Shown here: positions 1-64,000 of the stretch, piece by piece
Position numbering within the stretch: the first letter of the stretch is position 1
Layout of the letters: each line of letters starts with the position of its first letter
Origin: Botryllus schlosseri
Lineage: Eukaryota
Assembly: GCA_051294905.1 (NCBI GenBank)
Contig: CM119371.1
Span: 29,762,001-29,826,000, forward strand
Reading direction: 5' to 3'
DNA: 64,000 nt
Notes under the pieces: model-generated
The model's input: the letters and a program-made list of their open reading frames with translations, nothing else
Database searches by the model: none
What the model was told of the DNA's origin: nothing
Made by a program: the position numbers and the translations under genes

Positions 1-365
1 CGCTTATAATGCACCCCCTTATCTTCACATGCGTACAGGTCCTGCCAGAGAGTTCGCGAATATTGGCGGACAAGTGACTTAGCTTCTCCGGTGGTCACGT
101 CAGGGACCTGGCGATTGGAGCCAGACAAAGCCGCAGATGTTGCTTCGCGGCCGGCGATCTTGTTGCCATGGATACCTTTGTGACTGGGAATCTTCCAGTT
201 ACCCGCTCAAACAAGGGGAAAAACTTGTTGAAGATATCTGTCGGCGAAGTGAGAGGGTTGGACATCGTGTTCAACACACTAAGCGAGTCTGAAAGAATCA
301 CATATTTGTCTTCTTCGCATCCATCATCGGCAACCCAGGACAATGCCTGAAGAATCGCATTGATA
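1..365 (-). mobile_element. Decayed RNase H fragment of an I-group non-LTR retrotransposon
   Basis: Minus strand reads AILQALSWV...KYVILSDSLSVL and, after a frameshift, WKIPSHKGIHGNKIAGREA, matching the 'SDSxS' and 'W(V/I)PSHxGIxGNExAD' motifs of non-LTR RNase H. Confidence 0.8.
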
Positions 366-2092
366 GATCAAAGATGATATTAAATCAAAGTATTCAAAAT
401 AATATTGAAAAGAGCGGCCATAATTAATGTCTGTAGATCGTTTAATTTGATTGCGTAAAAACTCCGATTTCAGTATTTTGTCAAAAATAATCATGTGCAA
501 TGGTAGCACGTAGTATATGGATATTTTAACGATTTTGATGTATAATGCCTTCTATTACCAAACTAGAGCTAAGCTTCAAACGTTCCTTACCAGCATAAGC
601 TAAATTAGAAACCAATGCCTCCTTCCGCGAGACTTTCAAACTTGCATTTCTTCACGGGACGAACAATTGTTTCTCTATCAGTCGCAGGTGTTCGCCAATA
701 AAATAATTCAATAGAGTATTGTTGGGCTGCCATAAAATGCGTTTCTCTAGTGTGATATTCGCCGAAAATGTGTCCTAATTGAGTATACTCGTACTGGCTA
801 CTTCGACATTATAAGCCAGTTCGATTTCAATCCTTGTTACTTCGATCCAGAGTCAACGCACATCTCTGCCACATTGGCTGATCGGACTCACCATTGTGCG
901 AGCATTGCGGCGAATTAGAAACGGTCGAACACTACTTTATGACCTGCTCACATCTGACTGAGATAAGAAGAAAGCTATGACGCATCTCTCATACAATGAG
1001 CGTCCGTTTCCAGCTATATAACCCTTCAACGGACAACAACACTGTAGCCGACCTACTGGAATTTATACGGGAATCAAATTGTCACATGTAACAACTCGCT
1101 CATCTTGTGTGTTTATGAAATTTCTTGGAATCGTATTGTTCAAAATATCTCAATCGCAGTTGTTCAAAAGCCTCTGACGCGAAAAGCAGCACTAAATGTT
1201 TTATACATATTAATAACATAGTCAACACAAATTGTCCCTACAATTTTGACTAGTCTGCGCACATTCACCAACTTACTGCGCAGACCCTTGGACAACAATG
1301 CGTACCTACTAAAAAGGGTCACCACTTCGGATTTTTTGTGCGCATTTGCGCACGTGTGCAGCTTAGAGGGAACATTGGTCAACACACACTTTGGTGGCAA
1401 GAAAGTTTCAACGCTCTAAGGTATTTGGATGTTGCTGAATCCAAAAATGACATTAGATTTTCCGAGTTGGCTCTTATTTGAGATATTCCATAATTTATAT
1501 TGGTGTCATGTGACAACTAAAGTGAGTACTCGACAATGTACATGTGGTTACCAGTAGAAATAAACTGCAGCTTATCAGAATGATGCTTCTACTGCTACAC
1601 TCCCATCACCTCGTATACTGTGTGATGCTGTACAGTTTGTAGAAAGCTGAGGAAATCACTCATAACGGTATAGATAACAGTACAGCAACATGCTGTATAG
1701 AGGCTGCAGCTAAATAACTTGTGCTGTCCAAAATGGAGTGTTTTCAATGTTTTGTTTCTGAAGTAACGGGGTGCTGCAATAGCAAATAGACATAGTGGAG
1801 CATCTGGTCCAGAATAAGTTATGCATTGGCTTAAGAGACATTTCCAATATGCATGTTACTGATACTTCGTTTCACATTTGGCAGTTACTAAAGTTAACGA
1901 TTTTTCTTTTTTGTTTTAAAATATAAAATATCAATATATATATAAAAATAGAGTCAATTCAAAGAAACGAATGTCATTTTTGGTCTCAGCAGCCCCAAAA
2001 TACCCAGAAACCATTAAAATATATTTTTGCCACTTAAAAAAACAACACAATTTTGTCGGCCATTGTAATAACAATAATAACTTCTATTTAAA

Positions 2093-2200
2093 CAGTAGCG
2101 GCTCGTGACAATATCCGGTGGTGGGGCAAGGGGTGTACCCGATTTTAATTGTCTATAAGACGTCACAATATTGTATTCCGACATGAAAATGTGACTTCGT
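2093..2200. mobile_element. Left end of a hAT non-autonomous element (same family as 6528-8419)
   Basis: cagtagcggctcgtgacaatatccggtggtggggcaaggg matches the left terminus at 6528. Confidence 0.7.
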
Positions 2201-2619
2201 GGTGGTCACACACAGTTTGTATGGGGTATAGACACGAGGCATGGTTAAAAAGGCTTACGTATTTCAAATTATTCGAAATAAAATATGAAGAACAGCAGTT
2301 CATACACTCTAAATTCGAATGCGTGCAGCGGAACGCAAATTTACATGCCAAATCCGTTTTTTTTTTAACTACCACACAACGTCCTGGAGCCGATGTGTGC
2401 CTGGCTATCCTGTGTTTCGTGGTGGCGTGTTCATGCTGACTCGTGCAGAGCTCGAAATTAATACCAGCCATCCATGAACTTAGGCTCAAAAAATATTATA
2501 TTGCAACGAAAGATGAATACAGAACATTCATTTGCAAACGAAAATGTGTGAATTTCTAGCTTGCACAATTGAAAAATTTAAGATTTTTCAAACACAAATA
2601 AGAATTACAGCTTCAAAGT

Positions 2620-4720
2620 TATCATAAATCAGATTCTAATTAGAGCAAAGAAACATTTCACAAATTGGGGTAGGATTACAATCATAGCTACACAGTTGTT
2701 TTCACAAATTAGATTCTAATTAGAGCAAAAAAACATTTCACAAATTGGGGTGGAATTGGAATAATAGCAACACAGTTGTTATCACAAATTCGATTCTTAT
2801 TAGCGCAAAAAACATTTCCCAAATTGGAGTAGAATTATAATCATAGCGACACAGTTGTTATCACAAATTAGATTCCAATTAGAGCAAAACACATTTCAAA
2901 AATTGGAGCAGAATTAGAATTATGGTAACGCAGTTGTTTGCACAAATGAGATTCTGATTAGAGCAAAAAAAACATTTCCCAAATTGGAGTAGAATTATAA
3001 TCATAGCGACACAGTTGTTATCACAAATTAGATTCCAATTAGAGCAAAACACATTTCAAAAATTGAAGCAGAATTAGAATTATGGTAACACAGTTGTTTT
3101 CACAAATTAGATTCTGATTAGAGCGAAAAAACATTTCCCAAATTGGAGTAGAATTAGAATTATAGCGACACAGTTGTTATCACAAATTATATTCTAATTA
3201 GAGCAAAAAAAATTTCAAAAATTGGAGCAGAATTAGAATTATGGTAACAAAGTTGTTTTCACAAATTAGATTCTGATTAGAGCAAAAAAACATTTCCCAA
3301 ATTGGAATAGAATTAGAATTATAGCAATACAGTTGTTATCACAAATTACATTCTAATTAGAGCAAAAAACATTTCAAAAATTGGAGCAGAATTAGAATTA
3401 TGGTAACACAGTTGTTTTCACAAATTAGATTCTGATTAGAGCAAAAAAACATTTCCCAAATTGGAGTAGAATTAGAATTATAGCGACACAGTTGTTATCA
3501 CAAATTACATTCTAATTAGAGCAAAAAACATTTCAAAAATTGGAGCAGAATTAGAATTATGGTAACACAGTTGTTTTCACAAATTAGATTCTGATTAGAG
3601 CAAAAAAACATTTCCCAAATTGGAGTAGAATTATAATCATAGCGACACAGTTGTTATCACAAATTAGATTCCAATTAGAGCAAAACACATTTCAAAAATT
3701 GAAGCAGAATTAGAATTATGGTAACACAGTTGTTTTCACAAATTAGATTCTGATTAGAGCGAAAAAACATTTCCCAAATTGGAGTAGAATTAGAATTATA
3801 GCGACACAGTTGTTATCACAAATTATATTCTAATTAGAGCAAAAAAAATTTCAAAAATTGGAGCAGAATTAGAATTATGGTAACACAGTTGTTTTCACAA
3901 ATTAGATTCTGATTAGAGCAAAAAAACATTTCCCAAATTGGAATAGAATTAGAATTATAGCAATACAGTTGTTATCACAAATTACATTCTAATTAGAGCA
4001 AAAAAAATTTCAAAAATTGGAGCAGAATTAGAATTATGGTAACACAGTTGTTTTCACAAATTAGATTCTGATTAGAGCAAAAAAACATTTCCCAAATTGG
4101 AGTAGAATTAGAATTATAGCGACACAGTTGTTAACACAAATTTTAGATTCGAATCAGAGCTAAGAACACATTTCAAAAATTGGAACAGAAGTAGAATAAT
4201 TACCTCAGTATATTTTCTGAATTAGACTAGAATCCGAATTATAGGTAGTTTTTATTTCAAATTTGAGTAGAATTAGAAATATAGCTATAGTTGTTTTCTA
4301 AATTAAATTCGATTGAGAGCAAAGAAACACTTCACAAATTAGAGTAGCATCAGAATTTATTGCTACACAGCTTTTTTCAAATTAAAGTAGAATTAGAATT
4401 TTAGCTCGTTTTTTTCGAAATTAGAGTGGTATCAGAATTATAGTAACGTTCAGTTTTTTGTTTCAAATTATAGAGTCGAATTAGAACTATAGCTACACTG
4501 TTTTTCCAGATTAGAGTACGGTTAGAACTATAGGTTCAGTTGTTTTCACAAATTAGATTCGAATGAGCGAGACGAAGCACTTCACAAGTTAAAGTAGATT
4601 TTTATAATTATAACTAGTTTATTTGTTTCAAAATTAGAGGATAATCAGAATTTTAGCGACACATTTTTTTCACTCTAATTAGACAACTAGACTAGTACTA
4701 GAATTGTATGGTTGTCCAAG
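2620..4720. repeat. Tandem satellite of ~79-80 bp monomers arranged as a 159-bp dimer, degenerating at both edges
   Basis: caaatt anchors at 3421, 3501 and 3580. Alternating variants: catttcccaaattggagtag...tagcgacacagttgttat and catttcaaaaattggagcag...tggtaacacagttgtttt. Confidence 0.95.
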
Positions 4721-4789
4721 TCAGCAAACGAAATCAAAATCATTCCTGGGATTTCTGAAATCTGCTCATAAAACAGAGAAGCTTGTTTG

Positions 4790-5051
4790 ATTGAAACCCA
4801 AATTTTTGTCTCCAATCAGGACATACTGTAAATTGACAGTATTTGGAAAACTTTTGGATATGCGAGGTTCCAAACATAACAACACGCGAGAAGATCCAGC
4901 ACCATCTCAAATGGTTCCGCTTTATTGTGAGACGATCCCTTTATGCGGATGCCATTCACCACGATCCATGACTGCAAGTCACCATTTTCATGGTGCACTA
5001 GTACGAGTTGCCGGGACTCAGCTTTGTGGCCGTTAATTCGACTGAATGGGC
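4790..5051 (-). pseudogene. Decayed exon resembling the C-terminal region of SAMD3-like proteins
   Basis: Acceptor tttttcaattccag at 5052. Peptide ...MVLDLLACCYVWNLAYPKVFQIL, then LQYVLIGDK after a frameshift, resembles the 'YYVFNLxYP...FLQ' motif of that family. Recognised by eye. Confidence 0.45.
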
Positions 5052-5473
5052 CTGGAATTGAAAAAAACATATTAAGTAAAATTATATTGACAATGATCCA
5101 TGTGTGAATTGACAGCACAAGATTTAGATTAGGTAGAAATGCTTTTATGGGACTTCTGCACAATGAATATGTAATAAAGATAGAGCTGAATGGGTCAATA
5201 TACTTCTGTGTCAATATGGTTTAACAAGCTTAACTCATGGGAACAAGTGATAGCAAATTCTGTCGTCACGATATGCTGTCTAAACGTTGACACGTATGGA
5301 TTTTTCCACATAATCAGATATCTTCTGCAAATCAGTACTTGATCATATGAAGTTCTGACTAATGTCGAGGATAAACCATAAACTAGTAAGTTTACTAACC
5401 TTTATTGATCCAATCAGATTTGATCAGTATACCATCATACAGGTTCCTTTTGGAACGACACAAGAATTATGTA

Positions 5474-8400
5474 GGGGAGAGTGGGTAGGTATGAGCCACC
5501 AAATCTTACAAAGCTATAACTTGGCCAAACTTGGTCTAATATTCCTAAATTTCGGTATGTACGATTATTAGTTATATGGCTAACTATCACTGGCAGAATT
5601 AAGCTAAAATACCCATGTATTTGGGAGTGACATCAAATTTTGTAACAATACATCATTTTTGTAAATAAAAAATAGGCTACGAGGTATGGGCCAGGGGGTG
5701 GTGAGGTATGGGCCGCTTTCTGTATTGAATTAATAAATGCCATTCATATCCTACAAACCTCAACTCTTGTCACAGTTACCAAAAGTTTGCATATACTGAT
5801 ATAAAGCTGGGCTAGAAGTGGACAATTCATATATTTCAATTCCCGTATAGATCGTAAGCCATAACGCATAACGAAACAAGATAACTGAAAATATGTAACA
5901 TGAAAATCACTGTCAAATCATGCTTCTTTCGCCTCAACTACCCCATCAAATCCAAATGTCACAGCTCTATCTCTTATTTAAGTGGGAGTGACAAACCGTG
6001 ATACATATTTGAGCATATGATGACATACTGTGCTAACAAACTTTTCTCTTCTTCATTAAAGACATTAACAGAAAACGATTTTGAAATCTTTTTCATGTGA
6101 GACTCATCCCCTGTTTTTCCATATACCTGTTTAATGTAGCTCTACCAATTTTGTACTGACGGCATGCTTCTCTTTTTGATACCTCCCATGCTTTAACGTT
6201 TCATATTGCCAAGCTCAGATCTGATTCTGAAAACTGGCCTTTTTATGGGTTTCATGATTTACTTTCAAGTGATTGTATATGGGAGGGATAAGACCAACAC
6301 CTTCTGTCTTCTGGAGATAAATATATTTAATAGGATCAATCAAATATTGATTTCAGGTATATGTTATGCTGTCCCATACCCCAGCCTATTGAGGTATGGG
6401 CCGGCCCATACCCCAATCGGCTAAAAGGCCCATACCTCAAACACTCCATTTTGGGGATTCTTACCATAATTTCAAGATCCGAGAGATTGACAAAGCATTG
6501 AAACTATACTCTATAGATAGCACATTTCAGTGGCGGCTCGTGACAATATCGGGTGGTGGGGCAAGGGCTGCAAGCGACTTTTTATCAAGATGACGTCACA
6601 ATGGCGTTTTCCAACGTAAACAAGTAACTTAATGATGGTACGGTAACATGAATTTCCCGGCAACAGTGATTTTAACGTATGTGCCACGAGAGGTCCGCTG
6701 GTGAGCTGTGACTTGAAGTGTGGTAACTGCGTAAACGGCGTACGGAACAAAGATTCAACACGGTTCATGTTCGCATTAGATCTGACTAATTATCTGCAGA
6801 AATGGAAATGACTGTAACTCGAGAGATAGCGTAAGCCTAATTGGAAAGGTCAACGAATTCGGACAGATACGCAATTGTTATCTCATAGATTGGGCCTGTC
6901 CTATTGAATCCAAAACATCATTGTAAAGGACTAAGAATAGCAGCCTCGGAAATTTGGTCTCGGTACAGCATAAGAGATTTTGGCCTTGAAACTGGAGACT
7001 GTAACACGACACATACGTTTTTATTACTGTCTTATAGGTCTGCTGCGAAATAGCCTTTGAAAAATATATTACCGAATAAATACGTGGATGAAAGCCCTAA
7101 ACTTGGTACACTGTTACATGACATTATCGAGAAGTGGCCTCATGGCCCTTTTCGGTATGGTACACTGTCAAAATTAATGCGAACAGACCAACACCGAATT
7201 TTGCGTAAAATTTACTGAGGAATAGGCTGATCAAGTGACGGGGGGGTTGTACGCCAATGGCTTGAAGGCCACAATTTCACGGTGAAATTGACATTGGAGA
7301 ATATACGATCAAAGTAAATATTTGAATGCAAACTGAGAATGATATCATCATCTCACTTAACGTTACCGCAGATACACCGGCTTTTGCGTGAAATCCGCAA
7401 TGTGTTGTAGGCTAAAGTGTCAGATCGGAGCACATCTTTACCATACTCGACCTTGATAACGAAATTATTGCCCTAATCATTGAGTGTCAACCTTGAGACT
7501 TGGCACAGCGTTCGATACTAAAATCAAGACATACCGTGCAAAAGCTTATGACGGATCTAGGTAAGGAGCATCGTTAAAATCAATAGAGACCAATACCGGC
7601 TTTGCGTATAATCTGTTAGCGATAAATGACGAGTCAGCTCTCACTCGAATTACGAAACGAAATTACCACTAACACAGTTCAGTGACAAACTTAAAACTTG
7701 GTACAGCGTTCGATACTAACATTAAGACTTACCGTGCCAAATGTCATAACCGATCTCAGTATTGAACACCGTCAAAACCAATGGATACCAATACCGGCTT
7801 TTGAGTAAAATCTGTTCGCGATACATGACGGATCAGCACACACTCAACTTCGGAAATGGAAATACTACCCTAAACTTTAAGTAGAAACCCTGAAACTTGG
7901 GGCAGTGTTAAATACCACCATCACGACATGACATAACAAGTTTCAAGAGTTTTCATGGTGTGAAACCCCATTAAAATCGACCTATACCAGCAAAGGTCGA
8001 CTAAACGCATATGACGGTAACAGAGTTCAGCTATAGATACGATTGTTACATCACACCTTAAGGGCACAGAGCTATCGTGCCCCGGTTGCTCGGTAATTTT
8101 ATGAATAGGAGAGAGTAAATCACCGTTTCTTTATTGTGCGCGGTTTTGAGAGAATAGACAGTGAAAGCTTGTTATGAGCGCTACCGGGGCAAGCCCCGGC
8201 TAGGCATTCGCAAAGCGAAAACACAGAAGAGAATTCGATTTTCGCATAGACTTCGCTATATATGGGCATTTACAAGCGGAAGGACAAGAAGTATACGATT
8301 TTCGCTGTGATTTCGGTTTATATAGATAGGTGTGCGTCAATAAATGGTAAAGAATTGTTATTGAACAGAATTTTAGGTGGGGCAATGCCCCAGTTGCCCT

Positions 8401-8707
8401 ATAGGACGAGCCTCCACTGGCACATTTCTATAGCTTTCACACCATAAATAAGTCTAATCCAAACATGCACATATGTGGACTCAAACCCAAATTCCCTATT
8501 TTAAAATAAATTTACTTTAGACCGCAAAAATTATATATCTCCAGCTGAGTCAAAAACTCCGCTGGCCTCATGGCTGTAAGTAACATGGGTGAGTCTGGTG
8601 CCTTTTTCTAACAATCACGCAGCTTGACAAGCTTATGTGATGTCACAGTCACCAGATATGGCAGTGGCCCACACCTCAACAGTGGCCCATACCTACCCAC
8701 TCTCCCC
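5474..8707. mobile_element. Non-autonomous Tc1/mariner (pogo-like) DNA transposon
   Basis: Terminal inverted repeats (TIRs) ggggagagtgggtaggtatg / catacctacccactctcccc, flanked by TA at 5472-5473 and 8708-8709; subterminal ggcccatacc repeats. Confidence 0.85.
6528..8419. mobile_element. Non-autonomous hAT element nested in the mariner-type element
   Basis: TIRs cagtggcggctcgt / acgagcctccactg; perfect 8-bp TSD gcacattt at 6520-6527 and 8420-8427; degenerate internal tandem units at ~7350-8000. Confidence 0.9.
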
Positions 8708-10772
8708 TAATCATCATGGACTCAAAAGTCAGGTCAACCAAAAATTACATTAGCAGCAGAAAACATTTTCCAGGGTATGGGACGAATGGGAAAACGAATT
8801 TACACCAGATCATTCTAATTCAGACTTAGCCTTATGAAAAAGATGATGTAATTCAAAAATATTTAATAATCAGTTTTTGTTTCGAGGCCTTTTTTCAGTT
8901 CGAGTGTGTTTATTGAACCGTCATAACGTAAACAATCAAAACATAGGCCTCGCATACCATATTTTCAGCACATAAAAACAATTGTGTCGCATTTTTGCAG
9001 CACACGTCAGAACTCAACAGACCCCGAACTAGAACACATGTTTATGGCGCAACTCGGAAATTAACTCAACATGCGCCGATGTTAGGTCACGAAATTTTCA
9101 GACAACTAGCGGTACTTTTGTGATGGTCTGTTAAGTGCGAACTTGTGCCAGATCCTGGCATGCAAAACAATCCAGATGTTACGGATAACGCCGAACAATG
9201 TTTGCCGAAAATCAGGTCAAGAGTAAAAATCGGTACAAATCTGACAAATCAGGACATTATGGTACACCTACGTTCGTTGTTCACAAAGTACCAGGTTAAG
9301 GAAGCAGTAAATCTTACAACTCACCTCATAAAGCCTAATCGCCCTCAAATCATGTTGTGCCCCTATTCTCTTTTCAGTTACTGCATTTTGTAACTCCGTC
9401 AGGAGTATAAACTCATCGGCTTCTTCTCCCTACAAATAAATATAATCATAATAGCCATGCACAAGATTTGGTTTCGGGAAATTCCAGTTATTGCATTCCG
9501 GTTGATATGAAGGCAAGAGTTGTGCCACAACAATCTTTAAGATATAGGCTACAATATAAGATTGCAACAAAAATAAACATGACTATCACAACCAATATTC
9601 AGTCTAGAATAGTTAACCATTACTAACCTCTGCATCTGTCTCTACTCTAAATATTTTGTCATGAGTACCGGTAGTAAGCATTTCGCAATACTTATTATGC
9701 ATCGCTTCGACACTCCTCGGAATGAGCATTTGAAACTCCGGTCTGATCTATTGCAAAGGCAAAGTGTTACCATGGAAGCGGTCAGTAGTGAGCTGAGCAT
9801 GCATACACACTTCTATAGGTTATATAGAGGGAACTTGATATGAATACAATAAGATTAATTTCACTGGATAATAATAATATTGTCATGAAAAAAATGTCAT
9901 GTAATTGGATAAACATGTGAGTGAACTGCAAAACAAGATGTACCGTACACAACTTAGTCAAGAATTGTAGTTGTATCACTAGGTATAAACCCACATTGCG
10001 TCAACTTAGAGGATTAACTGACATTCTGAAACTCAGTATTGATGCTACTGCAATTTGATCTAAAAGGTAATCTACTCATGTTTCTCATACTGCTGCTTGC
10101 TGTAAAAACCCTCTTGACAACATAATCATAACATATCACATGCTGATATCCTTAAACGAATTACCTTCATTTAAATCAATGTGTTCTCTCTTAATGCCGT
10201 TCGCAATCAAGAACTTCACCATTCCTTCCGCTGTGATGAGATTCGCGACACGTTCATCAACATCCGTAAAGTCACTGTACTGCGACTTATTGCTCTATTT
10301 ACTTATGCGGCGCATTGACTTTTCAAACTGACTGAGTTCCCGCCGTTACCGCGAGAAGTGAAGCGTAAATGAAAGAGAGAGAGGGAGAAAAGATAGAGGT
10401 GTTTTTTGTTTATTCATTCAACAGTCAAATGCATAATGCACTGACAATAGCCATGCAGGTTACACTAAAGATTAATAACCAACGTGTTTCAGAATTACAT
10501 GGTATTGACAATGATTGATTGATTGATTGATTTCTTGATTGCTATACTGCTGATTTTCTACGGCAATGAATCAATAATAGGGAAACGCGGAATGGAAGTC
10601 ATAGTCAAGTCAGGCAATCATGTGGTTGTAAGGATCAATTTCTTCTGTCATTTTGGTGGGAAAGTAAAATGACAAGAGAAACGCACACAAAACCTAGTAA
10701 ATGTAAGAAAGTCATACACTGACATAAAGTAGCGACAGTGATGAAACAACAGTCCACGTCATGGCTCCTGTG

Positions 10773-10958
10773 CAATGTTCCCTCAAAGCTGCACACGTGC
10801 GCAATTGCGCAGTGCTGACTGCTGAGACGGTCTCTGCACACATAAAATCTGAGTTGCGCACAACAAATCCGAAGAGATGACCTTTTTTAGTGGTTACGCA
10901 CTGTTGTTCAAGGGACCGCGCAGTGGTCGCAGATTCATCAAAAATTAGAGGGAACATT
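10773..10958. mobile_element. Short miniature inverted-repeat element (MITE) with caatgttccctc termini
   Basis: caatgttccctcaaagctgc ... aattagagggaacatt; the same termini recur at ~1360-1378, ~30385 and ~31850-31869. Confidence 0.65.
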
Positions 10959-10962
10959 ACTC

Positions 10963-11272
10963 CTACAAGATTGCGTAATGGTGAAGCGTCCGGATTCTTG
11001 ATCGGTAGATCGTGGGTTCGATCTCCAGCCGGGGTATCTGCGACTTCCCTGCTTGGCGCTCATAAATTACTGGGATAGCATGGAGGGGTGTTGCGTGACT
11101 TAGAAAGCCGTACAACGCTATATCTGTATACCGTCCTTGTCCAGCGGCATATTCACACCATGCACTCATGGTATGCATAAGCACAGATCGTGTGTAGGCC
11201 TATGTCTATCATGAGTCGGCGTAAATGCCGCAAAACCATCAAGGACAAAAATAAACTACGTCTTTCCTTTTC
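10963..11272 (+). mobile_element. tRNA-derived SINE with a Nin-like central domain
   Basis: A-box-like tgcgtaatgg and B-box ggttcgatctcc, followed by ggtatctgcgacttccctgcttggcgctca; two more copies at ~43011-43351 and ~50075-50380. Confidence 0.85.
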
Positions 11273-12796
11273 TGAGCGATAAGTAGACGGTGCTCAAAAC
11301 GCGCATTACTCACACTAATAGTCGGTAATACCGTTCAACATCTATTACAGAAATGCTGCATCATTGGAGCGGCTATATCTTGCAGCTTACATACTCCCCT
11401 ACAAATAACCCAGCGGGAGCAAACTGGCCCAAGGGTCATTGGTTAGTCATCAATGACGTCATGATCGGCAAACGAGTGTTGGTTGTATATACCCTGCGTT
11501 AAATGATCTGGTAATTCACCAGTGACATTATGATAAGTTCCCGATAGCAGCATTTCCAGCGTTAACCTCACAATCCCTCTCAATCTTACTGATCTCACAA
11601 CTCGTGCGGCGAGTTACCGGGCTATTAAAATGTATACATAAACTCTTTCATATTGACCAAAGCCGGTGACAGAGGATAATATGTGAGCAGAAGCACATAT
11701 TTCGTAACTTTCGCTGATGAAGTGTGGACTTGCACACATTATGACACCACTGCGGTGAAAGATTACGGTCGACTTTATGTGTTTGTCGCATATTGCATCT
11801 GTGAATGCACAAATTTGTGTCTAAATCGACGCTTTCAATTTAGAGTGTACCTGCATATTTTAACGTTTGTATCAGTAGGCCTATTGCACGCGGCGTGATT
11901 TCATAGTTGCAAAATGTTCAATGAGCAGTTCATTGAAATCTGGAATACCCAGAATGAGAGCGTTGAGAATAGTGAGCCCACCTAACGCATTGAGCCTATA
12001 ATTACCGCAACAAAGTTGATAGAGAGCGATTTTTCAACTACATGAATTTTAAAAGTTCACTAGTGGTTATTAATTGGGACAAGGATGTACTGGAATATAA
12101 ACAAGTCAACTCGAGCCGAGCAACGTCGACCACCGGGTAATATCGAGACACCGTTTGCGCTTTCCTCCCGTGTACGATTAGATCAATGGACATGGACAAT
12201 TTTCAGGGTGATAATTTCAGGGTGATAAGAGCCGAGTCTTGCGAAAAATATATTATTGAATAGCATATGCATATTGAAATGAACCCAAATATTTTCGGCT
12301 GACACTCGTCATGGGTAATCGTCAGCAACTATTAGAGAATTGGAAAGAACATTGTATATCAACAATCGTATCACAAAATATGACGTCACCAGCATGAAAG
12401 AGAGAGCTTTCAATGTACTATTTTAAGGTGGTACACGAACTCCATTTGTTGACAGAATATGACATAAGTGTCATCTATATGACGCCGGTACAATAGTGGT
12501 TTGACGGACTCATGCTGGGAGAGAAGCTCGTCCTTATTATATCCTACGAAAATGTTGGCCAAAATAGGTTGCAATGGGTAGTCGCCTGGGACCTACTTTG
12601 GCCAACATTTTCGTAGGATATTATGAGTGCGAGCTTCTCTCTCAGCGCTAGTCCGTCAAACCACTATTGTACCGCCGTTATGTAGATGACACTTTTGTCA
12701 TATTCAGGAATGAGTCGGAGTGTGATCAATTTCTCATTCGCTTAAACTCGCTTCACCCGGCTATGCAATTCACAATTGAAAAAGGTCGCAATAACT

Positions 12797-14776
12797 CAGT
12801 GCTTTTCAACCTTTTTGAGATTCATTCGCACTTTTTGTGTAAAATAAATTTCATTCGCACAAACCAAGCGAATATTGTTATACAAAAAGAAGATGAAAAT
12901 ACAACATTTATTTGCTCTGATGTGCAACAATAAATTGGCTACTATCTATCTTAAGCTATTAAGTGTCTCATCAAATTGGCTGCTATTTTCGCTCGTTTTG
13001 GTTTCAACTATTTCACTAAAACCCTTCTACTAGTGCTTGGATGACCAAGTCTTGAAGTCTGTTCTGCACTCCTATCCAACATACCGCGTATTTTTCAAGA
13101 GTGAAGAATGCTTGCTTGACAAAATCGATTTTGAGAGCTGACAAAAAGATCTAGGAAGCTCCGGTATGTCGGAAGTGTGAATAACTCGCCTGTTTGTGTT
13201 GAGGCTTTTGCCTTATGTCTTGGAATGCAAGGTCCAAATGATCAAGGACGAGAGTAGGCGCATTAGAGCTCGCTACCTTATGATACGTTGCTCCAACTTT
13301 TTTTTCGATTTCCAATTTTCTGCCTCGCGAGTATGTAAGAGCAAATGAACTCACGATACTGTGTGTTCTGGTCTTTAGATCAATTTAACTTGAGAATTCA
13401 TGACAGTTTAATAACGTTAAAGCAGTTATTTAGACTATCACCAAAATCTGAGTTTTTGTGGCATCTCGCGACCCGAGCCTCACCCATAGAAAGGAATTAA
13501 TTTTTAATATTCCAGTAGTATGCTATGATGTGACGGACATGTCAGACATACAGAACGCGCACACAACAATTATATCCAACACAGCTCTACACAATATGTC
13601 TGACGCACGCGATTTCAAATTAGGGTGAATTAAATTCCTATTTGCGTGTCACAGTTGTACTATATTGTCTACTGACTCTATTCAGATTGCAAGAACGGGA
13701 ATATTCCGTGCTGACATTGGACCATATCCATATCGAATAAATTGGCCATCAGTATCGGTCATTTTTGGCCAAGGTTTTGTCGACGCTCATGTTTTGGCAC
13801 CGCATGCTATCAGCCGTTTGTTGACCAAAACTTTCCGTCTTCATGTGACCCGACGCAGAAAGAGTTGGCCTCGACATGAATGAGTCTCATATACGTGAGC
13901 TCGCTCGTTGCACATCCCTAGCAATTACAGTAGTTCATCCCAACGGTCTTTCACCATGTTTTCCAGAAAAACCAGTCGGGCAAATATTATCATAAATTCT
14001 CATGATAAAGCCTATTCGCTCCAGTACCCAACACCGTGACCTTAGATTTGTAACAACTACATCGCAGGATTTTTGCAATAAATTCCACAAATATTACATA
14101 CGTATTAGCAGATAGCTCTGGCTCCGTGTCGACCCAAAATTATATCTTTTGCAGTCCATACTTTAATAATCCTTGAAGGGGTAAGATTTGCGTTACAGTA
14201 ACCTGCAAATGGGAGTCTGTGAGGAAGGTATTTACTAGTATTTACTACTATCCACGTGCCTCGCACTAATCGAACAGGTATTACGGAAGTATGATGATTG
14301 TTTAGCGAAAGTAAGCAGAAAGTCAATTTAACGTCATTTTCCCAGCCTGTCGCAGGCTCAGACGGGCTGATTTACTATATGTCTGCCACTACACCAGCTT
14401 CCAAACCAAGCTTTTGGTTACGTAATACTTATAGAGTGATATATTAATTCACTGCGGTTTGTGAGAGCTACGACTAGTGGTGCGTCGTAACTTAAACAAG
14501 TTTTTATAATTTCGTCGCAACAACAAAAGCTACATTGTCGTTGAATTTCCTATAAGGTCCATATTTGAATTATTCCAGGCCAGAAAAATTGACAATTATT
14601 ATTCACGATTTTCATTCGCACTCATACGGGATTTTCATTCGCACCTTTCGCACCACCTTCGTCGTTCGCACTTATCCGGGATTTTCATTGGCACCGTTCG
14701 CCCCATGCTCGACATTCGCACTGCAATTTTTTTCATTCGCACAGGTGCGAATCGTCACACATGTTGAAAAGCACTG
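12797..14776. mobile_element. hAT MITE (TIR cagtgcttttcaac) inserted into the Penelope RT
   Basis: TIRs cagtgcttttcaac / gttgaaaagcactg; TSD caataact on the left and caact (3-bp loss) on the right. Removing the element restores EKGRNNSLSFLD. Related copies at ~29395-30380, ~49390-50758 and ~56960-57830. Confidence 0.85.
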
Positions 14777-15480
14777 CAACTCATTATCATTTCTGGACGT
14801 TTTAGTCGAAAAGCGCAATGCCAACAAATTTGAGAGGTCTGTCTCCAGGAAACCGACATTCACAGGCCAATACCGTCGCTGGAATTTATTTAGTCCTCGA
14901 CGCAGAAAAATTAACCTCATAGGCACCCTCGTGCATAGAGCGTTGACGACGATATGTACGGGTAACAATCTGAGTTAAGAACTTGACATCCGAAAAATCT
15001 TACTTGATAACGGTTACCCAACAAAGCAATGTAGTGTACGAATATAAGTGCCACTGTGATTGTGGCTACGTGGGAATAGAACGTCAAAACGTCTGCGAGA
15101 ACGCATAAACCAACATGTCCCCAGATTTACCAGAACACGTGCATCACGCTCATCATCACGCTTATGATTGATGCTGACCGATCAAAGGCCATTAATTCTG
15201 CCATCGGCAAACATCTGTTAGATAGTCCGATTTGTGCGAATAACTATAGAGACGACCGATTTCGAATCGTTGGGCGGGGCCGTTCACAATTCCATTTGTG
15301 TGCCTTGGAGTCGACTTTTATCAAAATACACCAACCAAAACTCTGTTAACAAACGAAGTTCGTGTACCAACTAAAATAGTACATTGAACGCTCTCTCTTT
15401 CATGCTGGTGACGTCATATTTTGCGATACGATTGTTGATATACAATGTTCTTTCCAATTCTCTACTAGTTGCTGACGATT

Positions 15481-15514
15481 ACCCCTGACGAGTGTCAGCC
15501 GAAAATATTCGGGT
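15481..15514 (+). ncRNA. Candidate minimal type I hammerhead ribozyme in the Penelope pseudo-LTR
   Basis: accc-CTGACGA-gtgtcagcc-GAAA-atat-TC-gggt: core boxes CUGANGA and GAAA, a UH site, stem I accc/gggt and a palindromic stem III. Stem II is weak. Confidence 0.55.
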
Positions 15515-15589
15515 TCATTTCAATATGAATATACTATTCAATTGTATATTGAAGTTCTGTACCTTCAAGAAGCTCGTAAAATATATTGA

Positions 15590-16752
15590 AGAACAGGCTG
15601 ATCAAGTGATCAGCTGTTAGCCGTCATAGAAAACGAACTAGCTAGCTAACATCTCATCACCTATCTCAGTATGAAACACAGTTACAATTAGCACAGACCA
15701 ACACCGGCTTTTGCGTGAAATCCGCAATGCTGTAGTTTTCGTTAAGCCTTTGTGTCAGATGAGCGTATACCTCATTACCATACTCGACCTCGATAACGAA
15801 ATTACTGCCCTAATCATTGTGTGTCAACCCCAGATCTTGGCACACGTTCGATACTGAAGTCAAGATACCGTCCAAAAGCTCACGACCGATCTAGGTATGG
15901 AGCATCGTTAAAATCATTAGAGACCAATATCCGTTTTGCGCAAAATCTGTTGGTGATAAATGGCGATTCAGCTCTTACTCAACTTAGGAAACAAAATTAC
16001 CACTCACATAATTCAGCGATAAACTTAAAACTTGGTATGGCGTTCGATATTAACACCAAGACTAACTATACTAAATGTCGTGACCGATCTCGGTATGGAA
16101 CATCGTCAAAATCAATGGAGAACAATACCTGCTCTTGGGTAAAATCGGTTTTCGATACATGACGGATCAGCACACAGTCAACTTTGGACACGAAATTACT
16201 ACCCTACACTTGAACTAGCAACCCTGAAACTTTGAGCAGTGTTAAATAAGACCTTCACGACATAACATACCAAGTTTCAAGGATTATCATGGTGCGAAAC
16301 ATCGTCAAAATCGACCTATACCAGCAAAGGTCGAACCAGCGCATATGAAGGTAACCGAGTTCAGATATATATAAGATTGTTCCATCACACTTTAGGGGCA
16401 ACCATGCAAGGTTGCCCCACTTGCTCGGCAATTTTATGAATAGGAGAGAGTAAATCATCGTTTCATTATTGTGCGCGGCTTTGAGAGAACAGACAGTGAA
16501 AGCTTGTTATGCGCTGCCGGGGCAAACCCCGGCTCGGCATTCACAAAGCGAAAAGACAGAAGAGAATTCTATTTTCGCAGAGACTTCACTAGGTATGGGC
16601 ATTTACAAGCGAAAGCACAAGAAGAATGCGGGTTTCGCTGTGATTTCGGCTTATATTTATTGCTGTGCGTCTATAAATGGTAAATAATTGTTATTGAACG
16701 GAATTTTAGGTGGGGCAATGCCCCAGGTGCCCTATAGGACGAGTCGCCACTG
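15590..16752. mobile_element. Right portion of the hAT family seen at 6528-8419
   Basis: Colinear with ~7215-8419; ends ataggacgagtcgccactg. Confidence 0.85.
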
Positions 16753-17241
16753 GATTCAAACGACATATTACAGATGGAATATGACCTAACCTCACAAGCC
16801 GGGCTGTGGAGAGTCGGTAAATTTTACCACCGACTCCAACTCCGACTATAGACATTTTCATATACCGACTCCGACTGCGAGTATTTTCTCAAAAGAACTT
16901 CAACTCCGACTCCAGCAGTATTACCAATTTACTTCGAAAATGATATGCCACAGTGGCGTTCAAATAACTATCATATAACCATTAAACATGTGCAAACATA
17001 TGATTAACGATTGCATGCAAAATCGCTTCATTGTGGCACAGCTCGAATCATTCGCTATGCAATTAACATGAAAGATTGCCTTTTTAAATATTCTTCCTTT
17101 TTTCATATTTTATGAGCGTTTATAACATGGCTTAATATCATAATATGCATGAATCATTTCAACATGACATATATCCAATCCTGTATAATTAAAATGTAGA
17201 TAAAACAATCGAAGTGTAGCTCTTTTGTATTAGTCAACAAC

Positions 17242-20200
17242 CAGGGCTGTGGAGTCGGAGTCGTGGAAAAAATACTGACTGGAGTCGGAGTCGAAGTTTG
17301 TGAAAATGACCCTGACTTCGACTCCGACTCCAACTCCAACTTCTTTATCATGTAAACAATTGATTTCAAAGATACCTTTTAAATGACTAATATTAACTAC
17401 AAGGATTTATATGTACTATCAATCACTTTTATTCGTAATGATACAGATCAGGAGCGGCCAGGCCGTGACCCGCAGGCCAAATGTAGCACGTGAGAAGTTT
17501 TTGTGTGGCCAGCGAGTAAATTCTCGAAATTACATATATGATCAGGTTAAATTGTAAAATTTGATTAACCTGTTCGCAAAATTTGATGATGACTAAAACA
17601 TCTGTTTCGACGCATTGGCGTAACCAGTTAGCCAAATTCATCGCAGATCTTCGTATATGCCATAAAGTAGAATATTCCGTAGCAGATTTATTTGACTTGG
17701 AATTAGCAGTTCGCATGATTTATTGTCACAATTCTTTCATTTAGAATTGGAAACCCCACCAGAAATTATAAATAGGCTACGCTTAATTTACAGAATTTAG
17801 TCCAACTATACTCGCAATTACGAGATAACGTGTCGTCCAACATGGGACTTCGCATGTGCGCTCGAATCGAGATCGTCGGCGATGAAACATTTGCGCAAAA
17901 TGACAGGCATGTTCACTGAAACCGTCTATATTGCTCTGTCTCAAACGCCAAATAATCCTGTCCTTGCCAAATGAGCCCATTGCTACACAGAGGCAATCCC
18001 CAATATATGCAAGTAATATATTTATTGATCGAATTCATTCATTACTTTTGAAAGAATTTCGTGCTTCGCGCGACCAGGACATGACTGCATACTGAGTTTT
18101 CATGACATAATTGTTATCAATTTTAAAGCGTAGTCATATAAGTCTTGTTTCCAATGTAACCGAATTCGGTTCGTTCCTATCGAGCGACTAAAAATAAGGT
18201 TATTAACATTCAAGTTATCCGCACAATGGTTCGTAAATCTCATGTTGCCCTTTGGCCGAAAACGTTGGCCAATTCTGACATAGATAGAATATAACATTAT
18301 TTGTCAAATACAATTCAGTTTCATAGAGTAAGAAAGCAGCAATATTCATCTTCGCGATGAAGTCACACATTGTTGCAATTCTTGGAATTATACCATGATA
18401 TTGTGACAGTGCAAATATATCGTCTGATCTTAAAATCGATGTAAATATAACCAAACGCTCCTTTCCACTTAACAAAATTAAAAATATTTGTAGTGTAGCT
18501 TAGCTGCTTGGGTCGAACAAATGAGTAAGAAAGACCGCAAGTCCTAGTCCTTGAATACTTGATTATTAGTGGCATGTAAACTAGAAATATGCAGTTTCAC
18601 TACTTTCTAAATTTTGTTTATGACAAATGCCTATTAGTAGTGAGAGTGTGTGTGCTTGTAATCAGTACAGTGTGAAATGAGACAATTAGTAAGATGCATC
18701 TCTGTATTAGTTGCTGACTCATGCACAAGAGCAACACTTCGATTGTTTTATATACACTTTAATTATACAGTATGGCAGGGGTCGCCAACTCAAAATGGGT
18801 CGCGGGCCACTTTTCAAAATTCCTAGAGGCCGCGGGCCGCATGACATCTATATCGAGATTAATGTAGGCAACGCAGTGTAACGACCACGTCTGATAACTC
18901 TACGTTAGTACAATGCTGTGCTCTCTAGCATGGGCGATGGGCATAGTCTCCACAAAAGAAATAATATTTTATTGAACAAACACAAATCCAACAAAAAATA
19001 TCAAGATCATCAATTTCGTTATATTTTGAACTATGAGCTGTGCACGATACCTGACAACACTCTGTAGCGCAAATAAAACAGGGGTTCAATTACTCAAATA
19101 GCCTGCGGCGGCCGCATTCCGGTGCATATTCGTAGTGAACTCACTGCGTGCCAAATGGAAAATACCCACGTTAGACTGTCCAGTCCATGTCCATCGCTGG
19201 TACAATCCGGACTAATATATTTACGCATATCGACTTACTGTGCGCACCGAAATCGTCACAATAAAAAGAGTTACACGGATTAGACCTGTAGTCGCGCTAA
19301 GCGCGAAAAAATTTTCAGGTTCATGAGTGAATTTCGCCATTAAATATTGGTATAATTTCATATATCACTATAAATTTTTTATCCTTTTTCGGCCAATGTG
19401 ATCTAACTCACCGCTAGAGCTGATGCAGGGGTTGTCTTCGAAAACTTAGGTAAGTTGTTAATGCTGTGCTGCATCTTTGGTTGGGTCAATTCTTCTTCTT
19501 CTTATTATTATTATTAGTCCCCTTTGTTGCATGCAGTTATTTCTTGACCTCCCATCAGATTTGTCGAGAGTCAATTCGTAAATTCAAGTTGCATATTGAC
19601 GGCGGCCAACACATCCTAATTGAATTAAATGTCGGCAGCTGCATAATCTTCCTTCTACTGTCACAGATTGGCCACCCCTGGATTAAAGAATCGATATTTG
19701 GGTCAGCTAGACACGGTAGTCTACTTGCTGGAAAACGATCTCCTCGTAAAGCATGGTCTTTTGGAGAGCCCGAAGTCGTTTTTCACGGGTCTAGGTCTCG
19801 GCAGGGGTGGACCATTGCACGTCAACGCAATATGCCCATTCATACCAGCTAATTCTTCCTCCATGGAATGATATTATCATGCCGAAGTCGTATACCAGCT
19901 AGTGAGGAATAGTGATATTGGGCACGGTAGAATGGCTTACTTTGAACAACAACAAAAATATCAATTTCAGCATTTCAAAATGCTTCACTAAGCGTTCTTC
20001 GAATTTTTTCCAAATCAGGCCGCGGGCCGCAAAATATGACGTCGGGGGCCGCATGCGGCCCGCGGGCCGCGTGTTGGTGACCCCTGCAGTATGGGATGTA
20101 TGCCGTGTTCGAATAATTCATGCATATTAGGTTACTAGTCCATGTTATGAAAACTGATATAATATGAAAAAAGGAAGGAAATTAAGAAATGCCATCTTTC

Positions 20201-20490
20201 ATGCATAGTGAATAATTCGAGCTGTGCCACAATGAAACCATTTTGCATGTTTGCACATGTTTAATGGTTATATGATAGTCATTAACCATCACTGTGGCAT
20301 ATAATTTTCAAAGTAAATTGGTGATACTGTTGGAGTCGGGAGTCGATATTTTCAAGGATTCGGGAGTCGAAGTCGGAGCCGGAGTCGGAGTCCGGTATGT
20401 TCAAAGACTCAGGAGTCGGTCCATTGAAAATGTGTGGAGTCGGAGTCGGAGTTGCAGTCGGTGGTATAATTTACCGACTCCACAGCCCTG
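17242..20490. mobile_element. Second hAT MITE of the same family, nested in the opposite orientation
   Basis: TIRs cagggctgtggagtcgg / ccgactccacagccctg; TSD tcaacaac / tcagcaac (7 of 8). Confidence 0.85.
18776..20086. mobile_element. hAT non-autonomous element with coding-like cargo
   Basis: TIRs caggggtcgccaac / gttggtgacccctg; perfect TSD cagtatgg at 18768-18775 and 20087-20094. Confidence 0.9.
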
Positions 20491-20746
20491 TCAGCAACTA
20501 ATACAGAAATGTAACTTCCTAATTTTCTCATTACACACTATACTGGTTACAAGCACACACACTCTCAATACTAATAAACATTAGTCAGAAACGAAAGTTG
20601 GGAAGTAGTAGAGTAGACACGTGCACTGACTCAATTATTCAAGGATTAGGACAAGCAGTCTTCCTTAATCATTTGTTCGACCGACGCAGCTAAGTTTCCC
20701 TACAAATCTTTTTATTTAGGAAAGTGAGAAGCTACGTTTGGTTATC

Positions 20747-21699
20747 TAGGGATGGTGTGAACCTCTGAAAGGTTCAGGTTCGTGTGAACGTTAACCTTTT
20801 TGAAAGGTTCTGTGTGAACACGAACGTGAACCTCATGACGTCACGTGACGTCATATTGGTAATTTCAACCCCATATTTCAATTAGGTGATTGCTTATATT
20901 AATCTACTGTACACGATACCGAGCGACGACTCGGGGCCACATAATAGCTCAGTACTTAAGTACATATTGACGTTTGAAACGTCGCCAAATGTATCAACTG
21001 GGGCAATCAAATGATATAATAATCCCATAAAATCAGTATCTTGCGTCGCTTTGCCAAGAATTTCGACCTGATCGGACAATGTGTTCGGCGTCTGAGTATT
21101 GCCACATGGATATTGAGCAGAGTGTAAAATGGGTTTTTATACTTGCTACCGATTAACAAGTTATACAGCAGTATAGCCAACACCCCAGTCGCACGGATTT
21201 GGTTTTTATGATACAGTATACATATGTAGTCAAGATTGACCCCGTACGCCAGCTAGATTTTTACATCAGAAGACGATATCAATCTCATTGATTGGTTGAA
21301 TAAGGATCATTTGCTGACAAAATACAGTGTATTTCGCTCTTGATGTCATGTGATTGCGGGTCAAGCTCACAGCACAGAGACACTAAATATGCACAAACAG
21401 AATGCTGGATATTTCGAGCAAACTTTTGTAACAATAGCCTACAAGTAAATTTTTGAGATTGTCAGGGGCATGCTCGTTGATTGTTGAATGTTTATGCAGC
21501 CAGCTCCATGCATAGAGTGGCCCGCAGTTGAAAGTCAATAAATTTGAACCAAAGATGTTATAACGAAGTGAAAATTGCAATATATGAAAAAGGTTCACAG
21601 TGCAGAACCTACCAAGGTTCTGTTGTGAACGCGAACCTCAAATTTTCCGAGGTTCACACACAGAACGCGAACGTGAACCTCACGTTCACACCATCCCTA
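20747..21699. mobile_element. MITE with tagggatggtgtgaac TIRs
   Basis: tagggatggtgtgaac / gttcacaccatcccta; gtgaac subterminal repeats; second copy at ~42293-43561. Confidence 0.8.
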
Positions 21700-22479
21700 A
21701 TATTCACATCACTTTACAAAACCAGACGATGTATCTACTCTGTCACTCACAGTATCATGGTATAATTCAAAAAATTGCATCAATGTGTGACTGCATCACG
21801 CATATCGCGGTCTTCTTCCTCTATGCAAGTAAATTATTATTTGCAAATATCGTCAAATTTAATCTGTGTCAGGGGTGGCCAACCAGAGTCCTGGCCGCGC
21901 AAAGCGCGAAATTTCCGAAGGTAATGAATGAATTCGATCAATAAATATGTTACTTTCATACATTGGGGAGTCGCCTCTGTATATACCACGGGGTTCACTT
22001 GGTAAGGACAGGATGATTCCGCGTATAGACATAGCAATAACGAAGGTTTGTGGCGCGCTGTCTAAGTCAAAGACTGCGTCGCGTTCCCTCTAGGTACCGC
22101 AACAGAGAGTTGGCGAACACGTTTGACTGCACTTTATTGTACGACAGAAAACGTCAACGGGCTAACGATAAACGAACGAAGTCTTCTTCAAATAGTCAGA
22201 ATCCAAACAGCGTCGCGCATAATCACAAACAATGATTTTGATTAATGATCCGACGTCGAGAGGGTATGTGCAGCACACCCATCCGCCATGAGCCAGAACG
22301 ACGTGAAGATAGCATAGCAGCATGTAATACACACATTGAGGAAACGGTAGCCTACATACCGAAGAGTGATAAACAGCGAGACACAGCAAGCGATAAAAAT
22401 TCAATTCTGCATTTCAAACACTGGTGCGAGTATAAATTTTGCAAGTGACTGGGTGTTCCTATACTTCCGACAACACGAC

Positions 22480-25400
22480 CACTATTCGTTACAGTTGTCG
22501 ATTGAGATTCGGGAAGGGTGACGTTCTTAGCGGTACTATTAGATTTAACAGTTTTCAAAACACTGCAACCGAGCTGGAATCAAACGATCAGTACATGTGT
22601 CCTAATGACCTTCACTAGTCTCGAAAGTAAAACACTTCGGAGTGCGCTTCAACACTTGGTGCGGACCAGTATAGAGGGGGACAAGTGATCGTCTTGAGCT
22701 GTCGATTCTTATAAATACGTGGGTGCAAGTGATTAAACTATTGAGAGCCTGTGACTTTGGATTACAGTGAAAATTAGTGTGAAGTTTGGCCATGGCCGGA
22801 AAGAATCGTCTCAAATTGCTCACGAAAGTTGGATTATCGGGGCTATTCCTACACGGAACGGGATCAACTAATTGACCACACAAGCGTAATGAAGTACTAT
22901 AAGTCAATTCGGAAGTCGGGTACCATAAATCCTCTTATTTCACAACGCAACCACAAGATGCCTAAATTATAATACTAATCGGTCGGGCTCTCCTTTGTAC
23001 GCAACGCGTCTTTCAACGTACGGTTCATTCTTTCGACCACTGAAATTTGCTCAGGTTTACGGGCTAGGGTCCTAATATGATGGATTCAAAGCAATTGGTT
23101 AAGTTGTGACCATTCAATGGACGTAAATTGGCTACCTTGGTCCCTTATAAGTTTCTTGGGTGCGCCGAATCTAGATACATAGCCGAGCTTAAAAGCGTCA
23201 ATTACTATTTGGGTGCGCATATCACACATAGGGATACACTCCGGCCAACGAGAAAATCCATCAATGCACATGCACATCAATAAATATGAAAAACCGCAAC
23301 TAAGGCTATCAACATTTACGGTACGATAACGTTCAGAGGGCACTGGAAGGCTGGTTATTGGCGTTCGAGTATGCCGGGTTATCTTCGAGCGCTAACACGG
23401 AAGACACTGTCGAACAAACTCGGTTATGTGCCGCTTCAAATGAGGCCATACGTACCAGTCCGTTATCAGCTTCGTAGTCGCTCGAATGCTAGGGTGAAAA
23501 ATGTTGTGAAGTCCGTTGAGCATTGCGTCGCACAAAGAATGCGGTGCGAACGGGTGATGTTTTCCAGGCAGCGGCTTGTCGAAAATAACGGGGCCAAGCA
23601 ACCCTTCAACCGTCACCTCCACAAGACCAAATAATGCCCGTTGGAGTTCAACAGTCGATTTCGCAATTCGTCGTCGTCCTTCTGGGCGTCAAACAGCATC
23701 TGCGCAGAAATCGGAACGGTTTCTGGGAAAACCACATTGATTTCTAATCTTAAGAGAGTGTCGGCTTCAGTGTTCAGCGATCTTTAATTGTGACAGACGT
23801 CGCTTGTAAACTCCGTGATGAACCTTAAAGGCCCGGTTACACGACGAGTTGCCGCGAGGCTCAAAATTGCGAATGTACAATTGTACAAATATGGGTATCG
23901 GAATCGGAGAAGCCCTTTGGTGAACATATTGTACATTCTTAAGCGCTGTTTCGATAACTCAGTATCTCCATAACCCCGCGCCTACATAATAACCCGAGTA
24001 CAAAAGGCTCAGATATGATTGGCGTATTAACAAGCTGTGCATCACTGATTAGTCTCCTACTAGCTCGTCGCGCATCGCCTCAACTCGTCGCGACCGTACA
24101 TGTAACCGCACCTCGATTGGCGCGCGCGACGAGTCTTTCAGTAAGGTTCTGCAAAGCTTTAACAACACCATCGGTTATTAGTTGAAATTTTCTGCCCTTC
24201 AATTGAACGTGAAAATGTTCACTATCAGAATACGCTCCCGCGAGTTTGCGATCGAATGCTCAATGCGTTCGTTGGATACGATTAAGGATCTCCGAATAAT
24301 ACCCAAGAGGTTACCACACTCCTTTGTGTTGCTGTTGCAAAACTGCACCAATCCCTACTTCACTTGTATCCACAACTAAAGAGAGGTCCGATTCAGGAAC
24401 AGGCTGGGCGAGTAAGGCATTACCCGAGGGATCCGATTTGATGCGATCAAATGCTGATAATGCAGGGTCCAACCATACAATACGTCTGCGTTTGTTGGAT
24501 GATTGATTTGCAATATTGTAGAGCGGCTTCAATATAGTTGCGAAGTCTTTCACAAATCGACGATAGTAACACACCAGGCCAAGAAAGGATCGCAGTGGGT
24601 TTACGCTACGTGGGCGAGGGTAATTTGTAATCACATCAATCTTTTCAGGCAGGGGACGGATTCTCTCGAGACCAACTAAATGTCCAAGGACTGCTATCTC
24701 CTTTTGACCAAATTCGCACTTGCCAACGTTAATAACCAGACCAAACTCACAGAGCCTTGAAAAGAGTGTCCTGAGCGTCGTCAAGTGTTCGTGTTCAGTG
24801 CGGGGGGCGATTAAAACATCATCTTAAAACACAAAACTATGTTCGATTCCGGATGTAACCTCAGAGATAAAACGGTTAAAAGTGCTACATGCATTCGTCA
24901 ATCCGGAGGGCACGGTAGTTGGTTGATACAGTCCTCCAGGGCAAATAAACGCGGCATTCTCTTTGTCCCGGGAATGAAGAGGAATCTGACGTTACGCTTT
25001 CTGTAAATCAATCTTGTTGAACATACTGCAACCGTGCAATTCGTAAGTGAAATCTCGTAGAAAGGGAACTGGCCAGCGATCCTTGATTGTTTGATTGTTC
25101 AACTTACGGTAATCGACGCCAATCCTAATGTCGTCTTCACCTTTACGAACAACGGTAATAGGTGACACACACGGCGATTTTGAACGAACAATATGTCCGG
25201 ACACTAAAAGCTCGTCCAATTGTCCCCTTACCTTGCGTCTCAAATGCGGTTGTAAGGGGCGACAACGCGAACGCACAGGACCGCCAGTAGTCAATATCGA
25301 GTGTACGGTGCCATGCTTGCCACGTAGGGACGCAATCTTCGGTATGGTCAAATCTTTGAATTCCTTCAAGATATCGGCATATGGTTCTATATGGTGGGAC

Positions 25401-26250
25401 GGGATCAAGTTAGGGCCGAAAACAGTCGCACATTTCTTCCGGCCTCTCAGGAGGGTGTTCGAACTCGGGTCCAACATTACGTTATTCCTAATATCGACTA
25501 CAAAAGAGACTTCTTACAGGACATCAGCTCCTAATATCGCAAATTTTGTATCCGCTACATAGAATACAAAATCATACGTGTGCCCGTTTGAGAGTCGGAT
25601 CTTGCGAGAATTCGTACCACGAGTTGGCATAGTGGTGCCGTTCGTTGCATATAGGTTGGGTCCACGCTCTTAGTTACGACGGTCTTGCCATCTGCTGCGC
25701 ATGAGTGAAACGGATACTCAGGTATCTGCTAAAAAATGAGTTCATGTATGAAATGTCATCATGTACGTGTAATAGAGATACATCACGAGAGCTATGAGAC
25801 ACAACCAATGGACCTGCACGGCGTGAACGAAATCTTACGCGGTACCGCTGTCTAAAAAAGGACGAGCAGATTCGTGGTGTACACAACCAAGGCGACAATT
25901 CCTGCTCGATCAGTTCTTGATAATAGTAGACGTCGCATTCCCGGCTTTGCGGAGGGCCGTCGGTACAGTCATTACGACAAACTGCATTTTGATGCCTAGA
26001 GTCCGTATGCATGTCTTAAAAACGAGGGTGGTGACGAGTCGTCACCCCAGCGGCAGAAGTCGATCGTGGAGGTGCGCGGACCGAAAGTGAATTCCGCATA
26101 GGCGGTCAAGATAGAAGCTGTCTAACTTCACGGGTCAGGCTTTAAATTTCTCTTCGCATCCGATGAAAGTCGACGTTACAGGGCGCTTTGTGATCAGTAT
26201 GATGATACCCATGGGCGTAGATATTGTCAGCTCGTACTGCCAATTCATCT
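22480..26250 (-). mobile_element. Decayed Ty3/Gypsy LTR retrotransposon, internal region
   Basis: Minus-strand order RT (SPITVV..DIRIGVDYRKLN..KIDLQKA; FVF*DDVLIA), RNase H (DTSEVGIGAVLQQ), integrase zinc finger (HNIFHPS..VRQCLPC), integrase core (IDGFSRWP..DQGSQFTS), GPY/F-like (YTGPHQV). Many stops and frameshifts; LTRs not identified. Confidence 0.92.
23829..24113. mobile_element. PIF/Harbinger-like MITE inserted in the Gypsy pol region
   Basis: Imperfect TIRs aggcccggttacacg / catgtaaccgcacct; interrupts the RQSR..FITEF motif. Confidence 0.6.
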
Positions 26251-27876
26251 GTGGTATCAGTTACGTGTGACGATCAAACATTGGCCAAGAAATCAGGCAA
26301 GTGGTGCAGGAAGGCCTCCTGGAGGTAGCAATCGATACCAGGCCTCCATGCGACATTCCGTGTCTTTGAATATGCATTTTAAAGCAATTATTTTTTATAA
26401 TAAAGAAGTTGGAGTGAAGTTGGTCGGAGTCGGGGTCATTTTGACAAACTCCGACTCCGACTCCATTGAGCGAAAATAAGCCAAACTCCGACTCCGCAGG
26501 TCTGCTCACAAGGAACTATTTTACTCCCCCATAACTTTGTGCCTTCATGCGCACACGCACACTGTACAGATGCTTGAGAGACAGATCATAAAAGTATCAG
26601 CTATAACTGCTACACAAATTCATCATTTACTCAGTATTCAGAGATATCTTCTGTTCAGTGAAGGTTCCGGCATCAGTCAAAAGTTAGCATCCGTGTATGG
26701 GTGGTGCAACGCAATTATGACATTTGAAATCGTAATGTAATTAGGAATACGCCGTCGTTGAAACATGGAGGTGTCAGCACAATCAACAGATTAAGATCAT
26801 AAAAATATTATTCCGCGTATTCGTTTCGGATATCGCCCTGTTAGACCTATCTGTAACATATTTCCCTCACCTCCCTCAGAGACGTTCTGCTTATTTTATC
26901 CGCGCCGCAATTATGGAGACAAATAGTCGCACTATATAGTAAATAGGTATTTATTCGGAGGAAACGAAGGTCCAAATTCCACATTGAATACCTGAATCGA
27001 CCTCCCTACTCGGTACTGATAACCATCTGTAACTTATTGCCGAAATGTTACTCAAGACGGGGGAGGTAACGGGGGAGATAGTGTAGTAGTAACGGTAAGC
27101 GCCCAACAATCTGACGGATCCGGTCGATTCCCGTCGGAGGTTTATCTGGGCTCCGCTTCCCCGCCGTTGTCGTTCTTTCGAATGAAAAAGACCCGACTAA
27201 AGAAAGCACTCACAAGGAATGGAAGGAATTAGTAGAAAGGGCGGCAGCTTATAAAAAGATCAACATCGAAAAGAGCTGTGACATCGGGCACTCGAAGCCG
27301 AGGTGGATCTTAGAATAAAGGATCGCTACTGATGCGTGTCGTTCGATATCCTCCTATCTGTCCATGACATCGCATTGTGTCTTATCGCATTGTACATTGT
27401 GTGTGACTTGTTCAGATGAAAAATGTATCCCAGCGATGTATATATAAGACTTGCCAATTTAGAACTTAGCGGCTGTTTATATTTAACCGATATATGTTAT
27501 TTCGCGGTATTCATAACAGAGACTAGCAATATCTGTATGATAGAGCTTGTCTTCATTGTGTAATGTTAAGAATTTCGAGTTCATATATTCCCATGATCTT
27601 ATTTGTAGCTGGCATTCATCGTTATTTCACCATTCTTCAGTTAGAATCTGAATCTATCGTCAGCCACACGGTTATATCATAGATAACTAACCTACGGATA
27701 GATGCGCAACACGTGATTCACGGTCGAGTCGGGCAATTGAGTTGTGTCAATGCATTGAGCCGTGGATGCGACATTTTCACTACATCATATGGCGTGTCTA
27801 ACATTCTTGCATTGTGACGTTTGACTATTGCCAGAGCAAAGTATGTTCATACAACTTATTTCTAGAATTGTCTTAC

Positions 27877-28022
27877 TGCCAAAGCACATTTCCTGTCCGT
27901 CACAAAAGTATTGCTTTTCCAGTGGACATCTTGAAATGCCATAATTCGTTCGTGCGTATCCCACACAAGCACGATGTGCTGAATCCAGAGATGGCGCTGA
28001 TGGGAATTCGTCGCTTCCATCA
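27877..28022 (-). CDS. Exon of an LDLa-repeat protein (type A module, phase 2 to 1)
   Basis: Acceptor atattttcag, donor gtaaga, 146 nt open: DGSDEFPSAPSLDSAHRACVGYARTNYGISRCPLEKQYFCDGQEMCFG. DGSDE completes the LDLa domain started by a 91-nt exon. Confidence 0.8.
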
Positions 28023-29142
28023 CTGAAAATATTATTTTCGGGTGAATATTAACAATATTATTAAAGGGGCACTTCTCTCCAAATATGATGTCGTCTCAAA
28101 TTAAAGATAAGATCAGCCATCAACCTCATTATCCTGGAAGCCCCCGTATTTTAACTGTAGCTAAAAGACGTATGGTGTCCTCATTGCACTCTCGCTGGAC
28201 AGATATAATGGTATCGCCGCGGTTTTGCGTCTTTGCTTTTACACCATTTTTGAAATGTCTGGCGTCGTGAGGAAGCCCTACAGAAGGCGGCATATATTCT
28301 ATTTGTTGTGGGGTTGATAATTTAATGTGATGTCACAGAATAAGATGCTTCAACTGTGACCTGACAATTTAGCTATGCAATCAATTTCAGCAGGGCAGCG
28401 GGAAGAATGGAATGATCACAGGGCAAGTTTTTGCAACTCTTGCGACTTTTTTTACAGCTTCGGGCAGCTTCCTAAATACTCAGAAGTTATATAGCATGGT
28501 GTTTTAATCTGATATATTGCAACTTTTCTTCATTTTTTCAAGCAACCTTTTGGAGCTTTTCGATATTTCATGCAACTAAATTTTTACTGGAAATATTCGG
28601 TACTATATATAAATAGATCGCTTGAATATTTCACTGTCATTTAAATTTGAGGTCATTCTGACTTGAGTTACATTCAGGCTGGACCCCCGAAAACTATATC
28701 ACCACTTGGTCATGGTCAATTTTTTTGATTTTGTTGAAGTCGCCAACACTGAGTCTTGCTACAGTACCTTGGATACGGATCGATTCGAGTATCTCATACC
28801 TTAATCATTTCAAGGAACTTATCCATAAATGTACCTCTTTAGTGCAACTTCAGTGAAAAATAAATACAACTTCTATTGCAACTTTCCACGGATTTTACTG
28901 CAAGCAAGACTTGCTATAAGATCAGCTGTTGCATAAAACAATTTTATGGTTACATTTTGGAAATGGGCTACCAGTTCAATATGAAGATGACTTGACCAAC
29001 AGCATATTTAGATAGGCGCAGTCGTCAATTGACGACCTTAGATTTCATTAGTTACGATGAGTTTGGTATCACTCATTTATATTCCATGTTGTAATTGGTA
29101 GCATCAGTATCTCCTAACTACTGTAGTCAAGTATCTGCTACA

Positions 29143-29292
29143 ATGCCGCGAGTACAAGCAAAATGTAAGTCAGGATCTCATAAAAGGAAGTTGGTTCATA
29201 TTCAGAAAGAAAGTGACAATGCAAATTTTGGACTGCTACTCAAATATTTCAAGCCATCTATGTCAGCTCAGCACTGCACAGATGAAGAATGA
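29143..29292 (+). mobile_element. Possible N-terminal remnant of a hAT (Tip100/ZMYM1-like) transposase
   Basis: MPRVQAKCKSGSHKRK...LLKYFKP resembles the 'SGxxKRK...LxKYF' N-terminus of this group. Confidence 0.4.
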
Positions 29293-29394
29293 TGCTGTTT
29301 TTCCATCAATGATATTGCCTTACTGACTAGAATGATGTAAAAATGCTGTCAAATACGTATATGGTATCTGATTGTAGTGTCCTTTTGTCTATAC

Positions 29395-30380
29395 CAGTGC
29401 TTTTCAACCTGTGTGACGGTTTGCACTGGTTCGAATGAAAAAAAATGCAGTGCGAATGACGAAGATGCGAATGAAAAATCCGGATGAGTGCGAATGAAAA
29501 TCGTTAATAATTGGTAATTTTTCTGACATGGAATAATTCAAATAAACCTAATGGAAAATGCAAGGGCCGTGTTACTGTTGTAGTTGAGACGCAATTGTAG
29601 AAAAATGTTTAATTTGACGCACCACTAATCGTAGCCCTCACAAGCCATAATGAATTATAGCTTTCGCAGTATAATATTACGCAATCCAAATCCTGGTTTA
29701 GAAGCTGGTGTAGTTGCAGACATACAGTTATATTTGTTGAATTTATTGTAAAGATCCTGCCATAGGTTTTACATATCCAATTGCACTGTGTTGGGCACTG
29801 CAGTATATAAGCAAGACGCGCATAAAATATGGCTTGACCATAAGAATCAGCGGACCTTTGGTTTGAATTCATGATAATATTTGTCCGATTTTTTTTCTAC
29901 TGAAAAACATGGACGAAGACCGTTGGGATGCAGGGTAGGGTGTGCAACAAGCGAGTTCAGGCCTATGAGATTCATTCATTTTGAGGCCAACATCTTCTGC
30001 GTCGGATCACATAAACGCGTGAAGTTTTGGCCAACATACCACTGATAAAATACGATGCCAAAAACATCAGCGGCGACAAAACCTTGGCCAAAAATCACCG
30101 TCGCTGAAAGGCCAAACCTTTCGATATGGATATGCTCCGCTGTCGACACGGAATAGTCCCGTTCTTGCAATCTGAGTAGACAGTAGGCTAGTACAAATGC
30201 GACACGCAGAAAAATTTACTTCACCCTAATTTGAAATCGCGTGCGTTAGACATATTTTATAGAGCTGTGTTTGGTAGAATTGTGGTGTGCGCGTTCTGTA
30301 TGTCATACGTGCTCGTAAAATTGAAGCATACTACTCCAATACTACAAATTACTTCCTTTTTATAGGTGAGGTTCGGGTTG
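29395..30380. mobile_element. hAT MITE copy (cagtgcttttcaac family), inverted relative to 12797-14776
   Basis: Reverse-complement match to ~13460-14776. Confidence 0.8.
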
Positions 30381-33300
30381 TGAGCAATGTTCCCTCTAAT
30401 TTTTCAAGAGTCTGCGAAAACACGCCAATTCACTGCGCAGGCCCTCGGACAACAGTGCGCAACCACCCTCCAATAAGGTGATAAAACTAACTACTGGGGG
30501 CCTGCCCCCCAGACCCCCCTACGCCTCTGGGCTTCTTCCGGTACTTATCATGTACTTTGGGTGCCCATTTAGTAGTAGCGTCCCTAAACGCGCGAAGCAC
30601 GAAAAAATTTCTATAATTCATGATTGCATCGGCCAATATGATCTGGAATTGCATATATATTGCCATCAATTTTTATCCTCTCCCTGCTCACATAATCAGA
30701 TTTATCGGTAGAGCTGATCCAGTGAGGTGTGTTGGAATAGATAGGCCCTCTAAATAATAATAAAACATCTTCGGGCGTACCCGTTGATATAATGACTTCG
30801 TTACATGATGCTATTTCGTGACCCCCTATCTGCTATGTCAAAAGATATTGAAATCGCCAAAACGTACTAAAAGACGTACACGATTACAAATTGGTATTTC
30901 CTAACTAGAAAATAATGTTCCCTCGATACGGCATTTGTCACTTGTTGCGGGACTCGGATCGCCAGGACAGGAACATTCGGCGCCAGCCATTTAGGCGCCC
31001 ATAGAAATGGACAATTACACATATATTTGAATATATCGAAGTTTTCGGTCAGGACCGGGGCAGTCTTTTTCGCCCAAGGTTTTCTCGCTGCTGATCGTTC
31101 TGGCGCACTTCTTGGATTCGCATGTTACATAGCCTTTAACTTCATATGTCTTGGCGCGTCATGGTGCGGTAATGGCCGACGCCCAACTGCCAACCAACCA
31201 ACCCAATAATCAGATATCTTACAATAATAAAACGCGCGTAGCGCGAAAAAAAATTCCTGAAAAATTTCAAAAAATACCTAATTATTTATGTTCATTCTCG
31301 AAATAATTTTGGGGCTCCTTAGAGCTCGGCCCCTCCAATTGGGGGGTTTGGGGTGCGAAAGTTACGGTCCTGAGTAAATCTTACGCAATGCTCATGCAAC
31401 GCGAAGAAGACTATCATTCGTTAGTTTCTCGCAGATTAACTTCGATCAACCCATTGTTATTTATAACTTTGTTAAACCAGGTTATTTCGCCATTCCCAGA
31501 AAATAATGCGCTATTTAAATGATATCAGTATCGCTCACGTGTACGAGGCCATACTAAAAAAATATCTTACGTCAGGCGCTGGTCATTGTGAACTCTAATT
31601 TCCTCACGGAGCGCAATATTTACCTTTGCTGGGCGCACTGGTACATCGGTTTCAGACTTCAGTGATAACATTATTTGGCCTTGGCAATGTTCCATCTTAA
31701 TTTTCACGAATCTGCGCGCCTGCGTAGTCCATTGGACAACAGTGCACAACAACTATAAAAAAAACAATACATCATTTCTGATTTTTTGTGCGCAACGTGG
31801 ATTTTCTGTGCGCAGATGCCGTTTCAGCACTGCGCATTTGCGCACGCGCGCAGCTTAGAGGGAACATTGCCTTCCATGCCATCAACCTATTCGTTGGGAT
31901 TGCTATCATTCTGGTTGCATTTTATGATATCACAAAATCAAAAAATAAACTTTTCACTGTCATAAAGGGGGCGTGTCTAGAAAGGTTTGAGGAATCACTG
32001 CTCCAGCACCATATCCTTGCAAGAAAACGGTGGCCTACTTTACATTTTGGGTTAATTTCAATTTTTGAAACTTCACCGGTCCTCCAAATATTTTTCGAAA
32101 TTTTACCGGTCCGCAAGGTGAAAGAGGTTGAGAAACACTGATCTAGAACATTGGTTGTACATTGCTGTTCCCGTAACCTATGAGTCAGTCTCAGGGGTTC
32201 CCTGGAGGTCAAAACACGCTCAACTCTTAAATATGATTTTCGATCACTTTATCATTGGTTTCAAGAATTAGGCCCGACAAGTAGTCGAAATAGGACTCTT
32301 GTGGTCGTATGCAAGTTTGTTTTTCAGTCGCAGTAATATACCAGACGAACTTTCGGGGCAAGGCGCACTTATTATTTTCGTAGCAACGCGTCGAAAAGAA
32401 AAGTACATATATTTTTTTTATATTTGCATTGTTAACCGAGCAGAATGTATAGTATGAACTGATATAGTTTCAATATCAAGGGCTGTCAGATTCCATTTTC
32501 TCAGCTTTCGCATAGGAATTTGAGTGAAATACAGGATCTGGGTTTTTCTGGGTTTATTTAGCGTCCACATCTGGGTTTTTCTGGCATCTCTGTAATATAC
32601 CGGCGGAGCCCATGTGTGTACGATTAAAAGCATCGATTTGCACAAAAGCATCATTATTTGTCACCGTTGAGTCCTCGCCATCTCCCGATGCAATTTTACG
32701 TTTGAAAAACTTGAATAAATACGTATATATTGGTGTGAAGTCTGTGTTGTCGAAGTACATGTACCGCCTTGGTGGTTTCAGTAGATCCGTATATTAACTT
32801 AACGCGCGATGTGTCGCTAAAGATTGGTGATAATGATGTGAAATGTCTTTAGATATTGGCATCAGTGGAAAATCATTACCGTCGTGGAAATATATAACAA
32901 TTAAAGTTACTATTCCGTACAGGTAATCGAGCGAAATTGACTCTCAGTAGCTAGTCTTGAATTTTGAATTCATTACCGCACAATTCCCGGACTGTTTAGA
33001 GCGGTTTTAGCATACCACCTTTGAAACTTTCTGGACTAAAAACATGAAATACATATTCTGCTTTTAGAAGTAGTATTTATGTTTCACTAATTCCCAGTAT
33101 CATATTATTTGTGTTATAATTAATATCAGTTCTTTTGTCCGAATAACATACATGTTGAAGTATAAAAGCAAGTGCAGTAATGCATTTAATTTCTGGAAAT
33201 AAAGCTACACAATATGGCATTTTTACGGTTCACCATATTTTTTATTAACGTTTACTAATTGCGCAAAGTGTTTACCCAGTATCCTATACAACTTCTCCGT

Positions 33301-34186
33301 ATTGCTCTTCGACTAAATTACGGGCCTTATAATATGGGGGATGGCGCCATACCATGCTATTTTCCAAAACGTGTTGTTCGAGAAAACAGAGGATTAGTAT
33401 CGCATTTCCTCATCAATACTATCATTTTCATCCCATGGTGTGGACGAATGCTTATGCTATCGAAAATTGGATACCTGCTGGTATGCATCAATATGAATCA
33501 AGCTCGTCACCTATCACATAGCTCAATTTGCACCTTTTTGTAATCCATCCAATCAGGATCGTTTTCACAACTACTTACTTACTTGAGTACTTTTAAAGTC
33601 AGTCAATTCTACTTCAAGTAGTTTTAGGTTGCTTATGAAAGAAGTACTTCTACTTGTACTTGATTAAATTTTTCTTCGCTACTTCTACTTCTACTTGAGT
33701 AGTTTTCTTGACTACTTTGACCACCTCTGACTGTAAGACGGTGTTCCGAGCACCTACTCGGTAAAATGAAGTTTCTTTTTCAGTCACTTCACCAGTGATC
33801 AGAGTTTAGTGAATAAATTTCCTGTTTATATGCTCCGTTTTTCGGATCCGAAAATAAGAGGGGCGAATATTTGTGTTGAGCTTGATACGGGGGCGATGAG
33901 TCAGTAAGGTTGGGAATCACCGTTCTAATTCAAAAACACGCTGCTTGTCACAGAGCGACGTTCCGTCATGCCAACCTCTTACACGCATTTAAATCTGAAT
34001 ATCATTATTATCATTCATTAAATCTGAATATCTCGATAAAGTAGCGGACACCCTGATGTTTGCTAGTGAAACTAATGAGGAAGAACCACCGCCACGTATT
34101 GGCGGTAAAATCGTGCATTTCATCCGTCCTTGCTTCTCACTTGTACACCAAGCATGTATCAACAATACACCGATCATATAGGAGGG

Positions 34187-34678
34187 ATTTGGGACAATGA
34201 TTACATCCGTGACCAAAAAGGAGCCTGCTATAAACAGCTTCAAAATACAATTTTTAACCGCCTTCCCGACACGAATAATCGTCATTATGATCGAATGATA
34301 TTTCGTCTATGGTCAGGTCATTGCCGTCTTAATTCCCATTTATTCAAGATTGGGTGTGCCGACTCCCCCTTGTGTTCAATATGCTGCGTCCCGGACACTG
34401 TTTCAAATTTGCTAATGGAATGTCGTAAATTTGAATTTCATCGCCGCTTTTTGATTGCTCATTGTGTCAATGAAAACGTTGCTTTCTCTGTACAAAATCT
34501 ATTGACCCTCCATTGCCTAACTATACCAGTTATAGAATTTATTATCTCCTGCGTATTATTTCTCTGATCTCTTTGCTTTTCTCCAATTGCCTCATTGAAC
34601 GTATACTGAGCGTGGTGCAAATAATCTTCATCGGTTGGAAAGCGCCACTTGTTTCCATATTAATAATAATAATAATAA
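34187..34678 (+). mobile_element. 5'-truncated I-group LINE 3' end with a (TAA)6 tail
   Basis: ORF end WDNDY..KG..RLWSGHCRLNSHLFKIG..SPLCSICCVPDTVSNLLMEC (C-terminal zinc knuckle), stop at 34567, (TAA)6 at 34661-34678. TSD atataggaggg at 34176-34186 and 39359-39369. Confidence 0.9.
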
Positions 34679-34681
34679 CTA

Positions 34682-35433
34682 TGGTCACTACATTCATCTT
34701 GAATTATGCAAACATTTTAACATCACCACTTCGACAAAAAATTGGTACGATTACAGCCCAGCACCAGTGACAGAAAACGAACAAGTAAAAATTCTGTGGG
34801 ATGTACCAGTTATAACTGACCGCGAAATCAGGAGCAACCGCCCGGATATAATCGTCAAACTAAAAAAGAAAAGAGAATGCTTATTCATTGAACTGGCTGT
34901 CCCAGCTGATCACAACCTACTGCAAAAAGAATCAGAAAAATACTCCAAATACGCAGACCTCAAAATGGAATGTGAGAAAATGTGGCGATGCAAAATAAAC
35001 ATTGTACCGATAGTCATTGGTGCTACAGGGGTCGTGAGCAAAAAACTCATGAGACATATCCAACAAATTCCGGGTAACGTTCGATTCGACATGATCCAAA
35101 AGATCACATTATTGGGCACTGTGCACATTCTTCGGAAGGCCTTGAATGCACCACTGGACTAAAATTACGCTTGTGAATCACAGCATAATTTCTGTAATTT
35201 CGATTCTTCATCTTCAATCATCTCTACCTCTGCTCTGTAACCCTTGCCAATTCTTCATCTGCTGCAATTCTGTAATCTGACTTCTCCGTGTATTGCATAG
35301 GAATAACAATTTGAATGTATTACTGAAATTTTAAAAATTTACTCCAATCTCGCCATTTTCCTTTGGGGGCAGGTTGCTCCCCGGATTATGTGTGTATCTA
35401 CCAGTTTTACTGTGAATAAAGAATATAATAATA
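34682..35433 (+). mobile_element. R4/Dong-clade non-LTR retrotransposon with restriction-like endonuclease (RLE), 5'-truncated copy 1
   Basis: KILWD..TDR..NRPDII..FIELAVP..EKYSKY..VPIVIGATG (PD-(D/E)xK endonuclease), stop at 35162, ~265-nt 3' UTR, aataaa, TAA tail. Confidence 0.93.
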
Positions 35434-35434
35434 G

Positions 35435-36418
35435 TGGACCTGGACCTGGCTATCCAGCTCTGGCCTGAAACCGGCAAGCGAAGGATTCATTTTCGCAGCA
35501 CAAGACCAATCGCTTCCCACAAAATACTATCGCAAAAGAATTCTGAAGCAAAACACGGACGGCAAATGCAGAATGTGCCACAACCAAAATGAAACTGTAG
35601 CACATCTCATGTCCGGCTGTGGTGCACTTGCAGCTACCGAATACACATGGAGACACAATAGGATTGGTCACTACATTCATCTTGAATTATGCAAACATTT
35701 CAACATCACCACTTCGACAAAAAATTGGTACGATTACAGCCCAGCACCAGTGACAGAAAACGAACAAGTAAAAATTCTGTGGGATGTACCAGTTATAACT
35801 GACCGCGAAATCAGGAGCAACCGCCCGGATATAATCGTCAAACTAAAAAAGAAAAGAGAATGCTTATTCATTGAACTGGCTGTCCCAGCTGATCACAACC
35901 TACTGCAAAAAGAATCAGAAAAATACTCCAAATACGCAGACCTCAAAATGGAATGTGAGAAAATGTGGCGATGCAAAATAAACATTGTACCGATAGTCAT
36001 TGGTGCTACAGGGGTCGTGAGCAAAAGACTCATGAGACATATCCAACAAATTCCGGGTAACGTTCGATTCGACATGATCCAAAAGATCACATTATTGGGC
36101 ACTGTGCACATTCTTCGGAAGGCCTTGAATGCACCACTGGACTAAAATTACGCTTGTGAATCACAGCATAATTTCTGTAATTTCGATTCTTCATCTTCAA
36201 TCATCTCTACCTCTGCTCTGTAACCCTTGCCAATTCTTCATCTGCTGCAATTCTGTAATCTGACTTCTCCGTGTATTGCATAGGAATAACAATTTGAATG
36301 TATTACTGAAATTTTAAAAATTTACTCCAATCTCGCCATTTTCCTTTGGGGGCAGGTTGCTCCCCGGATTATGTGTGTATCTACCAGTTTTACTGTGAAT
36401 AAAGAATATAATAATAAT
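35435..36418 (+). mobile_element. R4/Dong-clade copy 2 (5'-truncated)
   Basis: Starts tggacctggacc; encodes EGFIFAAQDQ, CRMC..ETVAHLMSGC (CCHC), RHN and the RLE domain; same 3' end as copy 1. Confidence 0.93.
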
Positions 36419-36843
36419 AGTCATTGGCGCTACAGGGGTCGTAAGCAAAAAACTCATGAGACATATCCGACAGATTCCGGGTAACGTTCGATTCGACATG
36501 ATCCAAAAGATCACGTTATTGGGCACTGTGCATATTCTTCGGAAGGCGTTGAATGCACCACTGGACTAAAATTATACTAGTGAATCACAGCATCATTTCT
36601 GTAATTTCGATTCTTCATTTTCAATCATCTCTACCTCTGCTCTGTAACCCTTGCCAATTCTTCATCTACTGCAATTCTGTAATCTGACTTCTCCATGTAT
36701 TGCATAGGAATAACAATTTGACTGCATTACTGAAATTTTAAAAATTTACTCTAATCTCGCCATTTTCCTTTGGGTGCAGGTTGCTCCCCGGATTATGTGT
36801 GTATTGACCAGTTTCTTACTGTGAATAAAGAATATAATAATAA
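36417..36843 (+). mobile_element. R4/Dong-clade copy 3 (shortest, most diverged)
   Basis: Starts atagtcattgg, overlapping the previous tail; same 3' end; many private substitutions. Confidence 0.92.
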
Positions 36844-37512
36844 CAGAAAACGAACAAGTAAAAATTCTGTGGGATGTACCAGTTATAACTGACCGCGAAA
36901 TCAGAAGCAACCGCCCGGATATAATCGTCAAACTAAAAAAGAAAAGAGAATGCTTATTCATTGAACTGGCTGTCCCAGCTGATCACAACCTACTGCAGAA
37001 AGAATCAAAAAAACACTCCAAATACGCAGACCTCAAAATGGAATGTGAGAAAATGTGGCGATGCAAAATAAACATTGTACCGATAGTCATTGGCGCTACA
37101 GGGGTCGTGAGCAAAAAACTCATGAGACATATCCAACAAATTCCGGGTAACGTTCGATTCGACATGATCCAAAAGATCACATTATTGGGCACTGTGCACA
37201 TTCTTCGGAAGGCCTTGAATGCACCACTGGACTAAAATTACGCCTGTGAATCACAGCATAATTTCGGTAATTTCGATTCTTCATCTTCAATCATCTCTAC
37301 CTCTGCTCTGTAACCCTTGCCAATTCTTCATCTGCTGCAATTCTGTAATCTGACTTCTCCATGTATTGCATAGGAATATCAATTTGAATGTATTACTGAA
37401 ATTTTAAAAATTCACTCCAATCTCGCCATTTTCCTTTGGGGGCAGGTTGCTCCCCGGATTATGTGTGTATTTACCAGTTTTACTGTGAATAAAGAATATA
37501 AATAATAATAAT
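36843..37512 (+). mobile_element. R4/Dong-clade copy 4
   Basis: Starts acagaaaacgaac; RLE domain, 3' UTR and TAA tail. Confidence 0.93.
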
Positions 37513-38042
37513 AGCTGATCACAACCCACTGCAAAAAGAATCAGAAAAACACTCCAAATACGCAGACCTCAAAATGGAATGTGAGAAAATGTGGCGATGC
37601 AAAATAAACATTGTACCGATAGTCATTGGTGCTACAGGGGTCGTGAGCAAAAAACTCATGAGGCATATCCATCAAATTCCGGGTAACGTTCGATTCGACA
37701 TGATCCAGAAGATCACATTATTGGGTACTGTGCACATTCTTCGGAAGGCCTTGATTGCACCACTGGACTAAAATTACACTTGTGAATCACAGCATAATTT
37801 CTGTAATTTCGATTCTTCATCTTCAATCATCTCTACCTCTGCTCTGTAACCCTTGCCAATTCTTCATCTGCTGCAATTCTGTAATCTGACTTCTCCGTGT
37901 ATTGCATAGGAATAACAATTTGAATGTATTACTGAAATTTTAAAAATTTACTTCAATCTCGCCATTTTCCTTTGGGGGCAGGTTGCTCCCCGGATTATGT
38001 GTGTATCTACCAGTTTTACTGTGAATAAAGAGTATAATAATA
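37513..38042 (+). mobile_element. R4/Dong-clade copy 5
   Basis: Starts agctgatcac; RLE C-terminus, 3' UTR and TAA tail. Confidence 0.93.
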
Positions 38043-38070
38043 GAAATCAGAAGAATAAGAATAAGAATAA

Positions 38071-39360
38071 CAGAAATCATCGGCTTGTCACAGTACATCA
38101 ACAACAGCGATAACATTTACTGCAAACTCATTGCACAGGAAGACAAACAGCGCAAAACAAAATCTCTGAGCTATCGTCACGACAAGTACGTCAGAGAAGT
38201 CAACATGGAAACAGCTAACCTGTTCACTGCAGAAAACACTGTTGCTATGCCCACAACAATAGCAAAAGCAGCACGAGTCCAATACAAAAATGCAACGCTC
38301 AAAATGAGAGAAACAATATGGGAGTCGATGCCTCTTCATGGACAGCACAAGAAGTTAACTTCACAGCCCCATGTAGACGAGCTTTCATGGACCTGGCTAT
38401 CCAGCTCTGGCCTGAAACCGGCAAGCGAAGGATTCATTTTCGCAGCACAAGACCAATCGCTTCCTACAAAATACTATCGCAAAAGAATTCTGAAGCAAAA
38501 CACGGACGGCAAATGCAGAATGTGCCACAACCAAAATGAAACTGTAACACATCTGATGTCCGGCTGTGGTGCACTTGCAGCTACCGAATACACATGGAGA
38601 CACAATAGGATTGGTCACTACATTCATCTTGAATATGCAAACATTTTAACATCACCACTTCGACAAAAAATTGGTACGACTACAGCCCAGCACCAGTGAC
38701 AGAAAACGAGCAAGTAAAAATTCTGTGGGATGTACCAGTTATAACTGACCGCGAAATCAGGAGCAACCGCCCGGATATAATCGTCAAACTAAAAAAGAAA
38801 AGAGAATGCTTATTCATTGAACTGGCTGTCCCAGCTGATCACAACCTACTGCAAAAAGAATCAGAAAAACACTCCAAATACGCAGACCTCAAAATGGAAT
38901 GTGAAGAAATGTGGCGATGCAAAATAAACATTGTACCGATAGTCATTGGCGCTACAGGGGTCGTGAGCAAAAAACTCATGAGACATATCCAACAAATTCC
39001 GGGTAACGCTCGATTCGACATGATCCAAAAGATCACATTATTGGGCACTGTGCACATTCTTCGGAAGGCCTTGAATGCACCACTGGACTAAAATTACACT
39101 TGTGAATCACAGCATGATTTCTGTAATTTCGATTCTTCATCTTCAATCATCTCTACCTCTGCTCTGTAACCCTTGCCAATTCTTCATCTGCTGCAATTCT
39201 GTAAACTTCTCCATGTATTGCATAGGAATACCGATTTGAATGTATTACTGAAATTTTAAAAATTTACTCCATTCTCGCCATTTTCCTTTGGGGGCAGGTT
39301 GCTCCCCGGATTATGTGTGTATTTACCAGTTTTACTGTGAATAAAGAATATAATAATAAT
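38071..39360 (+). mobile_element. R4/Dong-clade copy 6 (longest, ~1.3 kb)
   Basis: WESMPLHGQ..SWTWL..EGFIFAAQDQ..CCHC..RHN; a 1-bp deletion at ~38634 shifts the frame; RLE domain; TAA tail abuts the TSD. Confidence 0.93.
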
Positions 39361-40379
39361 ATAGGAGGGTTTCTATTCCAACAAGTCGCAACATCTTTAT
39401 TCGCGAACAATTGTGTTGACAGAAATACGGTGATTGTCCGTTTAAATATAGTTAAGAGCCGATAAAACAATAGCGTTAACGACAATGCAAGTTGGCATAT
39501 TTCAATGCTCTGTTTGCTGTAGTCGTAGTCTGCCATTAGCCCGCGTGTGTGGTGTGGGGAATACATGATATTTAACTTTAAACTTGGTCGTAGGAGTTCG
39601 GGTTGTTATTATTAATCGCCAGTCGCGGTTGTTTTCCCAAGTCGAGGAATATATATTCGATGGGAAGTGACACAGCAGTGCGACGATAGGTATTTGAATT
39701 ATATATCTGTGTAACATGCAAATTACAGATATCGATTCCGCATTGGCGTTCTCACTTCTGTGAATAGCTACTACTTGGTCCATTTTTCCATAAAACTCTG
39801 AATTCAGTGTCCACTTTGTGCCTTCTCGAAGTAGAGAGAGTGAAAGCACAACACCATAGTCGGTTGGTTCTAATGTGGCCTTTGAACATTGAACATGCTC
39901 GGCATTTTCTGTCTTACGAACATTTCACAAATTAGATTCGATTTATAATTAGAGCATATAAGCATTTCGCAAATTATAGATTAGAATTAGAATTAGAGAT
40001 TAATTTCACAAATTATATTACAGTGAGATTACTTGCATTTCGTTCTAATTTAGTGAAATCAGACAACTAGAATTATCTAAATGTCCAAGTCCGAGTTCAA
40101 CACTCCGCGCATAAGAATCCATAACACATCATCGCCACAACCTATACCTGAGCTGAAAGGGTACCAAAACACAATTTGTATAAGGGTCACTTCATCAGAT
40201 ATCCCTATACCTGAAAGGGTACCTTCACCAGAGATTCCATAAGAAACCGTGTTAGTTCACCAGCGATGGGGGGTTTAAAAAGGTGGGGTCCCCTACACGA
40301 GTTTTCATGTTAGCTAACCAGAGACCCCTTAAGACACAACGCCAACTTGCCACCGATCTACTATACTACTAACGCTTAC

Positions 40380-40569
40380 ACGTCTGAAGGCACTCCACAC
40401 GTACAGCCGCATCTGCTGATGATCGAGAACTGCTCAAGTGACCACATTCTCAGTTTTAGAAGACGCCGTAGATCGTAGCATCGGCAATCAATGTTTATCT
40501 CACGTCGGACTTGTTTGACGGGATGAAGCCACGCCACCGAGCACAGGGAATATTTGACTAAAGTATTTC
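40380..40569 (-). pseudogene. Exon-like, probably decayed LDLa-related segment inside a hAT element
   Basis: Acceptor ttttctgcag, donor gtaagc, 190 nt, phase 1 to 2 like the 91-nt LDLa exons; Cys-rich (..KQVRREINIDCRCYDL..RCGCTCG) with distorted LDLa spacing. Confidence 0.4.
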
Positions 40570-40639
40570 CTGCAGAAAATCTCAACATTTGTGACAAACT
40601 TGCTGGATAATATAAGATTTTCTGAATCTACTCAGGATT

Positions 40640-40708
40640 GCTTCGCGGGCTGGATGAAATCGTCTGACGGGCCGGATGCGGCCATCTGCCGTATGTTTGA
40701 CACCCCTG
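40640..40708. mobile_element. Right end of a hAT element whose left end survives only in the paralogous copy at 62866
   Basis: gtttgacacccctg followed by tcctaatc (40709-40716); the same 8-mer precedes caggggtgtcaaac at 62858-62865. Confidence 0.85.
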
Positions 40709-40885
40709 TCCTAATCGAATGTGGCAATAGCTTTGTTATATGTAATTTTGTAGGTAGATGATTAATCCATATGACTTCCAACAGTGCCTTGCCACCCTAG
40801 TTTTACATGCCATGGGCTTTCGTGCTGATTCCCAAATATTCCCGCATATATTTCAAGTTTCGTCTGTGATGATTAGGCAACTTAC

Positions 40886-41037
40886 ATCGCTGACATATGC
40901 TGACACAAAGACATTTGGAGGTAGAATTGATGCATCAGGGTTGTTGGAGTGTATACTTGCATTCAAAATAATTAGAATAGAAACGTCGGATATTTTCCAC
41001 AAATGAAAAATAGAATATCGTCTGAGAGGCTGGGTAA
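40886..41037 (-). pseudogene. Decayed type A LDLa-module exon
   Basis: Acceptor ctttcgcag, donor gtaagt, exactly 152 nt like the intact type A exons; motif remnants LSDD, ECKY and ILPPNV are split across frames, with a stop in the phase-compatible frame. Confidence 0.5.
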
Positions 41038-41265
41038 CTGCGAAAGTTTGGAAAGGTAACAAATATGTCATGAAAGAATGTTGCTATGGCATGTAAAATT
41101 GTAACAATGGTATGGAACGATTGAGGCTGGTATGGAAAATGGAAATTTGCCACTTCATACGATACCATGCCATTATGACTGACAAGTGGCCTCGTGGGAT
41201 ATAATATGTGAATGTGAATAATGAATATGGTCTGATTGCGTGTAATTACTAAAGTAAATGCTTAC

Positions 41266-41356
41266 CGGCAATTTGCATATCCATTGCAAAACCAAGACGA
41301 CGGAATGCAGTGTGTACCATCCGAACACTCGAACTCGTCGCTTCCGCATGACGAAC
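41266..41356 (-). CDS. Exon of an LDLa-repeat protein (type B module, phase 1 to 2)
   Basis: Acceptor tgcag, donor gtaagc, 91 nt: (G)SSCGSDEFECSDGTHCIPSSWFCNGYANC, canonical LDLa cysteine spacing. Confidence 0.88.
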
Positions 41357-41476
41357 CTGCATCGAAATTGACATATGCTAATGATATATGGATAACTCAA
41401 ATTAAAAACAGTATCATCTCAAAACATTTCTCTTAGGCTTAAAGCAAACGTTCTCGTTCGACATGAAATGTCCTAC

Positions 41477-41628
41477 CGTCACAAAGATCATCCTTAAACG
41501 ACGCCAGATGCGATGGTAGCTCGCATATCCACCGATGTTCTGTGTCGCGATGTTTGTGTCGACAAAGTGTGGCGTTTGGCGGGTAAGCTTTGCTTCTATT
41601 TCTCAGTGGTGGCTCGTCGGAGTGATCG
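41477..41628 (-). CDS. Exon of an LDLa-repeat protein (type A module, phase 2 to 1)
   Basis: Acceptor taatttag, donor gtagga, 152 nt open: DHSDEPPLRNRSKAYPPNATLCRHKHRDTEHRWICELPSHLASFKDDLCD; splices in frame to 41356. Confidence 0.82.
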
Positions 41629-42292
41629 CTAAATTATAAAGTACAGAATTTTATCCCTTATTTGTATGTTGGTATGTCTTTGGTATTCTGTATAATGATA
41701 TCACTCCATAGAATATAGGCTATACCATCTTTGCACTGTGGCGCAGCGTGCGCATCCAGCATACTGGACATAGTGCTCGTACTCTTTGTACATTATGTTA
41801 CGGAACTCATGAGGATAAGTTAATCAGCTCTTGCAAATGTCACAATACAAGCAATATTCAGCGGAACAAACATTTTCGAATTCCTTTATAGAATACTGAA
41901 TCGTCGATTTCATGATAAATATTCATTTATTTCATTATTAATGCCGATTATTTGCGACATGTAATACGAAATTTTCTGCCGTGGTGCACCAGACCGATTA
42001 TCACAATTAGTGATAATATTTATAATAATTTCATTATTAATGCCGAATCCACTGATACACCTTCTCAGCGGCGGATCAACATACAAACTAAATCCAGGAT
42101 ATAGCGAATAGTTAGGGGTATCCGGTTAGGACAGAGTCGGGCAAATTCTCCAGTCGGCGGACCGATATCGGAAAAATGAAATGCTTGGCGGGCCGGATTC
42201 CTGAATCGATACATTAAACGCGTATTTATCCGACTATACAAGGATTAATCGCATATAATGTAAACTTTAACTTTGAATCATAGAGAGGCAGG

Positions 42293-43561
42293 TATGGTGT
42301 GTACCTCACGACGTCACGTGACGTAATATAGCTAATTCCTACCATATATTTCAGTGAATCGAAATATTAATATACACGATACTTGCACCAATGCTGAAGT
42401 ACATACTGACTTTTTAACCGTCGCTTAATGTATCAACTGGTGCAATCAAATGATATAATAATCCCATAAAATCAATATCTTCCGTCGCTTTGCCAACAAT
42501 TTCGACGAGGACTTGCAAGGGAATATGAGCTTTACGCCTTAACAGTAGAGGCCAGACCAGATAATATATTCGTCGTCTGAGTATTGTTGCATTGATATTG
42601 AGCAGAGTGTAAAACGTGTTTCTATACTTGCTACCGCCGATATTATCCCATTAACAAGTTTTACAGGAGTATCCAACACCCCAGCAATCACAAGGATTTG
42701 GTTTGTATGATACAATAAGCATATCAAATCAATATGGACCCTATACGCCTGTTAGATTCCTGACATTAGACAACGATGTATTATTTATATGAATTTCAAT
42801 GATTGGTTGAACAAGCATCATTCTCTGACTACCTATAAGTGGCGTATTTCGCTCTTGGTGTTATGTGATTGCGGGTCAAGCTCATAGCATAGGGTCCCTA
42901 AACATTCGCAAATGGAAAATTGGATATTTCGAGCGAACTTTTGTAACAAAGTGAAGAAAATTTTTGAGATTGTCAAGGTGCATGCTCGTTTAGTGTTGAT
43001 TTCTTATGGAAAGGAAAAGAAAGGACGTAGTTTATTTTTGTCCTTGATTTTTTTTGCGGCATATACACCGACTCATGATACACATAGCCTACACACGATC
43101 TGTGCTTATGCATACCATGGAGTGCATGATGCGCATATGCTGCTGGACAAGGAAGTGAAGATATAGCCTTTACGGTTTTCTAAGTCATCCACCACCCCTC
43201 CGTGTTATCCCAGTAATGCATGAGCGCCAAACAGGGAAGTCACGGATACCAGTGTTACTAATCAGGTCATTGGTCTGACCCGGCCGGGGATCGAACCCAC
43301 GACCTACCGATCAAGGAGCCGGACGCTTTACCATTACGCTATCTTGTCGGTAATGGTATGGTGTTAGCGCCATGCATAGAGTGACCCGCAGTTGACATAC
43401 TAAGAAATTCAACCAAAGATATCATATTGACGTGGAAAATTATAATATATGAAAAAGGTTCACAGTGCAGAACCTACCAAAGTTCGTTTGTGAACGCGAA
43501 CCTCTTAATTTCTGAGGTTCACACACAGAACCCGAACGTGAACCTCACGTTCACACCATCT
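42293..43561. mobile_element. MITE copy (family of 20747-21699) containing a SINE insertion
   Basis: Colinear with 20750-21699; ends gttcacaccatc. Confidence 0.8.
43011..43351 (-). mobile_element. tRNA-derived SINE (Nin-like), best preserved copy
   Basis: Reverse complement tagcgtaatgg...ggttcgatccccggccgggtcagaccaatgac...ggtatccgtgacttccctgtttggcgctca. Confidence 0.85.
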
Positions 43562-43578
43562 ATAATAGAGACCTAAGC

Positions 43579-45171
43579 CAGGGGTCGGCAACCTTCTGCT
43601 AGTCACGGGCCAAATTTAGAGTGCACGACTTTTTGACGGGCCGGAATCTTTCTTAACACTATATTTAACGCTCACTTCGGTATATTACCCTACATTGCTT
43701 CAATCTCAATCATAAAAATCACAAAATGAGCAAAACACATGTAATTACACTTCAACAACGCAGGATAAATGTGACACTTGGCGCAGCTTGCTTTGTGAAA
43801 GGTTTTCAACTTCTGGTAACAAGCCATATGAAGCAAGAATCATACCATATTCTAAATGGACGTTGGAATACGTGATCTTAGCTTGTTCTCCGTGAATTTC
43901 ATTGTTGCAAACTATTGTTGACATGCGTACGTGCTACCAAAAGTGGATGCCATTTCTTTTGCATTGTTGGTCAAGCTGTGATAAAGACCCGATTCAAGAA
44001 CGAAGTCTTTGTCAAAGTCATGTAGCGATATGCTCTTTGTATGAAATTTGCCATTCAATTCAACTGCATCGCATTTCAAGAGGGCCCATTTGAAATTTCA
44101 AACGATGGTATTGGCGTCCGCATTAAACGGAGTACTGAGTAGTCAGAATTTATTTTGTAGGCCTACAGAACGAATGTCGGAAAAGCGGGTGGAAATCAGT
44201 AATTAAATTTCGTGTCACAGTTACAAATGTATAGTGCTGGTGCTATTACTCTCCTCCAGTATAGGAAAGTGAGCATAATTTTATTTGTACATTCCCAGAG
44301 TCGTAGTTTTGTTTCAAATGCGTCTCAACATCTCATGTAGCCTATTCAGTTGCTTTCCCCCAGTTGCAAATTCAACTTGTTTATATGTGACGTTAAATGT
44401 ACTATACGAAAGCAATATTAGATACCCATTTTCTATTACAAGATTATGAATCGGCGATGTTTGTATTTTCAAGGAAAGTTGCTATTTCATTTCTCAGTTC
44501 ATACACTCGTGCAAGCATGGCTGCTCGACTTAATGCGCAAACATGTCAGATACACAGAACATCGTCATATTTATTCTCTGCTTCTAGTAATATCTGGGGT
44601 AACTGTCGGTGATTCAGTTTGTGAGACAAAATCAGCTTTCACCACAGTGTCTAAAACACTAATCAGGTTTATTGTCTTGGCGGACGATGTCTTCTGGTGA
44701 ATTAAACTATACAAACGATAACCTACAAAGGCTAGTTATCAATGGTGAAACAGGGAGATTTGAGATTTTGTCATTGCGTCTGAGATGTTTGAAGCGTTTT
44801 TGAAGCATAGGAACGGCAACTTTATTGTCACACCCCACCAAAGTGGCAAACTCTTTAAAAACTATGGCATGGCCTACTTTCGGTTGCGCGATACACCCGC
44901 TTGATAAACACTGGTCTAGTTTACTTCACAGACAATCTCCATCTCCTACTTTTAGCACGAGATACTAGTCAACCGCACCAGTGTTATGGCGTAACAATAA
45001 TAGACTAATACGACGTGTGCTACTTATATCGTAGCAATGCCGCATTCTTTCCAAGCATTGCTGCGCTGCAGATCGGAACTCATTACGAAACGGCGTGCCG
45101 TATTCTTGTGGTAACTAATTATTTTGTCGCGGGCCGGATCCGGCCCGCGGGCCGTAGGTTGCCGACCCTTG
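43579..45171 (-). mobile_element. hAT Charlie-type deletion derivative with transposase remnants
   Basis: TIRs caggggtcggcaacc / ggttgccgacccttg; TSD acctaagc / acctaaga; minus strand HINKLNLQL and FGSTYACQQ*FATM (hAT dimerisation motif). Confidence 0.85.
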
Positions 45172-45993
45172 ACCTAAGATAACGTAATGTACTTCAATAA
45201 CTGTTGAAGTCGATGAGACATCTGTGATCGATCAAATTTGTGTACACCTTCTAAGAACTCTTGTGGCATGTCGGACACAAAAAAGCAAACAAACATTATT
45301 TGTGTCCGAAAAAAAGAAAGAAAGAATAACTTACAGTCACTATAATAATAGCCTATATCAGGAGTGGACATTCTGTCCAACCATTTTACTAATCATGGCG
45401 GTATTTCGTTAATTTACGTAGACTACGTCCGCATTCTAGTGCCTAGTCGTAACGAACTAACTGAACGAAAATACCCATAGTAAACTGCCCGAGTCCATTT
45501 CATGCGAACTCCAGACCTACATATTTCATACTATCGGCTTACTATATGCACTGAAATCGCGAGTAGTCCTGTCATGAAGAATTACTGGAATTCGTCTTGC
45601 ATTCGCGCCAGTCGCGAAGAATTTTCAAATTCGTTGCTGAATTTCATCAATAATATTAGTAGTTTCATATATCACTATCAAATACTTAGCCTATGTCGGC
45701 ACATGTGATCAAGTTCTCCGGTAGAATTGATGGATGGAGTGTTTTCGAATTTTTGGGCAAGTTATAAATGATGCTGGGCCGATAGGTATTTGTCCTTTTT
45801 TCCATGACAAATACATTGAAGACGGGGCGGTAGAGGGCGAAGCCCAGTTGGGCTTTTAGGATTCGCACGTTGCCGTTCAACATATTTCGAGCTTGAATCG
45901 CATCGAATGACCACTCGACTATACTTATCGATCACAAAATTCTATGGACTATTTCTAGACTCAATTCAAGACTTGAAGCTATCAGGTTTGTGC

Positions 45994-46947
45994 CAGTGTT
46001 GGGATCAAGTCACCACCTTCGAGTCACAAGTCATCTCGAGTCATTGCAGATTTTGACTCGAGTCAAGTCAAGTCAATCGATTTTCAAAGGTGACTCGAGT
46101 CAAGTCAAGTCACTCGTTTTTTTAAGGTGACTCGAGTCAAGTCGAGTCAAGTCACGAGTCAAGTCACAATTCAAGTCAAATTGAATTTGCGAAATATGAG
46201 TGATGATTCAAAGTCATTTCATTTTGCTAGCTGTGTGAAAGACAGATTAATTAATCATTTATCCTGATCAAATAACGAATATCTAGTTAAATATACATGC
46301 AAAAAGACGGTGTATCCGTCATGCACACGTAGAACTGCTAATAAAGTATGTGAGTAACTGTACAGCTACATACTACAGTCAGTTCTTATCAGCCAAAATA
46401 TAGGACCTAATACGAAGCTTCGAGAAGTTGAAACAAATTGATATGGTACAATAGCCTACACTACCCATCTATACATCCGTGAGAATATAAACGCACACAA
46501 TACATTCGTTCGATTTAAATCATACAAGAGGATTGGTAAATCTGAGCAATGGGCAACGTAAGCATTGAGCAGTCTAAGAAACAAAGACACATTGCTATTT
46601 AGAATAATTTTCCAATTTGCGGTCAATTTATTTGTGATCTAACAATGGAGGAACCTTGTAATGTACAATCAGTGAATGACTGGTTGCTGTCATAAGTGAC
46701 ACCGGCGTATCTCGAACAATCCGAACATACACAAGATACAGTGATTTATTCGACACCGCTAACTTAATGACTTGAAATTGATTCGTAAATTTTGCTCCGA
46801 GTCACGAGTCAATGCACATTTTTGAAGCTCCGAGTCAATTCAAGTCAAGTCATTTTGCCAAAGTTACTCGAGTCAAGTCAAGTCATACGAAAAAGTTGAC
46901 TCGAGTCTGACTCGAGTCAAGTCATGACTCGAGTCATCCCAACACTG
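45994..46947. mobile_element. hAT MITE with gagtcaagtc subterminal repeats
   Basis: TIRs cagtgttgggat / atcccaacactg; perfect TSD gtttgtgc; empty paralogous site at ~58815-58835. Confidence 0.93.
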
Positions 46948-49389
46948 GTTTGTGCCCAATACATCCACCTGGATCAGTTCTCAAACTTTTTTAGACACGC
47001 CCTACTTTATGATAGTGAAAAATTTTGCGCCCGCCTTATCGTCATATTACAAAATGCAACCAGAATGCTAGCAATCCCAACGTATAGTTTGATGACATGT
47101 AAGGTTGTCACTGCTGATGAGTGAATACTTAAATATGAAATTCGGACAATATACAGAACAACGAATATAAACTGGAGGCAAATCGCTCGGAGCGGGAAAA
47201 ATATTTTCAGTTGACCGCAACTTCACGCACATCCCCCCTCTTCAGATGCTTTCTCAAGCTAATGTAATAATAAACCCAGTCGTACAAAGACCATACCAAA
47301 TTCGGAGTGAGTTCCGCTACAACTTTAAACTTATAATTCTCGGAAAAAATAAACCTAAAACGGCACCAAAACATCTACAAATCATGAAGAGGTATAGATT
47401 AATAATGAGACATATAGTGATTAGGCTACCAGTGTTGAGTTGACTCGTTTTTTATTTGATATGTTTGAGCATGAGGCAACAAAACATTTTACCAAATATC
47501 AACGAAGTCGGAAAATGAATGTATGGGAATCTGCCACTGGCAGACGATCATTTGAAAACGATTGATTCACATTCCTTGGCGAATTTGAGGGGGTACTGAT
47601 GTCTGACATTGGTAATATTCGGATTTTTGGAATCAGTGCGACAATAGCCTTTGATTGATATTAGTTATAATAAATTCTGAGCTATTTATGATGGATTGCA
47701 TTATCAGAAGTAAGGCGCGACTCGTGACATTTGGTTTTAAAGATAACTCTGTTCTATGTCCTTTATCGTGCCAGTTGCTCGTGATAAGAGGCACGCGCAG
47801 TTCTCCGCGTCAATAGACGTTACTATGAATGTATTGTTGAAGACTACGTTCAATAAAATACATTTACGTATTTTATTGAACATAGTCTTCACGTAAATGT
47901 GTCTATATCGCATGGGTTGCGGCAAAACTGTGTAATGGGACCAGTGTTGTAACTATCTGACAAATCTCAGAGTCTCAAGTCAATCTCACTTTCATAGTTT
48001 TGACTCGAGTAAAGTCGAGTCATTTTTAATTCACCACCTAGTCAAGTCCGAATACGAGTCATCGAACAGGGTACATGTAAGGTAGGTTTAGTAATGCTAT
48101 ATAGGATGTTAAGACGCTTCGTATGAACGGAAACAAAATAATTTCTAATATGAATGTGATGTCGCTTTTTTCTATCACGTCAAAGATTTTCATAATCTGT
48201 GATTAAAAATCTGCTAAAAACAACTTGTTCTAAGACGTTTCTTGCTGTTTGGTCATAGCTATAAATATTGTGAAGTCATCAGAGGTCGTTAAAGTACTTA
48301 ACATATGTACTTAAGTAGAAGCAGACGTAACGGCGTCAATTTCTACTAAAGTAGAAGTAAAAGTAACTTTTTATAAGTATCTGAAAAGGTAAGTATTCTA
48401 GGACTGATTTTCGATATCAATATCAATTTATTATAATTTTCTTACCCCCAAAACATCCAAAGACTACTATAAAATTAAAAGATAGGAAGGCGTCAAAACG
48501 CTTTGGAGTAGTCTTTGAAATCAGACACCCACCTATGCCTAGGCGATGGAAAGAAGAGATATACACAGCACACTGAATGAGACATGAAGCGACATTGAGA
48601 TTGTGAAGAATTTGAAAACAAAAATCTTTAGCATTTGGTGTGTCAATGGTTCAGAGAGAGAGCCACATGGACATGGAAAAGATTGTTAATTTTGCTCATG
48701 TTTTTATATATTCAATTTCAAAAATCAGCTGTACGATTCAATGTCAAAAATTAATTTTCTGCTGTGATATACATAATCGCTATTCCAGAATAACTTCAAG
48801 ATGAGCTGCTATATAGATATGGCTGGGAATGGACATTATATGTTCATTAAAAATATATTTCTCAACTCGTGCCTCATATATGTTACGATAATGCCCAAAT
48901 GTGTCGTCAGGAGCGTTACGCGTTAATATTATAGATTTGCCACCATCTATCTTTGTGGAAATGGATATTCGTCCCTCGCTCATGTCAAATAGACGGCACG
49001 AATATTCAAGACACGACCGCGTATTTCAAGAAATGATGCTACATACTTCGCTTCAAAATACTATAAGTATTCCTAATTAAAACAAAAATCGTATGATGAC
49101 GGGTCATTTTGTTACTGTTTATTACTAACCTGCAGTTAATATATACACACGACAGATGACGGTTTTGCACGATAATTAAGCTGCGTTTGAACTGAAAGTG
49201 AGGGCTCCGCGGGGGTCTGGGGTGGTCCAAAACGGGTCCGCGGGGGTCCGGGGTGGTCCAAAACGGGTCCACGGATACAAAAAGGTTCAGAACCACTGCT
49301 CTAGATGTTTTCGTGCATTTCAAGTATCTCAGCCACTGTTTTCAATAAGAGATTTCAGGTACATTCATAACGCAAACTCGACTGTACTT

Positions 49390-50758
49390 CAGTGCTTTTC
49401 AACATATGGGTTGGCATGCACTTGAGCGGCTCACAAACGTGGTATGATTGAGTGCGGATAAAAATCATAAATAATTGCTACTTATTATGACGTGGAATAA
49501 TTAAATAAACCTAATAGAAAATTCAAGTGCAGTGGCTCCCTAACTTTTGTCGTTGCGGGGCAATTATAAAACTAATTTGACTTACCACGCATTGCTAATC
49601 GTAGCTCGTACAACATCTTTGACTCGCACAAGCCGCAGTGGAATAATATTTGCGCACTATTGTTGTTATTATTACTTCGTCAAAAGTCCAGTTCGAAAAC
49701 GGGTGTAATAGCAGACATACAGAGCATCAGGACGTATGAGCCTTCGACATGCTTGCATATGCATAAATTAGGTACTAAAGTATCGTTTAGCACTACGCAC
49801 GAAGATGGTAGTAAACCCCATCATTATAGACTCACATTGGCAAGTTACTGTAACAAAAATTGACCCCCTTCAGGTGTTTTGAAGTATCGGTCGCGAAGGA
49901 ATAATTTTGGGTCGCAAAAATAGTTCCATGTGATAGTTTTTGCATGTCAAAAGTCACTGTGTTGAGTACTGTATCCAATAAGCGGGACACCCAGGAAATA
50001 TAGCTTGATCATGATAACGTTCCAACCTTTGTATTACACAAATTGATTTGAATTCATGATAAGATTTAGGAATAGGAAGGAAAAACTTTTGTTCTTGGTG
50101 TTTTGCAGACATATGCACCGATTCAAGATATATTCATGCACTCGATCTGTGCATTAGCATACCATGAGTGCATGATGTGCATATGCCGCTGAAAAAGGGA
50201 GCAGACATAGCCTTCTAAGGCTTTCTAAGTCTTTCACCTCCCATGCAAGCTATCCGCCAAGCGGCGACGCCGTGGAAACCAGCAGTAATACTAATCAGGT
50301 TTTTGGTATGACCCATCCTGGGATTTAACCCACGTCCTCCTAGAAATCCGGACTCTCCACCATTACGCTATCTTGCCGTTAATTTGTCCGACTGGTCCGA
50401 CGCAGACCGCTGGGATGCTTTATTGTAGGTGTGTGCAACGACTGGTGCGAGCCTAGGAGACGCATTCATTTTGAGGTCAAACCCTTCTGCGTCGGAATGC
50501 AACAAAAAAAGATAAAACTTATAAGGGCGACATGGGTTTTAGTTCACTATAGTTGATATCAAAACTAGGGAAAACAGTTGTCTTTTTAATGCGATACTCC
50601 ATGGCCTAAACAGGTAGACGATTGGTTGAACATCTGACTAAAATATTGTTAAGTATCTTCCTTTTCGTATAACAATTTTTGGTTTGTTTGTAGAATGAAT
50701 TTTTTTTGTTTTTTGCAAAAAAAGTGCGGATGGTGCTCACAGAGGATGAAAAGCACTG
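49390..50758. mobile_element. hAT MITE copy (cagtgcttttcaac family) with a SINE insertion
   Basis: Termini cagtgcttttcaac / gatgaaaagcactg; internal similarity to 12797-14776; no TSD seen. Confidence 0.7.
50075..50380 (-). mobile_element. Decayed tRNA-derived SINE copy
   Basis: Matches 43011-43351 (accattacgctatcttg, cataccatgagtgcatgat). Confidence 0.75.
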
Positions 50759-50783
50759 GTCTAGAACATTGGTATATAACAGT

Positions 50784-52403
50784 CAGACTTGTACAAACTA
50801 CCCATTTAGTTAGTTGACAGTCAACTAACTAACAGCTTTATGAGTAGTTCTAGTTCTAGTTCGAGTCGCGGATTTTGAAAATTGAGTAGTTGTGGTTATA
50901 GTTATAGTTGCATATTTTGAAAATTCGGTAGTTCTAGTTCTAGTTTCAGTTGCATATTTGAAAAAATATTAGTTGTCGAACAACTAGAAACACGTGTCGT
51001 GGTTTTGAGCAAATTGACATGCCGGTATTCTGTTGAATGATGTTTGTGCAGCCATCGCTCGCTCAGAGCCATCACTGCTAGTTGCGTAGCCAGCTGGTGG
51101 ATTTTTTGGGTAGGAAGTTCTCGCATTTCGAGTTAGAAACCCCGTTCTTTTGAAGTGTCGATTCTATGTCTGATATTTCCGATAGAATAAAAATCAAGAT
51201 GTTGCCTAGAAGAATGAAATTCAGTTCAGTACGGTTCTGAACATTTAATGACTTGGGAACACCTACGTCACAGATAGGCAACCTTTTTTCTGAGAATGAC
51301 AGGCAGGAAATGCGTTGGCGAGTTACGCTAAAAGTTTGCACTATATTCGGCGATGTAATAATTTCTAATAATTTATAAATTGAAAGCATTGATTTACTTG
51401 GTTAACGCAAGCTTCTTGGTGGATATGTTACTATAAGGCAATTAGGATTTTAGAGTTAAAACTAAAAAATAATATTTATCTCTCGTGATTATTCAAAACA
51501 ATGGCAAACAAGAAGCATTGTTACCTCTTTTTAAACGCACCAACCCTCTAGACATGCACGTCCTTCTATTAAGGCAACAAAATATATGGGATGTTACAGA
51601 TGGTCACTATCCCGAATTCGTCTTCTCGCAGCCTCAGCCGAATGACTGTGTGCTTATGTCATATTCCCGACGCAAATTAATCCGTGTTATATCGACTTTA
51701 TTTTGAATTGAGATTACGACAGGGATCGGCTACCCTGGTACGAGTGCCAGAAATGGCCCACAAGATGATTTTTCATGGTACGCTAAATGATTTGATGTGC
51801 ATCATTATAAACATGTTTCTTGCCATAAGTGAAACAACATTTTTCAAATTAGTAAAACCTCGGAAGGGAATCCAAATTATTTCGTAAATCAACAGAAAGT
51901 AGGGTCGTTTGGGACATATTTAATTTTCTTCACAAAATTTTCTGAGCACTTCCCGGGTATAGTCTGTATTTGGCCCGCCCGTAAATTGCCCAGGTCTGCC
52001 CTACGATATTCTACATGCCTTCGGGGAACCCCTAATATTCAATTAGTCACAAAACAAAAGTCTATTATATGTATGTATGCATACCGTATGTGTTCTAATC
52101 TGTAGGACTACCAGTAAAGCTACCTAGGCTGACTTGTACCAACTACCCATTTAGTTAGTTGATAGCCAACTAACTAACCGATTTTGTGTAGTTTTAGTTA
52201 TAGTTCTGGCTGCTGATTTTGAAAATTGATTAGTTGTAGTTGTAGTTGTAGTTCTAGTTGCGGGTTTTGAACATAGACTTTTTCTAGTTCTAGTTCCAAT
52301 TGCGGATTTTGAAAATCGGCTAGTTCTAGTTCTAGTTGCTAGTTTTAAAAATTGAGTAGTTCTAGTTGCACTTTTTGAAAATCTAGTAATTTGTACAAGT
52401 CTG
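50784..52403. mobile_element. hAT MITE with tagttc subterminal repeats
   Basis: TIRs cagacttgtacaaa / tttgtacaagtctg; perfect TSD ataacagt; a second left end at ~52131. Confidence 0.9.
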
Positions 52404-52773
52404 ATAACAGTTGTTGCCGAGAACTATATGAACCATAGTCTCAGGGTTCCCTGGAGATCAGAACACACTCAACTCATATTGATGATTTGCTCTTGGCTAT
52501 CACTATATCATTGGTTTCAGGAAGTAGGCACGATTAGTAGTCGAAATATGACTGTTGTGGTCGTGTGCAGTGGTGTACGAGTGGTGAACGAGATGAAGCT
52601 GCGGTTCGAAATCGAACCACCGTCGTACTGAAATGCCGATTCCGTCTCCAATATACATAAGTGCAGGTGCAATATCACATACATAGCCTACCCGAGAACT
52701 ATACCATACTTGATAGCCAACAATGCCTTCGTGGTTGTCCGGGTAACATCTGGTCGACACGTCAACACTCAAC

Positions 52774-53693
52774 CAGTGTTGGGATCAAGTCACTACCTTC
52801 GAGTCACGAGTCATCTCGAGTCATTGCAGATTTTGACTCGAGTCAAGTCAAGTCAATCGATTTTCAAAGGTGACTCGAGTCAAGTCAAGTCACTCGATTT
52901 TTGGAAGTGACTCGAGTCAAGTCGAGTCAAGTCAAGTCAAGTCACGAGTCAAGTCACAATTCAAGTCAAATTGAATTTCCGAAGTATGAGTGATGATTCA
53001 AAGTCATTACATTTTGCTAGCTGTGTGAAAGACAGCATTTATCTTAATCATATATAGTTAAATATACATGCTAAAAGACGGTGTATCCCTAACGCACGCG
53101 TAGAACTACTAACTGTACAGCTACATACTACAGTCAGTTCTTAACAGCCAAAATATAGGACCTAATACGAAGCTTCGAGAAGTTGAAACAAATTGATATG
53201 GTGCAATAGCCTACACTGCTACCCATCTACACATCCGTGAGAATATAAACGCACACAATATATTCGTTCGATTTAAACCATACAAGAGAATCGGTAAATG
53301 TGAGCACTGCGCAACGTAAGCATTGAGCCGTCTAAGAAACAGAGACACATTGCTATTTAGTTTAATTTTCTACTTTGCGGTCAATTCATTTGTGATCTAA
53401 CATTGGAGGAACCTTGTAACGTACGATCAGTGAATGACTGGTTGCTCTCACAAGTGACACCGGCGTATCTCGAACAATCCGAACATACACAAGACACAGT
53501 GATTTATTCGACACCGCTTACTTAATGACTTGAAATTGACTCGTAAATTTTGCTCCGAGTCACGAGTCAATGCACATTTTTGAAGGTCCGAGTCAAGTCA
53601 AGTCAAGTCATTTTTCCAAAGTGACTCGAGTCAAGTCAAGTCATACGAAAAAGTTGACTCGAGTCTGACTCGAGTCAAGTCATCCCAACACTG
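52774..53693. mobile_element. hAT MITE, same family as 45994-46947
   Basis: TIRs cagtgttgggat / atcccaacactg; perfect TSD cactcaac. Confidence 0.93.
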
Positions 53694-56600
53694 CACTCAA
53701 CAGTTAAGATATCCTGGTATAGTATTAGTAACCGAACGAGAAAGTAATTATTAGGGCTGGGCACAATCATTCGAGTACTCGAATCTAAATCGAGTAAATA
53801 TTTTAAGGATTCAAGTCGGGTAGCGAAAGTTGATTTTTTTGAGTACTGAAATCATGCCCTCCTCGCTACTGAAAGTTATTTTATCAACGAGACTTTGGTT
53901 TCGATACTATTTTCCACTGTGGAAGCATTGGAACCTTGATTGGCCGCATCACAGCATACGAAACATATAGTACAAAGCTACGACCGTTACTGGAAAGCCA
54001 TTACCGAACTCATGATCCACTCACAACATTGTCACAAAGTGCAATGAAATGATGGATAGCAGGTATTATGTTACTTGTGTTGACACAAAAGGTACATATT
54101 TGAACTTTGACATATTGCATTTTGTTGTGACGTCATAATGAGTGATACTCGAACACTCGACTCGAAGCATAATACATAATTCAGAATCAAATCACTCATG
54201 TACTCGATTTTGCTCAACCCCAGTAATGATATGTCTAATTGTCTACATTGGCCGAATTTTAGAAAAACGTAATCAGATTTACCGGTAGAGCGGAGTGAGG
54301 TGTGTTTGAAAAGGTAGAAGCACTCAATAATAATTAAACCTCTTCGGGCGTATACCTGTTGGCGGGAACGAAACAGCACTTCGTCGGGTCCCCAAAGAAA
54401 CTTGGGTCTTGGGCTCTCATAGGGTCATAAACTGACCCCGCAATTTTTGATAATTCATAATAAAATCGGTCAACAAGATCGGGAATTGCATATATATAGC
54501 TATTAATTTATTGTCCTCTCTGCTCGCGTGATCAGATTTAGCGGCGGAAGTGAATGAGGTGTCTTGGAAACCGTCGGGCCCGTAAATAATAATTAAACAT
54601 CTTCGGATGGGTGGACCTGTTAGTATGACTTCGTTACATGATGTTATTTTGTGACCTCCGCTTTATCAAAAAATATAGAATCGCACAAACGTACTAAACT
54701 AAAAGACGCACACGATTTCAAATTAGTATTTCTTCATTGGCATATAATTTTTCCAAGCGGGATGGTATTTGTCTTGTGAGGTTCAGATTGCCAAGAAGGA
54801 ATATTCGGTGCCAGTTATTTAGGAGCTTATGGACATTGGACAATTAAACCGATATGTATCAGCATAAGTGCAGTCCTTCTCGGCCAAGATTTTCTCTCTG
54901 CCGATCGTTCTGGCACACTTCTTGGAATCGCATGTTACATGGCTCAAAATTTTATATCCTTGTGCGTCGTGGCGCGGTAACGCCGATATGCCCTATTCTA
55001 TAAAGGTTGCGTATTTTTTTATTGGGTGAAGAGTTCCCAATAATTAAGATATTTGGCAACTTGAAATCGTGCGGAGCTCGAAAAACTTTTTAAAGATCTG
55101 CATAAATTTTCAAAATATACTCTACAATTTATGCTAATTCACGAAATAAATTTGGGCCCCCTTCGAGCTCGGGCGCCCCCCCCCCCCCAATTGGGGAGTT
55201 TGGGGTGCGTCAGTTATGATCCTGTCCATATGTGGCTATATCGCTCCAAATGTGAGTGGTGCCAAAGTCCGATTTAAGCGAGGTCGACCGTATTTGCAAC
55301 TGTTCTTCGAAATTACAATGAAATGCCGGTCTTGGCCGTCTTATCTTCTCGATTCATATGGCTTGGTTCGAGTCATGCACAATGACTCGAGTTCAAGTAG
55401 AGTCAATACACAGATTGTCTCGAGTCGAGTTGAGTCGTTTCCGAATTTTGAGAAAATGACGAGTCAAGTCGAGTCAGCATAAAATGGTGACTCGAGTCGG
55501 ACTCGAGTCTGGTCAACCATGCTATATATGTAAGTACCAATATTATTGGTCAAATGCATACGCAAACTTGAGAAACAAATCGCAAGACCAGTAAATTTAT
55601 GCATACTGATTTTTCACAGCAGTTATATTAGCGATCGGTGCATGGTAAGCCGAAAACACAAATGGAAGTGTGGGGGTCTGTTCAGTCAAACCTTCCAGAA
55701 TTTGTTTGATTGGGACCAAGACCATTGTTTGTGGAGATCTACAAAGTGTTGTTGCAGCCCTGCTACAAATAAACACTCGGTACCACCCGTCTTATTCTTG
55801 AGTCAACAGGTGTTTGCGCGGTAAAAATGACCTTTTTAATCATCCGGTCGATTTCTCCTAACGGGAGAATCTTGGCTCAAATTTCGGCCAAGGAGGGCAC
55901 GAGATGAAAAAGGTTGGAAACCACTGGTTTAATACATTTATGCGTCCGAATATGTTCAATTATTCATTACGTGGCCTTCATTTTCCCATAAAACAGCTCA
56001 CTCAGCGCTATTGGTAAATCTGATTACGTGGGCTGAGAGGCTAAAAAGTTTATAGTGACATATATATGCAATTAAAACCTATTTCATTCGTGCATTATAG
56101 ACAAATTTTCCCCTAGGGCGACCAGGCCACAAAAACTTTGCTAACCATCGAAATCCCGCGACGGGGTTCTTGGGGGCCAAGCCCTCATGAGTTTGGTTTA
56201 TCACGCTATGGCTTCCAAATACAATCGTTTTATAGGGGGGTGACGAAGAGCGGTTACGGCCCTCCCTCTCATCAATTGTCTTTATTACAGTCCTTACAAT
56301 ATGAGGTGGGAGGCGCTGGAGCACGATAATTTTTGAAAGTGGGCGCTGGAGGAAAAAAGGTTAAGAACCACTAGTGTACATAAATCAAGTAAAAATGACG
56401 TTACGGCCCTTACGGCAGGGGTTAGTACTGTATCTGAAGAAATACGGTACTCTTTTTCCACAACATATGTGTGTTACATAGCAATCCAGTATATACAGTA
56501 ATGTACTAATGGCTTGGTATAGATTTTACGGCTTTTATATAGCAACCGAAAGGAATGATCAGTTGTTTGAGCTGGAAGTGTTAGGGTTTATTTCAAGATC

Positions 56601-57834
56601 AATATATTGTGCAATTATATAATGAATGTAAAGGTATTTCCCATACGCTCTCCACAGGCGGACGAACATTTGCAAGCGATCTTAGAATAACCGAAAACAA
56701 ATTCGAACAAATGTGGACTCCTTGCTCGCTGCTAATCGTAATCTAACATCGGTTGCTATAATTAAAAATGAAAATAGAGCACTCATCATAATCATCACTT
56801 TTCTTCAATACATAGTAAGGAAATATGTCTTTTGTATATATTTGCTGGGTTGGAGAATAACGGTATATTGCATGTCACAGTATCGTAAAACCCTTGGTAA
56901 TCAAGTTGTTTCTGTTTCGATATTGGAGTAATAACTGTTCGATTAGCACGAGGCATGTGGATATTAGTAAATTCCATTATTACAGACTCACATTTGCATG
57001 TTTCCGGTAACGCAAATTTTTACCCCTTCAAGGGTTATTAGAGTATGGGTCGCAAAGGGTATAATTTTGGGTCGACACGGTGCCAGAGCTATCTGCTAAT
57101 ATGTATGTGATATTCATTGAATTTATTGCAAAAAATCCTGCGATCGTTTTTACATGTCCAAGGTCACTGTGTTGGGTACTGTAGCCAACAAGCGAGACAC
57201 GCAGTAAATATGGCTTTATCATGAGAAATCATGATAAGATTTGTCCGACTGTTTTTTTTTTCTGGAAAACATGATCGAAGACCGTTGGGATGAACTAGTG
57301 TAGTGAACGAGTGAGTTCAGACCTATGAGACTCATTCATTTTGAGGCCAACACATTCTCCGTCGGGGCACATGACGACACAAGGTTTTGGCCAACAAACC
57401 GCTGATAAAATGCGGTGCCAAAAACACAAACGGTGACAAAACATCGGTCTAAAATGACCGATGCTGGATGGCCAGATGGATTGGATATGCTCCGTTGTCG
57501 GCACGGAATAGTCCCGTTCTTGCAATCTGAGTAGACATTAGTACAACTGCGATACGCAGAGGAATTTAATTGGGTGTTGTGTAGGATTGTGATGTGCGCG
57601 TTCTGTAAAATCGTAGCATACGACTGTAATATTAAAAATGAATTCCGTTTCATGGGTGAGGCTCGGGTCGCGAGATGCCACAAAAACGCAGGTTTTGGTG
57701 GAAGTCTAAAAGCCGATTTACCGTTATTAAACTGTTATGAATTCTCGCGTTAGATTGAGCAAAAGAGAAGCAGTACCGTGAGTTATTTTCTCTTCTCATG
57801 AACTTGCGAGACAGAAGTTGGAGCAACGTATCAC

Positions 57835-58485
57835 CTTTTTTCCTGAATCTTGCTGGCTACGTGATTAAATCGTTAGGTTGCCTTAAAAACGACGCACACC
57901 AAATTTGATTTCATTCCAACCAATATTCGCGGTTTTCGTAGAGTTTGAAAATTTTGAATTTGCCCAAAAATAAAATAAAAATCAAATTTTTCTGCCAACA
58001 TCATGAAATTGTTGGGCTGTCTTCAAAAACTATGCAAAACAAGTTTGACTCAATTCCAAGCCGTAGAAGCGGAGTTATTCCAGTTATTCGATGAAAATTC
58101 TTGGATTATCCACCGATCAAGGATAATCCCAGAATTATCAAAGAAAAATTGAAATAACTCCGCTTCTACGTTGATAAATCGCGGATTATCCACCAATCAA
58201 GGATGATCCGAGGATTACCATCGAAAAACTCACATAACTCTGCTTCTACTGGTCGAAATTGACTCAAATTTGTTTTGCAACGTCTTTGAAGACAGCTCAA
58301 CATTTTCATGGGGTTGGCGGAAAAATTTGAAAATTGTTTTTTTAAATTTTCCATGATAAATTAAAATTTTTAATTGGATCTGCAGAGTCATATACTTGTT
58401 AGAATTGAATCAAATTTGGTGTGTAGCGTTTTTTAGGGTAACCTGACAATTTAATAAGTGAATGGCTGGAATCCGGGAAAAAAGT
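57835..58485. repeat. Long imperfect inverted repeat (foldback-type MITE)
   Basis: ttaggttgccttaaaaacgacgcacaccaaatttgatt (~57875) versus aatcaaatttggtgtgtagcgttttttagggtaacctg (~58408); inner arms gtcttcaaaa / tttgaagac. Confidence 0.75.
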
Positions 58486-60315
58486 TATTTTTGAACAGCC
58501 CTACTGTACAATTGTATATTGATGTTCTGTACCTACAATAAGCTCTTAGCTCGGGACCTAACAACATATAAACCAGTGTATTTTAAACTTTTATTGCTTC
58601 CACTGCCTCGTTTTAAAAATCGATATGGTCTGGTACATTATATTCTAAGGCTTACTGAAGACGAGCCGGTAGAGACGAAGTTTAGTTGGGCTTTTTGGAT
58701 TTGACTTTGATGTCGAACATATTTCGGGCTTGACTCGCATCGCAGGACCACTCGACTATACTTATCGATCACAAATTTCTATGCACTATTTTTCGGAATC
58801 AATTCACGGCTCGAAGCTATCAGGTTCGCACCCATTGCACCCATCAAGATTGGGGGATTCTATCTCAGCAATTCACAATATGATGACGTTGTATTGGATT
58901 GTTTCGTTACGATGTGCGACTACTAAAGTCAGTGTCATCCTCAGAAAAATAGGTATACTCACAGTAATGTTTTTCGGAAAATTAGAGGGAATATAACGCC
59001 CAACGCGAAAAGTGCTATCCGAGACTGACCTAGACAATTCGAATCAGGTACTGTGTTCGGTAATGTTTCTTAAGCGTATGTGATAATAAACTCATTTGTA
59101 AAAAAAACATAATAAATTAGGAGTGAGTTCCACAACAACTTTAGACTTTTTATCATCCGATCAAACAAAACTGCAGTGATTCTTGTAAAATCTTGAGGAG
59201 GTATGAATTAATAATGAGATATATAGTGGTTACTAGTGTTGAGTTGACTTGTTTTGTGTCTGAAGTGTTCGAGCATGAGGCAACGCAACGTTTTTCCGAA
59301 TATCAACGAAGTCAGAAAACGAATGTACAGGAATATGCCACTGGCAGACGAACATTTGAAAACGATCTTAGAATAATCCACAACAAGGTTAACCCAACAT
59401 GTAGTCCTTGGTAGCTGTTAAGCATAGCCAAACATCAGGTGTGGCTCATAATACAAAATGAAAATCGAGACCTCATCATTTTCATCACGTTTCATCATCA
59501 TATTTAGTAAATATATATGTCGCCGGTGTTGGAGCCAGTCGTTGTGTTCAGCAGTGACGTAGCATCATAGAACCTGTTGCAACTTATTTATATTTAAATA
59601 TTGTAATCCTGCGCCCCGTAGCGCCTGCCAAGTTCGAAAAGTGACCCTTCACTCATTTTGAGTGGATGTCCCCTTAGGTAGGTGTAGCCAGTCGTGCCTT
59701 TAGCAAACTATATTTAAAAATTCGTTATTGTCCTCACACCATTATTTCGAAGAAAATCATCTCTAGCTCAAGAGAAAACCATGCTCAGATCCGTAACTGC
59801 CGCACCCCAAACCCCGCAATTGGGGGGGGGTGAGCTCGACGGAGGCCCAAAATTATTTCGTGAATTATCATATACCATAGAGTATTTTTTTGTAAATTTA
59901 TGCAACTTTTTCAATGTTTCAAATATATTGATTATTGGATACCCTTCCCCCAACAAAATCTACGCATGATTTATATAAATGGGCACTTCAGCGTCGGCCA
60001 ATACCACACCACGACGCACCAATACATATAAAATTATAGGCCATCTAACATGCGACTCCGAGAAGTGTGCCAGAACGATCAGCAGCGAGAAGACCTTGAC
60101 CAAATAGGACTGAATATACTGTATGTTTAATTGTCCACAGGCGCCTGAATGGCTGGCGCCGAATGTTCCTGTCCTGGCGATCTGAGCCCCACAAGACAAA
60201 TGCCGTCCCGCAGGGAACATTATTTGCCAGTAAAGAAATACTAATTTGAAATCGTGTACGCTTTTAGTTCAGTAAGTTTGGACGATTTCAATATCTTTTG
60301 GCATAGCACATAGTA

Positions 60316-60546
60316 TAGGGTTACCATACGTCCGGCGGGTATGAACTTTTTTTTCAGTCAACCAACGGAAAATCTCATAGAAAGTCGGTATTTCGGGATT
60401 TGAGCCGGAAAGTTGACCTTTTTTTAGTCAAACAACCACAAACTTGGGAAAAATTTGCAATTTTTCCGGATTTTACTCCGGTGTTGTAAGTCTGAAAATT
60501 TTGAAAAAGTGTCCTCTTTGGAGATTCCCAAAGTATGGTAACCCTA
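60316..60546. mobile_element. Short MITE
   Basis: TIRs tagggttaccatac / gtatggtaacccta. Confidence 0.75.
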
Positions 60547-61026
60547 GAAGATGGGACGGAATAGCAACATGTAACGAAGTTATTATACCAACGGGTACGC
60601 CCAAAGATGTCTAATTATTACTAAGGGGTCCTACCTTTTCCAACACACCTCACTCAGCTCTACCGGTAAATCTGATTTCGGGTGCAGAGAGAGATAAAAA
60701 TTGATAGCAATATACATGTACATATTGAACGATTCAATCATGAACTACATGAATTTTTCCCGCTTCGCGCGTTTAGGCGGTACACGCTCGCTCGCCGAAA
60801 CGGGCACCGAATGTAGATGATAAGCAGCTGCAAAAAGCGTATAATATGAGGGGGTCTGGTGGGCTAAGTTCGAAGTATCACCCTATGGGGGCCCAAGACC
60901 TACGTTTTGGGGGGGCTGACGAAGTGCTGTTACGGTCCTGACCATACTTTACATAAGGTCTCCACAATTAAATATGGTAAAATGAAGCTGCTACGAACGC
61001 AAACGATTACTACAATACTTGCTTAC

Positions 61027-61117
61027 GCGCAATTCTCGTATCCGTTACAAAACCAAGACGAAGGAATACATGCTGTACCATCCGAACACGCGAACTCGTC
61101 GCGTTTGCATGACGAAC
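61027..61117 (-). CDS. Exon of an LDLa-repeat protein (type B module)
   Basis: Acceptor ttacag, donor gtaagc, 91 nt: (G)SSCKRDEFACSDGTACIPSSWFCNGYENC; paralogue of 41266-41356 with synonymous changes. Confidence 0.88.
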
Positions 61118-61195
61118 CTGTAACGAATTTACCAAATGCTAATGGGATCTGCTGGCTTAGAGCAAACGCATTCGTTCAACTTGAAAAAGTCCTAC

Positions 61196-61347
61196 CGCCA
61201 CAAATATCATCTTTAAACGACACCAGATAAAGCGGTAGCTCGCATATTGAATGGATTCCGTTGCCAGAAACTTTCTGTCGACAAAACGTGGCGTTTGGTG
61301 CGTAATCCTTGCTGCTGAAGTTGCTCTGAATCTCATCGGACCGATCG
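61196..61347 (-). CDS. Exon of an LDLa-repeat protein (type A module)
   Basis: Acceptor attatag, donor gtagga, 152 nt: DRSDEIQSNFSSKDYAPNATFCRQKVSGNGIHSICELPLYLVSFKDDICG; paralogue of 41477-41628. Confidence 0.82.
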
Positions 61348-62420
61348 CTATAATATATATAAGTATGGAACTGTATTCGCTATATTTGAAAGTAGGTGGT
61401 TGTTGTTGATAGTTTTGAAGCCTATTTTCCAAGCGATCAGGCGGAAGTATTAAAACAAAGATGTGAGCTTTGCATCCCTTCGAAGAGTTGTCATGGTTAG
61501 TGGTTACTGTCACTGTTCACTGTCATAAAAGGGCGTGTCTAGAAAAGTTTGAGGACCACTGCTCTAGCGCCATATACTTGCAAGAAAACGGTGGCCTACT
61601 TTACATTTTGGGTTAATTTCAATGTTTAAATCGCTTGCGAATATTAAATATTCCAATCTGAATACAATAAAATCGAATGAAATTCGACCGCACTCGCGTT
61701 ACAGCGTTGTTGCTTACATTTCGCTTGCCGTAACTGCCATTCCATGAGCTACCAGAAGTAGTTTTAAAATGTTAGACTGTGTGACTGTAACAGTTATACG
61801 AATATTAGTTTCAATCTGTTAAACGTGGAAGTCATTCCCGCGCTTATCGGATGATCATCACACAACATCTATTTCTCATAAGCATCATTTTCATTCAGTA
61901 GTTCCGAACGTGGGCGATATCGCCACCGGCGGGCGATTTTGAGAAACAAAGGGGCGACAATATCAAATGGGGCGATTGGGGGGCAACAGGGGGTGAAAAT
62001 GTTAGGGGCGTTAGACCTATAATGTAGCCAATAAGCCACAAATGTCAAATGATAAGTTCACTGACAGTGCAAAATCTACGGTACAAACGAAATGCAGGTT
62101 GCAAAAGTTTTTTGAATTTGTAAACAATATCGACATTTTTGACCTAACGCTACAATTTTGACAGAATTTTAACTTTTTTGGCGCGACCAAAAAAAAGTCG
62201 CCCTACTCACAAGCATCATTCTAATTCAGTAGCTCCCAACGTGGGCGATATCACCCATCAAAGGGCGATTTTGAGAAACAATGGGGCGAAAATACCAAAG
62301 GGAGCGATTAGGGAACGACGGGGTGGGGTGAAAATGTTGAAACATCCAGTGAGATATATTTAATCAACGCGGCCATATAATGCACGTGAAGACGGTTCAT
62401 TCTGCATATGAGGCGGAAGT

Positions 62421-64000
62421 TGACTGTAAGACGGTTTTCCGAGCACCTACTCGGTAAAATGAAGTTTCATTTTCAGTCACTTCACCAGTGATCAGAATTT
62501 AGTGAATAAATTTCCTGTTTATATGCCCCGTTTTTCGGATCCGAAAATAAGAGGGGCGAATATTTGTGTCGAGCTTGATATACGGGGGCGATGAGTCGGA
62601 AAAGGTTGGGAATCACCGTTCTAATTCAAAAACACGCAGCTTGTCACAGAGCGACGTTCCGTCATGCCAACCTCCTACACGCATTGTAGCTTCATTAAAT
62701 CTGAATATCTCGATAAAGTAGCGGACACCCTGATGTTTGCTCGTGAAACTAATGAGGAAGAACCACAGCCACGTATTGGCGGTAGAATCGTACATTTCAT
62801 CCGTTGCCGCACAATCCCTAATGATTATAGCGATACAAAATTCTATTCTAAGATATATCCTAATCCAGGGGTGTCAAACTCAAATTGCGCCGCGGGCCAG
62901 ATTCTACCCTTCAAATCGCCCGCGGCCGGACGGATCAGTCAACTGATTCCAAACCGTTACCTCGTGTCCTTGCTTCTCACTTGAACACTAAGCATATATC
63001 AACAATACACCGATCATATAGGAGGGGTTCTATTCCAACAAGTCGCAACATCTTTATTTGCAAACAATTGTGTTGGCAGAAATACGGTGATTGTCCGTTT
63101 GAATATAGTTAAGAGCCGATAAAACAATAGCGTTAACGACAATGTAAGTTGGCATATTTCAATGCTCTCTTTGCTGTAGTCGTAGTCTGCCATTAGCCCG
63201 CGTATGTGCTGTGAGGAATACATGATATTGAACTTTAAACTTGGTCGTAGGAGTTCGGGTTGTTATCATTAAATCGCCAGTCGCGGTTCTTTTCCGAAGT
63301 CGAGGAATATATAATCGATGGGAAGTGACACAGCAGTGCGACAATAGGTATTTGAATTATATATCTGTGTAACATGCAAATTGCAGATATCGATTCCGCA
63401 TTGGCGTTCTCACTTCAGTGCATAGCTACTACTTGGTCCATTTTTCCATAAAACTCTGAATTCAGTGTCCACTTTTTGCCTTCTCGAAGTAGAGAGAGCA
63501 CAACACCATAGTCGGTTGGTTCTAATGTGGCCTATGAACATTGAACATGCTCGGCATTTTCTGTCTTACGAACATTTCACAAATTAGATTCGATTTATAA
63601 TTAGAGCATATAAACATTTCACAAATTATAGATTAGAATTAGAATTAGAGATTCATTTCACAAATTATATTACAGTGAGATTACTTGCCTTTCGCTCTAA
63701 TTTAGTGAAATCAGACAACTAGAATTATCTAAATGTCCAAGTCTGAGCTCAACACTCCGCGCATAAGAATCCATAACACATCATCACCACAGCCTATACC
63801 TGAGCTGAAAGGGTTCCAAAACACAATTTGTATAAGGGTCACTTCATCAGATATCCCTATACATGAAAGGGTACCATCACCAGAGATTCCATAAGAAGCC
63901 GTGTTAGTTCACCAGCGATGGGGGGTCTAAAAAGGTGGGGTCCCCTACACGGGTTTTCGTGTGAGCTAACCAGAGACCACTTAAGACACAACGCCAACTT
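62421..64000 (+). repeat. Segmental duplication, copy 2 (holds the empty retroelement site; continues past the window end)
   Basis: Single atataggaggg at 63016-63026; the flanks match both sides of the 34187-39360 insert. Confidence 0.95.
62866..64000. mobile_element. hAT non-autonomous element carrying decayed LDLa-gene-like sequence
   Basis: Left TIR caggggtgtcaaac after tcctaatc; right TIR and TSD seen in the paralogue at 40696-40716. Confidence 0.75.

Follow-up and report, generated by a model that had tools for sequence, protein, structure and literature searches.

The window, a stretch of 64,000 nucleotides of the Botryllus schlosseri contig CM119371.1, contains six head-to-tail, same-strand copies of one LINE family at positions 34682-39362 (Table 1). 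When the longest copy was compared with the window by blastn, exactly six same-strand matches were found, and none elsewhere in the window. All six copies share the 3' end ...GTGAATAAAGAATA(TAA)n, in which the terminus CTGTGAATAAAGA(A/G)TA leads into a TAA repeat of 8-15 nt, and each has a 5' truncation of its own. The first-pass annotation had described this arrangement, and its lengths match those measured here.

Table 1. Features of the array and its landing site (element coordinates refer to a natural full-length copy of 4309 nt, locus L033).
Feature	Position	Strand	Element coordinates	Length	Remarks
Target-site duplication ATATAGGAGGG of pad LINE, left	34176..34186	+			Identical 11-mer at 39359-39369
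Pad LINE fragment	34187..34660	+			5'-truncated 3' fragment with ORF end and 3' UTR; I-like, unrelated family
Pad tail (TAA)6, landing tract	34661..34678	+			Read in the sequence
Copy 1	34682..35433	+	3552-4303	752 bp	Tail TAATAATA
Copy 2	35441..36419	+	3328-4306	979 bp	
Copy 3	36417..36843	+	3880-4304	427 bp	
Copy 4	36843..37510	+	3640-4306	668 bp	Interrupted tail TAAATAATAATAATA
Copy 5	37513..38042	+	3774-4303	530 bp	
Filler between copies 5 and 6	38043..38068	+		26 nt	GAAATCAG + (AAGAAT)3
Copy 6	38069..39362	+	3009-4307	~1295 bp	
Target-site duplication ATATAGGAGGG of pad LINE, right	39359..39369	+			Outer right junction of the block

The stack is bounded on the left by the (TAA)6 tail of an older LINE, referred to here as the pad LINE, and on the right by the 11-bp target-site duplication of that same element. 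The two ATATAGGAGGG copies bracket the block exactly, and an 11-nt match between two fixed junctions would arise by chance with a probability of about 2e-7. Copy 1 is preceded by TTCCATAT(TAA)6 of the pad LINE and 3 filler bases, while a 7-nt micro-duplication, GTGGACC (35434-35440), lies directly before copy 2. The proposal that each copy directly follows the TAA tail of the previous one stands except for copy 6, which is separated from copy 5 by filler. In this filler, GAAATCAG repeats the start of copy 6 and (AAGAAT)3 resembles the last bases of the element; it probably originated from reverse transcriptase slippage or an abortive start. Copy 6 has a frameshift near 38640, and its tail merges into the right target-site duplication. 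No constant period was found across the block by Tandem Repeats Finder, the sole row being a 424-bp two-copy repeat at 35993-36843. The structure was read from the assembly. The short contigs of public runs cannot span the repeats; one contig of run X1 spans the junction of the left duplication and the old LINE (34035-34218) with 0 differences.

The ORF of the pad LINE fragment ends with a stop codon at 34565-34567, and its product is 87% identical in amino acids to P0122, a longer member of the pad family. P0122 has a CCHC motif and an RNase H C-terminus (PF00075, E 9.8e-5) whose score of 23 bits lies below the cutoff of 25.8 because the domain is cut. The pad fragment shows no similarity to the stacked family. 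The fragment has 41 matches in the genome, the nearest only 95% identical, and the pad is therefore probably the oldest part of the locus. Its tail is natural, as proposed earlier: in 20/20 other members the 3' end of the pad family is followed by 4-10 ATA/TAA units, and in the 13 better-preserved copies the perfect runs measure 12-31 nt. A second, independent copy of the pad family also carries a fragment of the stacked family right behind its tail (L049/L050).

The stacked family is about 4.3 kb long, with a single 1229-aa ORF that is intact in 5 of the 6 long copies examined and encodes a reverse transcriptase (RVT_1, E 3e-30), a CCHC knuckle and an R2-type restriction-like endonuclease (RLE), in this order. 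A profile of 26 homologues, searched against solved structures, matched R2 proteins with an E of 1e-56 and L1 with 4e-26. The closest solved relatives are thus those of R2, the 28S rDNA-specific RLE LINE (9nl3, 9dou, 9nl2 and 8gh6). The match runs through the reverse transcriptase, the linker and the CCHC knuckle, and a second stretch falls on the R2 endonuclease (rPD...D...EK..KY). In the alignment C589/C592/H601/C606, D676 and K707/K710/Y711 are invariant; D691 is present in at least 90% of the sequences, the stacked element's own ORF having E at this position. These data support the earlier assignment as an RLE-type LINE protein. Unlike R2, the family has a simple repeat as its target, and neither a zinc finger nor a Myb domain gave a significant match, no clear N-terminal Myb being found. 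No database protein exceeds about 50% identity with the product of this ORF.

The family is best described, provisionally, as Dong/R4-like, from its architecture and TAA habit. It resembles Dong of Bombyx mori, DongAg, DongBg and the ostracod Dong1/2 in having one ORF, with the reverse transcriptase before the restriction-like endonuclease, in about 4-5 kb. It also shares with Dong/R4-clade elements the insertion into (TAA)n, which three papers describe for the Dong elements of insects, molluscs and cnidarians (PMC7998251, PMC3812793, PMC3636483). Both the stacked element and the 5' end of B. mori Dong, as quoted in a primer (PMC3774820), begin with GCTCC. Dong and R4 carry an HDV-like 5' ribozyme (PMC3774820), whereas no match to such a ribozyme was detected in the stacked element. 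TAA targeting by Dong is already in print, so the family here adds a new member to a known kind and offers a tidy stacking record. In the literature apart from two primary Dong papers, no description was found of ordered head-to-tail stacks, or of the tails of other LINEs as a usual target.

The array is not an isolated case. In the genome, 731 3' ends match a 26-mer of the family, against 0 for the control. Among 100 listed 3' ends of these 731, a same-strand neighbour lies within 4.4 kb of 30, where 0.65% would be expected, and an opposite-strand neighbour lies within this distance of 2; the spacings vary between 269 and 4058 bp and show no constant period. Further same-strand fragments were present in 13/29 fetched loci. 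The 5' flanks of 15 long copies were also inspected, and 6-7 of them end in TAA repeats, 5 lying behind the tails of I-like LINEs that belong to several families; three such LINE flanks matched the pad C-terminus by tblastn (E 5e-49, 5e-41 and 3e-24). Stacking behind TAA tails is common in the B. schlosseri genome, and this pattern is probably explained by the targeting habit already known for Dong-type elements. These flanks and neighbours support, in line with the first-pass annotation, TAA tracts as preferred landing sites genome-wide. The preference is not strict: two full-length copies, L033 and L043, lie between short duplications at sites other than TAA and, unlike Dong, matched full-length 5' ends were preceded by a TAA run in 0/56 cases, with a biased pattern that excluded G-rich flanks.

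The relative ages of the six copies were estimated from their nearest relatives outside the array. With 40 of about 1300 candidates scored per query, and with the values of copies 2, 3 and 4 converted from bit scores, the differences were 0/743 for copy 1, ~3/968 for copy 2, ~3/416 for copy 3, ~10/653 for copy 4 (1133 vs 1178 bits for self), 7/521-530 for copy 5 and 22/1281-1292 for copy 6. Copy 1 is identical over 743 bp to two copies elsewhere among the candidates scored. Copies 1 and 2 show 0 and 3 differences, respectively, from the majority of 30 genomic copies, and copy 4 has 12/668 differences to its nearest relative within the pool of fetched loci. Copy 3 belongs to a different subfamily: its identity is 94% with copies 1 and 2 but 99% with several copies elsewhere. 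Divergence thus climbs from 0% in the 5' copy to 1.3-1.7% in the 3' copies. Homogeneity of the six distances was rejected (chi-square p = 5e-4), and distance rank follows array position (Kendall tau 0.87, permutation p = 0.008). An editing signature was considered for the substitutions and rejected, their spectrum being mixed. By these distances copy 1 is the youngest, and the newest copies adjoin the long tail of the old LINE, not the newest copy's own tail.

Since the copies differ in age, several separate insertions are the likely origin of the array, rather than duplication or a single concatemeric event. Both the TPRT mechanism and template jumping are known from work on R2. One study describes template jumping by R2-type enzymes in vitro and head-to-tail transgene repeats in cells (PMC11371274). 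A single target-primed reverse transcription with template jumps, possibly including the old LINE fragment, could accordingly have laid down a concatemer within one duplication, and both the enclosure of the whole block in one duplication and the filler and micro-duplications at the junctions would fit such an event. It is nonetheless improbable. Copies 1 and 2 (0/743 and 3/968) differ in age from copies 4 to 6 (10/653, 7/521 and 22/1281; Fisher p = 1.6e-6), copy 3 comes from another subfamily, and a concatemer as recent as copy 1 should have near-identical sources for copies 4 to 6 and for the pad, whose nearest relative is 95% identical. Distances are statistically equal within copies 4-6 and within copies 1-2, so each of these blocks could reflect a single insertion during which the enzyme jumped between templates, and the array would require at least three separate insertion events, not six. 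A tandem duplication, in which one or two original insertions were multiplied by unequal crossover or replication slippage, is hardly credible. Copies 1 and 2 are nearly identical (~2 differences in the overlapping 744 bp), and locus L039 does carry a fixed-junction tandem duplication of 3.87-kb units; here, by contrast, six distinct 5' ends each go with a complete 3' end and tail, a different subfamily lies in mid-array, a constant period is lacking and 0/68 variant sites are common to array members only. Independent retrotransposition, as first proposed, is thus retained. Wrong chaining of reads from dispersed copies is very improbable, although many dispersed copies are 99.7-100% identical to copies 1 and 2 and the short contigs of public runs leave the repeats unspanned: every junction is unique, four copies have private substitutions, the block fits exactly inside the matching 11-bp duplication and like arrays occur at many loci on 41-Mb-scale contigs.

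The first-pass annotation had also proposed a self-renewing site, in which each copy enters the fresh TAA tail of the previous one and the array grows at its 3' side. A TAA tail is indeed present at the end of every copy, and tails of the stacked family do serve as targets elsewhere, for example in the L006 array, where the tail of an older copy is followed by younger ones (0.93%, then 0.13% and 0.27%). For the present array this is unlikely, as the oldest copy should then adjoin the pad and the youngest should lie farthest downstream, the reverse of the observed order; newcomers would have entered beside the old LINE's (TAA)6, upstream of earlier copies. The family's own tails, (TAA)2-5, are also short, with a median of 10 nt against 18 nt for the pad tract and mostly 12-31 nt in the pad family. 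The tail of the old LINE thus appears to have persisted as a dock without being renewed. In other arrays the younger copy was upstream in 16/21 adjacent pairs from loci chosen for young central copies, and in 7/9 pairs free of this selection bias; some arrays (L006, L004) have the opposite age order. The youngest-near-pad polarity is consequently drawn mainly from the single array at 34682-39362. Taken together, the observation of the first-pass annotation was confirmed and its interpretation partly supported.

The reading we prefer, to which we assign a probability of roughly 0.75, is that the tail of an older I-like LINE was repeatedly used as a dock by the Dong/R4-like family, with the youngest copies nearest the pad. 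The I-like LINE would have inserted first, leaving a 5'-truncated 3' fragment that ended in (TAA)6 and was flanked by an 11-bp target-site duplication, and the Dong/R4-like family would later have landed on this TAA tract on three or more separate occasions. If insertion proceeds as in R2, the endonuclease would nick the bottom strand at the 3' edge of the (TAA)n tract or close to it, and the (UAA)n end of the element RNA would pair with the nicked strand and prime reverse transcription. Reverse transcription would stop early, giving a new 5' truncation every time, and the 5' end would be rejoined to the tract through a few bases of microhomology, filler or a micro-duplication. Entry at the 3' edge would leave the long tract intact upstream, so that later copies would land between the pad and the earlier ones and the array would read from youngest to oldest away from the pad. 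We infer that the longest tract wins as target, the pad's 18 nt remaining preferable to the ~10 nt of the newcomers' tails.

Same-orientation, head-to-tail arrays of variably 5'-truncated copies, produced by repeated TPRT, are also known for HeT-A/TART/TAHRE and SART/TRAS. The telomere analogy drawn earlier applies to this form and not to the site, since telomeric LINE arrays occupy chromosome ends and serve telomere maintenance, whereas the present array is interstitial, at 29.8 Mb of a contig of 41.8 Mb, and shows no sign of function. In mammalian L1/Alu, older poly(A) tails resemble the preferred site of the endonuclease and attract later insertions; unlike the stacked family, these elements use an APE endonuclease on an A-rich target with weak specificity. 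Zepp copies reportedly enter poly(A) tails, an observation attributed to Higashiyama in 1997. Another source describes clusters of nested or stacked 5'-truncated Zepp LINEs in Chlorella/Coccomyxa, formed by repeated insertion into earlier copies (PMC3446292), and the stacked 5'-truncated copies in clusters found here are similar. Zepp is L1-type, with a poly(A) tail and one cluster per chromosome, whereas the B. schlosseri family is RLE-type and forms many small arrays at TAA tracts.

The window carries six same-strand, head-to-tail copies of one repeat and none elsewhere: the longest copy, compared with the whole window, and the full-length reference copy L033 with its protein found the same six only. 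Every copy has the 3' terminus CTGTGAATAAAGA(A/G)TA followed by 8-15 nt of TAA repeat, and each starts at a different internal position of the element. At the 5' junctions, copies 3, 4 and 5 overlap the preceding tail by 1-3 nt, copy 1 has 3 nt of filler and copy 2 shows a 7-nt micro-duplication. Copy 6, which carries a frameshift, is preceded by a 26-nt filler in which its own first bases are repeated, together with (AAGAAT)3. Upstream of copy 1 lies the pad, a fragment of an unrelated I-like LINE with a (TAA)6 tail. The 11-mer ATATAGGAGGG is found directly 5' of the pad fragment and again directly 3' of the tail of copy 6. No common repeat period across the array was detected by Tandem Repeats Finder. 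The description and coordinates given by the first-pass annotation (34176..39369) were right, as judged from the window sequence read over 33000-40500 and from the copy comparison. Part of window 33700-35660 is contained in 20 sequencing runs, and a contig of the public run X1 bridges the left outer junction of the array, confirming that junction only; the stretch compared extends from the left flank through the pad and copy 1 into the beginning of copy 2. On the same stretch, runs X5, X8 and X15 gave family-level short contigs only.

Features of the array and its surroundings in the window. Element positions refer to L033 (4309 nt). Differences are counted to the nearest relative outside the array, meaning the closest among the best 40 of about 1300 candidates per genome search; counts for copies 2-4 are converted bit-score deficits, with +2/-3 scoring inferred from self-matches.
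Feature	Window position	Element position	Differences/length compared
I-like LINE C-terminus (-)	3-191		
I-like LINE C-terminus (+)	804-1067		
11-mer, left	34176-34186		
Region with I-like 3'-UTR hairpin	34600-34660		
Copy 1	34682-35433	3552-4303	0/743 (two identical copies elsewhere)
Own-first-base duplication, copy 2	35434-35447		
Copy 2	35441-36419	3328-4306	~3/968
Copy 3	36417-36843	3880-4304	~3/416
Copy 4	36843-37510	3640-4306	~10/653
Copy 5	37513-38042	3774-4303	7/521 (7/530 in a second comparison)
Own-first-base duplication, copy 6	38043-38076		
Copy 6	38069-39362	3009-4307	22/1281 (22/1292 in a second comparison)
11-mer, right	39359-39369		

In the genome holding the window (495.5 Mb, 219 contigs), at least 731 places match the last 26 nt of the stacked family with at most 2 mismatches, and the reversed control matches none. 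Fifteen copies extended upstream measured 1.3-4.3 kb, and three copies share the full-length start GCTCCTCATCG. The 4305-4309-nt element contains a single 1229-aa ORF, intact in five of the six longest copies examined (L033, L038, L042, L043 and L044), with a LINE-type reverse transcriptase at residues 517-782 (PF00078, E 3.3e-30). The best solved relatives of the ORF are R2 proteins (E 6.6e-30 with the single sequence, 1.2e-56 with the profile); L1 ORF2 reached only E 4e-26 against the family profile. The R2 profile match runs through the CCHC knuckle, and a second stretch on the R2 endonuclease is weak when taken alone (i-E 0.067). In an alignment of 26 sequences, the ORF and 25 homologues, C-x2-C-x8-H-x4-C, PD and K..KY do not vary, and at the acidic residue in the centre (D691) at least 90% of the aligned sequences have D, the family's own ORF having E. 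No Pfam match to Exo_endo_phos (APE) was obtained in the ORF, and its C-terminal 280 aa alone had no match among solved chains. The closest of 1781 database homologues are 49-51% identical, with names absent or generic. A perfect TAA run of 5-19 nt terminates 30 of 32 3' ends from loci L002-L030 and is missing from the other two (median 10 nt over the 32); all six window copies likewise end in TAA repeats. On these sequence features the stacked family is classed as a LINE of the R2 group that bears a restriction-like endonuclease (RLE) and a TAA tail. The features of that group are all present, namely a LINE reverse transcriptase, a C-terminal CCHC plus PD-(D/E)XK RLE without APE, and a single ORF.

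The stacked family has the architecture described for Dong/R4 and a similar TAA habit. The R4 clade is defined by an RT tree in which its members group with R4, Dong and Rex6 and not with HERO, NeSL, R2 or CRE, and the family is a putative member. For insects, molluscs and cnidarians, insertion of Dong/R4 elements into (TAA)n has been reported (PMC7998251, PMC3812793, PMC3636483). Alternatively, the family may belong to HERO, which also includes microsatellite-specific families (PMC4640811). Two further traits have been described for R4/Dong: a 5'-terminal ribozyme of HDV-like type that cleaves itself (PMC3774820), and a Myb/SANT-like domain at the N-terminus, without zinc fingers, in the R4 clade and Dong (PMC7998251). 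No HDV-type ribozyme appeared among the Rfam matches to E 10 in the first 500 nt (L033 5300-5800), which were three chance-level rows from unrelated families, and no GRGGRGY complement to nt 1-7 was seen by eye in the first 200 nt of the element; this negative is weak, as Rfam models may miss diverged HDV-like folds. Residues 1-289 gave no Pfam match up to E 5. In an Atlas feature search with residues 45-135 Myb clusters ranked first (0.85), a lead only, and the single-sequence model of the N-terminus was helical at low confidence (pLDDT 61.5), with nothing below E 0.98 in Foldseek against the PDB.

The pad fragment is the 3'-terminal 474 nt of another LINE and leads into (TAA)6; it has 87% protein identity to a longer member of its family. 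At its C-terminus this member has a CCHC motif and the last third of an RNase H (E 9.8e-5, 23 bits), which scores below the Pfam cutoff because the domain is cut. The pad is thus I-like, in agreement with the first-pass annotation, and a candidate I-group LINE; the pad-family copies obtained, L078 among them, are truncated. I-group LINEs carry an RNase H after the RT and a C-terminal CCHC, and the I factor of Drosophila also has a TAA-repeat tail. Since ATA/TAA repeats follow the same 3' end in 20 of 20 other pad-family members, the (TAA)6 is the pad LINE's own tail; pad-family tails are mostly 12-31 nt, compared with the median of 10 nt in the stacked family (32 tails). Among 41 scored genomic matches the nearest relative of the pad fragment is only 95% identical, and the fragment is therefore old. 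Several I-like LINE families share a 3'-UTR hairpin, GTGGYGC ... GCRCCAC, just 5' of the TAA tail, seen in the pad and in the upstream flanks of L032, L035, L037, L041 and L042, with apparent compensatory changes between families when read by eye (GTGGTGC/GCACCAC versus GTGGCGC/GCGCCAC). The 3' hairpin of the stacked family is different, so that the two groups have only the tail repeat in common. Two further I-like C-termini in the window are 36-38% identical to the pad-family protein, and outside the stack the window has no ORF of 220 aa or more.

The differing 5' ends had been taken as an argument against tandem duplication, and this was borne out. Window copies differ from the majority of 30 genomic copies at 68 sites, and not one of these variants is private to the array; moreover, copy 3 belongs to a different subfamily, being 94% identical to its neighbours and 99% identical to copies on other contigs. 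Together with the differing 5' ends, these results exclude duplication. A satellite was likewise rejected on account of the six different junctions, the missing common period and the genome-wide spacings, which range from 269 to 4058 bp between neighbours among the 3' ends listed. Copy 3 was also considered as an old copy, since it lies 4.7% from the majority of 30; its 99% relatives in the other subfamily speak against this, and because of its subfamily status the nearest-relative distance was used instead of the distance from the majority. By this measure the divergence rates are heterogeneous (chi-square p = 5e-4; copies 1 and 2 versus 4-6, p = 1.6e-6), and the substitutions show a mixed spectrum and not one editing type. 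A single recent concatemeric event is an unlikely origin of the whole array: it would require near-identical sources for the pad fragment as well as for copies 4-6, and no such source appeared among the best 40 of about 1300 candidates per genome search. It follows that the pad LINE was succeeded by at least three separate insertion episodes. The copies of block 4-6, or those of block 1-2, may instead have arisen together by template jumping, which is known for R2 enzymes (PMC11371274).

Along the array, divergence rises monotonically within noise, from 0% next to the pad to 1.3-1.7% at the 3' end (Kendall tau 0.87 between array position and divergence, permutation p 0.008). The first-pass annotation had proposed that each new copy enters the new tail of the previous one, which predicts the opposite of the order seen in the window array. 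The order fits a series of insertions at the 3' border of the pad tract, which would leave the 18-nt tract whole upstream of each newcomer. Of 21 adjacent pairs in other arrays, at loci picked for young central copies, 16 have the younger member upstream; pairs free of this selection bias give 7 of 9, and the opposite order is seen in some arrays. The rule that the youngest copy lies next to the pad is a supported hypothesis.

Stacking is common in this family. A same-strand neighbour lies within 4.4 kb of 30 of the 100 exact 3' ends listed, against 0.65% expected, and an opposite-strand neighbour in 2 cases; extra same-strand fragments occur at 13 of the 29 loci examined, some of which overlap or duplicate one another. 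In flank and array samples that are small and not random, TAA repeats stand at the 5' junction of 6-7 of 15 long copies, and for 5 of the 15 an I-like LINE supplies this repeat as its tail. In three of these five flanks the upstream coding sequence shows 38-40% identity with the C-terminus of the pad (E 5e-49 to 3e-24), and the other two share the 3' motif only. Another pad-family copy, of which a segmental duplication holds two instances, has a stacked-family fragment directly after it. The genome has about 700 (TAA)5 starts, counted in one phase only, with the reversed repeat as control and good to an order of magnitude; long TAA tracts are therefore scarce, and many of those examined are tails of I-like LINEs. 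TAA targeting is not absolute. At L033 and L043, both of them full-length, the short duplications lie at non-TAA sites, and no TAA run was found 5' of full-length copies at any of 56 matched 5' ends, with a pattern (H, not G, upstream) biased against G-containing flanks.

Taken together, these data raise the possibility that the niche of one RLE LINE depends on another LINE class. The enzyme would cut the longest tract at its 3' edge, the pad tail would serve as an unspent, reusable dock, stacking would be strictly youngest-next-to-dock, the array would be an interstitial, self-dating record of the stacked family's activity, and the two families would stand in a host-guest relation. We give this full reading roughly one chance in three. 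Should the order rule be general, every stack would document bursts and subfamily turnover on a small, datable scale and would also tell where the enzyme cuts a simple repeat. Such a cut position is relevant to the use of R2-type enzymes for site-directed insertion, the target here being very short and simple. Moreover, TAA-tailed I-like LINEs create landing sites for another LINE class, a dependence rarely documented.

Stacks of 5'-truncated LINEs formed by repeated insertion are also known at telomeres. Telomeric retrotransposon arrays stand at chromosome ends, whereas the window array is interstitial: the window lies at 29.76-29.83 Mb of the 41.84-Mb contig C1 and not at a chromosome end. 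Zepp clusters are stacks of 5'-truncated LINEs from repeated insertion as well (PMC3446292). Among the papers listed by full-text literature searches, which covered work other than the primary Dong papers, none describes ordered head-to-tail Dong stacks or other LINEs' tails as the usual Dong target. The stacked family is a new family of an already known kind and behaves as expected; the TAA-targeting habit of Dong is itself published, and knowledge of it is unchanged. Age-ordered stacking on the tail of another LINE is a partly new detail. With about 30% of the listed copies in head-to-tail stacks, the family offers a worked example of a repeat-targeting LINE shaping a genome, and such stacks could pass for tandem duplications or satellites, or collapse in assemblies.

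Loci L003 and L004 (G000:C10:1237708-1249230) form a segmental duplication of about 7.2 kb with the same two stacked copies. Upstream, one half has a young copy of 607+ bp and the other a 160-bp fragment behind a pad-family LINE, so that the two are possibly a natural before/after pair for stack growth. At L039 (G000:C9:10486200-10496100), three long copies stand in tandem with an identical internal junction, from element nt ~4240 to nt 375, and a period of about 3.87 kb; unlike the window stack, this is a true tandem duplication.

The 5' junctions of truncated copies often show a short direct duplication of the copy's own first bases, of 6-8 nt in copies 2 and 6 and of 24 nt in L049 and L050 (G000:C10:1275797-1275947 and 1241478-1241628), which may be a trace of the way the cDNA end becomes joined. 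Inside its 5' UTR the full-length element also carries an (ATA/TAA)8 run (L033 5628-5653, element nt ~237-262). L034, L042 and L044 begin at or just past this run, and L042 is joined there to the TAA tail of an I-like LINE; these starts and this fusion suggest 5' joining by repeat microhomology.

The same upstream 12 nt, CAAGCTTCATTT, precede 47 of 56 matches to the first 21 nt of the element, a share inflated by pattern bias. Examples are L066-L079, L043 and L038 (e.g. G000:C1:7323452-7325050), and seven aligned flanks share about 400-450 bp that code for half of a THAP domain, the first (PF05485, E 3e-6, above cutoff). In L079 the insert consists of the first ~245 nt of the element 5' UTR, to the internal TAA run, fused to the tail, after which the rest of the THAP exon follows; in L043 and L038 this position is occupied by a full-length copy. 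The pattern suggests that the element inserted once, long ago, into a repeat bearing THAP and that this repeat was amplified afterwards; most repeat copies would have lost the element body by recombination between the internal TAA run and the tail.

Contigs of 679-1256 nt from X5, X8 and X15, on window 34682-35660, differ from the stacked family at 0-1 positions. The runs with such contigs are labelled as two other organisms, and words of the family also occur in metagenome runs, those from seawater among them. Possible causes are a shared origin that is very recent, mislabelling, transfer, or environmental DNA from the same species.

What the first reader, a model, noticed from the sequence alone, without database searches (positions are those of the whole stretch)
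63005..63040. An empty paralogous site gives the insertion order of the composite element
Seen: the duplicate reads cgatc-atataggaggg-gttctattcc once. The filled copy has atataggaggg at 34176-34186 and again at 39359-39369, bracketing the LINE fragment plus all six R4 copies. Inference: the order was segmental duplication, then LINE insertion creating the 11-bp TSD, then R4 insertions into its tail. All seven insertions therefore postdate a still highly similar duplication.
Basis: partly seen in the sequence, partly recalled or inferred. Interest (0 to 1): 0.7.

Follow-up and report, generated by a model that had tools for sequence, protein, structure and literature searches.

The report
Empty twin dates nested retrotransposon stack
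An uninterrupted twin of the landing site shows that one jumping gene and six copies of a second were inserted here, likely one after another and by known habits, but the twin may be the other chromosome's version of the same spot rather than a true duplicate, so this is ordinary.

Summary
In detail: the 11-mer occurs three times in 64 kb (34176, 39359, 63016), and the empty copy restores the pre-insertion site. The target duplication is 8-11 bp, because its first three bases also read as TAA tail. The order LINE first, R4/Dong-like copies later is supported independently: the LINE piece has 15 private changes in 473 bp (3.2%, neutral pattern), the two copies beside it 2 in 1484, so the composite did not arrive in one event. 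'All seven postdate a segmental duplication' is only partly supported. The flanks differ by 55 of 1406 bases (2.0% per branch), so the LINE is as old as the split, not clearly younger. In one sequenced sample filled and empty forms mostly sit at half depth, which alleles placed in tandem, or a one-haplotype duplication, would also give. What is shown is split, then insertions; that the split was a duplication is inferred. Empty-site dating, TAA targeting by Dong and stacked site-specific LINEs are in print. The scan noted the array before on this same window; a sequence look-up found nothing on other DNA.

The parts
63016..63026 (+). Empty target site, single copy of the 11-mer
62421..63015 (+). 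Left flank of the empty copy; 16 differences in 433 compared bases from the filled copy (24 bases around an indel masked)
62803..62965 (+). 163 bp present only in the empty copy; holds a hAT-like transposon end from 62866 (motif recalled); likely deleted from the filled copy at a 2-bp microhomology
63027..64000 (+). Right flank of the empty copy, runs off the window; 39 differences in 973 bases
33728..34175 (+). Left flank of the filled copy; mosaic of middle-repetitive and low-copy DNA
34176..34186 (+). Left copy of the target-site duplication
34187..34660 (+). 5'-truncated LINE piece: last 126 codons of ORF2 with a decayed zinc knuckle, and 3' UTR; relatives carry APE + RT + RNase H (I-group-like); 15 private substitutions and one 1-bp indel
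34661..34678 (+). (TAA)6 tail of the LINE, the longest TAA run on the + strand of the window
34682..35433 (+). R1: youngest R4/Dong-like copy with short TAA tail; 1 difference in 511 and 1 in 271 bases from family contigs of run X5
35434..36419 (+). R2: 2 differences from R1 in 743 bases; 7 extra bases at its 5' junction repeat its first bases; 236-codon open frame with zinc knuckle and RLE-like motifs
36417..36843 (+). R3: shortest copy, about 5% from the others, 5 of 6 coding singletons synonymous; 2-bp insertion shared with other contigs, so a second subfamily
36843..37513 (+). R4: 6 singletons in 655 bases
37513..38042 (+). R5: 8 singletons in 521 bases
38043..39358 (+). R6: longest copy (1.3 kb), with a 1-bp frameshift and a 4-bp 3' UTR deletion; short repeated filler at its 5' end; TAA tail runs into the right target copy
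39359..39369 (+). Right copy of the target-site duplication; first three bases shared with the TAA tail
39370..40348 (+). Right flank of the filled copy, as far as the window lets it be compared
31949..32069 (+). Further 121-bp match (91%) to 61512-61630 at a similar offset; may mark where the paired region begins; the DNA between it and 33728 has no counterpart in 61631-62420

Best explanation
An uninterrupted copy of the landing site sits 24-29 kb from a copy that holds one LINE piece and six R4/Dong-like pieces inside an 8-11-bp target duplication; the LINE likely inserted first, at about the time the two copies (likely a local duplication) split, and the six others were likely added later, mostly one at a time, into TAA runs. 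Shown: filled and empty forms, the duplication, six different 5' truncation points each behind a TAA run, and much more decay in the LINE than in R1/R2/R4-R6. Inferred: an APE-type, I-group-like LINE made the target duplication by target-primed reverse transcription at a non-TAA site, with its (TAA)n end pairing to the first target bases; its tail then offered the target of a TAA-specific RLE element, and each new copy left TAA on both sides, renewing the target. Inferred and least certain: that the two copies are true paralogs and that the duplication event came before the LINE.
For: Three-fold occurrence of the 11-mer. LINE family continues upstream of 34188 in X5, X2 and X3 contigs, so the piece is a 5' truncation that starts at the target. 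6 of 7 full-length relatives scanned carry APE + RT and 5 of 7 RNase H too; 4 of 4 shorter close relatives carry RNase H. The target is not a TAA run, whereas all six R copies start within 0-7 bases of one. LINE private changes 3 synonymous, 8 non-synonymous, 4 UTR: no excess of synonymous (P 0.42), i.e. decay in place. R1+R2 2/1484, R4-R6 21/1914 singletons, the latter synonymous-rich (8 of 14 coding, P 0.004), so even younger than counted. Tail-to-truncation joints not present in this array (35433 or 35423 back to 35071, 35075, 35245, 34863 in X2) show the same stacking elsewhere in the genome. The LINE's own 3' end is a difference-free contig at single-copy depth (X2 52.9), so no second near-identical composite is visible. 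For a real duplication: no N gap in the window, and the low-copy stretch 34080-34186 shows only the two known forms, so the pair is not two members of a large repeat family.
Against: The LINE's 3.2% (95% interval 1.8-5.2%) is above the 2.0% per branch of the flanks (P 0.05-0.14), the wrong side for an insertion clearly after the split. Filled and empty forms are mostly at half depth in S1: X1 9.95, 8.63 and 13; X2 50 and 52.9; X3 12.4 and 7.45, against a second class near 17-20, 85-100 and 20-25; one reading (X2 80.6 on 33955-34064) falls in the upper class. R3 has 15 singletons in 416 bases, more than the 8.1 expected at the split (P 0.02), explained only if they are subfamily differences. 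No LINE-only or shorter allele was seen. R1 and R2 could be one event by template jumping.
Confidence: 0.55

Rival explanations
1. The filled and empty copies are, or were, alleles of one locus. Either the assembly placed both haplotypes in tandem, or a real duplication joined an already filled haplotype to an empty one by unequal exchange. The nested order LINE then R copies stays, but the LINE would precede the duplication event, or there is no duplication.
For: Half-depth readings for both forms and only two forms seen in S1. LINE age equal to or above one branch. Half depth is the listed sign of false heterotype duplications (PMC9516828, passages), and tandem misassembly of alleles is described as common for the very heterozygous Ciona savignyi (PMC1868934, passages); an unchecked note of this scan calls the host a sea squirt.
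Against: One depth reading in the upper class (X2 80.6); contig depths are rough, the upper class is taken from best-supported joints and so biased upward, and each run showed only one of the two known forms at 34130-34179, so further forms can be missed. No gap in the window. A haplotype-specific true duplication gives the same depth (also noted in PMC9516828). Differences do not fall with distance from the insertion (10, 9, 4, 8, 8 per 200 bp), so no sign of recombination with empty alleles.
Confidence: 0.35
2. The composite arrived in one event: 3' transduction by a LINE master that already held the R array, or serial template jumping by an RLE reverse transcriptase that ended on a LINE RNA.
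For: One target duplication brackets everything, which a single event also gives. R2 proteins make longer products by template jumping and head-to-tail inserts are reported (PMC11371274, passages).
Against: Parts of one insertion must share an age: LINE 15/473 with neutral pattern against R1+R2 2/1484 (P 4e-8) and against R1's 2/782 from family contigs (P 2e-5). The LINE's 3' end is at single-copy depth. Pairs such as R1-R2 may still be one event.
Confidence: 0.04
3. The array grew by unequal crossing-over or tandem duplication of one R copy.
For: R1 and R2 differ by 2 of 743 bases.
Against: All six 5' junctions differ in position and in junction bases; R1 matches the genome-wide family contigs, which explains the identity; R3 is another subfamily.
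Confidence: 0.03
4. The LINE predates a true duplication and the empty copy arose later, by gene conversion from an empty allele or by recombination between the two short repeats.
For: LINE decay above one branch. Of three flank differences polarised with the 159-bp satellite, two point to the filled copy as derived and the third is alignment-dependent: too few to say.
Against: Needs a rare extra event; no drop in divergence around the target, which a recent conversion tract would give.
Confidence: 0.03

Closest known systems
[quoted passage not shown]
   Same: A paralogous locus without the insertion defines the target and its duplication.
   Different: Here the insertion is a nest of seven retrotransposon pieces, and paralogy itself is not established.
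Dong (Bombyx mori), DongAg, DongBg and ostracod Dong1/2 of the R4/Dong clade (PMC3812793, PMC7998251, PMC3774820; passages)
   Same: RT with C-terminal zinc knuckle and REL endonuclease; insertion into (TAA)n; 38% identity over 232 aa to an unnamed B. mori RT protein.
   Different: Only 3' pieces are present, so the N-terminal Myb-like domain and 5' ribozyme cannot be seen; no named Dong or R4 sequence was aligned. PMC3812793 calls these elements APE-type, PMC7998251 REL-type; this element's motifs and relatives fit REL.
Tandem R1 arrays in Drosophila rDNA (PMC2718515, passages)
   Same: A site-specific LINE re-inserts into the target left beside an earlier copy, giving head-to-tail stacks.
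   Different: The target there is a 14-bp 28S duplication; here it is a TAA run first supplied by an unrelated LINE.
I factor / I-group LINEs (PMC3747384, passage: the I element ends in TAA repeats)
   Same: TAA tail; relatives with APE, RT, RNase H and a C-terminal zinc knuckle; target duplication of about 10-14 bp (recalled).
   Different: Clade (I, Nimb, Ingi, Loa, R1) not determined; only 126 codons remain.
False heterotype duplication / tandem allele misassembly (PMC9516828, PMC1868934; passages)
   Same: Two similar copies close together on one scaffold, each near half depth.
   Different: No gap seen between the copies; read-pair or long-read test not run.

Membership tests
Target-site duplication / empty-site pair | Short direct repeat on both sides of the insert, present once at the empty site | tested here: met
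   8-11 bp
Target-site duplication / empty-site pair | Insert begins and ends at element boundaries | tested here: met
   Family match starts at 34188, one base after the repeat; TAA tail runs into the right repeat
Segmental duplication | At least 1 kb at 90% identity or more (definition recalled) | tested here: met
   1406 compared bases at 96.1%; true length unknown, runs off the window
Segmental duplication | Low copy, not two members of a repeat family | tested here: met
Segmental duplication | Both copies on one chromosome molecule (not alleles) | tested here: inconclusive
   7 of 8 depth readings near half depth, 1 near full; no spanning reads available
R4/Dong clade | C-terminal CCHC zinc knuckle followed by REL endonuclease motifs | tested here: met
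   CX2CX8HX4C, RHN, RPD, KY motifs shared with relatives (motif names recalled); weak zf-RVT and L_protein_N endonuclease hits below Pfam cut-off; no PDB match
R4/Dong clade | Single ORF with central RT and no APE domain | tested here: met
   On relatives only: 4 of 4 full-length homologs scanned have RVT_1 and no APE; the copies here lack this part
R4/Dong clade | Insertion into (TAA)n | tested here: met
   6 of 6 copies start behind and end in TAA runs; sites outside this array not examined one by one
R4/Dong clade | RT phylogeny with named R4, Dong and Rex6 elements | not tested
   No named reference was returned by the searches
R4/Dong clade | N-terminal Myb-like domain, no zinc fingers; 5' HDV-like ribozyme | not testable with these tools
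   All six copies are 5'-truncated; no genome held
I-group LINE | ORF2 with APE, RT and RNase H | tested here: met
   On relatives only: (5 of 7 long relatives have all three; 4 of 4 closer short ones have RNase H)
I-group LINE | (TAA)n 3' end | tested here: met
   (TAA)6 at 34661-34678; PMC3747384 passage
I-group LINE | Clade placement by RT tree | not testable with these tools
   RT region absent from the window copy

The most novel reading that the evidence does not exclude
The stack grows from one end: new copies go preferentially into the LINE's own long TAA tail and push older ones away, so such arrays are time-ordered records of which retrotransposon subfamily was active, and the empty twin fixes time zero. 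The two youngest copies are first (chance 1 in 15) and age rises along the array (rho 0.9, P 0.04 without R3; 0.6, P 0.12 with it).
Probability: 0.25. Interest if true: 0.35.

Novelty: already known. Interest (0 to 1): 0.15.

Why it matters
As it stands it is a tidy worked example, not new biology: it fixes the target duplication of an I-group-like LINE and shows a TAA-targeting element reusing that LINE's tail. Its practical value is the caution: an empty twin dates insertions against the split of two sequences, which in a polymorphic animal may be an allelic split or an assembly artefact rather than a duplication. If arrays of this kind grow from one end genome-wide, they would give a cheap internal clock for subfamily succession.

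Tried and rejected
Whole-genome search for other copies: no genome held. Protein search of the LINE piece among longer proteins found nothing; the full HMMER search did. PDB sequence search of R2: no match. Named Dong/R4 reference: not obtained. Tree of the six copies: no starred branch, uninformative. Junction script failed for 4 of 5 copies and was redone (R3 not printed there; read). Other end of the repeat that bounds the filled copy at 33729: not found in the window. Colinearity between 32070-33727 and 61631-62420: best E 0.046, none. Polarising flank differences with the satellite: 3 sites only. RNA run X23 (3% read) shows reads on the R family and few on the LINE; not used. Look-up of the empty copy among earlier findings: none. 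Rows set aside before the LINE count (32 rows): 6 polymorphic in the family, 9 subfamily variants absent from the X5 contig, 2 in the flank; 2 of the X5 contig's 23 differences were not listed. Counting all 23 would give 4.7% and make the LINE look older still. No search was made to show that this array is absent from print.

Full report
Observation. The window is 40% G+C, has no N and is dense in repeats. The DNA left of 34176 aligns to the DNA left of 63016 and the DNA right of 39369 to the DNA right of 63026, up to the end of the window. So 63016-63026 is an empty form of the site. The duplication is 8-11 bp: its first three bases on the right also read as TAA tail, and it cannot be longer, since the flanking bases differ and the LINE family match begins at 34188, one base after the left repeat.

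What the insert is. 34187-34660 is the 3' end of a LINE: 126 codons with a decayed zinc knuckle, then a UTR and (TAA)6. A full HMMER search found 857 relatives at E 0.001; of 11 scanned, 5 of 7 long ones carry APE, RT and RNase H, one APE and RT, one RT only, and 4 of 4 shorter, closer ones carry RNase H. That is an I-group-like element; the I element ends in TAA repeats (PMC3747384, passage). The clade is not determined. Six pieces of a second element follow, 418-1307 bp, all ending at the same 3' end and each truncated at a different 5' point. The R2 frame has 70 homologs at E 1e-10 among 1087 candidates; 4 of 4 long ones scanned have a central RT and no APE; the zinc knuckle and REL-like motifs are shared (motif names recalled), and an unnamed Bombyx mori RT protein is 38% identical. 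R4/Dong elements have RT plus REL endonuclease and Dong targets (TAA)n (PMC7998251, PMC3812793, PMC3774820; passages). It works like Dong; membership by tree was not tested.

Order inside the insert. Contigs of four public DNA runs (two samples) were laid on the LINE. At 15 of 473 positions the other letter holds about 90% or more of the depth in X1 and X2 and is also in the X5 family contig (at one of them X3 shows only 31%). These are 3 synonymous, 8 non-synonymous and 4 UTR changes, no synonymous excess: decay in place, 3.2%. R1 differs from X5 family contigs by 1 in 511 and 1 in 271 bases; singletons are R1 0/742, R2 2/742, R3 15/416, R4 6/655, R5 8/521, R6 7/738. LINE against R1+R2 gives P 4e-8, against R4-R6 P 0.002. 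R4-R6 coding singletons are synonymous-rich (8 of 14), so part of them came with the source element. R3 has 5 of 6 coding singletons synonymous (P 0.004) and its 2-bp insertion occurs in other contigs: a second subfamily, undatable here. The youngest copies lie between the LINE and the older ones, so they were put into an existing structure. This rejects arrival of the whole composite in one event, by transduction or template jumping (known for R2 proteins: PMC11371274, passages), though R1 and R2 could be one event. Distinct junctions reject tandem duplication. Tail-to-truncation joints absent from this array occur in X2, so stacking happens elsewhere in this genome; re-insertion of a site-specific LINE into the target left by an earlier copy is described for R1 (PMC2718515, passages).

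Order against the duplication. The flanks differ at 16 of 433 bases on the left (24 bases masked around an indel) and 39 of 973 on the right: 3.9% in all, 2.0% per branch. R1, R2, R4 and R6 fall below that (P 0.03 or less), R5 is compatible, R3 is above it unless its changes are subfamily changes, and the LINE has 15 against 9.3 expected (P 0.05; 0.14 with adjacent changes merged). So the LINE is about as old as the split. This fits an insertion right after the split but gives no support for 'after'. The filled copy also lacks 163 bp, has an 18-bp repeat and is cut off on the left by an abundant repeat end; a further 121-bp match at 31949/61512 may mark the start of the paired region.

Is it a duplication? 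On the low-copy stretch 34080-34186 only the two known forms were laid, so these are not members of a large family. Their depths are X1 9.95, 8.63 and 13, X2 50 and 52.9, X3 12.4 and 7.45, about half of a second class (one contig at 34367-34499 reads 19.7, 84.6 and 25; joints have medians 16.7 and 94.6, biased upward). One reading, X2 80.6, is in the upper class, and each run lacks one known form at 34130-34179, so more forms may be hidden. Half depth is the mark of alleles assembled as paralogs but also of a haplotype-specific duplication (PMC9516828, passages); tandem allele misassembly is described in a very heterozygous sea squirt (PMC1868934, passages), and an unchecked note of this scan calls the host a sea squirt. 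There is no gap in the window. Even a real duplication can join a filled and an empty allele. The empty twin therefore shows: split of two lineages, LINE, then R copies. 'Segmental duplication first' is the likeliest reading (0.55) with an allelic reading close behind (0.35).

Verdict. Real, correctly described, mostly correctly ordered, and made of known parts: empty-site comparison (PMC2213677, passages), TAA targeting and stacking. The boldest reading left is growth from the LINE end, weakly hinted. No supplements were read; all papers were seen as search listings and passages only. Interest 0.15, already known.

Noticed in passing
window 24311-25513 (- strand), with pieces to about 22600: Broken frames that read like the RT and RNase H of a Ty3/gypsy-type LTR retrotransposon (likeness recalled, not searched).
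   Followed up: no
window 2597-4680: 159-bp tandem array, about 10 copies at 93%; short pieces of the same unit lie inside both copies of the paired region (39923-40019, 63575-63671).
   Followed up: partly
window 33500-33729: End of an extremely abundant small repeat with a hAT-like terminus (motif recalled); hundreds of contigs leave at 33729; its other end was not found in the window.
   Followed up: partly
window 45993-46925 and 52773-53683; 7374-8420 and 15701-16753: Two more direct pairs of about 1 kb, 90% and 85% identical; the first contains short internal tandem repeats.
   Followed up: no
window 38043-38080 and 35434-35440: 5' junctions of R6 and R2 carry short repeated filler that looks like slippage or re-priming at second-strand synthesis.
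   Followed up: no
joint 34679 to 35056 in X2: A contig joins a TAA run or LINE tail to an R copy at another truncation point with 10 other bases between; may be a second LINE-tail landing elsewhere, side length not shown.
   Followed up: no
window 34682-35434, run X23: RNA reads of 2026 cover the R family on both strands, and 72 reads continue into upstream element sequence at 34682, so longer copies are transcribed somewhere.
   Followed up: no
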